Shown here: positions 1 to 64,000 of the stretch, piece after piece
Numbering within the stretch: the first letter of the stretch is position 1
How the letters are laid out: each line of letters opens with the position of its first letter
From: Dehalococcoidia bacterium
Lineage (GTDB): Bacteria > Chloroflexota > Dehalococcoidia > SHYB01
Length of the DNA: 64,000 nucleotides
Direction: 5' to 3'
Assembly: GCA_034421515.1 (NCBI GenBank)
Contig: DAOUKH010000019.1
Span: forward strand, 14,794-78,793
The notes under the pieces: generated by a model
What the model was told of the DNA's origin: nothing
What the model saw: the letters and a program-made list of their open reading frames with translations, nothing else
Databases searched by the model: none
Translations under genes and position numbers: made by a program

Positions 1-336
1 ATGATCATGGTCGTGATCGTGCCCGTGGTCATGATCGTGGGCCTCGCGCGTGGCCGCGCTGACGTGGCCCTCGTGGTCATGGTCGTGCCCGTGATCATGT
101 CCGTGGTCGTGATCGTGCCCGTGGTCGTGGCCGTGGGCCTCGTGGTCGTGATCGTGCCCGTGGTCATGATCGTGATCATGCTCGCGGGAACGACCTTCGA
201 CGGAGAAGTGCAGCGTGTGTGCGGGGAGATCTCTTCGCAGCGCGCGGCGAAGCCAGCCGAGTATGCCTCGTCGGCGCGGCGCTCGATCAGGAGGGGTGTC
301 CCAGAGCGGGGATTCGAAAGTGATGTTGCCCTGCAT
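1..336 (-). CDS. His/Asp-rich protein, N-terminal part (gene runs off the left edge)
   Basis: The reverse-strand frame opens with ATG at 336-334. It reads [14 protein letters not shown]...[42 protein letters not shown]... to position 1 without a stop, a metal-binding-like HD/HG low-complexity tract. The competing + ORF 1..357 reads an implausible V/I/M/P string. Codon bias does not decide the strand. Confidence 0.35.
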
Positions 337-402
337 GACGTATTGCGCCGTATCTAACCATAGACAGGAACGAAGCGCAATAGCGAGCGTTAGCGAGACA
401 GG

Positions 403-1755
403 CTAAGGAGGGTCTTCGAGGGCCGCCGCCGTGGTGTCGCGGAGCGCGGCGAGGGGCTGGCTGACCTCAACGAGGTAGTCGAGGGGTGCGTCGAGCCGCT
501 TGAAGTGATCGGGCAGGGTTGCGAACCGCTCGCGGAAGCGCTCCTGGAGGTCTGCGAGGGCGGGCGCTGGGGCGAGGCGCTCGCCCTCACGCACCGCGGG
601 ACGCAGCAGCGTTTCCGTGTCAGCCGGGGCGGGTTCCGAGGCGAGGCCGATGAGGTCGCCGGCCATCATGCCGCCGTCGAAGCGCCGGAAGACCTGTTTG
701 GCGCCGGGAAGCGATACTTTCGACTCGCTCAGCTTCATGACCGGCCGGCCGCCGTACTCGACGAGCTTGTAGGCGGTCTCGGGAGCGGGTGCGTCGGACG
801 AGACGGCGAGGCTGGTGCCGATGCCGAATCCATCGATGGGGGCGCCGCCCTGGAGGAGGCGTTCGATGGCGGTCTCGTCGAGCCCCCCGCTGACGAACAC
901 CCCCACGTTGGAGAAGCCGGCGTCGTCGAGGCGCCGGCGGGCCATAGTGGCGAGGGCTGCAAGGTCACCGCTGTCGATGCGCACGGCGCGGAGCTCGTTG
1001 CCGCGGCGGCGGAGATCGCGGGCGGCCTCGATGGCGGCGTCGACACCTTTGGCGGGATCGTAGGTGTCGACGAGGAGGGTCGCGGAGTCGGGGAAGGACT
1101 CGGCGTAGGCCCGGAAGGCCTCGGTCTCGGAGTCGAAGCTCATGACGAAGGAGTGGGCCATGGTGCCTCGAAGCGGGATGCCGTGGCGCGCGCCGGCGTG
1201 GACGTTGCTGGTGCCGTCGAAGCCGGCGAGATAGCTGACCCGTGCGAGGGCGTCGGCGGCGTCGAGGCCGTGGGCCCGCCGGGCGCCGAAGTCGACGACG
1301 GCGCGGCCATTAGCGGCATGCGCGGTCCGGGCCGCCTTGGTGGCGAGCAGGGTCTGGAAGCCGACGCGGTTGAGGAGATACGTCTCGACGATCTGGGCTT
1401 CGATGATGGGTGCGGTGACCTCGATGATGGGCTCGTTGGCGAAGACGATCTCGCCTTCTTCGACGCAGCGGGCGTCGCCGGTGAAGCGCAGGTCGCCGAG
1501 GGCGTCAAGGAAGCGTGGATCGAAGATCTGAAGGGCGTCGAGGCGCGCGAGGTCCTCGGGCGTGAAGCGCAGCGAGGCGAGCTCATCGAGGCACTCCTCG
1601 ACGCCGGCGGCCACGAGGTAGCCGCGGTTGGGGGGCAGAGAGCGGAAGAAGAGGCTGAAGGTGGCCCGCGCGTCCATGCCCCGCTGCCAGAAGGCCTGGG
1701 CCATCGTCAGCTCGTAGAGGTCGGTGAAGAGCGCGGGCGGCGCGTCCGGCGGCAT
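403..1755 (-). CDS. pncB: nicotinate phosphoribosyltransferase
   Basis: 450-aa ORF with ATG at 1755. The N-terminus LFTDLYELTMAQAFW... and overall length are typical of NAPRTase. Confidence 0.9.
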   Translation of the reverse strand: MPPDAPPALFTDLYELTMAQAFWQRGMDARATFSLFFRSLPPNRGYLVAAGVEECLDELASLRFTPEDLARLDALQIFDPRFLDALGDLRFTGDARCVEEGEIVFANEPIIEVTAPIIEAQIVETYLLNRVGFQTLLATKAARTAHAANGRAVVDFGARRAHGLDAADALARVSYLAGFDGTSNVHAGARHGIPLRGTMAHSFVMSFDSETEAFRAYAESFPDSATLLVDTYDPAKGVDAAIEAARDLRRRGNELRAVRIDSGDLAALATMARRRLDDAGFSNVGVFVSGGLDETAIERLLQGGAPIDGFGIGTSLAVSSDAPAPETAYKLVEYGGRPVMKLSESKVSLPGAKQVFRRFDGGMMAGDLIGLASEPAPADTETLLRPAVREGERLAPAPALADLQERFRERFATLPDHFKRLDAPLDYLVEVSQPLAALRDTTAAALEDPP

Positions 1756-1834
1756 GGGGGCAGTGTAGCCGCGGCCGGTGTCCGGCGCACGGGGTCACCC
1801 CGCGCGGGTAGAATGGGGATGCGCCTCCCGTCGC

Positions 1835-1909
1835 GGGCCCTTAGCTCAGTGGTAGAGCAGTCGGCTCATAACCGATCGGTCGTTGGTTCGATCCCAGCAG
1901 GGCCCACCA
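1835..1909 (+). tRNA. tRNA with CAU anticodon (default call tRNA-Met; acceptor and D arm resemble lysidine-type tRNA-Ile2)
   Basis: Cloverleaf folded by hand. Acceptor GGGCCCT/AGGGCCC, T arm GTTGG-TTCGATC-CCAGC, anticodon loop CTCATAA, encoded CCA. G1-C72 and no GGG/CCC anticodon stem, so it is not an initiator. C4-G69/C5-G68 and the ...CCCTTAGCTCAGTGGTAGAGCAG... 5' half resemble E. coli ileX as I remember it. Confidence 0.9.
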
Positions 1910-1978
1910 AGCGCTCGCGCCCCCGCCCCCGCGCAAGCCCACGCAATAAATGGAGAGTGCCGAGAAGAGGCCGCGCAC

Positions 1979-3349
1979 ATGAGCACCAAGCGGGTCGTCA
2001 TAGTCGGTGGGGGCTTCGCCGGGCTTAGCGCCGCCTACACGCTGATGAAGCGGGGCATCACGCCCCTCCTGCTCGAGGCCCAGGAGCGCGTGGGTGGCCG
2101 CGGCAAAGGCGAGCGGGTGGACGGGTTCTCCCTGGACACGGGCGCGTTCGTCTTCACCTCGACCTACGACACCGCATTCCGCATCTGCGAGGAGTTGGGA
2201 CTGCCGCTCGTGCCTTCGCAAATGAAATTCGGCCACCTCCGCAATGGGCGGTGGGTTACCACGACGCCGGATCAGTCGCCCTGGAACTTCATACGGCACC
2301 TGCGCGCGGCCTTCGCCATGGGCTTCCTCTCACCCCGAGGCATGTGGACTGGTTTTAAGGTGATGCGGCAGATGCACCGCGAGTCGGCATACATGAGTTT
2401 CGCCGGCGACAGCCCCATCGCCGAGATCGACGATGACGAGAGCTTCGGCGATTACATGAACCGGCTCGGCGTGCCCGAGAAGCTGCAGGTGACCCTCAGA
2501 GGGCCCCTGGACATGATCTTGGGCGACCCAATGCCTGCAGGTCAGGCGCTGATGCGGGCGTACATCGGGGAAACGATGCTGCACGCCGGCAGAGTCTCCA
2601 TGCCCGAGCGAGGCATCGGCTCATTGAGCGAAGCGCTTGCTACTGCGTGCTCCGATGTGATTCGGGTATCGACCCCCGTCAGGAGAATCGTCGTCGCGGA
2701 CGGGACGGTGACCGGCGTCATCGTGGACGGCGAGACCATTGAGGCGGAAGCGGTCATCTGCGCCGTTCCCGGCACGAAGGTCCCCGACCTCATCCCCGGC
2801 CTGCCGGAGGCGACTCGCCAGGCGCTGAGCACAATCAGCTACTCCACCGGCTGCCGGGTGGTGATTGGCCTCGACCATTCCCCGCTCCCTTCCGGCTGGC
2901 ACGGCGCGCTCTACCCGGAAGATGACGACACCCCGCTCCTGCTGGACCGGTCCGCCTTCCTGCCTTCGTGCGCGCCGCCGAGCAAGAGCATTCTCGACCT
3001 GCTCATCGGGCGCGACCGCGCCAAGGAGCTCATCCCGCTCGACGACGATGAGATAAAGCGCCAACTGCTGGGCGCGGCTCGGCGGAATGCGCCTCCGGGC
3101 TCCGCTCTTCCCGGCGACGACGAGGGTCTGTTCTACCGCGTGTACCGCTGGGAGGAGGCGCTGTGCATGGGGACGCCCGGAATGCTGGCCGCCACGGCGA
3201 AGATACCGGGGCAGCTTGCGGGGCACATCGACAACTTGGCCTTGGCGGGCGACTACATGCGCGTGCCCTCGGTCAACGGCGCCCTCTCCAGTGGCCACAG
3301 CGCCGCAAACCAGGTCGCGGACTTGTTGGCGGCCCGCGGAGTGAAATGA
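1979..3349 (+). CDS. FAD-dependent oxidoreductase (amine oxidase / protoporphyrinogen-phytoene desaturase-like)
   Basis: ATG at 1979 gives MSTKRVVIVGGGFAGLSAAYTL (a GxGxxG dinucleotide fold). Length is about 456 aa. The C-terminal LALAGDY...SVNGALSSG motif is typical of this family. Confidence 0.8.
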   Translation: MSTKRVVIVGGGFAGLSAAYTLMKRGITPLLLEAQERVGGRGKGERVDGFSLDTGAFVFTSTYDTAFRICEELGLPLVPSQMKFGHLRNGRWVTTTPDQSPWNFIRHLRAAFAMGFLSPRGMWTGFKVMRQMHRESAYMSFAGDSPIAEIDDDESFGDYMNRLGVPEKLQVTLRGPLDMILGDPMPAGQALMRAYIGETMLHAGRVSMPERGIGSLSEALATACSDVIRVSTPVRRIVVADGTVTGVIVDGETIEAEAVICAVPGTKVPDLIPGLPEATRQALSTISYSTGCRVVIGLDHSPLPSGWHGALYPEDDDTPLLLDRSAFLPSCAPPSKSILDLLIGRDRAKELIPLDDDEIKRQLLGAARRNAPPGSALPGDDEGLFYRVYRWEEALCMGTPGMLAATAKIPGQLAGHIDNLALAGDYMRVPSVNGALSSGHSAANQVADLLAARGVK

Positions 3350-3810
3350 GCGCGATGGCCCGCAAGCCGTCCAGAAAGTCAGCAGAAGGCACCAGGGACG
3401 CCGGCGCGAAGCCGGTGCTCCTTTCCGGTGGAAATCCGCAAATCCCGAAGGGGGACGGCGACGCCCCGGTGCAGGCCTACATCGCGGCCATGCCCGAGTG
3501 GAAGCAAGAGGTTGGGCGCCGCCTCGATGACCTCATCGTCCGCACCGTGCCCGGCGTGCGGAAGGCGGTGCGGTGGAACTCGCCCTGGTATGGCGTCGAA
3601 AGCCAAGGATGGTTCGTGAGCTACCACGTCTTCACCCGCTACGTCAAAGTGACCTTCTTGAATGGTGCGTCGCTGCGGCCCGTCCCACCGGGCTCGGGTA
3701 AGGACCCGGACTCACGCTGGGTCGACGTCCACGAGGGCGAACTCGACGAAGAACAGATGACGGAGTGGGTCCGGCAGGCGGCCGCCTTGCCCGGCTGGGC
3801 TGGGTTCTGA
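3346..3810 (+). CDS. DUF1801 (YdhG-like) domain protein
   Basis: ATG 3346 overlaps the upstream stop (ATGA). The core reads ...VQAYIAAMPEWKQEVGRRLDDLIVRTVPGVRKAVRWNSPWYG...YVKVTFLNGASL, which is the YdhG/DUF1801 pattern. Confidence 0.7.
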   Translation: MSAMARKPSRKSAEGTRDAGAKPVLLSGGNPQIPKGDGDAPVQAYIAAMPEWKQEVGRRLDDLIVRTVPGVRKAVRWNSPWYGVESQGWFVSYHVFTRYVKVTFLNGASLRPVPPGSGKDPDSRWVDVHEGELDEEQMTEWVRQAAALPGWAGF

Positions 3811-4006
3811 GAACCTCTCAAGGATTGGTCGCCATTGCTCCGATCAATGGTAATGTCCCTCCAGGGGGCCTGTGGTACGATTTCGCCATCGCCTCAAAGA
3901 TGGGCAGAAGGCGCTTTTGTCAGTAACGACCGGATCAGTAGGCCGACGCGCGATGCTCGCGCGCTGCACGAGGTGTACCCAGAGTTGACGGAAGAGGCTA
4001 CGGGCG

Positions 4007-4693
4007 TTGACGGATAGTCTGTTTACGGCATTGGCTACGGCGTCGTGCGGCGCCTATGCTGTCACAATCGATCAGAAGATCGTGTTCTGGAACGAGGGGG
4101 CGGCGCGGATCCTCGGCTTTAGGCCGGACGAAGTTGTCGACCGGCGGTGCTATGAGGTGCTGAAGGGCGGGACCCCCGGCGGCCTGACGCCGCAGTGTTT
4201 GGGAGGTTGCCCCTCGATCCGCCACCTCCGGGCCGGCTTGGTGCCGGGCACAACGAGGCTGCAAATGGCCTGCTCCTCCGGCGAGAGGAAGTGGGTCGCG
4301 GTCACCGCCATGGTGGTCTCCGGCATCCTCAGGGATGCGCCGCTGATGGTGCATCTCTTCGAAGAGAGTGGGGATGACGCGGACTTCGATGAAGCGCAGG
4401 TCTCGGTGCGGGAAGACCTGGAAGTGGGAGGCGCCGACATTCTGTCGGAACTACCGCCGGCGCCGGCGCCGCCCGCCGGGGCATCTGTCTTGACGCCGCG
4501 AGAGGTGGAGGTGTTGCGTCTTGTTGCGCTGGGCCAGGATGCAACGGAGATCGCTCACGACTTGGGCATTAGCCTGCACACCGTGCGTAACCATGTCCGG
4601 AATCTCCGGCATAAGCTAAACGCGGCCACCAAGCTCGACGCCGTGGTCAAGGCCATACGCCTGGGCATTCTTCCTGTAGATCAATTGAAGTAG
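4007..4693 (+). CDS. PAS-domain LuxR-family transcriptional regulator
   Basis: TTG start. The N-terminal half is PAS-like (IVFWNEGAARILGFRPDEV). The C-terminus LTPREVEVLRLVALGQDATEIAHDLGISLHTVRNHVRNLRHKL is a LuxR/GerE helix-turn-helix. Confidence 0.8.
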   Translation: MTDSLFTALATASCGAYAVTIDQKIVFWNEGAARILGFRPDEVVDRRCYEVLKGGTPGGLTPQCLGGCPSIRHLRAGLVPGTTRLQMACSSGERKWVAVTAMVVSGILRDAPLMVHLFEESGDDADFDEAQVSVREDLEVGGADILSELPPAPAPPAGASVLTPREVEVLRLVALGQDATEIAHDLGISLHTVRNHVRNLRHKLNAATKLDAVVKAIRLGILPVDQLK

Positions 4694-4752
4694 TCGTGTT
4701 GCTCAATTGCCTTCGCTAGGGCAAACTTGGTGCAAAGACGAGGGGGTGGGCC

Positions 4753-6000
4753 ATGGCGACGACACGCGAGCGACCGGAGACATCGCCCTTGGCGCGGCAG
4801 AGCGGCGAGGAGGCGCGCGGCGCCTCGCAGATAGGCCCCTTCGACTACTGCCCCCGGCTGGGTTTCCGAGAATACTGGTACCCCGGGGTCTGGGCCGCGA
4901 AGGTCGGGAAGAAGCGGCCGGTCCGCGTCCGGATGATGGGCGAGGACATCGTCCTGTTCCGGGGAACGAAGGGCAACGTCGTCGCGCTGACCGACTGGTG
5001 CCCCCACCGAGGGGCGCGCCTTTCGCTGGGAGTCTGCGACTTCGAGGGAACGGTCACCTGCCCCTACCACGGCTACGTCTTCGACGAGACCGGACAGTGC
5101 GTCGCGGGGCTCATCGAGAGCGTCGACTCGCCGCTTGCGCCCAAGATGCGGGCCAAGAGCTATCCCACCGCCGAGCATAGCGGCATCGTCTTCATCTGGA
5201 TGGGCATGACTCCGCCCGTGCCCCTAGAGGACGACCTTCCGTGGGAGTTCTTGGACGAGAGCCTGAACACCACGCGCCACACGCGGGTGCGGAACTGGGA
5301 GACCAACTGGACGGAGCCGACCTGGCAGGGCATCGACTACCACGAGTTCTACCTGCACCGCAGAACGAGGTTCTGGCATCTCATCGACCACAAGCTGCCG
5401 TTCTTCCGTCCCAAGCCGGTGGTGACGAACGGCATCCGGATCCTGGAGGAGGGCGACAACTACGTCGCCTGCATCCAGCGGAACGTCGACTTCGGGCAGA
5501 ATGAGTACCCCGGCCTCGGCAAGTGGCCCCGCCGCACCTGGTGGCGCCGGTTGGGCCGTGCCCCAAGGAAGGATATGGGGTTCGGCGTCGAACACACGGT
5601 GCAGTTGCCCTCGATCGTGCGCGTGCCGGTGGGAGCCCTGCATCTGCGCTGGAGCGTCCCGGTCGATGAATGGGACACGAGGGTGTGGTCGTTCACGGTT
5701 TCCAAGCGCCCCCGGACTCCCTTGGGACAGGCTTATGAAGACCTCTGGTACTACACCTACCGCCTGCCCAACCAGCTCATCGCCGTGAATGAGAAGGAAG
5801 ACTTCCCGGTGTTCGCCAAGGGCGACATCAACATGGACATTCCACAGAAGCTGGGGACGCTGGACGTTGCCGTGATCTACTTCCGGCGGCATCTGGCCAA
5901 GAAGTCGAGAGACTTCCAGCGCCTGGGCGGCGCCTACGGCAACCTGAAGCAGCCGCCCGATCCGGCCCGCGTCGCCGAATGGACCGCCAACGGCGCGTAG
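4753..6000 (+). CDS. Rieske [2Fe-2S] domain oxygenase (ring-hydroxylating alpha-subunit-like)
   Basis: A GAGGGGG ribosome-binding site precedes ATG 4753. Rieske motif CPHRGARL...x...CPYHGYVF. 415 aa. Confidence 0.85.
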   Translation: MATTRERPETSPLARQSGEEARGASQIGPFDYCPRLGFREYWYPGVWAAKVGKKRPVRVRMMGEDIVLFRGTKGNVVALTDWCPHRGARLSLGVCDFEGTVTCPYHGYVFDETGQCVAGLIESVDSPLAPKMRAKSYPTAEHSGIVFIWMGMTPPVPLEDDLPWEFLDESLNTTRHTRVRNWETNWTEPTWQGIDYHEFYLHRRTRFWHLIDHKLPFFRPKPVVTNGIRILEEGDNYVACIQRNVDFGQNEYPGLGKWPRRTWWRRLGRAPRKDMGFGVEHTVQLPSIVRVPVGALHLRWSVPVDEWDTRVWSFTVSKRPRTPLGQAYEDLWYYTYRLPNQLIAVNEKEDFPVFAKGDINMDIPQKLGTLDVAVIYFRRHLAKKSRDFQRLGGAYGNLKQPPDPARVAEWTANGA

Positions 6001-6029
6001 TCAAGCTCGCCGGGCATCTAAAGACATGA

Positions 6030-6060
6030 GAGAGGGGCCGCTAGCACAGCGGCCCCTCTC
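6030..6060. terminator. bidirectional stem-loop between convergent genes
   Basis: Perfect 13-bp stem GAGAGGGGCCGCT / AGCGGCCCCTCTC with a 5-nt loop. It lies between the stop at 6000 (+) and the stop at 6089 (-). The U-tract is weak. Confidence 0.6.
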
Positions 6061-6088
6061 GTTGTATCGGCGGTGCGCCGAAGCCCGA

Positions 6089-7723
6089 CTAGCGGCGCGC
6101 TAGTCGCTCGGCCTCGCGGGTGAGTGCGGCGAACTCCACGACGTCGGCGTCGTGCGGCAGCAGCCATCGAATTCGGTCTGCTTCCGCTGCGACGTGCGCC
6201 AGGTTGCCATCCTGTGCCCAGTAGCTCTCGCGCAGGATTTCGGCGTACTCTGCTACTACCGCGGCGAGCTGGAACCTCGGGGAGGTCTTGGCGAAGACCG
6301 TCTCGAGCTCCCACCGCTGGAAGGTGCGGGCGGCCTCGACGACCCGCCTGGTGTCCGGGTTCTCGTACCGAACGGAGACCATGCCTAGCGGTCCGTCCAC
6401 GCCGTCGTGCAGCTTGATCTCGTAGAGCGCGGTCACACTGTGGCCGGCGCCGACCTCGCCGGCGTCAACGCTATCGTCGCGGAAGTCCTGGTCCGCTACG
6501 GCGCGGTTCTCATAGCCCAAGAGGCGATAGCTCCGCACCACCGCGGGGTTGAACTGCACCTGGATCTTGGCGTCCTTGGCGATGTTCTGCAGCGTGCCGA
6601 CGAGATTGTCGACGAAGACGTTGCGGGCCTCTGCCAGCGTGTCGACATAGTGATAGGAGCCGTCACCGTCGTTCGCGAGCTGCTCCATCAGGATGTCGTT
6701 GTAGTTGCCCATACCGACCCCGACGGTCGTCAGGGTCACGCCTTCATTAAGGTGGAACTTGACCTGGTTGAGGATCGCATCCGCCCCGGTGCGGCCGACG
6801 TTGCCCACGCCGTCGGACAGGAGCAGCACGCGCGTGATCCTTCCAAAGCGGACCCGCGTCGCCGCCATCTCGTAGGCCAGCCGTACGCCGTCCTCCACGA
6901 AGGTCGATCCGCCGGGCCGGAGACGGTCTATTGCCGAGAGAATGGCCCGCTTCTCCCCGCCGTTGGTTGGGTGGAGCAGGACCGAGGCGCGGTCACCGTA
7001 GATGACGATGCCGACCTCGTCGGAAGGGCGAAGCTCGTCGACGAGCAGCCGGAGCGACCGTTTGACCAGCTCGAGGCGGTCCTCCCGCGCCATGGAGCCC
7101 GAGACGTCGATCGCGAAGACCAGGGTCGCGTCCTGACGGGCGTGCGTGGCGACCTCTCTCCCCTGGAGCCCAACGCGCAGCAGCCAATGCTTCTCGCCGC
7201 CGAACGGCGAAGGTGATCCGTCCACGTGGACGGCGAAGGCCCCGTCCGACGGCGGCGCGTAGTCTTGGTCGAAGTAGTTGACGAACTCCTCGACACGGAC
7301 CGAGGCCGGGTCGGGCAGGTTGCCGTCGCGGATGAAGCGCCGCGCCACGGTGTAGGACGCGGTGTCGACGTCCATCGCGAACGTGGAGAGGTTGTCGTCC
7401 TCGGTGTCGATGAACGGGTTGACGCCGTGGTGCTGGAAGAAGGTCAGGTCGTAGGCGGCGTCGTTGACTGTCCCAGAGCCGCCGATGGTGTTGAATCCCG
7501 GCTGCTGGGGCGTCGGCTGCTGTACTTGGAACACCTGCGCGGGCGCGGCCGTGGCGGTCGGGGGCGCGGTCGTTGGCCTTGGAGCGGGCGTCGGCTCGCG
7601 GTAGGGCTGGGTCGGCTCGCGATAGGGGCGGGTCGGCTCGTAAGGGTCATCCGCACCCCCGCACGCGGCAACCAGTACGGCCACCGCTGCGATCCCCATC
7701 AAGAGTGTAATTCGGCGTAACAT
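6089..7723 (-). CDS. von Willebrand factor type A domain lipoprotein (YfbK-like)
   Basis: ATG 7723 follows GGAGGTGG. Signal plus lipobox MLRRITLLMGIAAVAVLVAAC. A Pro-rich EPT(R/Q)PYR repeat follows, then a vWA MIDAS motif (DVSGSM) and a long C-terminal domain of the kind found in YfbK-type proteins. Confidence 0.85.
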   Translation of the reverse strand: MLRRITLLMGIAAVAVLVAACGGADDPYEPTRPYREPTQPYREPTPAPRPTTAPPTATAAPAQVFQVQQPTPQQPGFNTIGGSGTVNDAAYDLTFFQHHGVNPFIDTEDDNLSTFAMDVDTASYTVARRFIRDGNLPDPASVRVEEFVNYFDQDYAPPSDGAFAVHVDGSPSPFGGEKHWLLRVGLQGREVATHARQDATLVFAIDVSGSMAREDRLELVKRSLRLLVDELRPSDEVGIVIYGDRASVLLHPTNGGEKRAILSAIDRLRPGGSTFVEDGVRLAYEMAATRVRFGRITRVLLLSDGVGNVGRTGADAILNQVKFHLNEGVTLTTVGVGMGNYNDILMEQLANDGDGSYHYVDTLAEARNVFVDNLVGTLQNIAKDAKIQVQFNPAVVRSYRLLGYENRAVADQDFRDDSVDAGEVGAGHSVTALYEIKLHDGVDGPLGMVSVRYENPDTRRVVEAARTFQRWELETVFAKTSPRFQLAAVVAEYAEILRESYWAQDGNLAHVAAEADRIRWLLPHDADVVEFAALTREAERLARR

Positions 7724-7884
7724 CGTTCCACCTCCTGGTGTGTTTGATGGTCCGCCTGCCCGCTCGCCTGCCGCTTCGGGCGGGCGCCGGTCGGCGGCCA
7801 CCCTCAGCGTCACACGGGATGATGTACACTCCGAACTACAGTTGTGTATCACTTGGTCAGTTTAGCGTGTCGGAACTGTAACAG

Positions 7885-9774
7885 TTGGAGACGTTTGCCG
7901 AATTACTGACCGCCTACATGGCCCGAACGGGCATCGGCGACGCCGAGTTGGCGCGCCGCATCCCGGTGAGCCGTCCGACCCTCATTCGATGGAAGGAGGG
8001 GGTGACGGCGCGGCCCCGCTACCGCGAAGACGTCGTCCGTTGCGCCGAGATCCTCCGGCTGACGGCGGAGGAGACCGACGAGATCCTGCTGGCGGCCGGA
8101 TTCTCGCCGGAGACGGTGCCGCCTCCGGGGGAGTCGCCGCCGACCGCTGAACCCGCGCCCAAGGCCGGCGCCACCCCGCGCCGGGCTCCGAGGCCATGGC
8201 GTCTCCGTGCTTTCGCGGTGGCGGTGCTTGCACTTGTTGCCGTAGGCGTCGTCGCTGTCACGTTCGGACTGCGGGACACCACGTTCTACCCCGCGGCGGT
8301 GGAAGGGGAGTCGCTGATCGTTACGGCGCCCTTCGTCAACTACACCGCGGGGGCACAGGGCTTCAATGTCGTCGGCCGTCTGCGGGCCGCGATCGACACC
8401 GAAATCCTTGAGGCGGGGCTCACCGCCGTCCGGACCGTCGAATGGCCCAAGGAGATAGACGGAGAGATGGCCGCCGAAGAGGCGAGCCGGAGGTCGAACG
8501 CGACGCTGGTGATCTGGGGCGAGTACGACAGCGGGCGCGTCATCGCGCGGTTCACCGGACCAACGGGCGGCTCCGAGCGCGACCGCCAGGTCGTGGACCT
8601 GACGTCCTCGCCCTCGGACCTCCCAACCACCATCAACGTTGGGCTGACCGGGGAGGTGCGCCACGTCGCCCTGCTCACTCTCGGGCAACTCTATCTGGAA
8701 CGGGACGAGTTCGATCGGGCGAAGAGCGTTTTTGTCCGAGCAATGGATCCCGCGACCTCGGATGCGGCAGCGCTGGCGAATCTCCGGTTCCAACTGGGAC
8801 GGGCCTACATGGGCGGGGAGTTTATCGACCTGGACGAGGCCATCTGGCTGTTCAACCAAGTCCTCAACGTCCAGCCGCAGTCGGTCGAGGTGCTCAACAA
8901 CCGCGCCGTCGCATTCCTGGACCGAGGCAGGCCAGGGGACTTCGATCTGGCGATTGACGATCTGCTGCGCGCAGCGAGCATTAAGCCCGACCGTGCCGCC
9001 ACGAGCCTCAACCTCGCCGTTGCGTACTTGGACCGCGGCGGGGAAGGAGATGCCGAGCGCGCCCTGGCCAGCCTCAACGCGGCACTGGCGGCGGAGCCGG
9101 ACTATGCCGCCGCCTTGGTCAACCGCGCCGGTGCCTATCTCGCGCGAGGGACGTCCGGCGACCTCGACCGGGCGTTCGACGACCTCGACCAGGCCCTGGA
9201 GATCGAACCGGATTTGGCCTCGGCGCATCTCAACCGGGCCATCGTCTACCTGGCCCGCGGCTCGACCGGCGATCTGGAACTGGCCGTTGTGGAGTTGGGG
9301 AGCGCCATTGCGCTGGACCCCGGCTCATCGGCGGCGTATTTCAATCGTGGCCTTGTCCATTCGGAGCTCAAGAACTGGAGCGAGTCGGTGGCCGACTTAC
9401 GCCGCGCCCAGGAGTTGAGTCCTCGCCGGCCGGAGTACAACGGAGCGCTGTGTCTGCAGTTGTCCGTGACTGGCGATCCGGCGGGGGCGCAGCCCTACTG
9501 CGAGCGGGCGGCGGAAGTCCAACCGGAAGGACTCGCCGGCGATGCCAGAGGTCTGGTCAATGCCCTCTTGGGCCGGACGGATGAGGCCATCGCCGACTTC
9601 GAAGCGTTCCTTGCCTGGGTGGAGGCTTCGCCGGACGATGCGTGCGGCCCCCGCTACAGCCCCACCCGGGCGTCGTGGGTCGAGGCTCTCAAAGCTGGCG
9701 AGAATCCGTTCGACGCAGCCACGCTGGAAGAGCTGCGTCCGAGGCCCGCGCTTCCCGGCGCCGTGCCCTGCTAG
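7885..9774 (+). CDS. membrane-anchored HTH (XRE-like) protein with TPR repeats
   Basis: TTG start. N-terminal HTH (TGIGDAELARRIPVSRPTLIRWKEG), a Pro-rich linker, one TM segment (AFAVAVLALVAVGVVAVTF), then about 8 TPR-like repeats (LNRA.AYL.RG...A..D...AL.L.P). Confidence 0.8.
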   Translation: METFAELLTAYMARTGIGDAELARRIPVSRPTLIRWKEGVTARPRYREDVVRCAEILRLTAEETDEILLAAGFSPETVPPPGESPPTAEPAPKAGATPRRAPRPWRLRAFAVAVLALVAVGVVAVTFGLRDTTFYPAAVEGESLIVTAPFVNYTAGAQGFNVVGRLRAAIDTEILEAGLTAVRTVEWPKEIDGEMAAEEASRRSNATLVIWGEYDSGRVIARFTGPTGGSERDRQVVDLTSSPSDLPTTINVGLTGEVRHVALLTLGQLYLERDEFDRAKSVFVRAMDPATSDAAALANLRFQLGRAYMGGEFIDLDEAIWLFNQVLNVQPQSVEVLNNRAVAFLDRGRPGDFDLAIDDLLRAASIKPDRAATSLNLAVAYLDRGGEGDAERALASLNAALAAEPDYAAALVNRAGAYLARGTSGDLDRAFDDLDQALEIEPDLASAHLNRAIVYLARGSTGDLELAVVELGSAIALDPGSSAAYFNRGLVHSELKNWSESVADLRRAQELSPRRPEYNGALCLQLSVTGDPAGAQPYCERAAEVQPEGLAGDARGLVNALLGRTDEAIADFEAFLAWVEASPDDACGPRYSPTRASWVEALKAGENPFDAATLEELRPRPALPGAVPC

Positions 9775-10202
9775 CGCGGGCTCGACCTGGACCGCAGCGC
9801 AGCGAGCCACAGCGCGTAGACGATGCCGATGGCCGGAATGGCCGCGAAGACGAGAGGGAGGCCCCAGTCGCCCTTGACGCTGCCTTGAGCGATCAGCACG
9901 GCGAAGACGAGGTCGGCGACTACCGTGGCGGCCAGGAGCGCCGCGACGGCTAAGGCTAGCGCCGCGGTGGGTCGAGCCGACACCGCTAACAGCACCAATG
10001 CGGCGGCGCTCAGCGGGTGAAGCAGGACAATCAGCACCCGCGACCAGACGTCGCCGCCGTCGGCGAATGCGCCCACCAGCGCGGTGAGCCCAGCGAAGCC
10101 TGCCTGGACTACGGCCAGCGCCAGCATCACCGTCCGGAAGGGCTTCATGCGCCGGGGCAGCGCGGCCGGCGCTGAGATCGGATGGTCTCCCGCGGCAGTC
10201 AT
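9771..10202 (-). CDS. small integral membrane protein, function unknown
   Basis: 143 aa with about four hydrophobic helices. A GAAGGGG ribosome-binding site precedes ATG 10202. Confidence 0.55.
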   Translation of the reverse strand: MTAAGDHPISAPAALPRRMKPFRTVMLALAVVQAGFAGLTALVGAFADGGDVWSRVLIVLLHPLSAAALVLLAVSARPTAALALAVAALLAATVVADLVFAVLIAQGSVKGDWGLPLVFAAIPAIGIVYALWLAALRSRSSPR

Positions 10203-10248
10203 CGCCCCTTCATCGTATCACCCGGGGGCTGGACGCGAGCGCGCTTGC

Positions 10249-11871
10249 CTAGTGCTCGCCCTTGGCGTCGAGGAGCATGAGGTCGAGCACGTCGCGGCTG
10301 GTGACCGTGCCCAAGAACGCGTTGCTCTCCCGGTCCACCACAGGGATGACCGTCAACGAGTGTTCCGTCATGCGCTGGAGCGCGTCCTCCAGGTGCTCGT
10401 CGGGATAGGCCTTCGGCAGGTCATGGATCATGACGTTCTCCAGTGGAGTTTGGGACCACTGGGTCTTGGGGAGGTAACGGAGCTTGCTGAGGGAGACGAT
10501 CCCCGCGAGGGCGCCGTGGTCGACGACGACGTAGTCCTGCTGATGGGGCACGGTCCAGCGGTCGGCGAAGCTTCGCACCGAGAGCGTCGACTCTGGGTAG
10601 TTCCACGACCGGTCCATGATGTCCTGGACGGTGGCGTCGTCGAGCGTGAAGCGGGCGAGGGAGGGCGGTATCGCCTCGGGCACGTCGCTCCTCTCCGGCG
10701 TCTTGGCCCGGTTGACGGCGAAGCTGATGAGGGGCGGCATAAACAAGATGTAGACGAACATGATCAGGACCAGCAGCGAGAAGACGGCCTGATCGATCAC
10801 GTGGGTTTCGAAGAGGACGAGGAGCAGGGCGATCTCGGCGACACCTTTCGCGAGCAGCCCCGTGGCCAGCGGGAAGGAGATGTCGAGCCGCGTCAAACTG
10901 GCCCCGATAAACGCGCCGACGAACTTCCCCGCAAGAGGGATCAAGACCAGCGCCACAATCGTCAAGGCGGGCAGCTCGGCAAACGCGAAGCTGAGGTGAA
11001 GGCCGGCAGAGGCGAAGAAGAGCGGGACGAAGAGACCTTCCGCCGTGCTCCGAATCCCCGGCATGACGGTTTGGCGCACCTGGTGAGGCAGCCCCGACAG
11101 TGCCGCGCCGAACAGCAGGGCTCCGATGGAGCCGTGCAGTCCGATCTCCTCGGCCCCTACCACAATCAGGAAGAGCCCGCCGAGTAGCAACCCGAAGGAG
11201 AGCTGGGGCACGCGCAGGACGCGCTGCAGGAGGAGCAGTATGCGCGGGACCACCCGCGTCGCCAGGAACCACGTCGCGACGGTGAACCCCACGATCTGCC
11301 CCAGGAGGACCAATACGCTGATTGCGCCCAGGTCCTCGGCGTGCTCGCCTATGGAGAAGCCCACGACGAGCAGGGCGAGCAGCTCGGCGATGATCACGGT
11401 GGTGAATAGCTGGATACCGAGCGGGTCCTTGAGGCGTCCCTCGTCGGCAAGCACCTTTGCCACGAGGCCAAGGCTCGATAGCGCCATGATTCCCGCCAGC
11501 GCCAACGCGTGATTGAAGTCGAGGTCGAGCCCGAAGTCGTGCAGGAGGTCGGAGGTGACGGCCAAGGCGGCAAGTAGCGAGATGACCACGGAGACGATCG
11601 CGGCGATGAAGAACCGGCCCCGCATCGCCGCCACGAACCCCGCAATGTCGATCTCGTCCAGGCCGATGAGGAAGAAGAAGACGAAGACGCCGATGCCCAG
11701 GAGGACATTGAGCTCGCTCGTCACCTCGACAAGTCCGGTGACCGGGCCGAGGATGACGCCGGTCACCGCGTAGGCGACGATCGCGTTCAGCTTGAATTGG
11801 CGAAAGACGCCCTCGGCGAGCTTTGCGACGACGATCAGCAGTCCTACGGAGAGCAGCGCCTCTTCGATCAT
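10249..11871 (-). CDS. cation:proton antiporter (CPA family) with C-terminal CBS pair
   Basis: 540 aa. The N-terminal roughly 380 aa are polytopic Na+/H+-exchanger-like. The C-terminus has CBS-type segments (VRSFADRW...VVVDHGALAGIVS; SLTVIPVVDRESNAFLGTVTSRDVL). Confidence 0.85.
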   Translation of the reverse strand: MIEEALLSVGLLIVVAKLAEGVFRQFKLNAIVAYAVTGVILGPVTGLVEVTSELNVLLGIGVFVFFFLIGLDEIDIAGFVAAMRGRFFIAAIVSVVISLLAALAVTSDLLHDFGLDLDFNHALALAGIMALSSLGLVAKVLADEGRLKDPLGIQLFTTVIIAELLALLVVGFSIGEHAEDLGAISVLVLLGQIVGFTVATWFLATRVVPRILLLLQRVLRVPQLSFGLLLGGLFLIVVGAEEIGLHGSIGALLFGAALSGLPHQVRQTVMPGIRSTAEGLFVPLFFASAGLHLSFAFAELPALTIVALVLIPLAGKFVGAFIGASLTRLDISFPLATGLLAKGVAEIALLLVLFETHVIDQAVFSLLVLIMFVYILFMPPLISFAVNRAKTPERSDVPEAIPPSLARFTLDDATVQDIMDRSWNYPESTLSVRSFADRWTVPHQQDYVVVDHGALAGIVSLSKLRYLPKTQWSQTPLENVMIHDLPKAYPDEHLEDALQRMTEHSLTVIPVVDRESNAFLGTVTSRDVLDLMLLDAKGEH

Positions 11872-12045
11872 GGCGGCGTCACCTACCGGCCTCTGCGGAC
11901 TGCTGGATTGTAAGGGTCGTCCTAGCCATCATTCCGAGAGTGAGCCTCTTCTGTGGTCGCGCCCGCAGGGGGCGCTAGTCTATCATGGGCCCACCAAGAG
12001 GCGGCAGAGGCGCAACGGAGCTGCAGCATTGGATGGGAAGGTGCC

Positions 12046-12273
12046 ATGAGCGACCCCGGATATCCCCCGCAGTATATGGTTCCCGTGACGCAGCCATACC
12101 ACTGGCGGGTAGACCCTCCTGGCTACGGAGGCCCGTCGTGGACGCATGGGGGGACGCTGGCGCCGTGCGCCGACGAAGCCTCGCGGCGTAACGCGGCCGC
12201 GGTCGACGCGCGCATGTCGGAGTGGACCTTCCCCGTCGAGCAGACGACGCGCCTGCCCCTAGACCGCGGCTAG
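12046..12273 (+). CDS. hypothetical small protein (75 aa)
   Basis: ATG 12046 follows GGGAAGG. GC3 is high. I recognise no family, and it could be noise. Confidence 0.3.
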   Translation: MSDPGYPPQYMVPVTQPYHWRVDPPGYGGPSWTHGGTLAPCADEASRRNAAAVDARMSEWTFPVEQTTRLPLDRG

Positions 12274-12286
12274 CCTGGCGAAGACC

Positions 12287-12964
12287 ATGGCGATCTATCT
12301 GCACGAAACGGTCGACGTCGTGCCCGGTATGGCCGACGAGTACTTCGAGGGTCTGGGACGGCTCTGGCTGCCCGTGGCCGCGAAGCGCGACCTCCGTTGC
12401 GTCGGGTTCTGGGCCACCGTGGGCACCACGGGCCGCTGGCCGGAGGCGATCGCGCTCTGGGAGATGGAAGACTGGGAGCACTACGCCCGGCTGCGCAAGT
12501 CCCAGTTCGTCGAGGGGGAAAAGGACGAACGGCTTGAGGAGTGGGTCAACAGTGCGTGGAAGTGGCGAACCGGAGGCTTCGACCGCATGCTGATTCCTGG
12601 CGAAGGCTCGCCGACCATCGCGGATCTGCGCCGGGACGGCGTCAAGGGCGGTGTCTTCCTGCATGAGATCGTCGAGGTGGCCCCGGGCCGGGTCGACGAG
12701 TACACCGCCCAGGTCATCTCCCGCTATCGGCCCATCGCCGAACGTCGCGGCATGCGGCTCGTTGGATCGTGGCGCTCGGCCTTCCGCAACACGGAGGCGG
12801 TCAACATTTGGACACTGCGCGACTGGGACCATTGGACTGAGCTCCGTGGCACCGCCTCCACGGATGCTGAAGTCCAGGCATGGATGCGGGACATGCGGGA
12901 GCTGCGCTCGGACTGGGTGCAGAAGCTGCTCACCCCCGTTGCGTGGAACCCGCTGCGGGGCTAG
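12287..12964 (+). CDS. NIPSNAP family protein (two tandem NIPSNAP-like halves)
   Basis: The two halves start alike: MAIYLHETVDVVPGMADEYFE... and GGVFLHEIVEVAPGRVDEYTA.... Each ends in a W.L.DW..W motif, which is the NIPSNAP dimeric alpha-beta barrel pattern. Confidence 0.7.
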   Translation: MAIYLHETVDVVPGMADEYFEGLGRLWLPVAAKRDLRCVGFWATVGTTGRWPEAIALWEMEDWEHYARLRKSQFVEGEKDERLEEWVNSAWKWRTGGFDRMLIPGEGSPTIADLRRDGVKGGVFLHEIVEVAPGRVDEYTAQVISRYRPIAERRGMRLVGSWRSAFRNTEAVNIWTLRDWDHWTELRGTASTDAEVQAWMRDMRELRSDWVQKLLTPVAWNPLRG

Positions 12965-12973
12965 GACCGCTCC

Positions 12974-13003
12974 TTGACACTTGTTCGAAACGCCGCCTAG
13001 ACT
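12974..13003 (+). promoter_or_regulatory. sigma70-type promoter, possibly producing a leaderless mRNA
   Basis: TTGACA (12974-12979), 18-nt spacer, TAGACT (12998-13003). The ATG of the next gene lies only 6 nt after the -10, and there is no ribosome-binding site. Confidence 0.4.
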
Positions 13004-13009
13004 CGCCGC

Positions 13010-14008
13010 ATGACGCCGCTCGAAGCCGAACGCCACACGTTCTCCGATTACGACAGCCTGCTCGACACGTACTACGAGAGGGGCTGGACCGATGGGATGC
13101 CCGTCGTCCCACCGACGCCGGAGAAGGTCGAGGAGTTCCTTGGCGTCGCCGGCCTCGCGCCCAACGAGGTGCTGGGCCACGTCCCCACTCGCGAGGTGAC
13201 GTGCACGGCGGAGCAGGCGGCCATCAACGCCGTCATGGCCGGATGCAGGCCGGAGTATTTTCCCGTGGTCGTCGCCGCGGTCCGGGCCCATCTTGAAGAG
13301 AAGGGGAACTGTCACAGCACGACGGGGACGCTCTCCGGCGCCTCTCAGTGTCTGATCATCAACGGCCCCATTCAGAGGGAGCTCGGCGTGGCGTCTCAGG
13401 CGGGATGCTTCGGCCCCGGCTTTCGCGCCAACGCCACGATTGGACGCGCGCTGCGCCTCGTGATACGCAACGTCTGCCGGGCCATCCCCGGCTTCCTCGA
13501 CCGCGCCAGCTTCTCCACGCCGGCGCGCTACTCCTTCTGCTTCGGCGAGGACGAAGAGGAGAGCCCATGGACCCCGCTCCACGTGGAGCGGGGCTTTCCC
13601 GCCGAGAGCAGCACGGCCACCGTCCACTCCGTGGTGAACATGACGGTCGCCTCGGACTCCCGGAGCCGCGACCCCGAGGGGGTCATGGACAGCATCATCA
13701 AAGAAGCACGGCTGCGCGGCGCTGGCGGCGACCGTTGGCTCGGCGAAGAGCTCAACGTCGTGATCGTCGTTGGGCCGGAGCACCGGCGCTACTTCGCCGA
13801 GGCGGGCATGTCGAAGGCCAACATGCGCGACTATCTCTTTCCGCGCCTGACCGCGCCGTCCGGCGAGACCGGGCGGCGTCTCAGGATGGGCAAACCGGAG
13901 AATATTCTGATCGTGTCGGCGGGCGGACCGGGGATGGCGGAGTCGTGGATTCTGCTGCCGCACCTCGCCCTCGCCATCACCAAGCAAATCGAGACGCCGG
14001 GGAGGTAG
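13010..14008 (+). CDS. conserved hypothetical protein (332 aa) co-transcribed with the candidate selenoprotein
   Basis: Clean high-GC3 ORF. Its stop, TAG 14006-14008, lies 2 nt before the next ATG. Cys-containing segments are present (NAVMAGCRPEYFP, GNCHSTTGT, SQCLIINGP, AGCFGPG). I cannot name a family. Confidence 0.75.
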   Translation: MTPLEAERHTFSDYDSLLDTYYERGWTDGMPVVPPTPEKVEEFLGVAGLAPNEVLGHVPTREVTCTAEQAAINAVMAGCRPEYFPVVVAAVRAHLEEKGNCHSTTGTLSGASQCLIINGPIQRELGVASQAGCFGPGFRANATIGRALRLVIRNVCRAIPGFLDRASFSTPARYSFCFGEDEEESPWTPLHVERGFPAESSTATVHSVVNMTVASDSRSRDPEGVMDSIIKEARLRGAGGDRWLGEELNVVIVVGPEHRRYFAEAGMSKANMRDYLFPRLTAPSGETGRRLRMGKPENILIVSAGGPGMAESWILLPHLALAITKQIETPGR

Positions 14009-14010
14009 GC

Positions 14011-14571
14011 ATGGCAGACCACGAAATCGTCGCACTCGATCCCACCAGCGGCCCGCTCGACCGCAAGGACCCGCGAGCCTTCCCCGACCGGCCCGAGACG
14101 CTCAACGGCGCCGTCGTCGGCCTGGTCGCCAACGGGCTCGGCGAGGGACAGAAGATGATGGACGCGCTCTACGAGGAGCTGGCCAAGGAAGCCGAGGTCG
14201 TCGGCGCGGTCCGCGTGCTCAAACGCAGCGTCTCCATTCCGCCCGACCCGCCGGACTGGGACCGGCTGCTCTCGGAGGTGACCGTCGCCATCACCGGGAT
14301 GGGCGGCTGAGGCTCCTGCAGTGCGCGCAGTATGCGCGACGCGATTGAGCTCGAATGGGCCGGCATCCCCAGCGTGGCGATCATCCACGAGGCCCTGGCC
14401 GGGTCGGCGGACTCCATGAAGCGCCTCAGCGGGGTCAAGGACTACGACTACGTCCAGGTCAAATACCCGCACATTCCGACGGCGGTGTGGACCGACGAAG
14501 AGGCGCGGAGCATCGCGAAGGACCTCGCGCCGAAGGTGATGGCGGCCCTTACCAGGGCAAACGGCGACTAG
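14011..14571 (+). CDS. candidate selenoprotein with U-G-S-C motif (TGA 14308-14310 read as Sec)
   Basis: ATG 14011 follows GGGGAGG. The same frame continues across a single TGA into ORF 14332..14571, giving ...ITGMGG-U-GSCSARSMRDAIELEW.... A hairpin begins 13 nt downstream of the TGA. The total is 186 codons. Confidence 0.7.
14324..14338 (+). promoter_or_regulatory. candidate bacterial SECIS hairpin
   Basis: CGCGCA-GTA-TGCGCG (5-6 bp GC stem, G/U in the apical loop), 13 nt 3' of the in-frame TGA. Confidence 0.4.
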
Positions 14572-14595
14572 GCTTCTCGTGACGTTAGGGTAGGG

Positions 14596-14683
14596 GAGCG
14601 GCGCCCTGCGCGCGGGGTGGGTGGTCCCCCCTCTTCTCCCTTGGGAGAAGATTGAGATGAGGGGCCCCCTGATCGCCGCCACA
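14596..14683. repeat. interspersed mosaic hairpin repeat, copy R1
   Basis: ...GGGGTGGGTGGTCCCCCCTCTTCTCCCTTGGGAGAAGATTGAGATGAGGGGCCCCCT... matches, in inverted orientation, the segment at about 43268-43350. Confidence 0.7.
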
Positions 14684-14719
14684 GGCCAATCGAGCCCGTT
14701 ACCTCGGCGGCCGGCGGCC

Positions 14720-15268
14720 CTACGGCAGCGTCCGTGTCAGCCGCTGGTCCTTGCCGCCACCGGCGACTAGCACGAGGTTGCGCAGGTAGAACGTCCAGCG
14801 GTCGAGGTGCCGCTCGTAGGCCTGCTGCCAGACGTCGCCCTGCCCGTAGCCCGAATGGATCAGAGTGAGGAGCGTGTAGTCGGGGCTGAGCGCCTCCCAC
14901 GACCACCGCGCCACCGTTGAGCCGTAGGCCCGGCGCACGGCGTCGTCGGCGAAGCTGTAGGCGATGCCGAAGGCGGGGTCGTAGCCCTGGACGGCCCCCT
15001 CGATGACCTCGCCGCTCTCGCGGAGCTCAATGCGGTAGCCGCGGCCGACCTCAGTGTCGAAGGACGCCGAACGCGCCAGCCACGCCTCGACACCCGTTTC
15101 CGTGGTGAGGAACTGCCGCGCCTTCGGAAGCGAAGCCGCCACCGTGACGGCGATGTGCAGCGAGTCGGGAACGTCTCGGAAAATCTCACCACCCCCCAAA
15201 GCAGGCCCGGAAATCGTTACCTGGAGGCCGGCCCGCCAAGGATATACCGCGGCGCGGAGGGCGGGCAA
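14720..15268 (-). CDS. SRPBCC/START-like (AHSA1-type) domain protein
   Basis: The reading frame is consistent and the C-terminal pattern W.WEAL....T.LTL.H.GY......W.....GW..YL..L is typical of Aha1/BPI-like SRPBCC proteins. The start is uncertain. Confidence 0.55.
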   Translation of the reverse strand: MPALRAAVYPWRAGLQVTISGPALGGGEIFRDVPDSLHIAVTVAASLPKARQFLTTETGVEAWLARSASFDTEVGRGYRIELRESGEVIEGAVQGYDPAFGIAYSFADDAVRRAYGSTVARWSWEALSPDYTLLTLIHSGYGQGDVWQQAYERHLDRWTFYLRNLVLVAGGGKDQRLTRTLP

Positions 15269-15397
15269 TAAAGGCCCCGGCAGCGGCCGCTCTTTCCGCG
15301 CTCGACACCCTCGGGGTCCTGCTCAAAGCCGGCTCCGGACATTCGCTGCCGTCCTAAAGATTAGGCTTGCGGAGGATCCTCCGGCCACCCACGCCGA

Positions 15398-16180
15398 CTA
15401 CACGTGCCAACGCGCTACGTACCCGCGCCGAACGGTGTCAAGGAACTTCAAGTACTCTTTGTCAACGTCGACGCCAAGGCTATTGGCTCTGTCGACTCGA
15501 GGCGGGTTCACATTGTCGATATGGACAGGGATGAGCAGCAAATAATCGAATCCTTCTTGATGAGTCAAATTGGGAGTCCGAGTGGGAAGACCTCGAAAGT
15601 GTTCGAGAGTCTTCTCAGCATCGTCGGCGCGATTCTCACTAACCGCGAGGGGGAAGTCGTCCCAAAGGGTTTCGTCTCCCGTCGCAAGACGCGGGAGGAC
15701 GCTCCGTTCAAACTCCCCTGGCCGGTTCCGGTAGACTTTTTTCACTTGGTCAGCCACGTTGAGGTATCGCCTGGCTGTGCCAATGAGAACAGTACCGAGA
15801 ACGATCGCCTCTCGCCTCCGCTGCTGCACCTCGGACCTGAAGTTGTCCAAGTCGCGGAACCGCTCCCCTTTGTTTCGATGGGCCGTCAGCACCGACTTGT
15901 TCTCCAAGCAAACGCGGACGCGACTCAAGTCTGGCGTATCCGCCGAGCCGTGTATCTCGCAAACGAGCAGATCTGCCCTGCGCTTCTGAAGGTCTGGCGC
16001 GGGTTGGTTCAACCACCAACCGACCTTCCCATGAGCATGATCGTCCCGGATTTCAGTGCATCGTGAGAGTAGATCCGACCAAATGCCCTTACAGAGGATA
16101 TCTGAGTGCTCGGCTTTTCGATGGTTGTGGTATCCGCGTTCACTAATCCGGCGGATGACATCATCGAAGGGCGTGTTCAA
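15398..16180 (-). CDS. putative type II restriction endonuclease (PD-(D/E)XK)
   Basis: 260 aa. The TTG start overlaps the methylase stop (TTGA). Candidate catalytic motif ...RADLLVCEIHG-x22-VCLENKS (D ... E-x-K). It lies in an AT-richer island. No family recognised. Confidence 0.6.
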   Translation of the reverse strand: MNTPFDDVIRRISERGYHNHRKAEHSDILCKGIWSDLLSRCTEIRDDHAHGKVGWWLNQPAPDLQKRRADLLVCEIHGSADTPDLSRVRVCLENKSVLTAHRNKGERFRDLDNFRSEVQQRRREAIVLGTVLIGTARRYLNVADQVKKVYRNRPGEFERSVLPRLATGDETLWDDFPLAVSENRADDAEKTLEHFRGLPTRTPNLTHQEGFDYLLLIPVHIDNVNPPRVDRANSLGVDVDKEYLKFLDTVRRGYVARWHV

Positions 16181-17655
16181 GCCACGAACTCCAAAATGGG
16201 CGCCATGGAGCCGGGGCGGCGCGCATTGAGCATTGGCTGTGGAGGATCCAGCATGTCCGTAACGAACCCGGAGGGTATCGGAAGACGCTTGAGGACGTTG
16301 CTCTGCGTGCGGATGAAACCATTAGCCGCTCGCTGACAGTTCTCGGTGAGCCACTCACGGGCGTGCTTACTGTTCAGGTACTCGCAGAGAGGTTCGAGCA
16401 TCGACGGGTTCCTGGGCACGATGTAGTAGGTGGAGTGGCGCGGCATCGTTGCACCGGACCTATCCAGCCAGAAGGCCGGTCTGCATGCAATGTCCTTACA
16501 GAGGATCTTAGGCCGTAGGATTTGCGGCATGCATGGAGTCTCGTGGAACGCATACCAAGGTTTTCGACTTGTGCACGTCCGCTTCAGCAGTTTCGCGGAG
16601 ACCCGCGGCTCCATCAAATACCGAGCAAAGCCCCCCAAGTTCTCCAGTGGTGTGAGTGTGCCGTCTAAGCCGTATGGCACCAGCATGATCGCGTGGGTTT
16701 CAATCCGGCCCTTAGCCATGTCCAGGTCTCGCCCCGAAACGGTTGGCCAGGCGAATTCATTGAGCCCCTCAGGCAATTCGTTTCGTTCGCGGACGAAAAC
16801 CTTGTCCGCGCCGGTCGCTACACCGCAACTGACGCGGTCGCAGACTGCGGAGAGGATGTCTGCCGTCCGGCCAGACTTTGAATCCGTCCCAGAGCCATTC
16901 ACGAAGGGCTGCCAACTCATGCCGCCCGGCGGGAGATAGGCGATCTTTTCGAGACCTCTGCGGTTCACGATCCGGGTAGCTCGTTTGCTCTTGGCCTTCT
17001 CCAGCACCGTAACCAGAGGATAGGTGACAAGGCTCCCAAATGTGTCCTCAGGAAGGAATTCGATCATTCGGACATCATGGGCGCTGAGCAACGCTCGGAG
17101 CGAAGCGGCGGAATCTACATAGGTATACTTCTCAGGAGTCACAAAAACGAGCCGGCCGCCTGGTTCAAGGATCTCTAAGGCCCGCTCGAAAAACAACATA
17201 TACAAATCAAACCGGCCGGTGGCAGTGCGGTAGTGGGCCTTATGCTCGGCCTTCTCTCGTTCGTTCAACTCAAGAATCGAGGCATAGGGGGGATTTCCGA
17301 TAACGTAATCATACGTTCCCCAGTGCCTGGCCTTCAGAAAATCCCCTTCGATTACACTGATCTGCTGATTGTTCCTGAAGTGGGACGCGGCTTCGGCAGC
17401 TAACTGCCCATCAAGCTCTACACCGGTTACCTCTGCAAGCTCTGACCGGCTTGCTAGAGACCAGCGCACGACCCCCTTTATGAAAGCGCCGGCGCCGCAA
17501 CCGGGGTCAAGAATGCGGTCGCCGTGACGAACATTCCTACCTTCAAACAGCAGTTCGACCATGTGGTCGACCAGCCTATCGGGTGTGGGTACGAAACCTC
17601 TCATTGGCCTCCGTCGCATGTCGCCTAGGCGGGTCGCATGTCGCCTAGGCGGCAT
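16177..17655 (-). CDS. N6-adenine DNA methyltransferase (Eco57I/TaqI-like, gamma class)
   Basis: SAM motif ILDPGCGAGAF followed by the catalytic VIGNPPY, then a long C-terminal target-recognition region. The start is ambiguous: ATG 17655, 17619 or 17604. The last one has a GGAGG immediately upstream. Confidence 0.85.
   Translation of the reverse strand: MPPRRHATRLGDMRRRPMRGFVPTPDRLVDHMVELLFEGRNVRHGDRILDPGCGAGAFIKGVVRWSLASRSELAEVTGVELDGQLAAEAASHFRNNQQISVIEGDFLKARHWGTYDYVIGNPPYASILELNEREKAEHKAHYRTATGRFDLYMLFFERALEILEPGGRLVFVTPEKYTYVDSAASLRALLSAHDVRMIEFLPEDTFGSLVTYPLVTVLEKAKSKRATRIVNRRGLEKIAYLPPGGMSWQPFVNGSGTDSKSGRTADILSAVCDRVSCGVATGADKVFVRERNELPEGLNEFAWPTVSGRDLDMAKGRIETHAIMLVPYGLDGTLTPLENLGGFARYLMEPRVSAKLLKRTCTSRKPWYAFHETPCMPQILRPKILCKDIACRPAFWLDRSGATMPRHSTYYIVPRNPSMLEPLCEYLNSKHAREWLTENCQRAANGFIRTQSNVLKRLPIPSGFVTDMLDPPQPMLNARRPGSMAPILEFVA
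17613..17652. repeat. perfect 2 x 20-bp tandem duplication
   Basis: GTCGCATGTCGCCTAGGCGG occurs twice back to back. Each copy contains CCTAGG and an ATG (reverse strand). Confidence 0.95.
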
Positions 17656-17766
17656 GATGGCGTGATAAGAATCGTGATAAGGATTAAACGGCGCGAGCGA
17701 AGCCTGGTCAAGTTGACCGTGTCGGGCGGGCTATGTGAGAATCTCCCGCCGGAGGAGGACCGTACT

Positions 17767-18123
17767 GTGACCCTCATCAGCTTCGACATAGACGGCACCA
17801 TGATCTTCGGACAGCCCCCCGGCGTGATCACCGTGGACGTCGTGCGGCAGGCGAAAAGCATGGGCTGCATCGTCGGCAGCGCGTCCGACCGCCCCATCAG
17901 CAACCAGACGCAGCTCTGGGAAGAGCACGAGATGGAAGTCGATTTCGTCAGCCTGAAGCACCGCCTTGACGAGATCAAGGAGCGCTTCAGCGCGACGTAT
18001 CACGTCCACTTCGGCGACACCGAGATGGACCGCTACTTCGCCAAGCAGGCCGGGTTCGACTTCCACCACGTCGACGACCTTCCCGGCGACATCCTCTCCC
18101 TGCTCCCCGGGGCGGCCGAGTAG
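17767..18123 (+). CDS. small HAD-superfamily hydrolase
   Basis: GTG 17767 lies 7 nt after GGAGGAGG. Motif I is FDIDGT, motif II GSASD, and motif IV GDTEMD. Confidence 0.7.
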   Translation: MTLISFDIDGTMIFGQPPGVITVDVVRQAKSMGCIVGSASDRPISNQTQLWEEHEMEVDFVSLKHRLDEIKERFSATYHVHFGDTEMDRYFAKQAGFDFHHVDDLPGDILSLLPGAAE

Positions 18124-18153
18124 GGCTTCGCTCCGGGCGGCCTATCGGCGGCC

Positions 18154-19515
18154 TCAATTCCCCCCGTACAGCCTCGTTAGGTCGCGGAAGTCGTCGATTT
18201 CCTCAAGCCCGGCGAGACCCGCGAACAGATTGTCAGCCGAGGCTTGGCCTATGACCGGGGCGACCAACCGCTTGAACTTGGCCTCCAGGTCCGCCGGTGA
18301 GAGTGGCCGCCGGGGGCCTCCGATGACGTCGACGTAGGCGGTCTCCTTCCAGAAGGTCCTCCCCTTGGCGGTGACCTCGGCCCGCCGTCGCTCGTGGGGG
18401 TAAGGCACGATCGATCCCGTGGTCTTCTCCGCCGGGTCCAGGGGCTCGGGATCGAGCTCAATCCGCACCTTCTTCGCGAGCGCGACGACCTCAGGGTCGT
18501 GGCGGATGCCTTCGGCGAACCAAGCCGGCCCAGACTCCTCACCCAAGAGAATCAGCGCGATGACACTGGGGATCGCATACAGCGCATCCCAATAGCCGTC
18601 GGGTTCGGGAAGGTTGAACGGGGGATTCGTCCACGTGGGCTCCCGGACCAGGAGCCTTATCTCATCGATATCCTCCGGGCGGAGTCCTTCCTCGCGCGCA
18701 ATCGAGACCGCGAGGTCGATGGCATGATGACTCGTACCCCCGGGAGCGATCCACGGCTTCAGGTACATCTCCCGCGTGAGGTAGTGATACGGGGTTGGGG
18801 ACGCCGCCAGCGCGTCCAGGTCGTACATGTCGGCCCGCTCCAGCACGTCCAGGGGGCCGGTGAACCCATTGCGGGCGAGCAGGGCGGCCTGCACGCCGAC
18901 GGGGCAGACCATCACGTTGGCCGTGTTGCCGATCATGCTGCCCAGTCCTAGGCCGAGCGTCGGTGGAGCGATCATCCAGGCGAGTCCGACCAGATTGTTC
19001 ATCTGGGTCTCGTCCAATTTCATGAGCTTGCCGCTCACGAGGGCGCAAAGAAGGATCTGGTGCCGCATGCGCATCACTCGTCCACGGGCATCAACGGCCG
19101 TGGCGGCATAGGCGAACCGGGCGCCGAGCTCGAACACCGTGGCCACCGCGGCGATGATCTCCTTCCCGGAGGCATGCATGCGCTCGCCCACCGCCAGCCC
19201 CGTCTGATTGATGCGTTCGATGGAGTGGCCGGCCGGGCCCATCTCGTCGTAGTTGCTGGCATAGCAGAACATCGCGTTCACGCCCGCCGCCACACCCGCG
19301 GACACCTTCGCTCCATCGCCGACGACGGTGGACTCGGGCGGGCCGCCCGCATCCCGGGCGTAGTCCACCAAGGCTTGGCCCTGCATCGCGTAGCCTTGGA
19401 ATGCAATCCCGACGTCATCGAGAATGGCTTCCTTAATCTTGGCGACCGCCGCGGCAGGGATGTCTTCAAAATCGGTCTCGATGAGTTCCTTGATCAGTCC
19501 CCTTGTCGTAGACAT
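18154..19515 (-). CDS. MmgE/PrpD family protein
   Basis: ATG 19515 follows GAGGAGG. About 453 aa. The N-terminus (FEDIPAAAVAKIKEAILDDVGIAF) and overall length are typical of the 2-methylcitrate dehydratase family. Confidence 0.8.
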   Translation of the reverse strand: MSTTRGLIKELIETDFEDIPAAAVAKIKEAILDDVGIAFQGYAMQGQALVDYARDAGGPPESTVVGDGAKVSAGVAAGVNAMFCYASNYDEMGPAGHSIERINQTGLAVGERMHASGKEIIAAVATVFELGARFAYAATAVDARGRVMRMRHQILLCALVSGKLMKLDETQMNNLVGLAWMIAPPTLGLGLGSMIGNTANVMVCPVGVQAALLARNGFTGPLDVLERADMYDLDALAASPTPYHYLTREMYLKPWIAPGGTSHHAIDLAVSIAREEGLRPEDIDEIRLLVREPTWTNPPFNLPEPDGYWDALYAIPSVIALILLGEESGPAWFAEGIRHDPEVVALAKKVRIELDPEPLDPAEKTTGSIVPYPHERRRAEVTAKGRTFWKETAYVDVIGGPRRPLSPADLEAKFKRLVAPVIGQASADNLFAGLAGLEEIDDFRDLTRLYGGN

Positions 19516-19701
19516 TTCATCCTCCTCGCCTGCCCCGCACATTAACGACATGTATCCCCGTAGAGGTTAGAGCCGCACCAAGGCCTACTGTATGACAGGC
19601 CGCGCAAAGAAACCACGGTATCGCGGAGGTTGCCGAGGCGGTGGCGGGGCGGCCGCTCCCGCCGGGCATCTCAGCCTTCCCAGACGGAACTGGTGGAGAC
19701 G

Positions 19702-20565
19702 CTAACCGTCGAGCCGTACCAGGACGCGGTCGCCGCGGGCAAGGCCCAGCGACTCCGCCGCGCTTCCGTTGCGAATGGCGATTTCGAGGCGCCCGCCGCT
19801 GCCCCAGACCGCGAGCGGCGTGCCTTCGTCCGCCCATACGTAGCTGGGGTGCACCTCGCCGACGAGGCGGCCCGCCGCCTCGACCGACGTCACGTTGGGT
19901 GCGTCGCCGCGCTTGAGGTTGGTGACGGCGTTCCCGAAGGCGTCGACATGGATGACGCGGGCCGTGATCACGCCGTCGGCTGCTGGAGTGGGCCGCGCGA
20001 TGCACAGCCGCTGGAGTGTGTCGAGCCGGGAGCCCATCCGCGCCGCGTCCATACCGAAGCAGAGGTGCGCCGCCGCCGGAGCGAAGATGTCCCGTCCGTG
20101 GAAGACGTTGCTGACCTCGGGGAGGCGGTAGGCGGGGTCCGTTAGCTCGAAGACTTCCACGCCCGTTGGGAGCGGCGACTCGACCGTCCGCGCCAATGCG
20201 TCGTCGTCGGACTCAGCCTCTGTGAATGGCCAGGCGGCCGCGTCGGGCAGCAGCGCCTCGATGGCCAGGCTCAGCACGCCGTTGTCGGGGCCTACAAGGT
20301 GGACGCCGCCGGCGCGCGCCGCGATGGCGCGGCGGCCTGTGCCGACGCCGGGGTCGACGACGGCGACGTGCACGCAGCCCTCGGGGAAGTAGGTGACCGC
20401 CTCGGCGAGCACGTAGGCGCCGTGCAGGACGTCCTGCGGGGCGACGTCATGGGAGATGTCGATGCAGGGGACGCCGGGGGCGATGCCGAGGATGACCCCC
20501 TTCATCGCGGCGGCGTAGGCGTCGACGCGGCCGAAGTCGGTGGTGAGCGTGACGGCGGGCGTCAC
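19702..20565 (-). CDS. SAM hydroxide adenosyltransferase (DUF62 / SAM hydrolase) family protein
   Basis: VTLTTDFG..DAYAAAMKGVILGI.P...IDISHD...DV..GAYVL.......PEG.VHVAVVDPGVG is the family signature. The GTG start overlaps the secG stop. Confidence 0.85.
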   Translation of the reverse strand: MTPAVTLTTDFGRVDAYAAAMKGVILGIAPGVPCIDISHDVAPQDVLHGAYVLAEAVTYFPEGCVHVAVVDPGVGTGRRAIAARAGGVHLVGPDNGVLSLAIEALLPDAAAWPFTEAESDDDALARTVESPLPTGVEVFELTDPAYRLPEVSNVFHGRDIFAPAAAHLCFGMDAARMGSRLDTLQRLCIARPTPAADGVITARVIHVDAFGNAVTNLKRGDAPNVTSVEAAGRLVGEVHPSYVWADEGTPLAVWGSGGRLEIAIRNGSAAESLGLARGDRVLVRLDG

Positions 20566-20789
20566 CCGCGATCGATGAACCTCGCGCTGACCAGCGCGAG
20601 CAGGACGAAGATCACCGTGAGCGCGATCGTGCCGCGAAAGAGGGTCTGCTCGAAACCGCGGCGGGTGCGGAAGTTCGTGGAGTAAGCCTGGCCGAAGATT
20701 CCCCCGCCCGTGCCCTTCACCTGAAGTAACACCATGCCCACGAGCACGACGGCGAGCACGATCGTTATGCTGTTGAGGACGGTTTCCAC
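20562..20789 (-). CDS. secG: preprotein translocase subunit SecG
   Basis: 75 aa, two TM helices, and the LLQ.KG.GGG.FG motif. Confidence 0.85.
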   Translation of the reverse strand: METVLNSITIVLAVVLVGMVLLQVKGTGGGIFGQAYSTNFRTRRGFEQTLFRGTIALTVIFVLLALVSARFIDRG

Positions 20790-20838
20790 GAGTCTTCGCC
20801 TCGACCGGCGGCCTGCCGGTCCCGTTCAGTATACGCCA

Positions 20839-22329
20839 CTAGCCGCCGAGCCGCTCCCGCAGCATCTCCATCACCACGCCGGGATTGGCGCGGCCCTTCG
20901 TCGCCTTCATCACCTGCCCGACGAGGAACTTGATCGCGGTGTCTTTGCCGGCCCGGTAGTCGGCGACGGCCTTCTCGTTCGCCGCGATGGCCTCGTCGAT
21001 GATGGGGAGCATGTCGTCCGTAGCGGAAATCTGGGTCAGCCCCTTTTCCTTCACGATGGCGCCGGGCGCCTTGCCGGTGGCGAAGCTTTCTTCGAAGACT
21101 TCCTTGGCGACGTTCCCGGTGATCGTCTTCGCGTCGATCAGGTCGAGCACCTCGGCGAGATGTTCCGGTGAGAGGTTGAGCCCCTCGTCGCCGACCTCCT
21201 TGCCCGCCTCATTGAGCAGGCGGCTGACCTCGCCGAGCGCCCAGTTCGCCGCCGCCTTGGCGCGGCCCTGTTCGTCCGTCGATGGGTTGACCTTGACCAC
21301 CGCCTCGAAGAAGTCGGCCATGGCCTTGGTGGAGGTGAGTTGTCCGGCGTCGTAGGCGGAGAGGCCGTACTGGTCTTGGAAGCGGCGGCCGCGGGCGTCG
21401 GGGAGCTCCGGCAGCGTTGCTTCGATCTCCTCCACCCAGGCCGGCGACAGCGCCAGCGGCGGCAGGTCGGGCTCTGGGAAGTACCGGTAGTCGTGGGCCT
21501 GCTCCTTGCTGCGCTGGCTGATCGTCACTGCCCTGGCCTCGTTCCAGCCGCGGGTCTCTTGGACGATTCGCTCGCCGGTGTCCAGGCGCTCCGTCTGCCG
21601 TTCGATCTCGAACAGCAGTGCCTGGTAGACCGAGCGGAAGCTGTTCATGTTCTTCACTTCGACCTTGGTCGGGGGAAGGTCCGTCGTGCCCTTGGGCCGG
21701 AGGCTGACGTTAGCGTCGCAGCGGAAGCTGCCCTCCTCCATGCTCCCCGTGCTGACGCCAAGGTACTGGAGGATGGCGCGGAGCTTGACGAGGTAGCGGC
21801 GGGCCTCCTCGGCCGAGCGCAGGTCGGGCTCGCCGACGATCTCCATCAGGGGAATGCCGGAGCGGTTCAGGTCGACGAGGCTGTAGCCCTCGCCGCCGGG
21901 CTCGGCGCGGTGGAGGAGCTTCGCGGTGTCTTCCTCCAGATGCACCCGCGTAATGCCGGCGCGGCGGACGCTGCCGTCCTCGGCCTCGATCTCCAGCCAG
22001 CCGCCGCTGGCGATCGGCTCGTCGTACTGCGATATCTGAAAGCCCTTGACGAGGTCGGGATACGGGTAGTTCTTGCGGTCGAACTTGGTGTGCTCGTTGA
22101 TGGTGCAGTTGAGGGCGAGCCCCGTCATGACGGTGTACTCGACGGCGGCGCGGTTGATCACCGGCAGGGCGCCGGGGAGCCCCATGGAGACGGGGTCGAC
22201 GCGGGTGTTCGGCGGCGCGGTCTGGTAGTCCGTCGGGCAGCGGCTGAACATCTTGCTCTGCGTCAGCAGCTGCGCGTGCACTTCGAGGCCGATGACGGGT
22301 TCGTACTCGATCCTGGCGGTCGTCGTCAT
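20839..22329 (-). CDS. gatB: Asp-tRNA(Asn)/Glu-tRNA(Gln) amidotransferase subunit B
   Basis: [13 protein letters not shown]...SKMFS...; a C-terminal YqeY-like tail ([18 protein letters not shown]). ATG at 22329. Confidence 0.95.
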
Positions 22330-22383
22330 AACGCCATCGAGTATACCGCGCCCGCGGGCCTGCGGGCACCGACACTCCCTCAA

Positions 22384-22782
22384 CCCCTCCCAACCTCTCC
22401 TTCTGGGAGCACCTCAAACCTCTCCCCTCTGGGGGAGACTGAGAGAGGGCACGCGCCGCAGGCGCGTCGGCGGGGCGGGGTGCGGCGGTCCCCTCCGGCC
22501 TCTTCTCCCCCGGAGACCTTTGCGTAACCCGCGACGCCGCAGGAGGATCGTCCCTGTAGGGGCGACCCTCGTGGTCGCCCACTCCCTGATCACCACCAAC
22601 CGCGGTCGAAACCCGCCGTCCCTCCCCTGTAGGGGCGCTTCGCGAAGCGCCCGTTCCCTATTCCCCGAATGGCTTCGTGGGCCCTGGTCAAGGTTACGCA
22701 AAAGGCCTCCCAGAGGGAGAGAGGCTTGGGATGGCGCTTCCACGGGCGGCGCCCCATGCCGTACCCTTACGGGCGAGCGCCT
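22384..22782. repeat. interspersed mosaic hairpin repeats, cluster R2
   Basis: Contains the modules TCTCCCCTCTGGGGGAGACTGAGAGAGGGC, CTTTGCGTAACCC...GATCGTCCCTGTAGGGGCGACCCTCGTGGTCGCCC, GTAGGGGCGCTTCGCGAAGCGCCC and GGTTACGCAAAAGGCCTCCC. All of them recur elsewhere in the window. Confidence 0.8.
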
Positions 22783-24039
22783 ATGCCAACTGCCGCCGTC
22801 ACCCACCTGGGCTGCAAGCTCAACCAGTCAGAGGCCGAAGCCCTGTCGTTGGCCTTCGCCCGCGCGGGCTACGACATCGTCCCGCCCGCCGACGGCCCCG
22901 ACGTCTTCGTCCTCAACAGCTGCACCGTGACCCACGTCGCCGACCGCAAGTCCCGCCAGATGCTGCGGCGGGCGAAACGACGGAACCCTGCGTCGCAGGT
23001 CATCGCCACCGGCTGCTACGCGCACCGCGCGCCCCAGGACCTTGAAACGATGGCCGAGGTCGACCTCGTCGTCGACAACCGCGACAAGATGCGCCTCCTC
23101 GACATCCTCGGCCTTCCGGCCGCTGACGTCGCTGCCCCATCCAATGGGCGCCGGGCGCGCTCGATGGTCAAGATCCAAGAGGGCTGCAACCAGGTCTGCG
23201 CCTACTGCATCGTGCCGAAAACGCGGGGCCGTGAGCGGAGCCTGCCCATCGACCGGATTCTCGACACGATGCGGGCCCGCACCGCCGCCGGCTACCGCGA
23301 GATCGTCCTTACCGGCACCCAGCTTGGCTCCTATGGGTTCGAGTTCGGCTCCGCGCCGGACGGCCGCACCTGGTACGAAGAGCTCGTGCGCCGCGCCCTC
23401 GACGAGACCGGCGTGACTCGGCTGCGCTTCTCCTCGCTCCAGCCGCAGGAGATCACCGACGGGATGATCGATCTCTACCGCGAGGAGCGGCTCTGCCCCC
23501 ACGTCCACATCCCGCTGCAGAGCGGGAGCGATCCCGTGCTGCGCCGCATGCGCCGCCGGTATAGCGCGGCGGACTTCCGCCGCTGCGTCGACCGGCTGCG
23601 GTCGGCGGCGCCCGGCATCGCCATCACGACCGACATCATCGTCGGCTTCCCTGGGGAAACGGAGGCGGACTTCGGCGCCACCGTCGCGCTCGCCGAGGAC
23701 GTGGCCTTCGCGCAGGTCCACGTCTTCCCCTACTCCCACCGGCCGGGAACGTCGGCGGCCCACTTCGCCGACCACCTCGACCCCAAGACCAAGGCCGCGC
23801 GTGAGGCGCGTCTGCTCGACCTCGCCGACCGATCGGCCCGGGCCTACCGCCGGACTTTCGAGGGCCACGACGCGGTCGTGCTCTGGGAGGAGGAGAAGGA
23901 CGGGCGCTGGAGCGGGCTCACCGAGCACTACGTCCGCGCCTTCACCACAGCCGGCCGCGACCTGCGCAACGAGATCGCACGGGTGCGGGTCGTGGACGTG
24001 GCCGACGACGGTCTGCGCGTCGACCTGCTGCCGGAGTAG
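22783..24039 (+). CDS. mtaB: tRNA methylthiotransferase, MiaB/MtaB family (radical SAM)
   Basis: N-terminal UPF0004 domain (LGCKLNQSEAE...NSCTVT), radical-SAM CNQVCAYC, and a C-terminal TRAM-like end. Confidence 0.85.
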   Translation: MPTAAVTHLGCKLNQSEAEALSLAFARAGYDIVPPADGPDVFVLNSCTVTHVADRKSRQMLRRAKRRNPASQVIATGCYAHRAPQDLETMAEVDLVVDNRDKMRLLDILGLPAADVAAPSNGRRARSMVKIQEGCNQVCAYCIVPKTRGRERSLPIDRILDTMRARTAAGYREIVLTGTQLGSYGFEFGSAPDGRTWYEELVRRALDETGVTRLRFSSLQPQEITDGMIDLYREERLCPHVHIPLQSGSDPVLRRMRRRYSAADFRRCVDRLRSAAPGIAITTDIIVGFPGETEADFGATVALAEDVAFAQVHVFPYSHRPGTSAAHFADHLDPKTKAAREARLLDLADRSARAYRRTFEGHDAVVLWEEEKDGRWSGLTEHYVRAFTTAGRDLRNEIARVRVVDVADDGLRVDLLPE

Positions 24040-24041
24040 CC

Positions 24042-25571
24042 CTAGGACTTCGGCCGGCGCCGGGTGCCGTCGGGACCGTCTTCTAGGAGGACGCCGAGCC
24101 CGTCGAGCCGGTCGCGGATGATGTCGGCGACGCCGAACTCCTTGGCCTCCCGCGCCGCGTTCCGTGCTTCGACGAGCACGTCGAGCAGCAGGTCGGCGTC
24201 GCCGATCTTCTCCTCGGCGGTCCAGCGGGTGCCGTCGGGGCCGTCTTCCAGACTCACCCCAAGGGCGGTGAGCCGGTCGCGCACCATGTCGGCGAGGTCG
24301 AAGCGCTTGGCCCCTCGGAAGGCGGCGCGCGTCTCGATGAGGAGGTCGAGGGCGGGCCCGGTTTCGGCGTCGAGCTTGGGCGTTTCGAGGGTGAGGCCGA
24401 GGATGCCCGTCAGCTCAAGGAGCGCGGCCTGCGCGCCGGCGACGTCGCGGCCTTCCTCGGCGGCCCGGTTGATGTCGCGGGCGAGGTCGAAGAGGGAGGC
24501 GACGGCCTGCGGGGTGTTGAAGTCATCGTCCATGGCGGTGATGAACCGCTCGCGGTGCTCCGCCGCATCGAGCGCGCCGCTCCCGCCCGCCTTCGACGTC
24601 GCCGCGGCGGCGTGGCGGAGGCGCTGCGCGCCGCGTCCGGCGGCGGACACGTTCTCCTCGCTGAACTTGAGCGGACTGCGGTAGTACGAGCTCAGGACGA
24701 AGACGCGGATGGCGTCGGGGTTGTGGCGATCGAGCGCCTCGCGCACCGTGATCAGGTTGCCCAGCGACTTGCTCATCTTCTCTTCCCCAAGCTGGAGGAG
24801 TCCGTTGTGCATCCAGAACCGAACGAAGGGCGTCTTACCGGTGAACGACTCGCTCTGGGCGATCTCGTTCTCGTGGTGGGGAAAGATGAGGTCGGCGCCG
24901 CCGCCGTGGATGTCGATGGTCTCGCCGAGGTGGCGCAGGGACATGGCGCTGCACTCGATGTGCCAGCCGGGCCGTCCGGGGCCCCAAGGGCTGGGCCAAG
25001 CGGGCTCGCCCTCCTTGGCGCCCTTCCAGAGCGCGAAGTCGAGCGGGTCTTCCTTGCCCGCGCCGGGCTCGACGCGCGCCCCGGCGAGCATGCCCTCCAG
25101 GGTCCGGTGACTGAGCGCGCCATAGTCGTCGTCTTGGCGCACCCGGAAGTAGACGTCGCCGCCCGCGGCATAGGCGTAGCCCGACGCGATGAGCCCTTCG
25201 ATCAGCTCGATGATCTTGGGAAGCTCCTCGGTGGCGCGGGGGTAGACGTGGGCGGGCAGGATGTTGAGCTCCGCCATCTCCGCGTGGAAGTCGTCGATGT
25301 GGCGGCCGGCGAGCTCGGCGGAGTCGATGCCGAGCCGGGCGGCCCGCTCGATGATCTTGTCGTCGATGTCGGTGAAGTTCTGGACGTGCTTGACGGCCAA
25401 CCCGCGCCATTCGAGGTAGCGCCGCACCACGTCGAAGATGATGTAACTCATGGCGTGGCCGACGTGCGCCGGGGAGTAGGGCGTGATGCCGCAGACGTAC
25501 ATGCGGACGGTCTCGCCGTCGAACGGCGCAAAATCGCTCTTGGCGCGCGTGAGGGTGTTGAAGACTTGCAT
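24042..25571 (-). CDS. cysS: cysteine--tRNA ligase
   Basis: MYVCGITPYSPAHVGHA (HIGH), KMSKSLGN (KMSKS). The start ATG overlaps the ispF stop (TGATG). The C-terminal module is duplicated. Confidence 0.95.
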   Translation of the reverse strand: MQVFNTLTRAKSDFAPFDGETVRMYVCGITPYSPAHVGHAMSYIIFDVVRRYLEWRGLAVKHVQNFTDIDDKIIERAARLGIDSAELAGRHIDDFHAEMAELNILPAHVYPRATEELPKIIELIEGLIASGYAYAAGGDVYFRVRQDDDYGALSHRTLEGMLAGARVEPGAGKEDPLDFALWKGAKEGEPAWPSPWGPGRPGWHIECSAMSLRHLGETIDIHGGGADLIFPHHENEIAQSESFTGKTPFVRFWMHNGLLQLGEEKMSKSLGNLITVREALDRHNPDAIRVFVLSSYYRSPLKFSEENVSAAGRGAQRLRHAAAATSKAGGSGALDAAEHRERFITAMDDDFNTPQAVASLFDLARDINRAAEEGRDVAGAQAALLELTGILGLTLETPKLDAETGPALDLLIETRAAFRGAKRFDLADMVRDRLTALGVSLEDGPDGTRWTAEEKIGDADLLLDVLVEARNAAREAKEFGVADIIRDRLDGLGVLLEDGPDGTRRRPKS

Positions 25572-26050
25572 CAGGAGTCGGACTCGATCAGCGCGACGGC
25601 CTGGGCCGAGACGCCGTCCCCCGTCCCCTCGAAGCCCAGGCCGTTGGATGACTTGGCCTTGACGTTGATCCGGGACGCATCGACGCCGAGCGCCGCGGCG
25701 GTCCGTTCTTGCATCTCGGGGAGGTAGGCCGCCAGTTTGGGCCTCTGAAGGATGATTGTAGCATCGACATTTCCCACCCGCCAACGATGCTCCCGGAGGA
25801 GGACCACGGTCTGCTCCAAGAACGTGAGGCTGGGCGCGTCCTTGTACCGCGGGTCGGATGGAGGGAAGTGTTGGCCGATGTCGCCCAGGCCGGCGGCGCC
25901 GAGGAGCGCGTCGACGATGGCGTGCGAGAGCGGGTCGGCGTCGCTGTGGCCGTCGGGACCGAGGTCGGAGGGAACGACCACGCCCGCGAGCGTCAGCGGG
26001 CGTCCCGCGACGAGCGGGTGGGCGTCCCAGCCGAGGCCGACGCGGATCAT
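25571..26050 (-). CDS. ispF: 2-C-methyl-D-erythritol 2,4-cyclodiphosphate synthase
   Basis: MIRVGLGWDAHPL...GHSDADPLSHAIVDALLGAAGLGDIGQHFP is the canonical IspF sequence. 159 aa. Confidence 0.95.
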   Translation of the reverse strand: MIRVGLGWDAHPLVAGRPLTLAGVVVPSDLGPDGHSDADPLSHAIVDALLGAAGLGDIGQHFPPSDPRYKDAPSLTFLEQTVVLLREHRWRVGNVDATIILQRPKLAAYLPEMQERTAAALGVDASRINVKAKSSNGLGFEGTGDGVSAQAVALIESDS

Positions 26051-26772
26051 GCCGGGGCCTCCGTGGCGCGCCGGAGCAGTGTCGCCGCTACGTCGAGGTC
26101 TTCGGGTGTGGTCACCTTGATGTTGTCGTAGGAGCCGCGGAAGACCTTGACCGCGTGTCCCAGCCGCTCGACGAGCGCGGCGTCGTCGGTGACGTTCTCG
26201 TCGCCCGCGGCGTAAGCGGCGCGAAGCAGGTCGAGACGGAAGACCTGCGGGGTCTGGACCGCCCACAGCGCGGCGCGCTCTGGCGTCTCGACGACCACGC
26301 CGTTGGCGTCGACGACCTTGATCGTGTCCTTGACCGGCATGGCGGCGACGGCGGCGCCGCACTCGGCAGCGGCGTCGATACCGCGGTCGATGACGTCGCC
26401 GGTGACACAGGGGCGGGCGCCGTCGTGGACCAGGACCCAGCGGCAGCCGGGGGGCAGGGCGTCGAGACCGGCTGCCACGGAGTCCTGTCGGCGGTCCCCG
26501 CCTGCCACGACGGCGGCGACTTTGCTCCAACCCATCTCGCGGGCGAGGTCGCGGCCCGGCTCGACAGAGTCGGCGTGCAGGACGACGACGGCGGCCCCCA
26601 CGCGGGGGTGGGCTTCGAACGCGGCGACGCTGTGCGCCAGAACGGCGCGCCCTTCGAGCGGCGCGAAGATCTTGTCGACGCCGCCCATGCGGCTGCTCGA
26701 CCCGGCGGCGGCGATGACCGCGCCGGTGTTCGCCGCCGTCGGCGATGGATATTTCTCGTTTCGCGCCGTCAT
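26047..26772 (-). CDS. ispD: 2-C-methyl-D-erythritol 4-phosphate cytidylyltransferase
   Basis: VIAAAGSSSRMGGVDKIF...VLVHDGARP...QTPQVF. There is a 4-nt overlap with ispF. Confidence 0.95.
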   Translation of the reverse strand: MTARNEKYPSPTAANTGAVIAAAGSSSRMGGVDKIFAPLEGRAVLAHSVAAFEAHPRVGAAVVVLHADSVEPGRDLAREMGWSKVAAVVAGGDRRQDSVAAGLDALPPGCRWVLVHDGARPCVTGDVIDRGIDAAAECGAAVAAMPVKDTIKVVDANGVVVETPERAALWAVQTPQVFRLDLLRAAYAAGDENVTDDAALVERLGHAVKVFRGSYDNIKVTTPEDLDVAATLLRRATEAPA

Positions 26773-26777
26773 GCTTG

Positions 26778-27419
26778 CTAGATGAAGACGTCCTTGATCC
26801 AGGTGACGCTCTGCGCGCCGGCGTAGGCGATGCCGACGTTCTTGATTGTCTTGCCCGTCCAGGCGATGAGCAAGAAGCGGCGGAGCGGATAGCGGAGCGC
26901 GCCCGCCGCGATCCCCAGCACGTCGAAGACGGGGTTGGGGATGACGCTCACGATGAAGATCACCCAGCCCCCGCGCTTCCGCACCCAACGCTCGAACCGA
27001 TTATAGAGCCGGCTCTTGTCGATGACCCCCTTGCCGCTGTAGCCGAGGGCATAACCGGTGATCTCGCCCATAGCCTCGCCGACCCCGGCGAGCAGGCCGA
27101 CGAAGATCGGGTTCAACAGGTCGCCTCCGACGAAGACGGCGAGCGTGCTGGGCAACGGGATGACGAGCCCCCCCGCGCCGACGAGCGACAGGGTGAAGAT
27201 TGCCGGGTAACCCAGCCGCTGCACTAGACCTTCAGCGTCGGAAAGGTCGTTGCGGAAGACGAGCGCGACGGCAACCACGACGATGACGAGCCCGAGGATG
27301 ATCCAGCGGAAGTGGCTGGGGTCAAAGGGGAGGGGCAGCGCCTCTTCGGGGACGGCGAAGTCCTGCGCCGCCGCTTCCACTTCGTCGGCGGGGTCGCCCG
27401 CTATCGGCTCAGGGCCCAT
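26778..27419 (-). CDS. VTT-domain (DedA/YqaA-like) membrane protein
   Basis: 213 aa, polytopic, with the pattern G....P.P........G......F..........G...GY..G. It lies directly upstream of ispD. Confidence 0.7.
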   Translation of the reverse strand: MGPEPIAGDPADEVEAAAQDFAVPEEALPLPFDPSHFRWIILGLVIVVVAVALVFRNDLSDAEGLVQRLGYPAIFTLSLVGAGGLVIPLPSTLAVFVGGDLLNPIFVGLLAGVGEAMGEITGYALGYSGKGVIDKSRLYNRFERWVRKRGGWVIFIVSVIPNPVFDVLGIAAGALRYPLRRFLLIAWTGKTIKNVGIAYAGAQSVTWIKDVFI

Positions 27420-27439
27420 GAATCCAGATTAAGCCGCCG

Positions 27440-27717
27440 CGCTACGAGCGCGCAACCGGGACCCCCTGCCCCCTCTCTCGCTGGACACCTTGGCACAACC
27501 GGCAATGCCGGCAGCGGATCATCCGTGTAGGGGCAACCCTCGTGGTTGCCCAGGGGTGCGGGCGGGGTCTTCTCCCCTCCTGCCTCTCTCCCTCTGGGAG
27601 AAACTGAGAGAGGGCTGGGGTGGGGCGCGGTGGGGCGCGGGGGTCTTCCCCCTCTCCCGCTGGGAGAGGGTTGGGGTGAGGGCGGGGCGCACCAAACCTC
27701 CCAAAGTCGGCTCGGCT
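27440..27717. repeat. interspersed mosaic hairpin repeats, cluster R3
   Basis: 27516-27576 matches 35094-35154 over 61 bp with 1 mismatch (GGATCATCC(G/A)TGTAGGGGCAACCCTCGTGGTTGCCCAGGGGTGCGGGCGGGGTCTTCTCCC). TCTCCCTCTGGGAGA-type hairpins are also present. Confidence 0.85.
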
Positions 27718-28551
27718 CTAGCCCACGGACTCCACAAAGCCCCCAAGCAGCCGGTTGAACTCGTCGGGGTGCTCATATTGGGGCCAATGGCCGCAGGCGT
27801 CGAAGACGTGCAGCGTGGCGCCGGGTATGGCGCGAGCCGCCTGCTCTGCCTGCCGGACGGGAAAGAGCGGGTCCTGCGCGCCCCAGACGATCAAGGTAGG
27901 CACTGACAGCGACAACAGGCTCGCGTCCCGGCGCGTAGCCGGACGCTGCCCAAACAGACCGACGCCGGTGCGGAGGAAGCGGAGCAGCGCCTGCGCCGAC
28001 CCCTCTCGTTTCAGGTATGCGAGGCGGAGGGGCAGCTCGTCTTCGTCCACCAGGGCGGGGTCGTGGACTAGCCAGCGGACGAGGTTGCGGACACCCTTCA
28101 GGGTGGGCCGCCGGGCATATTCCCCGAGGAGCGGAAGGGAACCCAACCGGAGCACAAGCGAGATCTCCCGGCCCAGGCCTGCGCTGTCGGCGAGCGTGAG
28201 GGAGGCCACGCGCTCGGGCCGCGCCAGCGCGAGCTCGAGGGCCACGGCGCCGCCCATCGAGTTGCCGACGAGGTGGGCGCGGTCGACGCCTACCTCGTCG
28301 AGGAACGAGGCGACGAAGGCCGCGCCCTCGGGAAGGCCGAACCGGACCTTGGGCATGTCGGAGAGGCCGTGGCCGGGAAGGTCGAGAGCAATGACCCGAA
28401 AGTGGTGGCTCAGCGCCTCGACGTTCTTCCGCCAGGTGATAACGGAGTTCGCCAGCCCATGCACAAACACGATGGCCGGCCCGGCGCCTTCCTCCCAGTA
28501 CCGCACGCGGTGCCCTTCGACGGTCGCGTACCGGTCGGGTGGGAAGTCCAT
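27718..28551 (-). CDS. alpha/beta-fold hydrolase
   Basis: HG oxyanion motif (IVFVHGL), nucleophile elbow GNSMGG, and a C-terminal ...CGHWPQYEHPDEF. Confidence 0.85.
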   Translation of the reverse strand: MDFPPDRYATVEGHRVRYWEEGAGPAIVFVHGLANSVITWRKNVEALSHHFRVIALDLPGHGLSDMPKVRFGLPEGAAFVASFLDEVGVDRAHLVGNSMGGAVALELALARPERVASLTLADSAGLGREISLVLRLGSLPLLGEYARRPTLKGVRNLVRWLVHDPALVDEDELPLRLAYLKREGSAQALLRFLRTGVGLFGQRPATRRDASLLSLSVPTLIVWGAQDPLFPVRQAEQAARAIPGATLHVFDACGHWPQYEHPDEFNRLLGGFVESVG

Positions 28552-28599
28552 GTGCTGCCGCCAAGCCCGCCGACTCGTGGGGCCCCGGCGGGTCTGCGC

Positions 28600-31014
28600 C
28601 TACGCCGCCTGCTTGCCTTCGCCCAAGGCGAACGCGGGCTGGCCGTCCTCGATGCTCACGGCGATGCGGGATCCTTCAGGGAATTCGCCGCTGAGGATGC
28701 GCTTGGCCAGCGGGTTCTCGATCGAGCGCTGGATCGTGCGGCGCAGCGGCCTCGCGCCGTAGGTCGGGTCGTATCCCTCGGCGGCGAGCCAGTCCTTGGC
28801 CTCCTGCGTAAGCTCGATGGCGATTCGGCGGTCTTCGAGGCGCCGCTCCACCTCGGCGATGAGCAGGTCGACGATGCGGCCGATCTCTTCTCGGCTCAGG
28901 GGCTCGAAGACGATGATCTCGTCGATGCGGTTGAGGAGCTCGGGGCGGAAGGCCCGCTTGATTGCCTCGTCGATCGAGCGCCGCATCTTCTCGACTTCGC
29001 CGCCGTTCGGTCCGTTCTCGGGCCTGAAGCCGAAGCCGGAGCGGCGGAGGTCGCTCGTACCAAGGTTGCTCGTCATGATGACGATGGTGTTCTTGAAGTC
29101 CACCGTGCGGCCGTGGCTGTCGGTCAAGCGTCCGTCTTCCAGGATCTGGAGCAGGACGTTGAAGACGTCGGGGTGCGCTTTCTCCACCTCGTCCAGGAGG
29201 ACGACCCGGAACGGGCGGCGGCGCACCGCCTCGGTGAGCTGGCCCCCTTCGTCGTAGCCGATGTAGCCGGGCGGGGCGCCGATGAGGCGCGAGACGGTGT
29301 GCTTCTCCATGTACTCCGACATGTCGAGCCGCACGATGGAGTCTTCGTTGTCGAACATAAACTCGGCCAGCGCCTTGGCGAGCTCGGTCTTCCCCACGCC
29401 GGTGGGGCCGGCGAAGACGAACGAGCCGATGGGGCGCTTGGGGTCCTTCAGCCCCGACCGGGCGCGGCGCAGGGCGTCGGAGACCGCCACGATGGCCTCC
29501 TCCTGACCGATGACGCGTTCGTGCAGGCGCTCCTCCATGGCGAGAAGCTTCTTGGCCTCGCCTTCGAGGAGCCGCGAGACGGTGATGCCGGTCCAGGCCC
29601 CGATGACCTCGGCAACGGTCTCCTCGGTAACGCGGCCCTCTGCCTTGCCGCTGCTGCGCCACGCGTCGTGCATGCGGTCGTACTCCTCCTCGGCCTGCAT
29701 GCGCTCCGTCTTGATGCGCGCGGAGCTTTCGTAGTCCTCCCGCTCGTGGGTGGCTTCCTCCTCATTCTTCAGCCTGGTGAGGCGCAGCTCGAGGTCGCGG
29801 ACGTCGGACGGTGCGCTCTGCGAGTCGATACGCACCTTGCTCGCCGCTTCGTCGATCAGGTCGATGGCCTTGTCGGGAAGGAAGCGCTCGGTCAGGTAGC
29901 GCGCGGAAAGGCGGGCCGCGGCCTCCAGCGCCGCGTCGTCGATCTCGACCTTGTGGTGTGCCTCGTAGCGAGGCTTGATGCCCTTGAGGATTTCGATGGT
30001 GTCTTCGACGCTCGGCTCGTCGAGATAAACCGGCGAGAAGCGGCGGGTCAGGGCCGCGTCCTTCTCGATATGCTTGCGGAACTCGTCGAGCGTCGTCGCG
30101 CCGACGCACTGCAGGTCGCCCCGCGCCAGGGCGGGTTTGAGCATGTTGCTGGCGTCGATGGCGCCCTCGGCCGCGCCCGCGCCGACCACGGTGTGGATCT
30201 CGTCGATGAAGAGGACGATCTCGCCCTCAGCCTCCTTGATTTCGTCCATGACGGCCTTCAGGCGCTCCTCGAACTCGCCCCGGAACTTCGACCCGGCGAC
30301 CAGCGCGCCGAGGTCGAGGGAGAGGACGCGCCGGCCCTTCAGCGAGTCGGGCACGTCGTCGAAGGCGATCCGCTGCGCAAGGCCCTCGACGACGGCGGTC
30401 TTGCCCACGCCGGCCTCGCCGATGACGACAGGGTTGTTCTTCGAGCGCCGCGTCAGAATCTGGACGACGCGCCTGGTCTCCGCGTCGCGGCCGATCACGG
30501 GGTCGAGCTTGTTCTCCTTGGCTAGGGCGGTGAGGTCGAGGCTGTACTTGGCCAGAGCGCCGTTGGTGCTGTCCTCGCTTGGGACTTCGCCAAGCGCGGA
30601 CCACACCCTGTCCTGGGTAATGCCGAACTCGCGGAGGATAGCCGCGGTCGCCCCCTCGGTTTCTTGAGTGAGCGCGACCAGCACGTGCTCGACTCCGATA
30701 GGGTCCTGTTTGAGGCGCTTCGCCTCGTCCTCGGCGGCCGTGAAGAGCCGGTCGACGCGGGGCGTCAGGTAGATCTCGTTGCCGGGATTGTCCACCTTAG
30801 GGCTCTCGCCAAGCGCCGCGCGTATCCGCCGCTCGACCTCCGTCGTGTCGACGCCCAGGCTACTGAGCACCTTCTCGCCGACGCCGTTCCTCTGCCTGAC
30901 AAGGGCAAGGAAGACGTGCTCGACGTCCCATTGGTTGTGGGAATACTCGCGCACGAAGCGTTGGGAGTCTTCGATGACTTCCTGCGCCTGTGCGGTAAAT
31001 CGTTCCGGTCTCAT
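28600..31014 (-). CDS. Clp/Hsp100 AAA+ chaperone, ClpC-like (short middle domain)
   Basis: 804 aa. Duplicated Clp_N repeat at the N-terminus, two Walker A motifs ([16 protein letters not shown]), and a short UVR-like middle segment ([21 protein letters not shown]) rather than the long ClpB coiled coil. Confidence 0.85.
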
Positions 31015-31057
31015 CTTCTTCCTCCCGTCCGGCGAGCGGCGGGCCTTGCGCTCCAGT

Positions 31058-31960
31058 TTAGCCGCGGAGGTCCTGGAGTTCTTGGAAGAGCGCCCGCTCC
31101 CGCTCGGAGAGATTGGCGGGCAATTGGACGACCACCTTGGCGTACAGGTCGCCCGCGCCGCCGCCCTTCAGGCGCGGCATCCCCTTGCCGCGCAGGCGGA
31201 AGCTCTTGCCGTTCTGCGTCTCGGGCGGAATCTTGAGGGCTACCTTACCGGAGAGCGTGGGGACCTCGACCTCGGTTCCCAGCACCGCGCCGGTCAGCGC
31301 GACCGGGATGTTGGTGTGGAGGTCGTCGCCCCGCCGCTCGAACGCGGCGTGCGGCAGCACCCGGACGACGAGGTGCAGGTCGCCGCTCGGCCCGCCGCCC
31401 ATGCCCGGGTGCCCCTCACCGGCGACGCGCACACGGGAGTCGGTCTTGACACCCTTGGGAATCTTGACCTCGATACGCCGGGGGCGACCCTGCTCGTCCC
31501 GCAGGGTCAGCGTCCGCTGCGAGCCCTGGAAGGCCTCTTCCAGCGAGACGTCGACGCGGTGGTCGAGGTCGCGGCCCCGCATCCGGGCCGGCCGGCCGCC
31601 TCCGAACATGGAGCCGAGCACGTCGTCGAACCCGCCGAACCCCTCGAATCCGCCCCGGCGACCGCCGCCCGAGGCCCAGCGCCACGCACCGGAACCGCCC
31701 CGGCCTCCGACGCCGGCCTTCTCGAACTCCTCGGCGTGCTTCCAGTCGCGGCCGTACTTGTCATAAGCCTTGCGGTTCTTCTCATCGGAGAGCACCTCGT
31801 AGGCCTCGTTGACCTGCTTGAACTTGCGCTCCGACGCCTCGTCGCCCGGGTTCACGTCGGGGTGATGCTCGCGGGCCAGCTTGCGGAAGGCCTGCTTGAT
31901 GTCCTTTTGGCTGGCGTCGCGGGGGACGCCGAGCACCGTGTAGAGGTCTTGCTCCGGCAT
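31058..31960 (-). CDS. DnaJ-class co-chaperone without zinc finger (CbpA-like)
   Basis: J domain DLYTVLGV...HHPDVNPGD...AYEVLSD, a Gly-rich linker and a C-terminal substrate-binding domain. No CxxCxGxG repeats. Confidence 0.9.
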
Positions 31961-31989
31961 GATTGCCGCTCCTGAGAGCTTACACCGGC

Positions 31990-32019
31990 ATTATATCTCG
32001 CTACAGTATTCTTAATCAA
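31990..32019 (-). promoter_or_regulatory. sigma70-type promoter for the dnaJ-like/clpC-like operon
   Basis: The reverse strand reads TTGATT (32019-32014), 18-nt spacer, TATAAT (31995-31990). It sits in a strikingly AT-rich gap. Confidence 0.55.
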
Positions 32020-32020
32020 G

Positions 32021-32036
32021 CAATATAATCATATTG
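32021..32036. promoter_or_regulatory. perfect palindrome between divergent heat-shock promoters (operator candidate)
   Basis: CAATAT-AATC-ATATTG (6-4-6). It matches neither CIRCE nor HAIR as I remember their consensus sequences. Confidence 0.4.
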
Positions 32037-32048
32037 GTACACATCTAC

Positions 32049-32077
32049 TTGACATGAAATATATCAATGTATATACT
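32049..32077 (+). promoter_or_regulatory. near-consensus sigma70 promoter for hsp20
   Basis: TTGACA (32049-32054), 17-nt spacer, TATACT (32072-32077). Confidence 0.65.
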
Positions 32078-32133
32078 GCACAATAAGTCAGTAGGGGCGG
32101 AAGCCCCAACCATTTTCAACGAGGAGGATTCGT

Positions 32134-32577
32134 ATGAGCAACCTGGTCCGATGGAGCCCGTTCCGACACGTCTCCCCGTTCCCGAGGCGGTACCTCCGCC
32201 ACCGCGCCTTCGCGCCGGCATGGTTCGGGGACCTCCCCGCGTCCTTCCACGGACGCCTCCCGTCCTACGGCTTCGACATCGACGAGAACGACGGCGCCTA
32301 CGTGGTGAGCGCCGCGGTGCCGGGACTCGCGCCCGACGACATCAAGGTCGAGCTCGAGGGCCGCTCCCTCACCATTTCGGGCGAGGCCAAGGCGGAGGAG
32401 GAGAGCGGCGACGGCTACCGCCGCAAGAGCTTCGGCTCCCTCCACCGCGCCTTGCGCCTTCCCGAAGGCGTCGACCCCGATTCGATCACCGCGTCCTGCG
32501 AGAACGGCGTCCTGACCGTCACCATCCCCAAGCCCGAAGCGGCTCGGGCCAAGGCAATCGAGGTGAAGGCCGCCTAG
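32134..32577 (+). CDS. Hsp20/alpha-crystallin small heat-shock protein
   Basis: A GAGGAGGA ribosome-binding site precedes the ATG. Alpha-crystallin core DIDENDGAYVVSAAVPGLAPDDIKVELEGRSLTISGE...G.F.R...LP..VD...I.A...NGVL.V..PK. Confidence 0.95.
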   Translation: MSNLVRWSPFRHVSPFPRRYLRHRAFAPAWFGDLPASFHGRLPSYGFDIDENDGAYVVSAAVPGLAPDDIKVELEGRSLTISGEAKAEEESGDGYRRKSFGSLHRALRLPEGVDPDSITASCENGVLTVTIPKPEAARAKAIEVKAA

Positions 32578-32604
32578 CCGTCCGCAGCGGCATCGGACGC
32601 GGAG

Positions 32605-32636
32605 AAGGGGCCGTCACGTGCGGCCCCTTCGTTTTG
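32605..32636 (+). terminator. intrinsic terminator after hsp20
   Basis: AAGGGGCCG-TCACGTG-CGGCCCCTT stem-loop followed by CGTTTTG. Confidence 0.7.
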
Positions 32637-32646
32637 CCCCGCGCTC

Positions 32647-33684
32647 CTACCACCCCTGCACGACGGGCATGATCTCCCGCACGAAAAGCTCGAAGGACGA
32701 CTCGAACTCCTTCAGCGGTACCCCGGGCGGCGGCGTCCGGATGATCAAGTCCGTCGGCCTCAAGCCGTCCCAAAACCAGGTCGCGCGGAGCTCTTCGAGG
32801 TTCCGCAGAATCGTGTCCGGCGAGCCGACCATCTCGTCGCCGTAGACTCCCGGCTTGATCGCCGTCTTTGTGATCTCGCCGGCGGGGGTCCCGGTGAGGG
32901 GCGTGTCGCCGAACTCGGCGATGATCGTGTCGAAGAAGGCCCGCCGGTACTGGTAGTGGGGCCGCAGACGCTCCCAGACCTTGTCGGGGTCGTCCTTGGT
33001 GACGATCGCGGACAGGCTCACGGTCACCCGGTAGCCGTCGAACGGTTCGCCCCGCGCCTTCAGTCCTTGCGCGTAGGTGCGGTAGACCTCCGGATCGGTG
33101 CTGCCCGGCTTGAGGTTGCAGCCAAGGCGGGCGGCGCGCTCCGAGGCGGCCGGCGTACGCGTCGCCACCCAGATGGGCAGCGGCTGCTGCATCGGCTTCG
33201 GCTGCACCTCCGCGTCGTCGATCGTGAAGCGCCGCCCGTGGAAGTTGACCCGGTCCTCGGTCCACGCCCGGCGCATGATCTCGATCCCTTCCTCCATGCG
33301 CGACGGCCGTTGGTTCTTCGGTACGCCGAGGATCTCGAACTCCTTCAGCCGGTGGCCGATGCCGACGCCCACGTCAAGCCGGCCCCGGAGCAACTGGTCG
33401 AGGACGGCCATCTCCTCAGCGACAAGCAACGGATGATACAGCGGCAGGATCTTGATGGACGAGCCGATCCGTATCCGCGTGGTCCGCATGGCCAGCGCGC
33501 CGACGAAGGCGGCGAACGACGGGCCGTACGCCGACTCCTCGAAGTGGTGCTGTTGGATCCAGACCTGGTCGAAGCCCCAGTCCTCCACCATCGCCATGTG
33601 GTCGAGGGTGTCGTGGTAGAGCGCGTCGTAGGGTACGCGCCACTGGGGCGGGTTACGGATGTCGTAGGTGACGCCGATCTTCAT
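32647..33684 (-). CDS. LLM-class (luciferase-like) flavin-dependent oxidoreductase
   Basis: MKIGVTYD.... The pattern ...GFDQVWIQQHHF..., ...LDQLL.GRLDVGVGIGH... is typical of luciferase-like monooxygenases. ATG at 33684. Confidence 0.8.
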   Translation of the reverse strand: MKIGVTYDIRNPPQWRVPYDALYHDTLDHMAMVEDWGFDQVWIQQHHFEESAYGPSFAAFVGALAMRTTRIRIGSSIKILPLYHPLLVAEEMAVLDQLLRGRLDVGVGIGHRLKEFEILGVPKNQRPSRMEEGIEIMRRAWTEDRVNFHGRRFTIDDAEVQPKPMQQPLPIWVATRTPAASERAARLGCNLKPGSTDPEVYRTYAQGLKARGEPFDGYRVTVSLSAIVTKDDPDKVWERLRPHYQYRRAFFDTIIAEFGDTPLTGTPAGEITKTAIKPGVYGDEMVGSPDTILRNLEELRATWFWDGLRPTDLIIRTPPPGVPLKEFESSFELFVREIMPVVQGW

Positions 33685-33710
33685 GGGCAGCGATTCTACT
33701 GCATCGCCGG

Positions 33711-34670
33711 CTACTTGATGGCGATGGCGTTGGCCGGCGAGCCGACACCCCGCGGCAGGTTGAGGGGGACGGCGACGACCATGCACTCGTAGACGCCCTC
33801 CCGGGCGCAGTCGTCGGCCAGGGTCTCGAAGGTCCAGAGTTCGCCGAGCGCCATGCCGAGAAGCGGGATGAGCCGTCGGTGGAGAAAGCCGGCCTCGGGG
33901 CTGCCGGGAGAGTCCTCGACAGCGGGGTTGTCGGCGGCGACCAGCGAGAATCCGGCGTCCCAGAGGAAGGCGGCGCTCTCCTCAACCGCGCTCAGCCCTG
34001 GACTCTCCAGGCCGCCGGGGCCGAGGTGCTGGGGCAGCGCGGCCCGTTGCTCTTCGGAGAGGGACAGGTAGTGCGCCATCCAGCCGGTGCGGAGGAGGAG
34101 CATGTCGCCCTCCTCCGGCTCGACACCTTGGGCCGCGAGCGCGGCTTCGAGTATGTCCGGCTGCCACGCCGTGTCCCGCGACGGGTCGAACGGCTCGCCC
34201 CGCGAGGCGAAGTAGCGCGGCATGTCGAGCAGCAGGCCGCGCCCCACGATGCCGTGGTCGGCCCACCGGTCGATGCCGAGCGCGCCGCCGTCGACGGCGG
34301 CCTTCTCCAGCCCGTTGTAGAAGCCGAACTCGCGGTAGCGCATGTGCGACAGCGCGTCGATCTGGCTGGAGGCTTGGTTCCAGAGGTCGTCGATCTTGTC
34401 GTCGCGGGAGTTGCGTTCAGGCTCGACGATCTCGTGACGGTACGGCTTGCGGCGCTCGACGATCGGCGGGTTGGGCTCGTTCAGCGGAAGCGACAGGTTG
34501 AAGACAGCCCCCCGGTGCACCGTGCGCGCCGCCCGCGCGATGCGCTCCGGCGTGAGCCGGGCGATGGTGCCGAGCTCGTCGCCGTCGCCGAAGACGCCCC
34601 AAGCGTGGCGGTACCCCGTCTTCTCGATCACCGGCAGGTCCTTGTACGGCGGCGTCATGCGCTCGGCCAT
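33711..34670 (-). CDS. cyclase family protein (kynurenine-formamidase-like fold)
   Basis: About 319 aa. The segments ...QIDALSH..., ...GRGLLLD..., ...GDMLLLRTGW... are typical of the putative cyclase family. Confidence 0.7.
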   Translation of the reverse strand: MAERMTPPYKDLPVIEKTGYRHAWGVFGDGDELGTIARLTPERIARAARTVHRGAVFNLSLPLNEPNPPIVERRKPYRHEIVEPERNSRDDKIDDLWNQASSQIDALSHMRYREFGFYNGLEKAAVDGGALGIDRWADHGIVGRGLLLDMPRYFASRGEPFDPSRDTAWQPDILEAALAAQGVEPEEGDMLLLRTGWMAHYLSLSEEQRAALPQHLGPGGLESPGLSAVEESAAFLWDAGFSLVAADNPAVEDSPGSPEAGFLHRRLIPLLGMALGELWTFETLADDCAREGVYECMVVAVPLNLPRGVGSPANAIAIK

Positions 34671-34695
34671 GGCTGTTCCTTTCGTCGGCTGCGCG

Positions 34696-34971
34696 TCAGC
34701 GGTAGAGCTCCAGTTGGAATCGCACCGGCCCGGTGATCTCGACCCGGTGCGGCACTTCCGGCTCGGCGACGCCGGTCCGGTCCGGCGCCAGCTCGTGCTC
34801 CTCCACGTCCGGGCCAATAATGCAGTAGCGCAGCGAGCCCTCCAGCACTACGACCTTTGCCCACACCCCAGGCTTCGTCTCGTGCGATTCAAGCAAGTGG
34901 CCCGGCGCGGTCGTCTCCGTAAACTCCGGCGTCGCCGCGTAGCGCGACACGTTGTCGGGGATCGTCTTCAA
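34696..34971 (-). CDS. DUF1971 domain protein
   Basis: 91 aa, TTG start. ...TPEFTETTAPGHLLESHETKPGVWAKVVVLEGSLRY... matches the TehB-N-terminal-like DUF1971 pattern. Confidence 0.7.
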   Translation of the reverse strand: MKTIPDNVSRYAATPEFTETTAPGHLLESHETKPGVWAKVVVLEGSLRYCIIGPDVEEHELAPDRTGVAEPEVPHRVEITGPVRFQLELYR

Positions 34972-34984
34972 GATTCACCTACCG

Positions 34985-35311
34985 GTTGCCGCAATGTTGG
35001 ACTGCCGCCCCGCCTCTCCGCAAGAGGCCGGCCCGCGGAGCGGTCCCAGACCCTTCCCCTCTGGAGACCGTTGCACAACTCGTCGGCGCCGGCGGATCAT
35101 CCATGTAGGGGCAACCCTCGTGGTTGCCCAGGGGTGCGGGCGGGGTCTTCTCCCTTCCCCCGTAGGGGCGATTCACGAATCGCCCGTTCCCTATCCTCCG
35201 AACGGCCTTGTGGGGCTCGGCCAAGGTTACGCAAGGGTCTCCCCTCTGGGGGAGATTTGAGAGAGGGCGCGCGCCGTCAGGCGCGCGGGCGCCCGCAGGG
35301 CGCCGCTCTCC
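34985..35311. repeat. interspersed mosaic hairpin repeats, cluster R4
   Basis: 35094-35154 is near-identical to 27516-27576. 35238-35303 is the reverse complement of 51505-51571. GTAGGGGCGATTCACGAATCGCCC...GGTTACGCAAGGGTCTCCCC parallels 22628-22700. Confidence 0.85.
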
Positions 35312-36295
35312 CTACAGCAGACCCTGCTCCCTGTACCAGGCAGCGGCGCGTCTCGCGCCTTCTCCGAAGGAGACTTGCGGCTGCCAGCCGAGGTCGGCCT
35401 CGATGGCCTCGTTCGAGCAGATCCAGTACCGCTGCCGCATCTCGACCACCTTGTCGCGCGAGAGCGGAGTGGCCTTCCGCGTCACGGCGCCGAACGCCTC
35501 CGAGGCGAGCCCTGCCAGCCAGTAGGCCCACAAAGGTGTAGGCAACACCAGCGCCTTGCGTCCCATCGCCGCCTCGACGTGGGCCACGAGGTCGCGCCAG
35601 GTGTAGCGCCACCCATCGTCGGCGGTGTACGCCTTGCCGCCGACCGCGGCGCTCGACGTGGCGAGGTCGGCCGCTGCCCGAGCCGCGTCCTCGGCGTAGA
35701 TGATGGAGAGGGTGTTGCGCCCGCCGTAGAGCAGCGGCGCGAAGCGCAGCTTCACGAGTTTGAAGAAGGAGAGCAGGGCGAAGTCTTTGGGGCCGTAGAC
35801 CGCGGGCAGGCGGAGCATCACGGCGCGGTCGCCGAGCGGAGACCGCCGGACGAGGGCCTCCCCCTCGGCCTTGGCGCGCCCGTAGACGGAGACGGGCGCG
35901 AGGGCGGCGTCGAGCGGTCTCGGTACGCCGTCGGGGCTCGGCCCGTGCGCGGCGAGGCTGGAGACGTAAACGAAGCGCTTCAGACCGGGGACCTCGCGCT
36001 CGACGGCTGCGAGCAGGTTGCTGGTTCCCTGAGCGTTCACCTCCTGGAACTCGCGCGCCGACCGCGCCTTCACCAGCCCCGCGGCGTGGATGACGGCGTC
36101 GACCCCGCGCGCCGCCGGGCCCAGCGACGCGGCGTCGGTGAGGTCGCCCACGGCTTCCTCGAATGGGATGCCTTCGAGGAAACGGCGGCTGCTCGTGGTA
36201 CGGAGGAGGACGCGCACCTCGTGACCGCTGGCGGCAAGCTGCTCGGCGATGTGGGAGCCGACGAATCCGGTGGCGCCGGTGACGAGGACCTTCAT
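35312..36295 (-). CDS. NAD-dependent epimerase/dehydratase-family SDR reductase
   Basis: MKVLVTGATGFVGSHIAEQL (Rossmann TGxxGxxG) and a YxxxK-type catalytic segment (VYGRAK). It starts 1 nt after the upstream stop. Confidence 0.85.
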   Translation of the reverse strand: MKVLVTGATGFVGSHIAEQLAASGHEVRVLLRTTSSRRFLEGIPFEEAVGDLTDAASLGPAARGVDAVIHAAGLVKARSAREFQEVNAQGTSNLLAAVEREVPGLKRFVYVSSLAAHGPSPDGVPRPLDAALAPVSVYGRAKAEGEALVRRSPLGDRAVMLRLPAVYGPKDFALLSFFKLVKLRFAPLLYGGRNTLSIIYAEDAARAAADLATSSAAVGGKAYTADDGWRYTWRDLVAHVEAAMGRKALVLPTPLWAYWLAGLASEAFGAVTRKATPLSRDKVVEMRQRYWICSNEAIEADLGWQPQVSFGEGARRAAAWYREQGLL

Positions 36296-36296
36296 G

Positions 36297-37460
36297 CTAG
36301 GCGGCCCGCCCTTCCGTGAAGCCGATGTCCTTTTCGTAGATGCGGAACGTCTTGTAGTGCTCGCATTCCATCCGGCGGAGCACGGCGGTGATAGCGTGGT
36401 TGTCTTCGAGCGTCCAGGAAAGCTCGGTGTTCCGGTAGCCGCGGGCCGTCCCACGCCGGGTGATCTCGTCGATGAGCAGATAGGGCAGGCCGGCGAGGTC
36501 GCGGCTCCGGAATTCCTTGCCCACGCCCACCAGGAAGAGACGGCCGCTCTTGAGTCGGCGCACCTTGACGCGCCACAGCAGCTTCAAGAAGCCAAGGGGG
36601 AAGAGTCTGCCGCCGAGGTCGCGGATCGCCTCGTTGAGGTCGGGGACGCCCACGGCGATGCCGGCGGTCCGGCCGCCGACCTCGACGACGATGACCACCT
36701 TGGGATCGACGATGGGGCGCAGCGTGCTTGCCAGGTTGTCGGCCTCCGCGCCGGTCACGGGGACGAAGCCCCAGTTCTCCGACCACGCGTCGTTGAAGAC
36801 GTCGAGAATGGCGTGGATCTCTTGCCGGTACCGGCGCATGCGAATGGGACGGACTGTCACGTCGGGGCGAGCGCGCAGCCGCTCGACGCTGCGGGCGGCC
36901 CGTGGAGGCGGCCGCGTCCAGTCGAAGCGCCAAGCGTAAAGGTCCTTGGCCTTGCGGAAGCCCGCTCCTTCGAGCAGGTCGAGGTAGTAGGGATGGGTGT
37001 AGGGCGTCATGACGCGGGGCGGCGAGTCGAAGCCGTCGGCCAGCAGGCCGGCGATGCCGTTGATGGAGAAGCTCATCGGCCCACGGATGCGCTCCATCCC
37101 GCGTTCCGCCAGCCACGACTCTGCCGCGCCGAGGAGCGCGGCGGCGGCCTCGGGGTCGTTCTCGCATTCGAAGAAGCCGAAGAAGCCCGTCTTTTCCGCA
37201 TGGCGGTCGTTGTGTGCGGGGTCGATCTGCGCGGAGATGCGCCCTGCCGTCCGGCCGTCCTCCCGGTAGGCAAGGAAGAGCGCCGCCTCGGCCTGTTGCA
37301 GGAAGGGGTTGCGCTTGGGGTCGAGCTCGGCCCGCTCCATCAGCGCAAGGGGCGGCACCCAGTGGGGATTGCCTTCGTACAGGCGCCGCGGCGCGGCGAT
37401 GAACGCCTCCACGCCGCGGCCGGATACCGGCTCGACGCGGATGCGGCCCGTGGTCTCCAC
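36297..37460 (-). CDS. GNAT-fold N-acyltransferase-like protein
   Basis: GTG 37460 lies 11 nt after the upstream stop. The C-terminal half (...VVEVGGRTAGIAVGVPD...LFLVGVGKEFRSRD.AGL.YLLI...G...G....ELSWTLEDN...) resembles proteins I recall as annotated GNAT/N-acetyltransferase. This assignment comes from memory of that pattern. Confidence 0.6.
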   Translation of the reverse strand: METTGRIRVEPVSGRGVEAFIAAPRRLYEGNPHWVPPLALMERAELDPKRNPFLQQAEAALFLAYREDGRTAGRISAQIDPAHNDRHAEKTGFFGFFECENDPEAAAALLGAAESWLAERGMERIRGPMSFSINGIAGLLADGFDSPPRVMTPYTHPYYLDLLEGAGFRKAKDLYAWRFDWTRPPPRAARSVERLRARPDVTVRPIRMRRYRQEIHAILDVFNDAWSENWGFVPVTGAEADNLASTLRPIVDPKVVIVVEVGGRTAGIAVGVPDLNEAIRDLGGRLFPLGFLKLLWRVKVRRLKSGRLFLVGVGKEFRSRDLAGLPYLLIDEITRRGTARGYRNTELSWTLEDNHAITAVLRRMECEHYKTFRIYEKDIGFTEGRAA

Positions 37461-37471
37461 GCGGGCCGGGG

Positions 37472-38743
37472 CTAGATGAGCCCTCGGGCCTTGCCGACGG
37501 CTTTGAACTGTTCGAGCGCGTAGTCGATCTGCTCCGGCGTCTGCGTCGCCATGCAGCTGATGCGCAGCAGGGCGCGGCCCTTCGCGGCGGCCGGGAAGAC
37601 GACGGGGTTGGTGTAGACGCCGTGCTCGAGGAGCGCGTGCCACACGCGCACCGTCTCAACCTCGTCGCCGACGGGAACTGGAGCCACCAGCGACTCGGAG
37701 TCCGACACCTCGAAGCCCAGCCTCCTGAGGCCGGCGCGGAGTTGCTGCCCCAGGGCTCGAACGCGCTCGACGCGCTCCGGCTCGCTTTCAAGCACCTCCA
37801 GCGCCGCGAGGACCGCCGCCGTCGACGCGGGGGGCAGGCTCGCGCTGAACACCATCGGCCGCGCGAAGTGGCGCACCCAATCGACCACGGGCTGCTGCCC
37901 GGCGACGAAGCCGCCGATGGAGGCGAGCGACTTCGAGAAGGTGCCCACGATCAGGTCGACGTCGTCTTCGAGCCCGAAGTGGCTCCCCGTACCGCGCCCT
38001 CCCTCGCCGAGCACGCCGATGGCGTGGGCGTCGTCGACAAGCAGGCGCACGGCGTGCTCGCGGCAGGCCGCGACCACGCCGGGCAGATCGACGACGGCGC
38101 CGCTCATGCTATAGACGCCGTCGACGATGACGAGGGCGGGGCCGCCGTCGAGGCCCCGCAGGACCGTATCGAGGTGTCTTGCGTCGTTGTGGCGGAAGCG
38201 CAGCATCTTGCCGCCGGAGAGGCTGCACCCGTCGTAGATGCTGGCGTGATCGGCCTTGTCGACGACGGCGGCGGAGCCGGGCCCAACCAGCGCGGAGATT
38301 GCGCCGAGGTTCGCCTGGTAGCCGGTGGTGAAGACGAGGGCGGCTTCCTTGTTGAGGAACCGCGCGATGCGTTCCTCAAGCTGCTCGTGCAGGTCCATAG
38401 TGCCGTTCAGCACCCGCGAACCCGTCATCGATGTGCCGAAGCGCTGGATCGCCGCCGCCGCTGCTTCCATCACCTTGGGGTGGCGCGTGAGGCCGAGGTA
38501 GTTGTTTGAGCCCAGCATCAACACCCGCTTGCCGTAGATCACGGCCTCGGGCCCTTCATTGCGTTCCAGCGGCTGATAGAAGGGATAAGCCTGGGCCGCC
38601 TTCGCCTCCTGCGGCAGGGTGAAATCGAACGTCGGGGCGAAGATGTCCCGGTCTTGGACGCGTGTCGCGCGCCCCTGGATCAGGCGGTCGATGGAAAGGC
38701 CGTCGCCGCCGGAATCGCCGTTGTCGCTCTCGTGGGTGGACAT
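37472..38743 (-). CDS. alpha-oxoamine synthase family PLP enzyme (serine palmitoyltransferase / 8-amino-7-oxononanoate synthase-like)
   Basis: ...LGSNNYLGL..HP......A...FG....GSR.LNG....H..LE......., DDAH..GVLG..GRG, and GTFSKSLASIGGF (the PLP lysine). Confidence 0.85.
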   Translation of the reverse strand: MSTHESDNGDSGGDGLSIDRLIQGRATRVQDRDIFAPTFDFTLPQEAKAAQAYPFYQPLERNEGPEAVIYGKRVLMLGSNNYLGLTRHPKVMEAAAAAIQRFGTSMTGSRVLNGTMDLHEQLEERIARFLNKEAALVFTTGYQANLGAISALVGPGSAAVVDKADHASIYDGCSLSGGKMLRFRHNDARHLDTVLRGLDGGPALVIVDGVYSMSGAVVDLPGVVAACREHAVRLLVDDAHAIGVLGEGGRGTGSHFGLEDDVDLIVGTFSKSLASIGGFVAGQQPVVDWVRHFARPMVFSASLPPASTAAVLAALEVLESEPERVERVRALGQQLRAGLRRLGFEVSDSESLVAPVPVGDEVETVRVWHALLEHGVYTNPVVFPAAAKGRALLRISCMATQTPEQIDYALEQFKAVGKARGLI

Positions 38744-38752
38744 CGCCCGGGC

Positions 38753-40414
38753 CTAGTACTCCATGCGGGATTCCCGGCCCATCCAGTGGTGGACCTGCTT
38801 CTTGCGGGCGGGCCGCTTGTTGATGACGACGTTCACCAGCGACGCCTTGCCCGAGGCCAGCGACCGCTCGACGGCGGGCTTCAGCTCCTCGGGCCGCTCC
38901 ACGTGCTCGCCGTGCCCGCCGAAGGCCTCCATGATCTTGTCGTACCGCACGCCTTCGGGCTGGCTCTCCGCTTTCGCTGCCGAGCCAAGCTCCATCTTCT
39001 GCGGCCCGCCGACGGAGACGTTGTTCGCCACGACGAAGACGATGGGCAGGTCGTTGCGCACCGCGGTCTCCGCCTCCATGCCGTTCCAGCCGAAGGCGTA
39101 GTCGCCGTTGAACGAAAAGACCTGCTTGCCCGGTGTCGCCGCCGCCGCGCCGATGGCGTAGGGCACGGAAACGCCCATGCAGCCGCTGACGCCGGCGTCG
39201 AGCCGGTGGCGGGGCTGGTAGTTCGGCACCATGACCCGCGAGATCGCCATCGCGTTCTCGCCGTCGGCGGTCACCGTGGCGTCGTCGTCCATCAGTTCAA
39301 CGACGTCGCGGTACATCTGGTACATGTTCATCGGCGCCGCGTCGGCTTCGAGGAACTCGCTGATCGCGGAGGCGTTCTTCTCGGCCTCCATTTGGAGAGA
39401 TGGCAGCCACGGCGTCTCGGGACGGCGCGCGCCGCCCGCGGCGTCGAGGACTTGCCGGAAGACGGCCTTGGCATCCCCGACGAGGCCGACCTCGGCGGGT
39501 GCGCCGTTCCCGATCTCCGACGGGTCGATGTCAATCTGCACGACTTTGACGTCGGGCGAGAATCGCGGCGGCGCGCCGAAGTGGAAGATCCAGTTGAAGC
39601 GGGCGCCGGCGAGGATCACGAGGTCGGCGTTCTGGAGGGCGTAGCTGCGGGCACCGGAGGCGTTCAGCGGGTGGTCGTCGGGGACAACGCCCTTGCCCAT
39701 CGGCGAGGGCACGAAGGGAATCTGCAGCCGGTCGACGAGCTCGCGGACCTCCTCGGCGGCGTCGGACCACGCCAGGCCCTTGCCGACGAGCAGGAGGGGT
39801 CGTTCGGCCTGCAGGATCTCCCGCGCCGCCGCTTCGACCAGGGCGGGGTCGGCGAGCGGGCGCGCCGGCTCCGCCGATTTGGGGAAGAACCGGACCTCGT
39901 CCTCTTCCACGGCGCCGGAGATGACGTTCGAAGGAAGGTCGAGATAGACCGGCATCGGTCGGCCGTTCATCATCTTCTGGATTGCAGCGTGGGCATAATA
40001 GGGAAGCTGTCGAGGATCCTCGATCTGCACCGACCACTTGCAGAACGGCGCCGCCGCCTCGACCTGGGGGGCCTCCTGGAAGTCGCCCCGGTAGCGGCGG
40101 CGGAGGTCGCCGTTGCCGCCGATGACCAGCACGGGCCAGCAGTTCGACCGCGCCGTCTCCAGCGCCGTCAGCGCGTTGGTCATCGCCGGTCCCGAGGGGC
40201 AGATGGCCACGCCCGGGCGGCGCGTCACGTAGCCGTAGGCTTGGGCGGCGAGCCCGCTCGCCTGCTCGTGCCGGAAGTTGATGAGCCGCATGCCGTGCTG
40301 CCGCATCGACGTGTTGATCTCACCCATCGGGTCGCCGGGGAGGTTGAAGACGGTGTCCACGCCCTCGGTCTCGAGCTGCCTGGTGAGGATTTCCGCGCCG
40401 CTGATTCGCGCCAT
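38753..40414 (-). CDS. thiamine-diphosphate enzyme (acetolactate synthase / oxalyl-CoA decarboxylase / 2-hydroxyacyl-CoA lyase family)
   Basis: ATG 40414. N-terminus GAEILTRQLETEGVDTVFNLPGD and a C-terminal TPP-binding GDYAFGWNG...NN motif. Confidence 0.8.
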   Translation of the reverse strand: MARISGAEILTRQLETEGVDTVFNLPGDPMGEINTSMRQHGMRLINFRHEQASGLAAQAYGYVTRRPGVAICPSGPAMTNALTALETARSNCWPVLVIGGNGDLRRRYRGDFQEAPQVEAAAPFCKWSVQIEDPRQLPYYAHAAIQKMMNGRPMPVYLDLPSNVISGAVEEDEVRFFPKSAEPARPLADPALVEAAAREILQAERPLLLVGKGLAWSDAAEEVRELVDRLQIPFVPSPMGKGVVPDDHPLNASGARSYALQNADLVILAGARFNWIFHFGAPPRFSPDVKVVQIDIDPSEIGNGAPAEVGLVGDAKAVFRQVLDAAGGARRPETPWLPSLQMEAEKNASAISEFLEADAAPMNMYQMYRDVVELMDDDATVTADGENAMAISRVMVPNYQPRHRLDAGVSGCMGVSVPYAIGAAAATPGKQVFSFNGDYAFGWNGMEAETAVRNDLPIVFVVANNVSVGGPQKMELGSAAKAESQPEGVRYDKIMEAFGGHGEHVERPEELKPAVERSLASGKASLVNVVINKRPARKKQVHHWMGRESRMEY

Positions 40415-40535
40415 GCCGCGACCCCTTTCCGTCGTGCCTTGCCACCGACGCCGCCCTTCGGCGGGAAGGCCATAGTATGCCTGTAACGCCCGTCGGATTC
40501 CATGGGCGGGCAATGATACCTGCTCTGCCCCCGGT

Positions 40536-41804
40536 TTACAGCCGCCAGAGTCGCGGCGCAATCAGTACGAGCAGCGCGTTGAGCCCGACCCCCAGGGCGC
40601 CCAGCAGGACGAAGACGGCCTCCACGCCGATGATCTCCGCCGCGCCGCCGGCCCAGAGCGCGCCGAGCGGTACCGCGCCGTGGGTCATGAAGAAGAGCGA
40701 GATGGCCCGCCCGCGGTAGCGGTCGTCGGCGTACACCTGGACCATCGCGTTCCCTTCGACGAAGAGCACCGTCTGGGTCGCGCCGAGAATCAACATGGCC
40801 GCGATGGCGACGGCGGCGATTGGGGCCGCGCCCATGGCGAGCAGCATGGCCCCGGCGACCATCGCGGCCACGACGAGCCACTTGGCCTTCCCTTTGGGAT
40901 AGCCGAGCCCACCCACGACCACGGAGCCCAGAAGCCCGCCGGCCCCCATCAACGACATGAGCAGCCCGAAGCCGCCCGGCCCGAAGCCGAGGGCGTTGTC
41001 CGCGTAGGCGGGCATGAGGTTGAGGAAGCCGAGCACGCAGACCGCCGCGATCATGCTGTGGGTGAGGAGGAGCAGCAGTGGCTGGTCGCGGCGGACGTAG
41101 GCGAGCCCCTCGCGGATGCTGGCGAAGATGTTCTCCCGGGCGATCGCGCGGCGGGCCGTGACCGGCCGGAGGCGGCTGAGCATGAGCATCGAGAGCACGC
41201 AGGCCGCGGCCTGCAAGATGTAGGCCCCCTCCACGCCGATGCTGCCAATGAGCACGCCGCTCATCGCGGGGCCCGCCACCCGCATCAGGTTCTGCGCGAT
41301 CGAGTTGAGCGAAATCGCGGAGGCGAGCTCGCGTTCCGTCACCAGGTCGAAGGCCAGCGTGTGGCGTGACGGCCCGTTGGCCGAGAAACACATGCCGGTC
41401 AGGACCGCGGTGACGTAGAGGTGCCACACCTGGACGATGTCGGTGATCACAAGCGTGGCGATGACCACCGCGAGACTCGCCAGTGAGAACTGGCTGGCGA
41501 TCAACACCTTGCGCCGGTCGAGCCGGTCGGCCAGCGCGCCGGAGAACGGGGCGCAGAAGGTCATGGTGCCGCCGCTGGACACCGCGACGAGGCCGAGCTG
41601 CAGCGGCGAGTCGGTGAGGTCGAAGACGAGCCAGCCGAGGGCGATCTGCTGCGTCCACAGCCCCATCTGCGCGAAGAATGTGCTGGTGAGCAGGATGCGG
41701 AACTGCGGGACCCGGAGGGCCTCGAAGACCCTGCCGCCGGCCCCCGCGCCGGGCCTCGTGGCTCGCCTAGCCACTGCCGCTCCACGCGCGCAGCCATGGA
41801 GCAA
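40536..41804 (-). CDS. MFS transporter
   Basis: About 12 TM segments. The N-terminus ...FRILLTSTFFAQMGLWTQQIALGWLV... is MFS_3/EntS-like. The start is uncertain (TTG 41804 or internal). Confidence 0.8.
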   Translation of the reverse strand: MLHGCARGAAVARRATRPGAGAGGRVFEALRVPQFRILLTSTFFAQMGLWTQQIALGWLVFDLTDSPLQLGLVAVSSGGTMTFCAPFSGALADRLDRRKVLIASQFSLASLAVVIATLVITDIVQVWHLYVTAVLTGMCFSANGPSRHTLAFDLVTERELASAISLNSIAQNLMRVAGPAMSGVLIGSIGVEGAYILQAAACVLSMLMLSRLRPVTARRAIARENIFASIREGLAYVRRDQPLLLLLTHSMIAAVCVLGFLNLMPAYADNALGFGPGGFGLLMSLMGAGGLLGSVVVGGLGYPKGKAKWLVVAAMVAGAMLLAMGAAPIAAVAIAAMLILGATQTVLFVEGNAMVQVYADDRYRGRAISLFFMTHGAVPLGALWAGGAAEIIGVEAVFVLLGALGVGLNALLVLIAPRLWRL

Positions 41805-41844
41805 GACGGTAGAATCGCTGGAGCGCGCTCATGCTTCGCTCATG

Positions 41845-42035
41845 GTTGAGTTCTTTGCGTAACCCGCGGCGCCGGCACGGGATCGTCCCTGTAGGGGCGA
41901 CCCTTGTGGTCGCCCCTTCCTATCACCCGAACGGTCTCGTGGGGCTTGGCCAAGGTAACGCAAGGGTCTCCACGGTCGGAGTATCCGCACCGGCTCCGGA
42001 ACGCGCCGGTAGCGTAGCGTACACGGAAATGGCTC
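41845..42035. repeat. interspersed mosaic hairpin repeats, cluster R5
   Basis: 41853-41914 (CTTTGCGTAACCCGCGGCGCC...GATCGTCCCTGTAGGGGCGACCCTTGTGGTCGCCC) parallels 22518-22580. It is followed by the ...CCGAACGGTCTCGTGGGGCTTGGCCAAGGTAACGCAAGGGTCTCC module. Confidence 0.8.
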
Positions 42036-42051
42036 CTTGAAGAAAACGGGA

Positions 42052-42927
42052 ATGGGCGCGGAAGGCAGCGGTTGGCTCCAGTATTCCCTGCGCGTCTCCG
42101 GCGAAGCGTGCGAGGTTGGCTGGCGGCTCTTCCACCGCTACCTGCGCAACGTCTCCCTCGAACGGCCGCCCGACGCCGATGAGGGCGTCCTGCGCGGCTA
42201 CGTCCACGACGGCGACGCGGAGGCGCGGGTGCGCTTCGAGGTGATGCTCGAACTGGTGCGGGCCGCGCTCGACGCCGGCGAGGTCGAGGTCGCCAAGGTC
42301 GCGCCCGAGGACTGGGGCGAGGCCTGGAAGGCGCACTTCCCGCCCATCCGCGTGGGCAAACGGCTGGTGCTCAAGCCGTCGTGGGCCGAGGTCGAGGCTG
42401 GCCCGTCGGACGTGGTCGTCGGCTTCGACCCGCGGATGGCCTTCGGCACCGGCCATCATCCGACGACGCGGCTCTCCCTCGAGCTGCTGGAGCCGCTCGA
42501 CGTGGCCGGCGCGCGCCTGCTCGACGTGGGGACCGGCTCGGCGATCCTGTCCCTAGCGGCGATCGGCCTAGGCGCGGACTCCGCGGTCGCGCTGGACACC
42601 GACCCTGAAGCCGTCCGCGAAGCGGCGGAGAACGCCCGCCGGGCCGGCCTCACGGAACGGCTTCACGTGGCGGAGGGTGGGCTGCCCCATCCCCTCGCGG
42701 CGCCGAACGGGTTCGACCTCGCGCTCATGAACATCACCGTTCACGTCGTCGCGGAGCTGCTGCCCGATCTCGCCACGACACTGCGCCCCGGCGGGCAAGC
42801 CATCATCTCCGGCTTCCAGGACAAGGACGTGGACCGGATCACCACGGCCGCACAGGCCGCCGCCCTCACCGTCGCCGCCGACCGCCGCCTCGACGGCTGG
42901 GCCGCCTTCCTGCTCCACCACGGCTAG
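42052..42927 (+). CDS. prmA: ribosomal protein L11 methyltransferase
   Basis: ...DPRMAFGTGHHPTTRLSLELLE....G.R.LDVGTGSAILS.AA..LGA..A.A.D.DP.AV. The start is ATG 42052, or TTG 42037. Confidence 0.85.
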   Translation: MGAEGSGWLQYSLRVSGEACEVGWRLFHRYLRNVSLERPPDADEGVLRGYVHDGDAEARVRFEVMLELVRAALDAGEVEVAKVAPEDWGEAWKAHFPPIRVGKRLVLKPSWAEVEAGPSDVVVGFDPRMAFGTGHHPTTRLSLELLEPLDVAGARLLDVGTGSAILSLAAIGLGADSAVALDTDPEAVREAAENARRAGLTERLHVAEGGLPHPLAAPNGFDLALMNITVHVVAELLPDLATTLRPGGQAIISGFQDKDVDRITTAAQAAALTVAADRRLDGWAAFLLHHG

Positions 42928-42939
42928 GCAACAGCCCCG

Positions 42940-43655
42940 TGCAAGGCCGGGCGTTGCCCCTTCTGCCCACGGAGACCCTTGCGTCACCGGGGCGGCCGTT
43001 CTTCCCCGCGGTTCCGGGAGGCACTGGGCCCGACTCCCTCGCCGGCGAGGGGCACTGGGTCCGACTCTCCCGCGATCCATCCGCCACTTTCGCAAGTCCC
43101 GCGGATGGCCCTACCGCTCCGCAGGCGGCAGGGAACATATGTTCGCTATGAATACTCTACGGCTGGTGGGCGACCTTGTCAAGCGCGGTGTGGCACTGGG
43201 GGAGCGGGCGCGTCGCGACGCGCCCCTACAGGGGAGGTGCGGCATCGACCCGCACGGGGTTGGGTGGGCTTTGGTGGTGATGAGGGGGCCCCTCATCTCA
43301 ATCTTCTCCCAGGGGGAGAAGAGGTAAGACCCACCCCGGCACCGCCGACGCGCCTGTGGTGCGTGCCCTCCCTCAGTCCCTCCCAGAGGGAGGGAGGCTT
43401 AAGGTGCTCTCCCAGGGAGGGAGAGGTTCAAGGGGTGCCCCTATTGGGGGTGGCGGGTCTTGATGAGCCGTTGGTGGTTGTCGGGAGTGGGCGACCACAA
43501 GGGTCGCCCCTACAGGGATGATCCCTTGCCAGCGTCGCGGGCTATGCAAAGATCTCCAGCGGGGGAGAGGGAAGACCACCCGGCGGCCCTCTCTCAGTCT
43601 CTCCCAGAGGGAGAGAGGCTTAAGGTGCCCCCCAGAAGGGGAGGACTAGGGTGGG
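42940..43655. repeat. interspersed mosaic hairpin repeats, cluster R6 (largest, about 0.7 kb)
   Basis: Holds at least six modules in both orientations. Examples: GGGCGCGTCGCGACGCGCCCCTACAGGGGA, ATGAGGGGGCCCCTCATCTCAATCTTCTCCCAGGGGGAGAAGAGG, two CCCTC(C/T)CTCAGTC(C/T)CTCCCAGAGGGAG(G/A)GAGGCTTAAGGTG copies, and GGGCGACCACAAGGGTCGCCCCTACAGGGATGATCCC. Confidence 0.85.
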
Positions 43656-43659
43656 CGCT

Positions 43660-44850
43660 CTAGATCGCGCCGCGCTCCCGCAGGCCGCCGATCTCCTCCG
43701 CCGAGTAGCCGGCTTCCGACAGGACCTCGTCGGTGTGCTCGCCGAGCTTGGGGGCGGAGCGTCTCGGCGCGCCGGGCGTCTGGGGGAGGTGGACCGGGAC
43801 GCCGATCTCGGTCAGGCTGCCGACCTCGGGGTGGGGCACCTCGGTGACGTAGCCGTTGGCGCGGGCTTGGGCGTCCTCGGCGACCTCGGCATAGTCGAGC
43901 ACCGGCTGGCAGATGATGTTGCGCTGGCGCATCGCCTCGACCCACTCGTCGCGGGGCTTGGAAAGGAAGCGCTCGTCGAGCATGGCGATCAGCTCGGCGC
44001 TGTTGGCGGCCCGCGCCTCGGCGTCGCGGAAGCGCTCGTCGTCGCGAAGGTGCTCGATGCCGAGGATTTCGACGAAAGCGGGCCAGTAGCGGTCGGGCCC
44101 GACGCCGCCGATGGCGAGGAGCTTGCCATCGGCGCAGCGGTAGCTGTTCATTAGGGGGTTCGGGGTGCGGCCGCGCGACTTCGGCGCGGGCAGCGAGCCG
44201 TTGATGAGGTAGCCGTTGATCGCCATGGCCTGGAGCATGAGGATGCCGCCGAGCTGCGACGTCTGGATGTGCTGGCCGACGCCGTGGCGCTCGCGGGCGA
44301 TCACGCCCATCGCCACGCCCCAGGCGAGGGTCATGGCGCCGCACTGGTCGGAGATGCCTCCGGCGGGGGACTCGGGGTAGTCGCGGCCCAGCGAGTTCAT
44401 CCACAGGAAGCCGCCCCGGGCCTGCCCCAGCGAGTCGAAGATGCCGTCGCTCGCGTGGGGCCCCTCGCGGCCCAGCCCGGTCACCGAGGCGTAGATGATG
44501 CCGGGGTTGATCTTGCGGACGGTCTCGTAGTCCACGCCCAGCCGCTCGACGACGCCGAGCCGGAAGTTCTGAGTGATGGCGTCGGCCTTCTCCGCAAGCC
44601 GGAGGAAGACGGCGCGCCCTTCGTCGGACTTGAGGTTCAGGGTGATGCTCCGCTTGTTGCGGTTCATCGTCTCGAAGTAGGAGTTATGCGCGCCGGTCGA
44701 CGTGACGATGCCCCGGCCGGGGTCGCCGCCCGCGGGGTCTTCGACCTTGATGACCTCGGCCCCCATGTCGGAGAGCATGACCGTGGCCCACGGGCCGTTC
44801 TGGAAGATGGTGAGGTCGAGGATCTTGATGCCGTCGAGCGGCGCCGCCAT
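43660..44850 (-). CDS. CaiB/BaiF family (class III) CoA-transferase
   Basis: ATG 44850 follows GGGAGG. LDGIKILDLT...GP.AT..L.DMGAEVIKVE is the family N-terminus. The 650-aa ORF in the track is an upstream read-through. Confidence 0.9.
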   Translation of the reverse strand: MAAPLDGIKILDLTIFQNGPWATVMLSDMGAEVIKVEDPAGGDPGRGIVTSTGAHNSYFETMNRNKRSITLNLKSDEGRAVFLRLAEKADAITQNFRLGVVERLGVDYETVRKINPGIIYASVTGLGREGPHASDGIFDSLGQARGGFLWMNSLGRDYPESPAGGISDQCGAMTLAWGVAMGVIARERHGVGQHIQTSQLGGILMLQAMAINGYLINGSLPAPKSRGRTPNPLMNSYRCADGKLLAIGGVGPDRYWPAFVEILGIEHLRDDERFRDAEARAANSAELIAMLDERFLSKPRDEWVEAMRQRNIICQPVLDYAEVAEDAQARANGYVTEVPHPEVGSLTEIGVPVHLPQTPGAPRRSAPKLGEHTDEVLSEAGYSAEEIGGLRERGAI

Positions 44851-44891
44851 GTCGCGGCCTCCCTTTGGTGTGGTGGTCGGACCTGCCCCGA

Positions 44892-45983
44892 TTAGTTGGG
44901 GAGGTCCATGCGGTACGAGGCGACCGCGTTGCTGTAGGTGATCTTCGCTCGGTGGGCATCGGCGACGCCGTCGAAGAGGCGGTCGATCACGTCGGTGGAC
45001 TCGGGCCAGGTGCTGTCGTCGTGGGGATAGTCGGAGGCCCACATGAATATGTCGGGGCCGACGAGCTCGGTGAGGCCGACGCCGGCGCGGTCCTGCATGA
45101 AGGTGGCGCGCACGTTCCGCTTGAAGTGCTCGCTTGGGAGCATCCCTGAAGGGAAGGGCGGCGCGTGCCGCGAGCCCTTGCGGATGTAGGCGTGGTCCAT
45201 GCGCTCCATCAGGTGCGGCACCCAGCCGATGTCGTTCTCGGCGGAGACGACGGTCACGCCGGGGAAGCGCTCGAAGACGTGAGAGAAGAGGAGCGTGGTG
45301 AGCGACAACTGGATGACGTGCGTGATGCAGGAGTATTTGGCCAGGAAGAGGTCGGAGACGTCGCGCGCCCTGCCGGCGAAGGTGTGCAGGCTGATCGGCA
45401 TGCCGAGGTCTTGGGCCGCCGCCCAGAAGCGGTCGTAGTGGCCGGTGCCGTAGCTGTAGCCGTCCTGCGGCTCGGCCCAAGCCATGCCGCCGGCGAGTCC
45501 CATCGCGGCGCACCGCTGCAGCTCCTCGACGCCGGCCTCGACGTCGTAGAGCGAGATCAGGCCCAAGCCGTAGAGGCGCTTGGGGTTGGTCGCCGCGTAC
45601 TCGGCGACCCAATCGTTGTAGGCGCGGAAGGTGTCGCGCTGCATGGCGGGGTCGTCGAGGCCGAAGAGCCGCATGGCGAAGCTGGGGTAGAGGACTTCGG
45701 CGGCGATGCCGTCCTTGTCCATGTCCACGATGCGGGCCTCGGGGTCCCAGCCGCCGGAGAGTCCCTCCGAGAGCCGCGTCGCGAAGCCGAGCCCGGCCTT
45801 GGCGGGCGAGATGAAGCCGCCGACGACGGCGGGGCCGGAGACGCCGTTGACCTCGAACTTGGCGCCCTCGGCGTCCTCGGTCAGACGGGGAGCGCGGCCC
45901 TCGTATTCGGGGCCGAGCCGCGACGTCCAGAGGTCGGGCGGCTCGACGACGTGAGAGTCCGCGGAAACGATGCTCGAGCCCAT
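44892..45983 (-). CDS. amidohydrolase_2 family protein (ACMSD/LigW-like metal hydrolase-decarboxylase fold), paralog 1
   Basis: MGSSIVSADSHVVEPPDLW...; a C-terminal ...MWASDYPHDDSTWP... metal-binding signature. Confidence 0.85.
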   Translation of the reverse strand: MGSSIVSADSHVVEPPDLWTSRLGPEYEGRAPRLTEDAEGAKFEVNGVSGPAVVGGFISPAKAGLGFATRLSEGLSGGWDPEARIVDMDKDGIAAEVLYPSFAMRLFGLDDPAMQRDTFRAYNDWVAEYAATNPKRLYGLGLISLYDVEAGVEELQRCAAMGLAGGMAWAEPQDGYSYGTGHYDRFWAAAQDLGMPISLHTFAGRARDVSDLFLAKYSCITHVIQLSLTTLLFSHVFERFPGVTVVSAENDIGWVPHLMERMDHAYIRKGSRHAPPFPSGMLPSEHFKRNVRATFMQDRAGVGLTELVGPDIFMWASDYPHDDSTWPESTDVIDRLFDGVADAHRAKITYSNAVASYRMDLPN

Positions 45984-46193
45984 GCGCGTACTCCGTGGGC
46001 CGCCGAACCGAGGCGCCGGTGCGGGGCCGTTTTCGCCCTTCTCAAAGGGAAGAAGCGGTGCCGCAATTCTGGTGTGGGGCCTTGCCGCTGTCAAGAACGG
46101 CGACGGTTGCCTGTAAGCCCTTGCTTGTAAGATAGAGGCCGCGCCGGGCGCGACGCCCGGACAAGGAGGCGCCGTGGCGCACCGCTATCGCTC

Positions 46194-47417
46194 GTGCAAG
46201 GCCGGACCGCGGTGAGCGCGCTGGAAGGTCTGCGCGTCCTCGACCTGTCGCGCGTGCTCGCCGGTCCGTTCGCCACGCAGATGTTCGCCGACCTCGGCGC
46301 CGAGGTGTGGAAGGTCGAGCCGCTGTGGGGCGACGAGACCCGGGCCTGGGGGCCGCCCTTCACCGACGGCGAGAGCGCCTACTACCTCTCGACGAACCGC
46401 GGCAAGCAGAGCCTCGCGGTGAACCTCAAGGATGAGCGGGGAAGCGGCCTGGTGCGCCGCCTCGCCGCCAAGGCCGATGTCTTCGTGGAGAACTACAAGA
46501 CCGGCGACCTGGCCCGCTTCGGCCTCGACTACGACACCCTGTCCGACGGCCACCCCGAGCTGATCTATGTCTCGATCACCGGCTTCGGACAGACGGGGCC
46601 GCGGGCCGCCGAGCCCGGCTACGACGCCGCCCTGCAGGGCATGTCGGGGATCATGAGCGTGACCGGCGAGCCCGGCGGCCCGCCCATGAAGGTCGGCGTG
46701 GCATGGATCGACGTGATCACCGGCCTGACCGCCACGGCGGGCGTCCTCGCTGCCTACGTGGAGCGGCTGCGCGGCGGCGCCGGTCAGCGCATCGACCTGT
46801 CCCTGTTCGACGTGGGCTTCATGGCGATGGCGAACCAGGGCCAGAGCTACCTGGCGACCGGCGAACCGCCCGGCCCGCTCGGCAGCGCCCACCCGCAGAT
46901 CGTGCCCTACCAGGCGTTCGAGGCCTCCGACGGCTGGCTCATGCTCGCCGTGGGCAACGACCGCCAGTACCAGCGCGCCGTCGAGGCGCTCGGCGAGCCG
47001 GCGCTGTGGGACGACGAACGCTTCCAGACCAACGCGGGCAGGGTGGCGCACCGCGACGAGCTCGTTCCCAAGATCGCGGCATCGATCGCGGCCCGCACCA
47101 AGGACGACTGCATGCGGCTCTTCAACGAGGCGGGCGTGCCCGCGACGCCGATCAACAACCTCCGCGAGGTGCTCGCCGACCCCCAGGCCGACGCGCGGGG
47201 GCTCGTCTGGGAGCAGGCCCACCCGAAGCTGGGCAGCGTGCCGCTCGCGGCCAACGCCCTCCAGCACATGAGCCGTACGCCGGCGCGGCCCTCGTCGCAC
47301 CCGCCGCTGCTCGGGGAGCATTCGCGAAGCCTGCTCGCCCGCGAGCTCGGCCTTGGCGCCGGCGAGATCGACGCGCTGGAGGCCGACGGGGTGCTCAAGA
47401 CCGCCGGCGGGGGCTGA
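46194..47417 (+). CDS. CaiB/BaiF family (class III) CoA-transferase
   Basis: LEGLRVLDLSRVLAGPFATQMFADLGAEVWKVEP. GTG start at 46194 or 46212. Confidence 0.9.
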   Translation: MQGRTAVSALEGLRVLDLSRVLAGPFATQMFADLGAEVWKVEPLWGDETRAWGPPFTDGESAYYLSTNRGKQSLAVNLKDERGSGLVRRLAAKADVFVENYKTGDLARFGLDYDTLSDGHPELIYVSITGFGQTGPRAAEPGYDAALQGMSGIMSVTGEPGGPPMKVGVAWIDVITGLTATAGVLAAYVERLRGGAGQRIDLSLFDVGFMAMANQGQSYLATGEPPGPLGSAHPQIVPYQAFEASDGWLMLAVGNDRQYQRAVEALGEPALWDDERFQTNAGRVAHRDELVPKIAASIAARTKDDCMRLFNEAGVPATPINNLREVLADPQADARGLVWEQAHPKLGSVPLAANALQHMSRTPARPSSHPPLLGEHSRSLLARELGLGAGEIDALEADGVLKTAGGG

Positions 47418-48126
47418 ACCGCAACCGCAGCAGGTGGCGCAGGTAGTGGACCTGCTCGCGGAGGCCGAGCTTGCTCGTCCCGTGCTGCCGCGTCTCGAAG
47501 GTGTAGGGGACGGCGGCGACGCGCTTCACCGCGCCTCGGGCCAGGACTTCGAGCAGGATCTTGTAGCCCAATGGGTCGAGCGGCGCGCCGTCGACGACCT
47601 CACGGCGCAGCAGAAAGTAGCCCGACATCGGGTCGGGCGTCAGGCGCGCCGCGGGTACGATGAGCCGCCCCAGCAGCGTGGCCCCCAACGACACCACCCG
47701 CCGCGGCAGGCTCCACGCGCCCACACCGCCCCCCGGCACGTAGCGGCAGGCGACGGCGACGTCGGCCTCCCCGGCCGCCGCCAGCAGGCTGGGCAGGACC
47801 TCCGGCGGGTGCTGCAGGTCGGCGTCGATGACCGCGACATAACGCGACCGGCTCCGCCGGATGCCCTCGACGACCGCCGAGGCGAGCCCCCGCTCTCCCT
47901 TCCGCACGATCACGTCGACCGGGTAGCGCTCGCCGAGCGCGCGCGCCGCCTCGGCGGTGCCGTCGGGACTGTCGTCGTCGACGATGACGACGCGGTAGCG
48001 CGCGCCCGCGAGCGCGGCGTCGATGCGCTCGACGAGCGGTTGCAGGTTGTCCCGTTCCTCGTACGTGGGAACGACGACGGCCAGTTCGGGCGGCTCTCCG
48101 TTGGGGTCCATCGCGAGGGCGGCCAT
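47395..48126 (-). CDS. family 2 glycosyltransferase (polyprenol-phosphate mannose/glucose synthase-like)
   Basis: LAVVVPTYEERDNL......I.......Y.VVIVDDDSPDGT...A......; DADLQHPPE motif. Confidence 0.85.
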   Translation of the reverse strand: MAALAMDPNGEPPELAVVVPTYEERDNLQPLVERIDAALAGARYRVVIVDDDSPDGTAEAARALGERYPVDVIVRKGERGLASAVVEGIRRSRSRYVAVIDADLQHPPEVLPSLLAAAGEADVAVACRYVPGGGVGAWSLPRRVVSLGATLLGRLIVPAARLTPDPMSGYFLLRREVVDGAPLDPLGYKILLEVLARGAVKRVAAVPYTFETRQHGTSKLGLREQVHYLRHLLRLRFSPRRRS

Positions 48127-48190
48127 TCTACACCGCGCCGGTTGCTTGCTCCTGGCGATGGGCTCCCCCTCCCGCGCATTCGTGGCGCAC

Positions 48191-48322
48191 TCACGTCGAA
48201 AAAACGCTCATGGCGCTCACGAACGCTCACGACGCCCACCTGTAGCGCGTTCACGAACGTTCACGAACGCTCACGACCTCTCACCTGTAGCGCGTTCACG
48301 AACGCTCACGACTTCCACGACC
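48191..48322. repeat. helically phased TCACGA(A)C direct-repeat array
   Basis: TCAC-type units start at 48217, 48227, (48237), 48251, 48261, 48271, 48281, 48296 and 48306, mostly 10 bp apart. A larger unit, (C/T)CACCTGTAGCGCGTTCACGAACG, repeats 45 bp apart (48236 and 48281). Confidence 0.85.
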
Positions 48323-48419
48323 CAGACCCGTGATTGCCCCCGGCGTTGGGGGCGGGTATGCTGCCCCGGGGCGCGCTAGGGCGCGTCGACTCAGGCACAG
48401 CATTCGCACGGGAGGCGAC

Positions 48420-49328
48420 ATGTCCGACTACCGATTCGTAACCTATGAGACCCTCGAAGAGGGCCGGATCGCGCGCATCATGATGAACCGGCCGAAGCAG
48501 CGGAACGCCCAGAACCGCGGCCTGCTCGTCGAGTTGAACGACGCCTTCCTGAAGGCCGAGGCCGACGACGAGGTGCGCGTGGTCATCCTGGGCGGCGTCG
48601 GCCCCGCCTTCTCGGCAGGCCACGACCTCGGCTCCTCCGACGCACGCGCCGAGCGGGCCCCCGGCCCCGACCAGCACTACACCATGCAGGCGTACGGCGG
48701 CACGAAGGTGGGCGCCGAGCAGCGCACCCTCCAGGAGTGGCACTTCTTCTTCGACAACACGCGCCGCTGGCGCAACCTCCGCAAGATCACCATCGCCCAG
48801 GTGCAGGGCAACTGCCTCGCGGCCGGCCTGATGCTGGCGTGGTGCTGCGACCTCATCGTCGCCGCCGACAACGCCGTCTTCGCCGACGTCGTGGGCACGC
48901 GCCTCGGCATGTGCGGCCTCGAATACTTCGCCCACCCCTGGGAGTTCGGCGTCCGCAAGACGAAGGAGCTCATGCTCACCGGCGACTCCATCGACGCCGA
49001 GGAGGCCTACCGGCTGGGCATGGTGAGCAAGGTCTTCAAGCTGGACGACCTGGAGCAGCAGACGCTGGCCTTCGCCAGCCGGATCGCCAGCCTGCCGTCG
49101 ATGACGTCGCTGATGATCAAGGAGTCGGTGAACGAGACGCAGGACAACCAGGGCTTCTATAACGCGCTGAGCGCCTGCTTCACGCTCCACCAGTTGAACC
49201 ATGCCCACTGGTCGGAGGTGAGCAAGGGCGAGATCGCCGCCGCGCGTCCTGAGGACGGCATCCCCCACTGGCGCGAGGCGCCCCCGGTGAAGCCGGCGGT
49301 GAAGACGATGGCCGAGGCGAGCGTCTAG
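48420..49328 (+). CDS. enoyl-CoA hydratase/isomerase (crotonase) family protein
   Basis: ATG 48420 follows GGGAGG. ...GRIARIMMNRPKQRNAQN..L..EL.DAF..AE.DDEVRVVILGG.GPAFSAGHDL. Confidence 0.9.
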   Translation: MSDYRFVTYETLEEGRIARIMMNRPKQRNAQNRGLLVELNDAFLKAEADDEVRVVILGGVGPAFSAGHDLGSSDARAERAPGPDQHYTMQAYGGTKVGAEQRTLQEWHFFFDNTRRWRNLRKITIAQVQGNCLAAGLMLAWCCDLIVAADNAVFADVVGTRLGMCGLEYFAHPWEFGVRKTKELMLTGDSIDAEEAYRLGMVSKVFKLDDLEQQTLAFASRIASLPSMTSLMIKESVNETQDNQGFYNALSACFTLHQLNHAHWSEVSKGEIAAARPEDGIPHWREAPPVKPAVKTMAEASV

Positions 49329-49341
49329 CCGAGAACGCCGC

Positions 49342-49992
49342 CTAGAAGACTTCGGTCTCCTCGGTCGGCGGCTTCTCGTCGATGCGGTCGGGGCAGTCGG
49401 CCGCGGTGATTTCGCAGAAGCCGCACTCCCAGTGGCTGGGGGTCTTGCGCGGGGCGGCCTCGGCGGCCAGCCGCTCGATCAGGGCGACGGTCTTGGCCTG
49501 GAAGTCGTCGTCGATGGCGTCGGCGGGGATGTCGACGGCGTGATCGGCGTAGACGACGCGACCTTCGAGCGCGGTGTCGCGGTACCGCGGTTTCGCTAAC
49601 GGCAGCGCCCACATGTAGAGCATGACCTGGGCAGTGTCGGCGGCGTTGGGCTCGCCGGTCTTGACGTCGTGGACGACGGTGCGCTCTTCCCCGATGGAGA
49701 CGAGGTCGGGCTGGCCGGACAGGGTGGCGGCTCGCCCGCGGACTCTGAAGTGGTTCTGCTGCTCGGCGAGGACCTCCGCTCCCTCGGCTTCCAGCCGGTC
49801 GCGCTCGTCCTTGACCATGGCGGCATGGCGCATGGTCCAAGCGGCGAGGTCGAAGTCGGTGGGGGTCTTCTTCCAGCTCCAGCCCTCGTGCTGCGTCTTG
49901 AACCAGGACGCCCACTCGCAGGAGCGCGTCCCCGCCAGGAGGCGCGCCATCCAGGTCACGTAGATGTAGGGCTTACCGCGTAGCTCGGCCAT
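49342..49992 (-). CDS. Cas4-like PD-(D/E)XK nuclease with four-Cys cluster (stand-alone)
   Basis: One N-terminal Cys (RSCEW) plus a C-terminal C-x2-C-x6-C (HWECGFCEITAADC). Catalytic-type motifs QPDLV ... VHDVKTG ... TAQVMLY (QhxxY). Confidence 0.65.
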   Translation of the reverse strand: MAELRGKPYIYVTWMARLLAGTRSCEWASWFKTQHEGWSWKKTPTDFDLAAWTMRHAAMVKDERDRLEAEGAEVLAEQQNHFRVRGRAATLSGQPDLVSIGEERTVVHDVKTGEPNAADTAQVMLYMWALPLAKPRYRDTALEGRVVYADHAVDIPADAIDDDFQAKTVALIERLAAEAAPRKTPSHWECGFCEITAADCPDRIDEKPPTEETEVF

Positions 49993-50040
49993 GGTGTCGT
50001 CCTTGGAGAAGGTCGCCGCCGGGTGAGGGTGGCGGAGGCT

Positions 50041-51453
50041 TTACTTGAGGCTGATGATGCCTAGGCCGTCCCGGATTTCTACCGTCGTGCCGAAGGGTTT
50101 GGAGACTTCCACGGAGTAGTTGAGCACCCGGTCGGAGAGGGGGCTTCCGGGCTCCGGCATCAGGGGGAGTCCGCGGCGGAAGCGGGGGCCGGAGGAGGGC
50201 TCCAGGGGCTGAATCCGAATCTCCTTCAGGTCGAACTGGTGGTCGAAGACGCAGAGGTGGACGGCGGTGCCTCCGGAGCTCTGCCGCTCCGAGGCGCCGG
50301 GGCCGAACTCGCGGGCCGCCGCCGCCGCTTCGGCCCGGATGTCCAGGAAGTCCCCGGCCAACCCGTCGGCGCCGGCTCCGACGCGAGACATGAAGGAGCT
50401 GGGGACGTGGGTCACCGCCTCGGTCTGCAAGAAGAGGCTTGGCTGGCCATAGATGAGGGCCTTGCCCTTGTAGATCTCGACTCCCCGGTGCTCGCCGGCA
50501 TTGCAGAAGTAGATGTCGGCGCCGGCGTCGATGACGCCGTGAGAAAAGGTGTCGATGTAGGGGTGGATGCCCAAGCCGTGGCTCTGGTCGTGCAGGGCGA
50601 CTACGACGATGTCGGCCTGCTTTCGGGCTTCACGAACGTGCTTGTAGATGCGGTCGAGGTCTTCCTGGTAGGGGAAGGGGGCGTTGCCGGGCGGGTCGCC
50701 GACCATGAACTTCCTGCCCAGGAAGAAGAACTCTGTTTCCGTGTCCTCCTCCCAGCCGAAGTTCGTCTGCGGACCGATCAGCGGGGCGCTTCTGGAACCG
50801 CCGCCATGGCGTCGGAGGAGCTTTTCGTGCTCCCATCCGAGGTCTTCGCTGATCCGGCGCAGGGCATTGATGGCATCCTCGCTCACCACGTGGGCGGTGT
50901 CGTAGCGGAGGAGGTTGACTCCGGGCCGGCTCTTGAAGGGAGGGAGGTTATCGGCGGGCAAGTAGCCGTGGGGCCAAGGAAAGACGAGTCCCATGTTCGC
51001 CCTGGGGCCGTAGTCGCAGGCGGCGAGGAAGGCAACGCGCGCGCCGGTCGGGGTGTCGTAGTAGCAGGCCTCGGAGGCCTCGGTGAGGCTTGCCCCTATT
51101 CCGGCATAGGGCATCCCGGCGCGTTTCAGGTAGCCGATCATGGTCAGGATGCCGTTCTCGCCGAAGTCCGAGACGTGGTTGTTGCCGGCGCAGAGGGCAT
51201 TCACGCCGAGGAACTTCAACTCGTCGATCATGCTCGGGGGCGCGGCCATGTAGGTGGCGTGCGAGCCCATTCCCGCGGTGAACGCGGGCCAGTCCTCGCC
51301 GTCCTGAATCACGCACTCGAGGTTCGTCGTGGTGCAGTCGGCCTGCCGCAAGAGATCCACGACTTTCAGGAACCGCTCGTTGCGGTAGCCGGATATCGGT
51401 TGCGCCACGTACGTGTTGCCGGTTAGCGCCAGCGTCGTCTCGCCGTCTGCCAC
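50041..51453 (-). CDS. CapA-family (PGA_cap metallophosphatase-like) protein
   Basis: GTG 51453 follows AAGGGGG. ...LTGNTYV...DCTTTNLECV...FLGVNALCAGNNHVSDFGENG...Y.GIG... is the CapA N-terminal pattern. Confidence 0.75.
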   Translation of the reverse strand: MADGETTLALTGNTYVAQPISGYRNERFLKVVDLLRQADCTTTNLECVIQDGEDWPAFTAGMGSHATYMAAPPSMIDELKFLGVNALCAGNNHVSDFGENGILTMIGYLKRAGMPYAGIGASLTEASEACYYDTPTGARVAFLAACDYGPRANMGLVFPWPHGYLPADNLPPFKSRPGVNLLRYDTAHVVSEDAINALRRISEDLGWEHEKLLRRHGGGSRSAPLIGPQTNFGWEEDTETEFFFLGRKFMVGDPPGNAPFPYQEDLDRIYKHVREARKQADIVVVALHDQSHGLGIHPYIDTFSHGVIDAGADIYFCNAGEHRGVEIYKGKALIYGQPSLFLQTEAVTHVPSSFMSRVGAGADGLAGDFLDIRAEAAAAAREFGPGASERQSSGGTAVHLCVFDHQFDLKEIRIQPLEPSSGPRFRRGLPLMPEPGSPLSDRVLNYSVEVSKPFGTTVEIRDGLGIISLK

Positions 51454-51479
51454 GGATACCCCCTTCAGAGACTTTTGCG

Positions 51480-51735
51480 TAGCCTTGAACCGAGTGGGGG
51501 AGCAGCGCCCTGCGGGCGCTCGCGCGCCTGATGGCGCGCGCCCTCTCTCAAATCTCCCCCAGAGGGGGAGAGGGAAGACCACCCCGCTCCGCCCGTCTTC
51601 CAACCATCGGCGAGGTTACGCAAAGGTCTCCAGAGGGGGAGAGGGAAGACCACCCCGCTCCACCCGTTTTCCAACCATCGATGGGAGTTGTGCAAAGGTC
51701 TCCTTCAGTCCGGAACGGTCCTCATCGTGAGGCCC
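51480..51735. repeat. interspersed mosaic hairpin repeats, cluster R7 (includes a 2 x ~74-bp tandem copy)
   Basis: 51505-51571 is the reverse complement of 35238-35303. 51553-51626 and 51627-51699 are tandem copies (TCTCC(CC)CAGAGGGGGAGAGGGAAGACCACCCCGCTCC(G/A)CCCGT(C/T)TTCCAACCATCG...GCAAAGGT). Confidence 0.9.
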
Positions 51736-51744
51736 TCTAGCCGG

Positions 51745-52863
51745 CTAGTTGGCCTGTGGAAAGCCGTACACCCGGATGAAGTTGTCCGCCAGGATCGTCT
51801 TCTTCTCGTCCGAGGGCACGCCTTCGAAGTGGCGCTCGATGGTGTTCCAGGAGCGGGGCCAGTCGGTGCCGGTGTGGGCGTAGTCGCTGGACCACATCAT
51901 CTGGGAGAGGCCGATCCAGTGGCGGTTCGCGACGCCGTAGCTGTCGGTGATGAAGGTGAAGAAGAGGTTGTTGTCGAAGTAGTAGCTGGGAGGGTTCTCT
52001 ATGGCGGGACGGCTCTCCGCTTCCAACCTGTGGAAGCGGTCGTCCATTTGCTCCTTCACGTAAGGGACCCAGCCGCAGTCGGTCTCGGCCCAGACGAGCT
52101 TGAGGTTGGGGTAGCGGTCGAGGAGGCCGCTGTTGATGATCTGCTTGGTGCGGAGGGGGGCGTCGAGGTGGCGCATGTCGCCGGTGGCGCCCTTCGCCTT
52201 GGCCCCGGGGGCCGCGGTGCTGAAGGAGACGTGGATGTCGATAGGGATGCCGGCCTCGGCGGCCTCGGCGAAGAACGGCTCGTCCGCATCGGTGATCTCG
52301 AAGCCGCCCGACGGCCAGCGGCTGAGGAGGACGCCGCCGCGCAGGCCGGGCATCTTCGCAACGCGGCGCATCTCCTGGAGGCACTCCTCGATGCCCAGGG
52401 TAGGCATCATGGCGATCCCGCCCAGGCGGGCCGGGTCCGTGCTCGACCACTCGGAGAGCCAGTCGTTGTAGGCCCGAACGAGGGCGAGGTGGAACTCGGG
52501 TTCCTTGTTGGTGAACTGGATGCCGGCGGAGACGCGCGGGGTTGGGTACATGACCGCCGCGCCCACGCCGTCCTCGTCCATGGCCTCCAGGTGGGCGACC
52601 GGGTCGTAGGTGCCTTTGGGCACTTCCTCCCAGAAAACCCACTCGCGTCTGCCTTCGGGGGTGAGACCGCCAGGGGTGCCGCCCAGGACGTTATGGCCGA
52701 AGGTGATGGGGTCGACGGCGCCCTCCATAATCCAGGCGTGGCCCTTCTCGAAGCGCTCCATGTGGGGCGCCCGCTCCTTGTACTTGGCCGGGACCCGGCT
52801 CTGCCATAGATCGGGCGGCTCGATGACATGGCTGTCGCCGTCCATCAGCTTGAACTCGCGCAT
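51745..52863 (-). CDS. amidohydrolase_2 family protein, paralog 2
   Basis: MREFKLMDGDSHVIEPPDLW...; C-terminal ...MWSSDYAHTGTDWP.... Confidence 0.85.
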   Translation of the reverse strand: MREFKLMDGDSHVIEPPDLWQSRVPAKYKERAPHMERFEKGHAWIMEGAVDPITFGHNVLGGTPGGLTPEGRREWVFWEEVPKGTYDPVAHLEAMDEDGVGAAVMYPTPRVSAGIQFTNKEPEFHLALVRAYNDWLSEWSSTDPARLGGIAMMPTLGIEECLQEMRRVAKMPGLRGGVLLSRWPSGGFEITDADEPFFAEAAEAGIPIDIHVSFSTAAPGAKAKGATGDMRHLDAPLRTKQIINSGLLDRYPNLKLVWAETDCGWVPYVKEQMDDRFHRLEAESRPAIENPPSYYFDNNLFFTFITDSYGVANRHWIGLSQMMWSSDYAHTGTDWPRSWNTIERHFEGVPSDEKKTILADNFIRVYGFPQAN

Positions 52864-53008
52864 GCTTCTCCCCCTGCTCCCAAAGACCCTATCGGAATCA
52901 AGTTGATCTTCCACCAGCTAGCCGGCGGCTGCGGCTCTTATAGCACCTTCGGTGCATGCAGGCAATTGAATCGGTCGGCCGGCCTGCCGGATACTCGGAA
53001 TGGGCGGG

Positions 53009-54241
53009 TCACGCCCGCCGAAGCTGGGCGCCCAATAGCCAACCGCTCAATGCGGCGACCGCCGCTCCACCGGCGCCAATCAAGAACGAAGGGAGATAGG
53101 AGTCGGTCCATTGGAAGGTGACCCCGCCGAGCAAGGCGCCGAGTCCTGCCCCAAGGTTGACCGCCAGCAAGATGACCCCGACGGTGGTCCCAAGGATTTG
53201 TTCGCCGACGATGGCCCGGCTGACGATGGTCTGCAGGACCACCGCCCCGCCGAGACCGACGCCATAGATCGCGGCGAAGCAGTAGAGCAAGGCGGTAGAG
53301 GGGAAGGTGGCGAAGAGTCCAACCCCCACTCCCATCACGATGCAGCTTACCGTGAGGAGCTTGCCGAAGTCGGTCCGGTCGGCGATTGCGCCGCCGCCGA
53401 TTCTCCCGGCAATGCTCACGCCGGTGACCACGGAGAGGAGCCCCGCTGCCGCCGCCGCCGAAAGCCCCTCGCCCTGTCCGTGCCTGACGATGTGGAATAT
53501 GAGGAGGCCGGTGCTGATGTTGGCGCTGAAGTAGACGATGCATGCCAGCCAGAGGGCTCGTTGGCGGAGGGCCTGCCGGACCGCCGGCCCGAAGGGCGGC
53601 GATAGCGCCGGCCGGGGGTCGACTTCGCCGCCGGCCGAAGCTTCGGCTCCATAGGGGAGCTTGCCTCCCTCCTCGGGCCGGCGGTGGAGGAATGCGGCGG
53701 CGATGAGCAGGAGCGCGAAGGGGATGAAGCCCAGCAGGCCGAAGGTCCACCGCCAACCGATGCCGTCGGTGAGCAGCGCCGCCATGGGTGAGAAGAGGGC
53801 GGCTCCCGCCTGACCGGCGGAGGAGCCGATGCCCAGGGCCAAGCCTTGGTGCCGGCGAAACCACCGGGCGACGATCGCCAGCAGCGGGCCCACGCCGATG
53901 CCGAATGCCACGCTCCCCAAGAGGCCGAAGCCGACGTAGAGCTGCCATACGTCCGTGGCCACGGCGGACAGCCCATAGCCCGCGAGGTGCAGCAGCGCGA
54001 AGATGGGCAGCACGCGGCGCGGCCCGTACCGGTCGACGGCCATGCCGGCGACGATGAACGAGACCCCCATGACGATCTGGCCGACCGTCGCCGCCCCGGC
54101 GATAGAAACCGTGCTCCACCCGGCCTCTTCCTCCAACGGCGTGTAGAGGACGGCATAGGACGCCCGCGATCCGTTAAGGGAGAAGAGGACAGCAAACGCC
54201 AGCGCCAGGACCCACCAGGCGGGGTGTATCCGGTGGATCAA
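53009..54241 (-). CDS. MFS transporter
   Basis: 410 aa, about 12 TM segments, TTG start. Confidence 0.8.
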   Translation of the reverse strand: MIHRIHPAWWVLALAFAVLFSLNGSRASYAVLYTPLEEEAGWSTVSIAGAATVGQIVMGVSFIVAGMAVDRYGPRRVLPIFALLHLAGYGLSAVATDVWQLYVGFGLLGSVAFGIGVGPLLAIVARWFRRHQGLALGIGSSAGQAGAALFSPMAALLTDGIGWRWTFGLLGFIPFALLLIAAAFLHRRPEEGGKLPYGAEASAGGEVDPRPALSPPFGPAVRQALRQRALWLACIVYFSANISTGLLIFHIVRHGQGEGLSAAAAAGLLSVVTGVSIAGRIGGGAIADRTDFGKLLTVSCIVMGVGVGLFATFPSTALLYCFAAIYGVGLGGAVVLQTIVSRAIVGEQILGTTVGVILLAVNLGAGLGALLGGVTFQWTDSYLPSFLIGAGGAAVAALSGWLLGAQLRRA

Positions 54242-54291
54242 AGTAAGGTGCCGTGGCTAAGGCGCGTCGGAATATTCCTCGGTAGCAACGT

Positions 54292-54323
54292 GAGGGCTGC
54301 CGTCCTCGGGAACGGCAGCCCTC
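54292..54323 (-). terminator. stem-loop between the SBP gene and the MFS gene
   Basis: GAGGGCTGCCGT-CCTCGGGA-ACGGCAGCCCTC (12-bp stem). There is no clear U-tract, so it may act as an attenuator or RNA-stability element. Confidence 0.5.
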
Positions 54324-54342
54324 GTGTGCTCTCTATCGTGGG

Positions 54343-56109
54343 TTATCCCTCGGACAGCCAGACGTAGTGGTGGCGGATACGGCTCCAGATTCCAAGGCCG
54401 CCTTCGTGTCCCTCGACTTGCGGTGCGACGGGGGAGAAATTCTCCTGCCATCCGATGTAGATCACCGCGGCGGTCTCTATCATCCGAAGTTGCATTTCGG
54501 TCACGAGCTCTCGGCGTTTGGCAAGGTCCCCCTCCACCGCCTGCTGGTCAAAGAGCTCAATGAGCCTGGCATCCTCCAGGAAGTGGAAGATGTTGGGTTT
54601 GACGTTTTTCGAAGTAGCGTCAGGGTCGGGGAAGGAGATGTTGTGTCCGAAGGTGGTCACGGTGAACGCTTGTTGCTGCCAGGCCTCCAGGGCTTCAGCC
54701 AGAGGCAGGCCATTGGACTCCATCCTGATACCGACCTTGGCCAACTGGTCTATGGCGAAGACCGCCAGGTCCTGCATCCATGCGGCGTGGGTGAAGTGCA
54801 TCAACTCGCTATCGAATCCGTCGGGGAAGCCGGCCTCGGCGAGTAACCGCCGGGCCTCTTCGCGGTCCTGCTCTTTATCGGCGCCCCTTCGGAATCCCGG
54901 AAGCGCGAAGAGCTCCTCGTCGGAGAGACCCCATCCGGGGGAGACGATGGGGCCGGCGGGCTTGTACAGGTTCTCGTTGAGCTCGACGGCTTCCCAGCGG
55001 TCGATGGCCAAGTTGGCGGCCTGCCGCACGCGCTGATCGTTCCAAGGTTCAGCCTCGGGGTTTATGAGGAGCGTCGATATCTGGAGCATGTCCCACGGCG
55101 TCGGCTTGAGGTCGGGGACGCTTCGCTGCAATCGCTCTACCTGGGCTCCATCGATCCCTACGCGCGGGTCGAGCAGCATGATTTGTCCGGTGCGGAAGCC
55201 GGCGATGCTGGTCTCCAGGTCGCGGATCATGAAGGTCTTGACGCCGTCCAGGTAGGGCAGCTGCGTGCCGTCGACCGTCTCGAAGTAGTTGGGGTTCCGG
55301 GTGAGCTCGGCGGTCTCACCCTTCACGTATTCGCCTTCTATGAAGGGGCCGGTGCCGATGTTCGGGCCGTTGGAGAGGTCCCCGCCATTGGCCTCGTACA
55401 CGTGCTGGGGCACGATGGGGACGAAGATGAGGCCGAGGATCTGGAGCACGGAAGCCTGCGGCCGCTCGAGATTCAGCACGAGGGTGGCGTCGTCCGGGGC
55501 CTCTATCGTGGCGATCGCGGGCAGTTCGGCGGCGTGGCCGCCCTCCGCCATGAGGGTCTCCAGACCCCACTTGGCGTCGGCGGCAGTGAATGCCTGGCCA
55601 TCGTGCCAATTGACGCCGGATCGCATCGTAAAGGTGTACTGCGTGAGATCGGAGCCTATCTCCCAGCTTTCCGCCAAGTCCGGAATGATCTCGGTCACCG
55701 GTTGCCTTGGGTTGTATTGGACTAGGCCGCTATAGATGTTGCCCCAATGGAGGTAGTACTGGCTGGTGACGGCCTTGATGGGGTCGATATCGGGCGGGTC
55801 GCCTCCCGCGACGGTCAGGGTGCCGCCCCGGCGTGGCTGAGGGCCTGTGGGCGGAGCGGCCGTCGGAGCAGGCTCCGGTGTGGCCGTGGGTGGGACCGCG
55901 GTCGCCGGTGGAGGAGCCGGAGCGTCGCTCCCTGCCTGCCCTTGCGGGCCCTCTGGTCCTGCGGGTCCTGCCGGTCCTGCTGGGCCCGCCGGTCCTGCCG
56001 GCCCCGCCGGCCCTGCGGGGCCCGCCGGTCCTGCCGGCCCCTCGCAGGCGGCGAACACCAAGGAGAGAATGACGGCAAACGCGGCGAAAACAACTAGGCG
56101 GCCCTTCAT
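54343..56109 (-). CDS. ABC transporter substrate-binding lipoprotein (family 5, peptide/nickel type) with collagen-like N-terminal tract
   Basis: An AAGGAGG ribosome-binding site precedes the ATG. Lipobox ...LVFAAC. It is followed by (GPA)9-GPE-GPQ-GQA-GSD, a Pro/Ala/Thr linker, and then an SBP_bac_5-like body. Confidence 0.9.
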   Translation of the reverse strand: MKGRLVVFAAFAVILSLVFAACEGPAGPAGPAGPAGPAGPAGPAGPAGPAGPEGPQGQAGSDAPAPPPATAVPPTATPEPAPTAAPPTGPQPRRGGTLTVAGGDPPDIDPIKAVTSQYYLHWGNIYSGLVQYNPRQPVTEIIPDLAESWEIGSDLTQYTFTMRSGVNWHDGQAFTAADAKWGLETLMAEGGHAAELPAIATIEAPDDATLVLNLERPQASVLQILGLIFVPIVPQHVYEANGGDLSNGPNIGTGPFIEGEYVKGETAELTRNPNYFETVDGTQLPYLDGVKTFMIRDLETSIAGFRTGQIMLLDPRVGIDGAQVERLQRSVPDLKPTPWDMLQISTLLINPEAEPWNDQRVRQAANLAIDRWEAVELNENLYKPAGPIVSPGWGLSDEELFALPGFRRGADKEQDREEARRLLAEAGFPDGFDSELMHFTHAAWMQDLAVFAIDQLAKVGIRMESNGLPLAEALEAWQQQAFTVTTFGHNISFPDPDATSKNVKPNIFHFLEDARLIELFDQQAVEGDLAKRRELVTEMQLRMIETAAVIYIGWQENFSPVAPQVEGHEGGLGIWSRIRHHYVWLSEG

Positions 56110-56172
56110 ATCCAGCCTCCTTGGCGTGGTCTCGTGCGGTAAGCGTTACTTCTTTCGTCGTCGGTAAGGCGC

Positions 56173-57873
56173 CTACGCGACCATGTCGTAGCTGCGGAGC
56201 AGTTTGCCGGGTAGGGCGCCGGTGCAGTTGTTCTCTTCGAATGTGACGGTGCCGTTCACGATGGTGTAGCGGAGGCCGGTGGGCTTCTGAATGATCCGGC
56301 GCTCCCCGCCGGGGAAGTCGGTGGCGAAGACGGGCTTGGGGTACATGTAGCCCAGCTTGTCGAAGTCGTAGACGATGATGTCGGCCCAGGCGCCCAGTTG
56401 CAGGATGCCGCGGTCCTTGAAGTCGGCGAACCACGCGGGATAGGCGCTCATCTTGACGTGGGCCTCTTCGAGGGTCATGAGCTCTTTGTCCCGGACCCAG
56501 TGCGCCAAGAAATTGACGGGCCAAGTGCTCACGGTGAAGTATCGGGTGTGCGCGCCTCCGTCCGATAGAGAGATGTGGAAGTAGGGGTGCTTGATGAGGG
56601 GCGCGAGCCCTTCTTCCCCAGGGTCCCCGGCGCCCGACTTGTTCATGAATTCAGTCTCGAGGTCTTCGTCGAGGGCGAGATCGAGGAGCGCGTCGAGGGG
56701 ATGTTTCCCGTCCATTTGGGCGATCTCTTCGATCGTTTTCCCCTCGTACTTGCGGTTTCGCTCGTGAGCGACTTCCACGACCACGAAGGTGTCCCAATCC
56801 GTACGCGTGGTAATGCCGCTCTGACCTTCCACATCGCGTTTCATGGCGGCGCGGGTCGCCGGGTCACGTAGCTTGGCGGCTCGCTCCTCGGCGCTGCCGA
56901 CCATGGGCTGCACCCAGTTGGGGTAGATGTCGAAGAGGTTGTACTCGGAGATTTTGAAGATGGCGTCGGGGTAGATGGTGGGCTGCTGAATCAGCAGGGG
57001 GAGGCCCTCCGCACGAGACTCGTTCAGCCAGACCATGTCCTCAGGGGTCGCGAAGATGCAGTTGATGTGCGCGGGGCGCCCGCAAATCCGCATCATCTTG
57101 CTCACGAGCTTGTGCTGGGCCGGGCGGTCGTCAAAGATGGGGACGCCAATGGTCCAGCCGATGTGACCGACGCCGAATTCTCCCAGGACCTCGGCCATTG
57201 CTAGGAATTCCTCGTCGGAAGTAACGTGGGTGGGCAGGTAGCCGCCGTCGTCGGGACGGTCCTCGGCGCTCTTGTTGGCGGAGAAGCCGAAGGCCCCGGC
57301 TTTCATGGCGTCGTAGAAGATCTGCTTGATTTGGTTGATCTCCGCATCCGTCGCCGACGTTCTCTGACGGGACTCGAGCATGCCCATGACGTAGCCCCGC
57401 ATGGGCGACATGGGGAAGAGCGCCCCGATATTGAGTCCCAGGCCCTGGCTGTCCAAGCTATCGAGATATTCGGGGAAGGTCTCCCAGTCCCAGCGCATGC
57501 CCTTCTGCATCGAGTGGAGCGGGATGGCCTCGACGCGGTTCATCATGCGCATGTTCAGCTCTCGGTCCTCGGGCCGCGTGGGGGCGAAGCCGAAGCCGCA
57601 CTGGCCGATAGTGAGGGAAGTCACGCCGAACCAGCCGGACATGGAGCAATAGGGGTCCCAGTTGACCTGAGCGTCGTAATGGGTGTGCAGGTCGACGGCG
57701 CCGGGGCCGACAATGCAGCCGCTGGCGTCAAGCTCTCTCGCGCCCCCCGCGTTGATCTTGCCGCTGATCATGGCGATCCTGCCGTCCTTGACGGCGAGGT
57801 CCGCCTTATACCGGGGAAGGCCTCTTCCGTCGACGATCGTGCCGCCGCGGATGACCAGATCGTACGTCGCCAT
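56173..57873 (-). CDS. N-acyl-D-amino-acid deacylase (D-aminoacylase) family amidohydrolase
   Basis: YDLVIRGGTIVDG.G.P....DLAVKDGRI..I........E.DA.G.IV.PG.VD.HTHYD is the family N-terminus. 566 aa. Confidence 0.85.
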   Translation of the reverse strand: MATYDLVIRGGTIVDGRGLPRYKADLAVKDGRIAMISGKINAGGARELDASGCIVGPGAVDLHTHYDAQVNWDPYCSMSGWFGVTSLTIGQCGFGFAPTRPEDRELNMRMMNRVEAIPLHSMQKGMRWDWETFPEYLDSLDSQGLGLNIGALFPMSPMRGYVMGMLESRQRTSATDAEINQIKQIFYDAMKAGAFGFSANKSAEDRPDDGGYLPTHVTSDEEFLAMAEVLGEFGVGHIGWTIGVPIFDDRPAQHKLVSKMMRICGRPAHINCIFATPEDMVWLNESRAEGLPLLIQQPTIYPDAIFKISEYNLFDIYPNWVQPMVGSAEERAAKLRDPATRAAMKRDVEGQSGITTRTDWDTFVVVEVAHERNRKYEGKTIEEIAQMDGKHPLDALLDLALDEDLETEFMNKSGAGDPGEEGLAPLIKHPYFHISLSDGGAHTRYFTVSTWPVNFLAHWVRDKELMTLEEAHVKMSAYPAWFADFKDRGILQLGAWADIIVYDFDKLGYMYPKPVFATDFPGGERRIIQKPTGLRYTIVNGTVTFEENNCTGALPGKLLRSYDMVA

Positions 57874-58001
57874 ACTCTCCTCCTGCCGTCTCCTCTAACC
57901 CGTCGTGCTGTGGTGCGTGTACTTCTGCTTCGTCCCGAGACGCCCCCGGAACGAATCGCCACCGTTGCGGCAGGGGCGATTCGCTTGTGAGGCCGGGAGC
58001 G

Positions 58002-59783
58002 TTACTCGTCGAGCCAAACGTGGTCGAGGCGCGGCGCGTGGAGCCAGACGCCCTTCGGTGGGAAGAAGTTCTTCACCTTCGCCTGGGAGGGCCAGAAGCC
58101 CTGTCCCCACGCGATGGGGATTTGCCCAAGCGTCTCGAGCATGCGGCGCTGCATCTCGTAGACGATCTCGCGCCGCTTGTCGGGGTCTTGCTCGGCCCGC
58201 TGCTGGGCGTAGAGCTCGTTGGTGCGTTCGTCGACGTGGACGTTGGAGAAGGGCTGGACCGAGATGTTGTACGAGTTGGCGTCGGGGTCGATGTAGAGCA
58301 CCGACGATTCCACCGGGAACAGGTCGAAGTCGTTTGAGACCGCCCTGGGGACGAGCTCGGGGAACGGCAATGGCGACGACTTCACGCGGATGCCGACCTT
58401 GGCGAGCTGGTCGACGACGAAGACTTGCAGCTTCACTAGCCGCGCCACGGGTTCCACGGTGACGGCCTCGGTATCGAACCCGTCGGGGTAACCGGCCTCG
58501 GCAAGAAGCCGCATGGCTTCATCTATGTCCTGCTGCTTATCAGCGCCTTGGCGGTAGCCCGGCATGGCAAGCAGCTCCGCTTCGGGCAACTCCCATCCCG
58601 GTGCGAATGCGGGACCCGCGGGCCTGGTCACGTCGTCCAAGACTTCCAGAGCCTCGAACCGGTCGATGGCGAGGAAGATGGCGCGCCTCACGCGCACGTC
58701 GGTAAAGGGCTCGCGCTCGGTGTTGATGATGACGATCTTGGAGGACAGCCGGTCGTAGGGGTTCGGGCTGAGGTCGGGCACGTCGCCCTGGAGCTGGGCA
58801 AGCTGCACCTTATTGATGTCGGTGACGCCGGGGCCCAGCAGGTCCACCCTGCCGGTCCGGAAGGCCGCGATACGTGTCGCCTCGTCGCCGATCATGAGGT
58901 AACGGATGGCGTCCAGGTATGGCTTGCCTTCCAGGTAGTAGCCGTCGAAGCGGCTGAAGTCGACGGACTCGCCCCGGACGTACTCGCCCGCCAGGAACGG
59001 CCCGGTGCCCACGGTCGGCCCCTCCGAGATGTCGCCGGCGGCGGCCTCCCATACGTGCTGGGCGACGATCGGGGCCTGGATGATCCCAAGGACCGCCACT
59101 AGAGACGCTCTAGGGGCGTTCAGCGTGATCCGCAAGGTGTCGTCGCCGACCGTCTCAATAGCGGTCACCGACTCCAACTCCGGTATCATTCGCGGGTTTT
59201 CGTCCTTCAGGACCTGGACGCCAAACTGGGCGTCGCCGACGGTAAAGTCCTGACCATCGTGCCACTTGACGCCCTGCCGGATCTTGAACGTGTAGACCGT
59301 CGATCCGTCGCTGACTTCCCATCCGGTTGCCAGGTCGGGGACGACGTCTTCGAGCGGCTCCTGGAAGTTGTAGCGCACCAGTTGGCTATAGGACTGCCCC
59401 CACATGTGCAGGAGCTGGACGGAGGTGGCGCGGGCGACGTCGAGGTTCGGAGGATCACCCGATGAGGCGGCAATTAACGTTCCACCGTACTCGCCTTCGG
59501 GCAAGGACGGCGCCGCAGTGGGCTGGGGCATAGCGGTGGCTGCCGGCACCGCTGTCGGCGCGGGCGGGGGAGCCGGAGCATCGCCCCCGGCCGGCCCTTC
59601 GGGCCCTGCCGGTCCTGATGGGCCCGCCGGTCCTGACGGCCCTGCCGGCCCCGCCGGCCCTGCCGGTCCCGCCGGCCCCGGCGGTCCTGCCGGGCCCTCG
59701 CAGGCGGCGACGATAAGCGCAAGCACGGCCAGCGCGCCAATCAGGAGATACAGCTTCCGTAATCGAGACCGTTGGTTCGTCAT
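58002..59783 (-). CDS. ABC transporter substrate-binding lipoprotein (family 5), paralog with collagen-like N-terminal tract
   Basis: ATG 59783 lies 7 nt after GGAGGG. Lipobox ...LIVAAC followed by 12 G-X-Y triplets (GPA/GPP/GPS/GPE). Confidence 0.9.
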   Translation of the reverse strand: MTNQRSRLRKLYLLIGALAVLALIVAACEGPAGPPGPAGPAGPAGPAGPSGPAGPSGPAGPEGPAGGDAPAPPPAPTAVPAATAMPQPTAAPSLPEGEYGGTLIAASSGDPPNLDVARATSVQLLHMWGQSYSQLVRYNFQEPLEDVVPDLATGWEVSDGSTVYTFKIRQGVKWHDGQDFTVGDAQFGVQVLKDENPRMIPELESVTAIETVGDDTLRITLNAPRASLVAVLGIIQAPIVAQHVWEAAAGDISEGPTVGTGPFLAGEYVRGESVDFSRFDGYYLEGKPYLDAIRYLMIGDEATRIAAFRTGRVDLLGPGVTDINKVQLAQLQGDVPDLSPNPYDRLSSKIVIINTEREPFTDVRVRRAIFLAIDRFEALEVLDDVTRPAGPAFAPGWELPEAELLAMPGYRQGADKQQDIDEAMRLLAEAGYPDGFDTEAVTVEPVARLVKLQVFVVDQLAKVGIRVKSSPLPFPELVPRAVSNDFDLFPVESSVLYIDPDANSYNISVQPFSNVHVDERTNELYAQQRAEQDPDKRREIVYEMQRRMLETLGQIPIAWGQGFWPSQAKVKNFFPPKGVWLHAPRLDHVWLDE

Positions 59784-59826
59784 CACGGTTCCCTCCGTTT
59801 GATCGTGGTGGCGGCTCAGGCCGACG

Positions 59827-60978
59827 CTATGCTGGTGTGAATTTGAAGATCTTGGCTGCCGTCTCCGAGGTGATCTTGCGGCGTTCCTCGTCGGGGACGC
59901 CCTCGAAAATTCTGTCTAGGAACTGCATGGAGTGGGGCCAGGTGGACTCCGCGTGGGGGAAGTCGTTGCCCCAGAGCATGTTGTCCACGCCGATGATGTG
60001 GCGCATCTGGATGCCGGCGTCGTCTTCCATGAACTCCACGAAGAAGTTCTCGCGCCAGTAGTCGCTGGGCATGAACCCCTGCTTGGACCGCCAGCCCAGC
60101 TTGCGGCTCTGCGCCGGACGTTCCATGTAGATGAAGTCCATCTGCTTGAGCCAGTGGGGAATCCACGCGGTCTCGTGCTCGACGGAGCCGACCTTCAGCT
60201 TCGGGTAGCGGTCGAAGACGCCGGCGAAGATCATGCAGGTCATCGAGTACCTGACCCAGTAGTCGATGGTCGCGAAGCCGGCGGCGGTGAGATCGGAGGT
60301 GTCGATGGTGAGCTCGCAGCCCGGGATGCCGCCGCGATTGCTCCCGATGTGGAGCAGCAGCGGCATATCCAGGTCTTGGGCGGTCCACCACAGCTTCTCG
60401 TAGACGGGGTCGCGGTAGGGCCGTTCCCAGAGGGGCGACGACGGAATGAAGACGCCCACCAGCCCCATCTCGGCGCAGTGCTCCATCTCGGCGCAGGCCT
60501 CGTCGACATCGTCGACGTTGAGGACGCCGATGCCCTTGAGCCGGTCGGGGTAGGGCTCGCAGAACTCGGAGATCCAGTCGTTATAGGCGCGGCAGGTCGC
60601 GGTTATGATCTCGTGGTCGGTCAGCCGGTACCAGAAGAGGCCCTGACTTGGCTGAGGGCATGCCGCCCAGACCCCGTCCATCTCCAGCTCCTTGAGCATC
60701 TCGTGGGGGTCGTAGGCGGCCTTCCGCACGTCGTCCCAGAAGCCTAGAAAGTCGATCTTCTCGGGGTCTTCGAAGCGCTGGCCGGCCTTGACGAAGGTGC
60801 CCAACATCCCGGCCTCTTGGCCTTCGACGATCCAGACGTCGTACTCTTGGCCGCCCTTCGTCATGCGGCGCTCAACGCGCGGGGCCCGGTCCCTTAAGCC
60901 GGGCTCGAACCTAGAGGTGTAGAGGTCGGGAGGTTCGACGACGTGCGTATCAGCAGAAATAACCTTGTAATCACCCAT
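59827..60978 (-). CDS. amidohydrolase_2 family protein, paralog 3
   Basis: MGDYKVISADTHVVEPPDLY...; C-terminal ...LWGNDFPHAESTWP.... Confidence 0.85.
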   Translation of the reverse strand: MGDYKVISADTHVVEPPDLYTSRFEPGLRDRAPRVERRMTKGGQEYDVWIVEGQEAGMLGTFVKAGQRFEDPEKIDFLGFWDDVRKAAYDPHEMLKELEMDGVWAACPQPSQGLFWYRLTDHEIITATCRAYNDWISEFCEPYPDRLKGIGVLNVDDVDEACAEMEHCAEMGLVGVFIPSSPLWERPYRDPVYEKLWWTAQDLDMPLLLHIGSNRGGIPGCELTIDTSDLTAAGFATIDYWVRYSMTCMIFAGVFDRYPKLKVGSVEHETAWIPHWLKQMDFIYMERPAQSRKLGWRSKQGFMPSDYWRENFFVEFMEDDAGIQMRHIIGVDNMLWGNDFPHAESTWPHSMQFLDRIFEGVPDEERRKITSETAAKIFKFTPA

Positions 60979-61085
60979 GAAAAACCCCCCTCCTCAGCGC
61001 CCCGCTAAGTGGGGACGGTATAGCATTGCGCCTCTGGAATGTCAAGGATGCACTTCCGTTGCGTTCCCGCAATGTGCGACCGCAT

Positions 61086-61400
61086 TTAGTTATCTAATTC
61101 GACGTAGATCGTGTCTCCCCGAACCGTGGTCTCGTAGCGGGGAACGCCGGTCGTGAAGGGGCCGTCGATGAACGCGCCGGTCCGGACGTCGAACCTGGCG
61201 AAGTGGAGGGGGCACTCGACGATGGCGTCCTCCAGAAACCCTTGCGCCAGCGAGGCCCGGGCATGCGTGCAGGTGTCGCTGAGGATGTGGAAGGCGCCGT
61301 CGACGTTGGCCAGCAGCAGGCGCTCCCTATTGGCCACGACGAGCTTCATCTCGCCGGGCGGCACATCGGAAATCTTCGCGACCGGATATTCCTTCGCCAT
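61086..61400 (-). CDS. Rieske [2Fe-2S] ferredoxin-like protein
   Basis: 104 aa with CTH...x...CPLH (Rieske ligands). ATG at 61400. Confidence 0.8.
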   Translation of the reverse strand: MAKEYPVAKISDVPPGEMKLVVANRERLLLANVDGAFHILSDTCTHARASLAQGFLEDAIVECPLHFARFDVRTGAFIDGPFTTGVPRYETTVRGDTIYVELDN

Positions 61401-61422
61401 CGTCGTCGTGCTCGGGATACGG

Positions 61423-62331
61423 TCAGCGGCCCCGCAGCCTGGGGTCGAGGGAGTCACGCAGGACGTCGCCCACAAGGTTAAAACTTAGCACGCTCATGAA
61501 GACGAAGAGGGCGGGAAAGACCGCCAGCCATGGGGCCCGCTCGGCGAATTCGCGAGCGCCTTCGGACAGCATCGCCCCCCAGGAGGGCGCGGGTGGCGGC
61601 GAGGCGACTCCGAGGAAGGACAGCGCCGAAGCGACGATGATCGCCCAGCTCAACTGCGCGGTCACGATGACGAGATACGGGGCCAACACGTTGGGTCCGA
61701 TGTGCCGCAGGCTGATGCGCCAGTCCGAGGCCCCGAGCGCCCTTGCGGCGGCTATGTAGGGCTCTTCCTTGACGGAGAGGGTCGCCGAGCGGATCACGCG
61801 GTTGGCGATGGGCACGTTGACCGCGGCGATGGCTGCCACGACGTTGAGGTCGCTGCGCCCCAACATAGCCAGGATGGCGAGGGTCAGGACGAGGAGCGGA
61901 ATGGCCATCATGCTGTCCATCAACCGCTGCAGGATGCTGTCCAGCCACCCGCCGTAGTAACCGCTGAGGAGGCCGATAAGGGCTCCGATGGTCACCCCGA
62001 TGGCAACCGAGGTCACCGCGATGGTAAAGACGGAGCGGGTCCCGTCGATCAGCCGGCTGAGCTGGTCGCGACCGAACTCGTCCGTGCCCATCAGGTAGGT
62101 CCCCGATGGGCCGGCGAAGCGGTCTTTGGCGTGGAACTCCAAGGGGTCGAACGGGGCGATGAGCGGTCCAAAGGCGGCGAGGACCCCGAGCAGAACGAGG
62201 ACTAGTACGGCTCCCGCCGCGACGGGGTTGTCCCGCGCGAACCGGGTGGCTCTCGCGCTCCAGCGGCGGACCACGCCGTAGGCGCTCTCGGCGAGACCGC
62301 GGGTGATCGTCATTGTCTGGTCGTTTCGCAC
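61423..62331 (-). CDS. ABC transporter permease (DppC/OppC-like)
   Basis: BPD_transp_1 pattern with the EAA-like loop (...AARALGASDWRISLRHIGPN...). Start at GTG 62331 or ATG 62313. Confidence 0.85.
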   Translation of the reverse strand: MRNDQTMTITRGLAESAYGVVRRWSARATRFARDNPVAAGAVLVLVLLGVLAAFGPLIAPFDPLEFHAKDRFAGPSGTYLMGTDEFGRDQLSRLIDGTRSVFTIAVTSVAIGVTIGALIGLLSGYYGGWLDSILQRLMDSMMAIPLLVLTLAILAMLGRSDLNVVAAIAAVNVPIANRVIRSATLSVKEEPYIAAARALGASDWRISLRHIGPNVLAPYLVIVTAQLSWAIIVASALSFLGVASPPPAPSWGAMLSEGAREFAERAPWLAVFPALFVFMSVLSFNLVGDVLRDSLDPRLRGR

Positions 62332-62349
62332 CGGTGCGTGGAGCTCCCG

Positions 62350-63306
62350 TTACCCGTATCGAATCCGAGGGTCGAGCCAACCGTAGAACAAGTCGATAAT
62401 CAGATTGATGAGCAGGATGGCGAGGGCGAAGATCGTCACCACGGTCTGGAGGGTGACCCAGTCGCGGTTGACGATGGCCTCCAGCAGCTTAAATCCGAGA
62501 CCCGGTATGGCGAAGATGTTCTCGACGATGACGGCCCCGCCGAGGAGCTGGGCGGTCTGAATGCCGGCCACGGTGATCACGGGGAGGAGGGCGTTGCGCA
62601 GGGCATGCCGGATGTAGACGTGCCGCGACCCCAATCCCTTCGACCAAGCGGTGCGGATGTAGTCCTGGCCGAGTACCTCCAGCGTGGTTGAGCGGATCAT
62701 CCGGGCGAGGAAGGCGGCTTGGATGTATCCCAGAATCAAGGCCGGCCAGATCATCTGCTGGAGATTGCTGGCGGGGTTCTCGAAGAAGCCGGCGTAGTCG
62801 AGGGGTGGAATCCAGTTGACGGTGAGGATCAGGACGAGGACGAGCATCGCCCCCACCAGAAAGTCGGGCATGGCCAGCCCAGATATGGCGATGGTCCGCA
62901 TGCCGTAGTCCAAGAGGCTGTTGCGATGCATGGCGCTGAGGATTCCGAGCGGCACCGCGATGACCAGAGAGATGAGGAGTGCCATGATGGTCAGTTGAAT
63001 CGTCGCCGGCAGTGCCCGCGAGATGTCTTCGAAGACAGGGTTTCCCGTCCAGAGTGAGTCGCCGCCTTCCAGCCGCAGCATGCCCCAGACCCAGTTGACG
63101 TACTGCACGTGCCAGGGGTCGTTGAGCCCAAGCTGTTGCTTGAGATCGGCGTACTGCTGGGGGTCGATCTGGGTCGTCCCGCCGCCGGTCAGGATGATGA
63201 GGGCGACGTCGCCGGGGAGAAGGCGCAGGATGATGAAGATGAAGACGGAGACAAGGAAGAGGGTGGGAATGATGAGGAGCAGGCGGCGGATGATGTAGGC
63301 CTGCAC
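62350..63306 (-). CDS. ABC transporter permease (DppB/OppB-like)
   Basis: MQAYIIRRLLLIIPTLF...; the ...YIRTAWSKGLGSRHVYIRHALRNALLPV... EAA loop. GTG start. Confidence 0.9.
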   Translation of the reverse strand: MQAYIIRRLLLIIPTLFLVSVFIFIILRLLPGDVALIILTGGGTTQIDPQQYADLKQQLGLNDPWHVQYVNWVWGMLRLEGGDSLWTGNPVFEDISRALPATIQLTIMALLISLVIAVPLGILSAMHRNSLLDYGMRTIAISGLAMPDFLVGAMLVLVLILTVNWIPPLDYAGFFENPASNLQQMIWPALILGYIQAAFLARMIRSTTLEVLGQDYIRTAWSKGLGSRHVYIRHALRNALLPVITVAGIQTAQLLGGAVIVENIFAIPGLGFKLLEAIVNRDWVTLQTVVTIFALAILLINLIIDLFYGWLDPRIRYG

Positions 63307-63449
63307 GACTTAAGGCTCCTGCGGCGCCTCGGTGACCACGAGTCACGCAAGGCTTAGGGGTTCCCGTATCCCGACGTCCCGACTCGATTGCCGGGAGTAT
63401 ACGTGATTCGCCGTCGCGCGGGCCGGAGAGGCGCCGGCCCCACGCCTCC

Positions 63450-63535
63450 CGCGTGCCCTCTCTCAGTCTCCCCCAGAGGGGGAGAGGTTTAAGGTGGGCG
63501 CCTTATGGGCGCGTGCCCTTTCTCAGTCTCCCCAT
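63450..63535. repeat. interspersed mosaic hairpin repeats, cluster R8
   Basis: CGCGTGCCCTCTCTCAGTCTCCCCCAGAGGGGGAGAGGTTTAAGGTGGGCGCC followed by a second partial GCGCGTGCCCTTTCTCAGTCTCCCC. This is the same module found in R2, R6 and R7. Confidence 0.8.
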
Positions 63536-63791
63536 GGTTGCGATGCAATCGCAACAGAAAGTTGCGGTACTCGTGGGCTGCCAACTCCGAGGCGGTTGAG
63601 GGTGGCTGAGGCTACGCAAACCTGGAACAGGTCTTGCGTGACGCAGCATAACTTCCACACCGTTGCGGCAGGTTCTCGCGTCGCTGTAGGACTACTTCGG
63701 ATTGGGTCCTGCCGCTGCTACCTCGGCTAAAGGGCTTGGCTTCAAGCGATTGCGGCCTCGTGGTAGAGGATCGCTCTGCTACAATCCTCCC

Positions 63792-64000
63792 ATGCCTAGT
63801 TACGGCGTGACCCTCTTGTCCGGGGGCCTTGACTCCACCACAGTGACCGCCTACGCCAAGGACCGCGTCGACAACATGTCGGCAATCACCTTCCATTACG
63901 GCCATAGGCACTCCAAGGAAGTCGACTGTGCAGTGCGAATCGCCAGCCTCATGGGCATCGAGCACAAGGTCGTTGATATCTCCTTTCTCTCGGACATCGC
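63792..64000 (+). CDS. queC: 7-cyano-7-deazaguanine synthase, 5' part (runs off the right edge)
   Basis: My own translation reads MPSYGVTLLSGGLDSTTVTAYAKDRVDNMSAITFHYGHRHSKEVDCAVRIASLMGIEHKVVDISFL. SGGLDS is the PP-loop, and YGQRH-like plus E-x-x-x-A is the QueC pattern. It is absent from the ORF track because the stop lies outside the window. Confidence 0.8.
   Translation, partial: MPSYGVTLLSGGLDSTTVTAYAKDRVDNMSAITFHYGHRHSKEVDCAVRIASLMGIEHKVVDISFLSDI

Follow-up and report, generated by a model that had tools for sequence, protein, structure and literature searches.

Proteins containing a U-G-S-C motif constitute a predicted selenoprotein family that has been known since 2007-2008 (Zhang & Gladyshev; PMC1976440, PMC2398784, PMC13188914). 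In the literature the family is described as abundant in environmental metagenomes and commoner in non-marine samples, and it ranks among the most abundant selenoprotein families in the GOS data, with 255 selenocysteine (Sec) forms versus 21 cysteine (Cys) forms. The RNA element of the present locus can be compared with the E. coli SECIS, the minimal form of which is a stem-loop of nucleotides 15-31 with G23/U24 in the apical loop and with U17 and G23 as the SelB binding sites (review PMC8659212).

Here we describe a UGSC locus in a 64,000-nucleotide stretch of DNA, hereafter the window. Positions 14011-14571 very likely form one gene for a 186-residue UGSC selenoprotein, with Sec at TGA 14308 and a functional SECIS element, as judged from the comparative sequence evidence given below. 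Given the date of the first descriptions of the family, the window gene is no new kind of element, but a mis-annotated member of a known one. The locus comprises the following features:

13010..14008, plus strand: partner gene, 332 aa, which terminates at TAG 14006-14008 and is separated from the UGSC start by 2 nt
13999..14005, plus strand: Shine-Dalgarno-like sequence GGGGAGG, located within the 3′ end of the partner gene, 5 nt upstream of ATG 14011
14011..14571, plus strand: candidate UGSC-family selenoprotein gene, 186 codons and the stop codon TAG 14569-14571, with Sec as codon 100
14308..14310, plus strand: UGA, probably read as selenocysteine (U100), which opens the U-G-S-C motif at 14308-14319
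14321..14342, plus strand: SECIS-like hairpin, from the minimum-free-energy fold and conservation in relatives
14321-14323 with 14340-14342: lower stem of the hairpin, with a bulged A at 14339
14324-14329 with 14333-14338: upper stem of the hairpin, with the loop at 14330-14332 (GUA)
14332..14571, plus strand: 79-aa "gene" of ORF callers, in fact the C-terminal 79 residues of the candidate selenoprotein

Reading frame and homologues of the UGSC gene

The initial annotation had proposed that one frame, with GGGGAGG before ATG 14011, is split by a TGA only, and direct reading of the sequence bears this out. The frame extends from ATG 14011 to TAG 14569-14571 with TGA 14308-14310 as its sole interruption, and the ORFs 13348..14310 and 14332..14571 lie in this same frame with that TGA alone between them. 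The read-through product is ...VAITGMGG-U-GSCSARSMRDAIELEWAGIP... as far as TAG 14569-14571 (the peptide around Sec is also given as ...VAITGMGG-U-GSCSARSMRDAIELEW...), with GG-U-GSCS as the motif surrounding the Sec residue, and its N-terminus matches that of an 89%-identical relative, L001 (MASNEIVALDPTSGP). The location of the Shine-Dalgarno-like sequence inside the end of the partner gene suggests translational coupling.

As had been expected of ORF callers, the gene is split in the public records: NCBI, JGI and ENA store the halves as separate 99-aa and 79-aa proteins, which are called "hypothetical protein" where they are named and fall in clusters of 15 and 40 members. This annotation, which the gene callers share, is what would be seen if the TGA were a true stop, in which case a pseudogene or split gene would yield a truncated 99-aa protein, with or without a separate 79-aa protein translated from ATG 14332. 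The codon at the position of ATG 14332 is furthermore UUG, also a possible start codon, in 91 of 107 homologues, and no Sec machinery is seen in the window. However, ATG 14332 is the codon of an internal Met108, which covers the final nucleotide of the loop together with the two nucleotides that open the 3′ arm of the hairpin, and inspection of the window located no suitably placed Shine-Dalgarno-like sequence before it, in agreement with the earlier observation that no ribosome-binding site is positioned for a restart ahead of 14332. The closest purine-rich stretch upstream is UGAGG, which contains the Sec codon and is 19 nt away. The comparisons with homologues that follow also bear on this explanation.

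For the family searches, Sec was replaced by Cys in the 186-aa protein. The protein matches the Pfam family PF24696 "UGSC" (Bitscore: 142.2; cut-off: 25) over residues 9-181 and profile positions 3-171 of 172, so that a search of protein-family HMMs, as had been suggested, returns a match that spans the TGA. The NCBI "UGSC family (seleno)protein" named in the initial annotation likewise exists, as the NCBIfam model NF041046, and is matched by the window protein (Bitscore: 96.4; e-value: 1.5e-27), but below its 125-bit equivalog cut-off, such that the named family is real while membership by this model does not hold. Nine other partner-linked homologues, namely eight metagenome Sec forms and the Cys form P0001, score 57-95 bits against NF041046, while a distant homologue, P0062, passes the cut-off (148 bits). 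With the window protein and the nine partner-linked homologues all below 125 bits, they represent a sister clade outside the NCBI equivalog model, and annotation pipelines may consequently fail to recognise the gene or to join its halves. A clade distinct from NF041046, with its records split into two "hypothetical" halves, may thus be new or under-reported, and a clade-specific model or a lower cut-off would fix many records at once.

A protein search covering 5.8 billion proteins returned two length classes. The full-length proteins, of about 180-200 aa, read GG-C-GSCS, while the short database entries end in ...TGFGG or start with MRDAIELEW, that is, right at the Sec codon, and are therefore the N- and C-terminal halves of one protein. 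When 30 full-length homologues are aligned, all of them have Cys in the column of the TGA, and conservation continues downstream of it, as orthologs of a selenoprotein had been predicted to show; C100, G101, S102, C103 and S104 (C-G-S-C-S) are invariant in these Cys homologues. That both halves are one domain in full-length Cys proteins speaks against a true stop. In P0052, a 115-aa database entry, the UGSC N-terminus is followed directly by the C-terminal tail; some 70 residues from the middle, the Sec site among them, are missing, and the entry looks like an artefactual gene model.

Sec forms were retrieved from a metagenome collection with the DNA pattern G-G-TGA-G-S-C-S-x-R-x-[MLV]-R-D, which is found in at least 120 stretches. 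About 117 of these are UGSC homologues in which the sequence is conserved both before and after the TGA; the three exceptions among the 120 listed are one chance match, one distant relative and one apparent chimera. A scan of reference genomes with the corresponding peptide pattern containing Cys gave 43 loci, Cys forms only, which are derived nearly all from Acidimicrobiia or other Actinomycetota MAGs. As they encode the same peptide, these Cys forms can serve as a control set for the RNA element discussed below.

Between the window and L001, the 75 codons compared past the UGA contain 18 nucleotide differences, distributed over the codon positions as [2, 0, 16], which amount to 14 synonymous and 4 nonsynonymous codon changes. 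Across 107 Sec forms, third positions downstream of the TGA similarly vary while the amino acids are conserved. These patterns show that protein-level selection acts downstream of the UGA. Two further public assemblies of this sequence have the TGA as well. One of them (L168) was assembled independently, from another sequencing run, and shows 100% identity across 3,657 nt, the gene and its TGA included; the same in-frame TGA is present in L001 and L002 when fetched as DNA. An error of sequencing or assembly, by which TGA would stand for TGC or TGT in an ordinary Cys form, involves a single base, and Cys forms do exist in Acidimicrobiia; its likelihood is nevertheless negligible, as the TGA recurs in both further assemblies, in L001 and in the approximately 117 metagenome contigs, and as the window carries Sec-specific codons (CGC-AGU-AUG-CGC) that are rare in Cys forms. 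A true stop is likewise very improbable: the TGA is retained in more than 100 diverged homologues, in which the two halves are conserved and share a frame, the downstream divergence is biased to third positions, and the Sec forms possess an invariant, covarying hairpin, absent in Cys forms, for which a plain stop would have no need. Taken together, the third-position-biased divergence, the conserved flanks and the identical independent assembly make it unlikely that the TGA is a plain stop or a sequencing error, or that the gene is a pseudogene.

The hairpin downstream of the UGA and the decoding of the UGA

The hairpin on which the initial annotation had based its suggestion of a bacterial SECIS could be verified. 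The sequence CGCGCA-GUA-UGCGCG at 14324-14338 begins 13 nt past the UGA and carries G and U in its apical loop, which are nucleotides 23 and 24 when the U of the UGA is counted as nucleotide 1. Compared to dinucleotide shuffles, the folding energy of the window hairpin is not significant (z = -0.44 and -0.82; 67% G+C), and with the energy so unremarkable in a sequence of 67% G+C, a single sequence cannot show that the hairpin matters. Rfam gave no SECIS match, whether at the gathering threshold or, for positions 14250-14420, at E ≤ 10; the coverage of bacterial SECIS elements in Rfam is reported to be poor (2026 preprint).

A comparison was made between 107 distinct Sec forms, whose retrieval pattern had left the synonymous sites free, and 39 Cys forms. 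In the Sec forms, the Arg codon (nucleotides 19-21) is CGC in 107/107 and the Ser codon (22-24) is AGU in 107/107, while the codon following AGU is NUG in all 107 (UUG in 91). The Cys forms are mixed at both sites, with CGG (23), CGC (13), CGA and CGU encoding Arg, and AGC (20), UCG (11), UCC and AGU encoding Ser (n = 39). As such, the 6-bp stem (17-22 with 26-31) can be formed by 107/107 Sec forms as against 4/39 Cys forms, and the G23-U24-N25 loop is present in 107/107 as against 2/39. The window carries the full Sec-specific codon set, CGC-AGU-AUG-CGC. Loop position 25 is U in 91 of the 107 Sec forms, by way of the UUG Leu codon, while the subclade of the window has A at this position (AUG, Met), which suggests that the loop sequence preference reaches past G23-U24.

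Pair 18:30 (G14325/C14337 in the window) is the sole variable pair of the stem and occurs as G-C (77 sequences), C-G (26) or A-U (4), without a single unpaired case among the 107. Both nucleotides are third codon positions, of an Ala codon (Ser or Thr in a few sequences) and an Arg codon, respectively. None of 100,000 permutations matches this level of pairing, and the state of the pair switches in at least five independent protein backgrounds (11 switches on a rough tree built from the flanks). Mean identity among the Sec forms is 93% in the hairpin versus 75% in the flanks. By a pair-counting tool, 95.5% of the cells are paired, versus 90.7 ± 0.5 in shuffles, and the covariation score of 0.136 (0.052 in shuffles) is reached by 0/500 shuffles, while sliding the register lowers the pairing to 15-71%. 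The hairpin is a conserved, covarying RNA element specific to Sec forms. This Sec-specific conservation, the covarying pair 18:30 and the invariant GU loop (107/107) favour the bacterial SECIS that had been proposed from the window sequence alone. A Sec-specific SECIS with an E. coli-like G23/U24 and covariation at synonymous sites may be new or under-reported, and its conservation offers clear mutational targets (G23, U24 and pair 18:30), with the natural Cys forms as controls.

The genes selA, selB and selD and the tRNA-Sec gene were not found in the 64-kb window, and searches with E. coli SelA, SelB and SelD (tblastn) and for tRNA-Sec (ARAGORN) found none in the window and the fetched loci, 1.03 Mb in all; the tblastn search includes five genes at 58.0-63.3 kb (58002-63306) that lie outside the Pfam scan of the window. 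In so small a sample, with the window itself part of a 94.6-kb contig, the absence of the Sec machinery is expected and is uninformative either way. In other systems, read-through of a stop codon can be stimulated by a stable hairpin located after it, and with the Sec machinery genes unseen within the window, the UGA might also be decoded without Sec, through near-cognate suppression by Trp or Cys or a lineage-wide reassignment, the hairpin acting as a generic stimulator. We consider this improbable on several grounds. TGA 14308 is the sole in-frame TGA with a coding signal on both sides in the window, so that UGA is not generally reassigned; the codon replaces the redox-active Cys of a CxxC-type motif, a classic Sec/Cys exchange; G and U never vary at the two loop positions through which the E. 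coli SECIS contacts SelB; and UGSC is an established predicted selenoprotein family. Complete Sec machinery has furthermore been reported in Actinomarinales, an order of Acidimicrobiia (2026 preprint), which, coming from a different organism, adds plausibility only. The named best matches of the partner protein and the taxonomy of the Cys-form loci suggest Acidimicrobiia as the probable lineage of the window. Sec insertion at TGA 14308 remains the preferred reading, and "candidate" selenoprotein, as the gene was first termed, is appropriate wording.

The partner gene and its neighbourhood

The 332-aa partner encoded upstream of the UGSC gene has no Pfam or NCBIfam family match, and no match recurred when 39 partner homologues were scanned permissively against Pfam. 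A profile search of the PDB with the partner sequence returned no relative. Its structure model is good (pTM 0.88), and Foldseek found no meaningful fold match for it, the best being a class I fumarate hydratase (TM 0.28). The partner family is nevertheless large, with at least 7,985 homologous clusters at 90% identity, among which the top matches are 63-92% identical, and the homologues are named "hypothetical protein" only. Conserved motifs of the family are GWTDGLPVVPPT, AGCRPEY, STTGT, GFRANATIGRA and YSxCxGExEE. Three Cys residues are invariant in the partners of the window's clade, which had prompted a Fe-S hydro-lyase-like role for the protein; this candidate role was dropped, since only two Cys residues, C79 (AGCRPEY) and C177 (YSxCxGExEE), are conserved across both clades, the classic one included, and the structural matches are too weak.

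Linkage of the two genes is extensive. Among the Sec-form loci with a partner match, the partner is located directly upstream of UGSC in 93/96, and of the 23 Sec-form loci lacking such a match, 22 have 267 nt or less on that side, L069 alone having room for the gene. The partner adjoins UGSC in 39/40 Cys-form loci, usually on the downstream side (37/40). Gene order accordingly tracks the Sec/Cys state (Cys loci L004-L046 versus Sec loci L047-L166). In the classic UGSC clade, represented by P0062, UGSC is followed after 2 nt by a partner homologue of 41% identity, and in L082 the UGSC domain is the in-frame continuation of a partner-type domain.

The apparent L082 fusion is found on the minus strand at about 10,100-11,200 and contains a distant Sec form (GG-U-GSCTSSS), while stop codons or frame changes break the upstream part of its partner-type domain; the fusion may be the one described as "UGSC/Unknown_1 fusion" in PMC2398784. 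In L001, the partner (8680-9677) is called as two ORFs of 207 and 124 aa that overlap at 9303, which is probably a frameshift error of the long-read assembly.

On the strength of this gene linkage, it is conceivable, with perhaps somewhat less than an even chance, that UGSC and its partner make up a two-protein redox enzyme in which UGSC would be the Sec-carrying subunit. More tentatively, we propose that they are the two subunits of a widespread selenoenzyme, the small, flavodoxin-like one of which would carry the redox-active Sec-x-x-Cys, while the large one would bind the substrate and exchange a selenenylsulfide/disulfide with UGSC. If this is true, one of the most abundant environmental selenoprotein families belongs to an enzyme system without a described counterpart. 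A near-obligate partner family without a matching solved fold may itself be new or under-reported, and a partner so regularly present, and sometimes fused, provides a defined two-protein system for co-expression.

A third gene consistently linked to the UGSC-partner pair was not found in 80 loci. Short-chain dehydrogenases (29/80 loci) and family III CoA-transferases (15/80) occur around the pair, both of which are common paralogous families. A NIPSNAP-domain gene just upstream of the pair in the window (12287-12964) is common to close relatives only (L001, L065, L167 and L168) and is as such outside the conserved module.

Additional features can be observed elsewhere in the window. Downstream of the UGSC gene, at 15278-17701, there is a 2,424-nt insertion of 57% G+C, versus 67-68% in its flanks, which encodes an Eco57I/N6-type DNA methyltransferase (16177-17655, minus strand) and a 260-aa ORF without a family (15398-16180, minus strand). 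Contig L167, which is 98-99% identical elsewhere, has only 20 nt in place of the insertion, and the insertion is probably a strain-variable mobile restriction-modification module. No ORF passed the coding filter at about 34.8-36.3 kb (34817-36297), and the ORFs at 36297-37643 (minus strand) and 37622-38509 (plus strand) have no Pfam match.

Predicted fold, proposed mechanism and comparison with known systems

An AlphaFold2 model was obtained for P0001, a natural Cys homologue that is 60% identical to the window protein (pLDDT 91.6; pTM 0.85). The model consists of five alternating beta/alpha units, in which Cys98, the equivalent of U100, is positioned one residue before helix 99-114. A Foldseek comparison of this model against the PDB listed 50 matches, none of which is a thioredoxin-fold protein; the neighbours are flavodoxin-like but weak (TM ≤ 0.49), and a profile sequence search of the PDB with UGSC found nothing. 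A likely Trx-like fold has been suggested for UGSC (PMC2398784), which is unsupported here, given that no thioredoxin fold is among the 50 matches listed. The model instead predicts that the UGSC fold is flavodoxin-like rather than thioredoxin-like, and such a predicted fold may be new or under-reported.

The strand-to-helix turn, at the N-terminus of a helix, is the usual site of a redox-active pair. In the mechanism that we propose, translation would start at ATG 14011 from a strong ribosome-binding site that overlaps the 3′ end of the partner gene. The hairpin at 14321-14342 would act as a bacterial SECIS at UGA 14308, its apical G23-U24 loop recruiting SelB with Sec-tRNA(Sec), and Sec would be inserted at the UGA, with translation running on to TAG 14569. 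The product would be a flavodoxin-like alpha/beta domain that presents U100-G-S-C103 in the turn between a beta-strand and a helix N-terminus. From the position of the motif, the U100/C103 pair may cycle between the selenol/thiol and selenenylsulfide states, and, as the gene linkage suggests, UGSC could work with the upstream 332-aa partner as the redox-active subunit of a two-protein enzyme.

With the described UGSC family, the window protein shares the U/C-G-S-C motif, the Sec/Cys column, a bacterial-type SECIS after the UGA and a length of about 150-200 aa. Relative to the family as modelled by NF041046, the clade of the window differs in scoring 57-96 bits against the 125-bit cut-off.

A likeness can also be drawn to small redox selenoproteins with a UxxC or CxxU motif, namely the thioredoxin-, glutaredoxin- and SelW-like proteins and the glycine reductase selenoprotein A, in which Sec and Cys are similarly two residues apart; the location of the motif at a helix N-terminus and the existence of natural Cys-for-Sec variants are further shared. 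They differ in that no sequence or structural similarity to UGSC was detected by the profile PDB search or Foldseek, and in that the UGSC partner resembles no known reductase subunit. The arrangement of a small Sec-carrying subunit beside a larger partner may nevertheless liken UGSC to GrdA.

The RNA element resembles the E. coli fdhF SECIS in being a stem-loop within the coding sequence, just 3′ of the UGA, and in carrying G23/U24 in its apical loop, the UGSC stem 17-22/26-31 comparing with an apical stem-loop of about 15-31 in fdhF. The UGSC element differs from its E. coli counterpart in lacking the bulged U17, position 17 being an invariant paired C, and in having a loop of just three nucleotides, G-U-N, the last of which (position 25) shows a strong preference for U, while in most UGSC sequences a lower stem is possible, in which A32 is bulged out of the 3′ strand.

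Follow-up and report, generated by a model that had tools for sequence, protein, structure and literature searches.

The question raised by this locus is whether a compact block of five genes encodes a bacterial ceramide pathway, in whole or in part. The block (positions 35312–41804 of the window, i.e. the whole 64 kb stretch of DNA analysed) consists, according to the ORF list, of five minus-strand genes in the order MFS (first), TPP, AOS, GNAT and SDR, and direct reading of the junctions gave intergenic gaps of 121, 9, 11 and 1 nt. The original prediction had described such a tightly packed, same-strand arrangement, and all ORFs and gaps were found as claimed; the motif GTFSKSLASIGGF was located in the AOS translation, and the enzyme and domain classes assigned to the block were borne out by Pfam and NCBIfam. 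The last three genes (35312–38743) likely represent the predicted ceramide core cassette, spt-bcerS-cerR, of an uncultured Chloroflexota organism, probably of the class Dehalococcoidia. This assignment is based on sequence homology, on the fold, on motifs shared throughout the family and on very strongly conserved gene linkage, whereas substrates, product and expression are inferred.

Gene linkage was assessed in 80 metagenome loci encoding a Chloroflexota-type GNAT homologue. In all 59 contigs with room for it, an AOS gene immediately preceded the GNAT gene, and the SDR gene was located directly downstream in 45 of 46 loci. Of 80 species-representative genomes spanning many phyla, approximately 45 had an AOS gene immediately upstream of the GNAT homologue, and most of these also harboured an SDR gene nearby. 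The trio recurs in Myxococcota, Gemmatimonadota, Binatia, Zixibacteria, Planctomycetota and Nitrospirota, among others, and its arrangement is not due to chance. Lipid-related neighbours were also observed, with a PAP2_3 gene inside the cluster of one relative (L094), and LPG_synthase_TM and PAP2 genes adjoining the cluster in L002 and others.

The two remaining genes show a much narrower distribution. [quoted passage not shown] It exhibits the three-TPP-domain architecture of prokaryotic HACL/S, which were its best matches among solved structures (8vzj, 497 bits; 8vza, 486 bits; 6xn8, 465 bits), compared with 336–370 bits for true OXCs. Its scores against the NCBIfam OXC models (456 and 432 bits) were below the respective cut-offs (557 and 739), as was its score for the actinobacterial HACL equivalog. 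The first gene of the co-directional block (40536..41804, minus strand) precedes the TPP gene by 121 nt and encodes an MFS_3 (EntS/H+-antiporter-like) transporter; the true start is likely GTG 41774, yielding a 412 aa protein as called in relatives. The transporter matched Pfam MFS_3 (185 bits) and MFS_1 (155 bits), with NCBIfam TIGR00900 and EntS below cut-off. The TPP gene, 9 nt upstream of spt, is probably co-transcribed with the latter, and in the lineage of the window the genes for the HACL/OXC-family enzyme and the MFS_3 transporter would have joined the transcription unit upstream of the trio.

This proximity could indicate that all five genes constitute one pathway, in which the HACL-like enzyme handles 2-hydroxyacyl-CoA for ceramide and the MFS transporter exports or flips the product, a proposal that we consider unlikely. 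Just as doubtful is its more specific form, whereby the enzyme makes the acyl donor of an α-hydroxy-ceramide from fatty aldehyde and formyl-CoA, or shortens 2-hydroxy acyl chains by α-oxidation. Both are consistent with the 9 nt spacing, with the similarity of the TPP enzyme to HACL/S structures, and with the order MFS-TPP-(PAP2_3)-spt-bcerS-cerR, which is retained in L094 despite GNAT and SDR protein identities of only 61%. HACL/S enzymes cleave 2-hydroxyacyl-CoAs or condense formyl-CoA with carbonyls (aldehydes in PMC11271303). In mammals, 2-OH fatty acids are substrates of HACL1 and HACL2, a route leading to the odd-chain fatty acids of sphingolipids (PMC10398889). Moreover, two family III CoA-transferases, of the family that includes formyl-CoA transferase, are encoded 2–6 kb upstream, and in other lineages bCerS is fused to, or adjoined by, a fatty-acid hydroxylase, suggesting that acyl-chain hydroxylation is recurrent.

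However, the only places where TPP and MFS genes accompanied the trio were the window and three related contig types (L001, L093 and L094). They adjoined the trio in none of 29 other Chloroflexota-type loci with room for both, nor did they do so at any of the 80 loci from genomes of other lineages, and the MFS gene was absent from all 160 other loci. Homologues of the TPP enzyme (65–81% identity) are instead encoded beside CoA_transf_3 (family III CoA-transferase) genes, away from any trio, which fits a stand-alone role in formyl-CoA/2-hydroxyacyl-CoA or oxalyl-CoA metabolism, and MFS_3 members are typically small-molecule exporters, going by NCBIfam names. The family assignment of the TPP enzyme was upheld, whereas its place in a conserved pathway was not: most likely, the TPP and MFS genes are lineage-specific accessory genes or simply neighbours, outside the conserved pathway. 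The literature searched contained no report of genomic linkage between the HACL/S family and a ceramide cassette.

The spt-like gene (37472..38743, minus strand) encodes a PLP-dependent α-oxoamine synthase (AOS) of 423 aa (Pfam Aminotran_1_2, 219 bits), which is predicted to be a serine palmitoyltransferase (SPT). SPT equivalogs were its leading NCBIfam matches (447 and 411 bits), followed by BioF (368 bits) and Kbl (344 bits), all below cut-off. The top solved structure was the Bacteroidota-type SPT of Sphingobacterium multivorum (PDB 3a2b/8guh; 357 bits, residues 40–417), followed by S. paucimobilis SPT (296 bits), compared with 271 bits for Thermus BioF/Kbl and 241 bits for E. coli Kbl. The SPT of the E. 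coli yghO cluster shares 45% identity with the AOS, and an NJ tree placed the AOS in a clade with three characterised SPTs (bootstrap 85/100) that excluded E. coli Kbl and BioF. The His, Asp, His and Lys (GTFSKS) PLP residues align with H159, D231, H234 and K265 of S. paucimobilis SPT, and the same PLP residues are present in S. multivorum SPT. Based on structure scores and the tree, the PLP enzyme groups with characterised SPTs, in line with the original prediction, rather than with E. coli BioF or Kbl.

Specificity for serine is only a prediction, as the AOS reaches the curated cut-off of none of the three NCBIfam SPT equivalogs, including the CFB equivalog (447 versus 640 bits), in which it differs from Bacteroidota-type SPT. 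The trio product may be a sphingolipid-like N-acyl amino-alcohol lipid that is not serine-derived, with GNAT and SDR acting as in the ceramide reading, although we judge this to be distinctly improbable. It is equally improbable, in our estimation, that the AOS uses alanine or glycine, yielding 1-deoxy-ceramides, or cysteate, yielding capnine- or sulfobacin-type sulfonolipids. Beyond the sub-threshold scores, these possibilities draw on the clear homology between the AOS and cysteate-C-fatty acyltransferases (244–245 bits), and on environmental bacteria with 1-deoxyceramides and sulfated ceramides, as reported in PMC11334938. In addition, Arg378 of S. paucimobilis SPT is replaced by Val in the AOS. 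The same Val is, however, present in S. multivorum SPT, a bona fide serine enzyme according to its PDB entry names. Furthermore, SPT structures scored >100 bits above the sulfonolipid AOSs (357 versus 245), the AOS lies within the clade of characterised SPTs, and a cysteate synthase gene was not found near it. That the AOS simply serves biotin synthesis as a BioF, or threonine catabolism as a Kbl, beside unrelated housekeeping GNAT and SDR genes is extremely improbable, since the strong BioF and Kbl model matches are expected for any AOS, SPT models and structures outscore them, both E. coli enzymes lie outside the SPT clade, bio or tdh genes were not found nearby, and trio linkage is essentially invariant.

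Within the predicted ceramide cassette, the bcerS-like gene (36297..37460, minus strand, GTG start) encodes a tandem-GNAT acyltransferase of 387 aa, a member of the YghO/CC_1154 family and a predicted N-acyltransferase (bacterial ceramide synthase). The protein had no NCBIfam or PDB sequence match, and Pfam GNAT matches were sub-threshold only. By tblastn, it was 38.7% identical to E. coli YghO over 96% of its length, and 43% identical over its full length to a Roseomonas protein annotated as 'dATP pyrophosphohydrolase'. The Roseomonas gene lies in a sphingolipid neighbourhood resembling that of Caulobacter, next to a nucleotidyltransferase and LptF/G paralogues. yghO (ECD_02850) is listed as a homologue of Caulobacter CC_1154 (PMC9386255). 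An AlphaFold2 model (pLDDT 80.5) returned tandem GNATs as the best Foldseek matches (MAB_4324, glucosamine N-acetyltransferase and MshD). Alignment of 11 sequences from approximately nine phyla revealed 43 invariant columns, including GRIxA, GP..S.N, NWGFVP.T..E and SW.L..N. Natural fusions of the family to an AOS, to a fatty-acid hydroxylase and to a fatty acyl-AMP-ligase-type AMP-binding domain count as Rosetta-stone support for the bCerS reading. The suggestion that the middle protein is a bCerS-type N-acyltransferase is thus favoured by full-length family membership and a predicted tandem-GNAT fold.

The cerR-like gene (35312..36295, minus strand) encodes an extended short-chain dehydrogenase/reductase of 327 aa (Pfam Epimerase, 3Beta_HSD and NAD_binding_10), with an N-terminal GATGFVGS motif and YGRAK (Y138), and is predicted to reduce the 3-keto group of a sphingoid or ceramide intermediate. 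The protein is 31% identical over its full length (E 1e-29) to the SDR of the E. coli FAAL-SDR-ACP-SPT operon, ECD_02852, a homologue of CC_1164 (PMC9386255). In an NJ tree it grouped with all spt/bcerS-linked SDRs and proteobacterial CerR homologues, in only 112 of 200 bootstraps (56%), and within the tree set an unrelated Gluconobacter SDR was nearly as similar to it (28% identity) as was the E. coli CerR homologue (29%). Homology to the latter and synteny nevertheless agree with the proposed CerR-type reductase.

Based on these assignments, the PLP enzyme would form 3-ketodihydrosphingosine by condensation of L-serine and a long-chain acyl-thioester. The latter is probably acyl-CoA, given that the window encodes neither a dedicated ACP nor an acyl-ACP synthetase. 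The tandem-GNAT enzyme would N-acylate the amino group from acyl-CoA, and the SDR would reduce the 3-keto group with NAD(P)H to form a dihydroceramide-type lipid. The proposed match to the Caulobacter sequence of Spt, bCerS and CerR holds for the enzyme classes. On reaction order, gene order is silent; whether acylation precedes or follows reduction is not readable from sequence and is disputed in the literature.

The ceramide core of Caulobacter crescentus comprises Spt (CCNA_01220/CC_1162), bCerS (CCNA_01212/CC_1154) and CerR (CCNA_01222/CC_1164). The window likewise encodes an AOS-type Spt, a soluble GNAT-type N-acyltransferase and an NAD-dependent epimerase/dehydratase-type reductase, each homologous over its full length to the corresponding E. 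coli and alphaproteobacterial proteins; the bCerS and CerR assignments run via E. coli and Roseomonas homologues and a published homology table rather than the Caulobacter sequences themselves. In contrast to Caulobacter, where cerS lies approximately eight genes from spt, and to Bacteroidota, where the three pathway genes are scattered, the trio is contiguous, and its host belongs to the Chloroflexota. Genes for a dedicated ACP (AcpR), an acyl-ACP synthetase (AasR), LptF/G paralogues and head-group functions were not found within the 64 kb window, and the SDR begins directly with the Rossmann motif, whereas Caulobacter CerR is periplasmic. The E. coli yghO cluster (BL21 ECD_02850–02854, examined in record NZ_MG591698.1) resembles the trio at the identities given above. 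For this cluster, co-expression of SPT_Ec with the Caulobacter acyl-ACP system (AcpR) supported 3-oxo-sphinganine formation, and YghO and ECD_02852 were proposed as N-acyltransferase and reductase, respectively (PMC9386255). In E. coli, yghO is transcribed separately, and the fatty acyl-AMP ligase, ACP and LptF/G paralogues of the cluster have no equivalent in the window, which encodes the HACL-like enzyme and MFS transporter instead.

The original prediction regarded sphingolipid synthesis as unexpected in such a lineage, a view that is out of date: a 2024 Black Sea study (PMC11334938) names Chloroflexota as potential sphingolipid producers and reports 218 Chloroflexota MAGs with Spt-like proteins. 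The ceramide reading, while apparently correct, is only mildly new, as the pathway has been described in other bacteria and predicted for Chloroflexota. The window resembles the Spt-like 'clade B' loci of these metagenomes, for which sphingolipid potential was deduced, in the same study, from Spt-like proteins with co-localised bCerS and CerR homologues; HACL-like and MFS neighbours are not described in the searched part of that text. Members of the GNAT family are abundant in MAGs labelled Dehalococcoidia, and every named homologue, whether of a ClpC-type marker or of a cluster protein, derives from a Dehalococcoidia or Chloroflexota MAG. Whereas marine Anaerolineae were stressed in PMC11334938, the window has its nearest named relatives among Dehalococcoidia-labelled MAGs.

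Five ORFs were found on the minus strand at 35312-41804, separated by gaps of 121, 9, 11 and 1 nt, an arrangement that had been read in the original prediction and was borne out here by ORF calls and direct reading of the junctions. The first gene, encoding an MFS transporter, ends with TAA at 40536; from the 412-aa MFS calls in relatives, its start is likely GTG at 41774 rather than TTG at 41804. It is followed after 121 nt by the gene for a TPP enzyme (start ATG 40414, stop TAG 38753), after a further 9 nt by that for a PLP-dependent alpha-oxoamine synthase (AOS; start ATG 38743, stop TAG 37472), after 11 nt by that for a GNAT protein (start GTG 37460, stop TAG 36297) and, with a gap of 1 nt, by that for an SDR (start ATG 36295, stop at 35312). 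The five genes were called with identical lengths in close relatives (412, 553, 423, 387 and 327 aa, respectively). The long plus-strand ORFs across the block, for which no homology support was obtained, are antisense ORFs of the kind commonly seen at a genomic GC content of 68-70%. A scan for sigma-70 promoters and terminators returned nothing exceeding shuffled sequences; the TPP gene is probably co-transcribed with the three genes that follow it.

The linkage of these last three genes, i.e. those for the AOS, the GNAT protein and the SDR, was examined in 80 metagenome loci encoding GNAT homologues 53-61% identical to that of the window. The AOS gene lies immediately upstream of the GNAT gene in all 59 Chloroflexota-type contigs with room for it, and the SDR gene immediately downstream in 45 of 46. 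Among 80 species-representative genomes, the AOS gene is immediately upstream in approximately 45, in most of which the SDR gene is adjacent or within 1-2 kb. The trio was observed in Chloroflexota, Myxococcota, Gemmatimonadota, Zixibacteria, Binatia, Eisenbacteria, Planctomycetota, Nitrospirota, Ignavibacteria and Alphaproteobacteria, and these counts are indicative of a rigid and widely spread cassette. Homologues of the fatty acyl-AMP ligase (FAAL) and ACP of the E. coli yghO cluster were present in the alphaproteobacterial locus L054, whereas the window and the Chloroflexota-type loci all lacked them. The window differs from the rhodobacterial five-gene system (spt, acpR, aasR, cerR and cerS) in that the spt-linked ACP and acyl-ACP synthetase are missing. 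Being compact (3.4 kb) and free of this proteobacterial ACP/acyl-ACP synthetase dependence, the trio lends itself as a candidate for expression in a heterologous host.

The middle protein of the trio had no match among NCBIfam models or PDB sequences, and its Pfam GNAT matches were all below threshold. Its family, which comprises 7847 clusters at 50% identity (E<=1e-3), was recognised only by tblastn against annotated plasmid and chromosome records. In this search, E. coli YghO aligned over 96% of the length with 38.7% identity (E 4e-58), and a Roseomonas protein annotated as 'dATP pyrophosphohydrolase' showed 43% identity (E 9e-91). The E. coli record places yghO beside genes for a fatty acyl-AMP ligase, an SDR, an ACP, an AOS and lptF/lptG paralogues, while the Roseomonas gene is preceded by LptF/G paralogues and a sterol-desaturase-family gene, with a nucleotidyltransferase gene next, in agreement with the neighbourhood described for Caulobacter CC_1152-CC_1168. 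Three of the E. coli 'plasmids' in PLSDB (NZ_MG591698.1, NZ_OL790696.1 and NZ_CP141089.1) carry the chromosomal glc-yghO-pitB region, two of them being 4.8-4.9 Mb in size; these records are evidently mislabelled chromosomes or chromosome fragments.

Caulobacter CC_1154 (CCNA_01212) is known from the literature as a bacterial ceramide synthase (bCerS), and a published homologue list (PMC9386255) equates 'aca: CC_1154, yghO ECD_02850', 'epi: CC_1164, ECD_02852' and 'spt: CC_1162, ECD_02854'. The connection from the window protein to CCNA_01212 is an indirect one via YghO, the homologue in Roseomonas and the Euryhalocaulis locus L054; the comparison with the CC_1154 and CC_1164 families (CCNA_01212 and CCNA_01222 in Caulobacter) was made through such homologues. 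YghO retains 68 of the 84 residues that are invariant in Chloroflexota homologues, and 43 columns are invariant across 11 sequences, YghO included, from about nine phyla, with motifs such as GRIxA, GP..S.N, NWGFVP.T..E and SW.L..N. An AlphaFold (AF2) model (pLDDT 80.5, pTM 0.81) predicts a tandem-GNAT fold, the best Foldseek matches (E 4e-13 to 1e-9) being tandem-GNAT proteins, including MAB_4324, a glucosamine N-acetyltransferase, the clavulanate tandem GNAT and MshD. Furthermore, database homologues were shown to include two AOS-GNAT fusions (P0173 and P0184, one of 780 aa and one with a truncated AOS), a fatty-acid hydroxylase-GNAT fusion (P0233), a fusion of the GNAT protein to a fatty acyl-AMP-ligase-type AMP-binding domain (P0268) and a duplicated GNAT-GNAT protein (P0121). 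The fusions to AOS, hydroxylase and AMP-ligase domains provide Rosetta-stone support for a role of the GNAT protein in transferring an activated fatty acid to the product of the AOS. The full-length homology to the YghO/bCerS family and the tandem-GNAT fold support the earlier description of this protein as N-acyltransferase-like.

The AOS (Pfam Aminotran_1_2, 219 bits) has a fold-type I PLP domain with the catalytic lysine in GTFSKS. Alignment with the serine palmitoyltransferase (SPT) of S. paucimobilis revealed conservation of H159, D231, H234, K265 and R390, and the position of R378 is occupied by Val, as it is in the S. multivorum SPT. Among NCBIfam models, the AOS scored highest against SPT-CFB (446.7 bits; cut-off 640), followed by SPT-BetaP (411.4; cut-off 500), BioF (368), BioF/Kbl (353), Kbl (344) and SPT-AlphaP (324.5; cut-off 670). 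Every one of these scores, including those for BioF and Kbl, falls under the curated cut-off of its model, which for the SPT equivalogs is expected of a Chloroflexota AOS because these models are clade-specific. Comparison with PDB structures gave 357 and 296 bits for the SPTs of S. multivorum and S. paucimobilis, respectively, as against 271 for Thermus BioF/Kbl, 244-245 for sulfonolipid cysteate acyltransferases, 241 for E. coli Kbl and 202 for BioF. In a neighbour-joining tree of 53 AOS sequences, calculated with a numpy distance routine and a small outgroup set, the window AOS grouped with the characterised SPTs of S. multivorum, S. paucimobilis and E. coli and with all bCerS-adjacent AOSs (85 of 100 bootstraps). 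An identity as BioF or Kbl was rejected, as the E. coli representatives of both fall outside this clade in the same distance-based tree, and the earlier assignment of the PLP enzyme to the Spt type was upheld. The AOS is predicted to condense L-serine with a long-chain acyl-CoA or acyl-ACP; the E. coli SPT has been reported to support the formation of 3-oxo-sphinganine when co-expressed with the Caulobacter acyl-ACP system (PMC9386255).

The SDR is of the extended type (Pfam Epimerase, 3Beta_HSD and NAD_binding_10), with the GxxGxxG NAD(P) site present as GATGFVGS and the catalytic YxxxK as YGRAK, starting at Y138. The SDR of the E. coli cluster aligned over the full length with 31% identity (E 1e-29). 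In a neighbour-joining tree, from which E. coli RfbD was removed as a long-branch intruder, all spt/bcerS-linked SDRs grouped with the E. coli and Euryhalocaulis CerR homologues, and Gox2253 (the best PDB match), HldD and GalE fell outside, although with only 112 of 200 bootstraps. Identity to the unrelated Gox2253 was 28%, compared with 29% to the E. coli CerR homologue, and the best NCBIfam matches, HpnA and OleD, were both under cut-off. As sequence comparison alone is indecisive for CerR, the assignment is carried by synteny, i.e. the 1 nt gap and the adjacency in 45 of 46 loci, which supports the proposed CerR-type reductase as a core gene.

By homology, the Spt would join serine and an acyl-thioester to yield 3-ketodihydrosphingosine, the YghO/bCerS-type GNAT protein would N-acylate this base, and the SDR would reduce the 3-keto group to give dihydroceramide. 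The order of N-acylation and reduction is disputed for Caulobacter in the literature, and gene order in the window cannot settle it. Caulobacter CerR is periplasmic, whereas the window SDR opens directly with the Rossmann motif, so the compartment argument made for Caulobacter does not obviously transfer. Substrate identities, expression, chain lengths and the presence of any head group are inferred.

The two upstream genes were shown to be less constant. [quoted passage not shown] It misses the OXC and actinobacterial HACL equivalog cut-offs (PRK09259, 455.8 against 557; TIGR03254, 431.9 against 739; NF058623, 267 against 600). The MFS protein is an MFS_3/EntS-like transporter according to Pfam and NCBIfam. 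Both genes lie beside the trio only in the window and in three related loci (L001, L093 and L094). Elsewhere, TPP homologues with 65-81% identity adjoin family III CoA-transferase (CoA_transf_3) genes, and in the window two genes of this family are located 2-6 kb upstream, past a divergent prmA. An acyl-CoA metabolism block, consisting of the two family III CoA-transferases, an Amidohydro_2 protein and an enoyl-CoA hydratase, occupies 43660-47417 and 48330-49328.

The HACL-like gene is most simply read as serving a formyl-CoA/2-hydroxyacyl-CoA function of its own and as having come to lie next to the cassette in a single clade. Biochemically, 2-hydroxy fatty acyl chains could plausibly link the TPP enzyme to the trio, but conservation lends this no support. 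It is rather improbable that this clade recruited the HACL/S-like TPP enzyme and the MFS transporter into one operon with the cassette, the former making the acyl donor or trimming chains and the latter moving the product, and with a PAP2_3 gene of head-group type added to that operon in a relative. Under such joint recruitment, the TPP enzyme would form 2-hydroxyacyl-CoA from a fatty aldehyde and formyl-CoA as donor for bCerS or, alternatively, would shorten 2-hydroxy acyl chains to give odd-chain species, and the MFS transporter would carry the product over the single membrane. If true, the TPP route would represent an O2-independent path to alpha-hydroxy-ceramides in place of the O2-dependent fatty-acid hydroxylases that other lineages have either fused to bCerS or encoded next to it. 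The view of the TPP gene as a conserved part of the pathway was rejected, as this gene is missing from all 29 other Chloroflexota-type loci whose upstream sequence is long enough. The original interpretation is supported for the three core genes, while a place of the TPP and MFS genes in the pathway is unproven. Of the features seen here, only the lineage-specific coupling to the HACL-like enzyme, at present no more than a genomic juxtaposition, could offer new insight into the ways in which bacteria diversify their ceramide acyl chains.

In locus L094, divergence from the window was uneven, with identities of 86% (TPP), 80% (AOS), 68% (MFS), 61% (GNAT) and 61% (SDR), which could reflect differing constraints or a recombination breakpoint between spt and bcerS. 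In this locus, an inserted PAP2_3 gene (3810-4619) separates the TPP gene from the AOS gene, and another is present at the start of L096. The PAP2_3 family of Pfam also includes eukaryotic inositol-phosphorylceramide synthases. In several loci, the trio is followed directly by an LPG_synthase_TM-family gene, in some cases together with one for a PAP2 phosphatase; relatives with such extra membrane-lipid genes include, besides L094, L002 (12132-14041), L102, L141, L144, L151 and L161. These neighbours hint at possible further lipid modification, head-group or flippase functions in the relatives; none of the PAP2_3, PAP2 or LPG_synthase_TM genes was found within the 64-kb window.

Named homologues of the ClpC-type ATPase encoded nearby (64-70% identity) derive without exception from Dehalococcoidia or Chloroflexota MAGs, as do those of the GNAT and TPP proteins. 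The nearest species-representative genomes are 'Chloroflexi bacterium CF_23' and 'uncultured Dehalococcoidia bacterium', and the closest relatives by GNAT protein (83-93% identity) are ENA metagenome contigs of up to 1.6 Mb. The earlier view that sphingolipid synthesis is unexpected in this lineage is out of date, since a study of Black Sea metagenomes flagged Chloroflexota as potential producers on the basis of 218 MAGs, with Anaerolineae mainly discussed (PMC11334938). Besides that study, a literature search returned no further paper tying Chloroflexota or Dehalococcoidia to sphingolipid synthesis. The ceramide pathway itself is already known, and the sole potentially new element is the clade-specific association with the HACL-like and MFS genes (and PAP2_3). 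The growing evidence for widespread bacterial sphingolipid synthesis, a spread that includes phyla without any cultured producer, is extended by the spt-bcerS-cerR cassette of the window, which is well delimited and belongs to a Dehalococcoidia-like lineage of soil or groundwater type.

Intergenic repeats of ~50-120 nt, carrying a GC-rich hairpin GGGGCGACC-N5-GGTCGCCCC plus a 'AAGGTTACGCAAGGGTCTCC' box, were observed at 22486-22740, 27457-27580, 35087-35270, 41821-41971, 43355-43640, 51559-51680 and 63445-63509. They look like REP- or MITE-type elements, and an Rfam search of them gave no match. Copies in the same orientation and 89% identical are present at both ends of the five-gene block (35190-35242 and 41919-41971); a repeat-bounded mobile cassette was rejected for lack of evidence, as the same repeats occur in several unrelated intergenic gaps and relatives keep the flanks. 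The only low-GC stretch of the window, at 16-18 kb (0.577 compared with ~0.68), contains a gene for an Eco57I/TaqI-like N6-adenine DNA methylase of the restriction-modification type (16177-17655, minus strand), which was probably acquired horizontally. Dense 12-nt-periodic repeats (GTGATCGTGCCCGTGGTCATGATC...) at 1-205, in a gene running past the window edge, would encode a His/Asp-rich HDHGHDH-like tract on the reverse strand. Finally, four direct repeats with a spacing of 111 nt (37 codons each) at 8898-9296, within the plus-strand ORF 7885-9774, suggest a repeat-domain protein.
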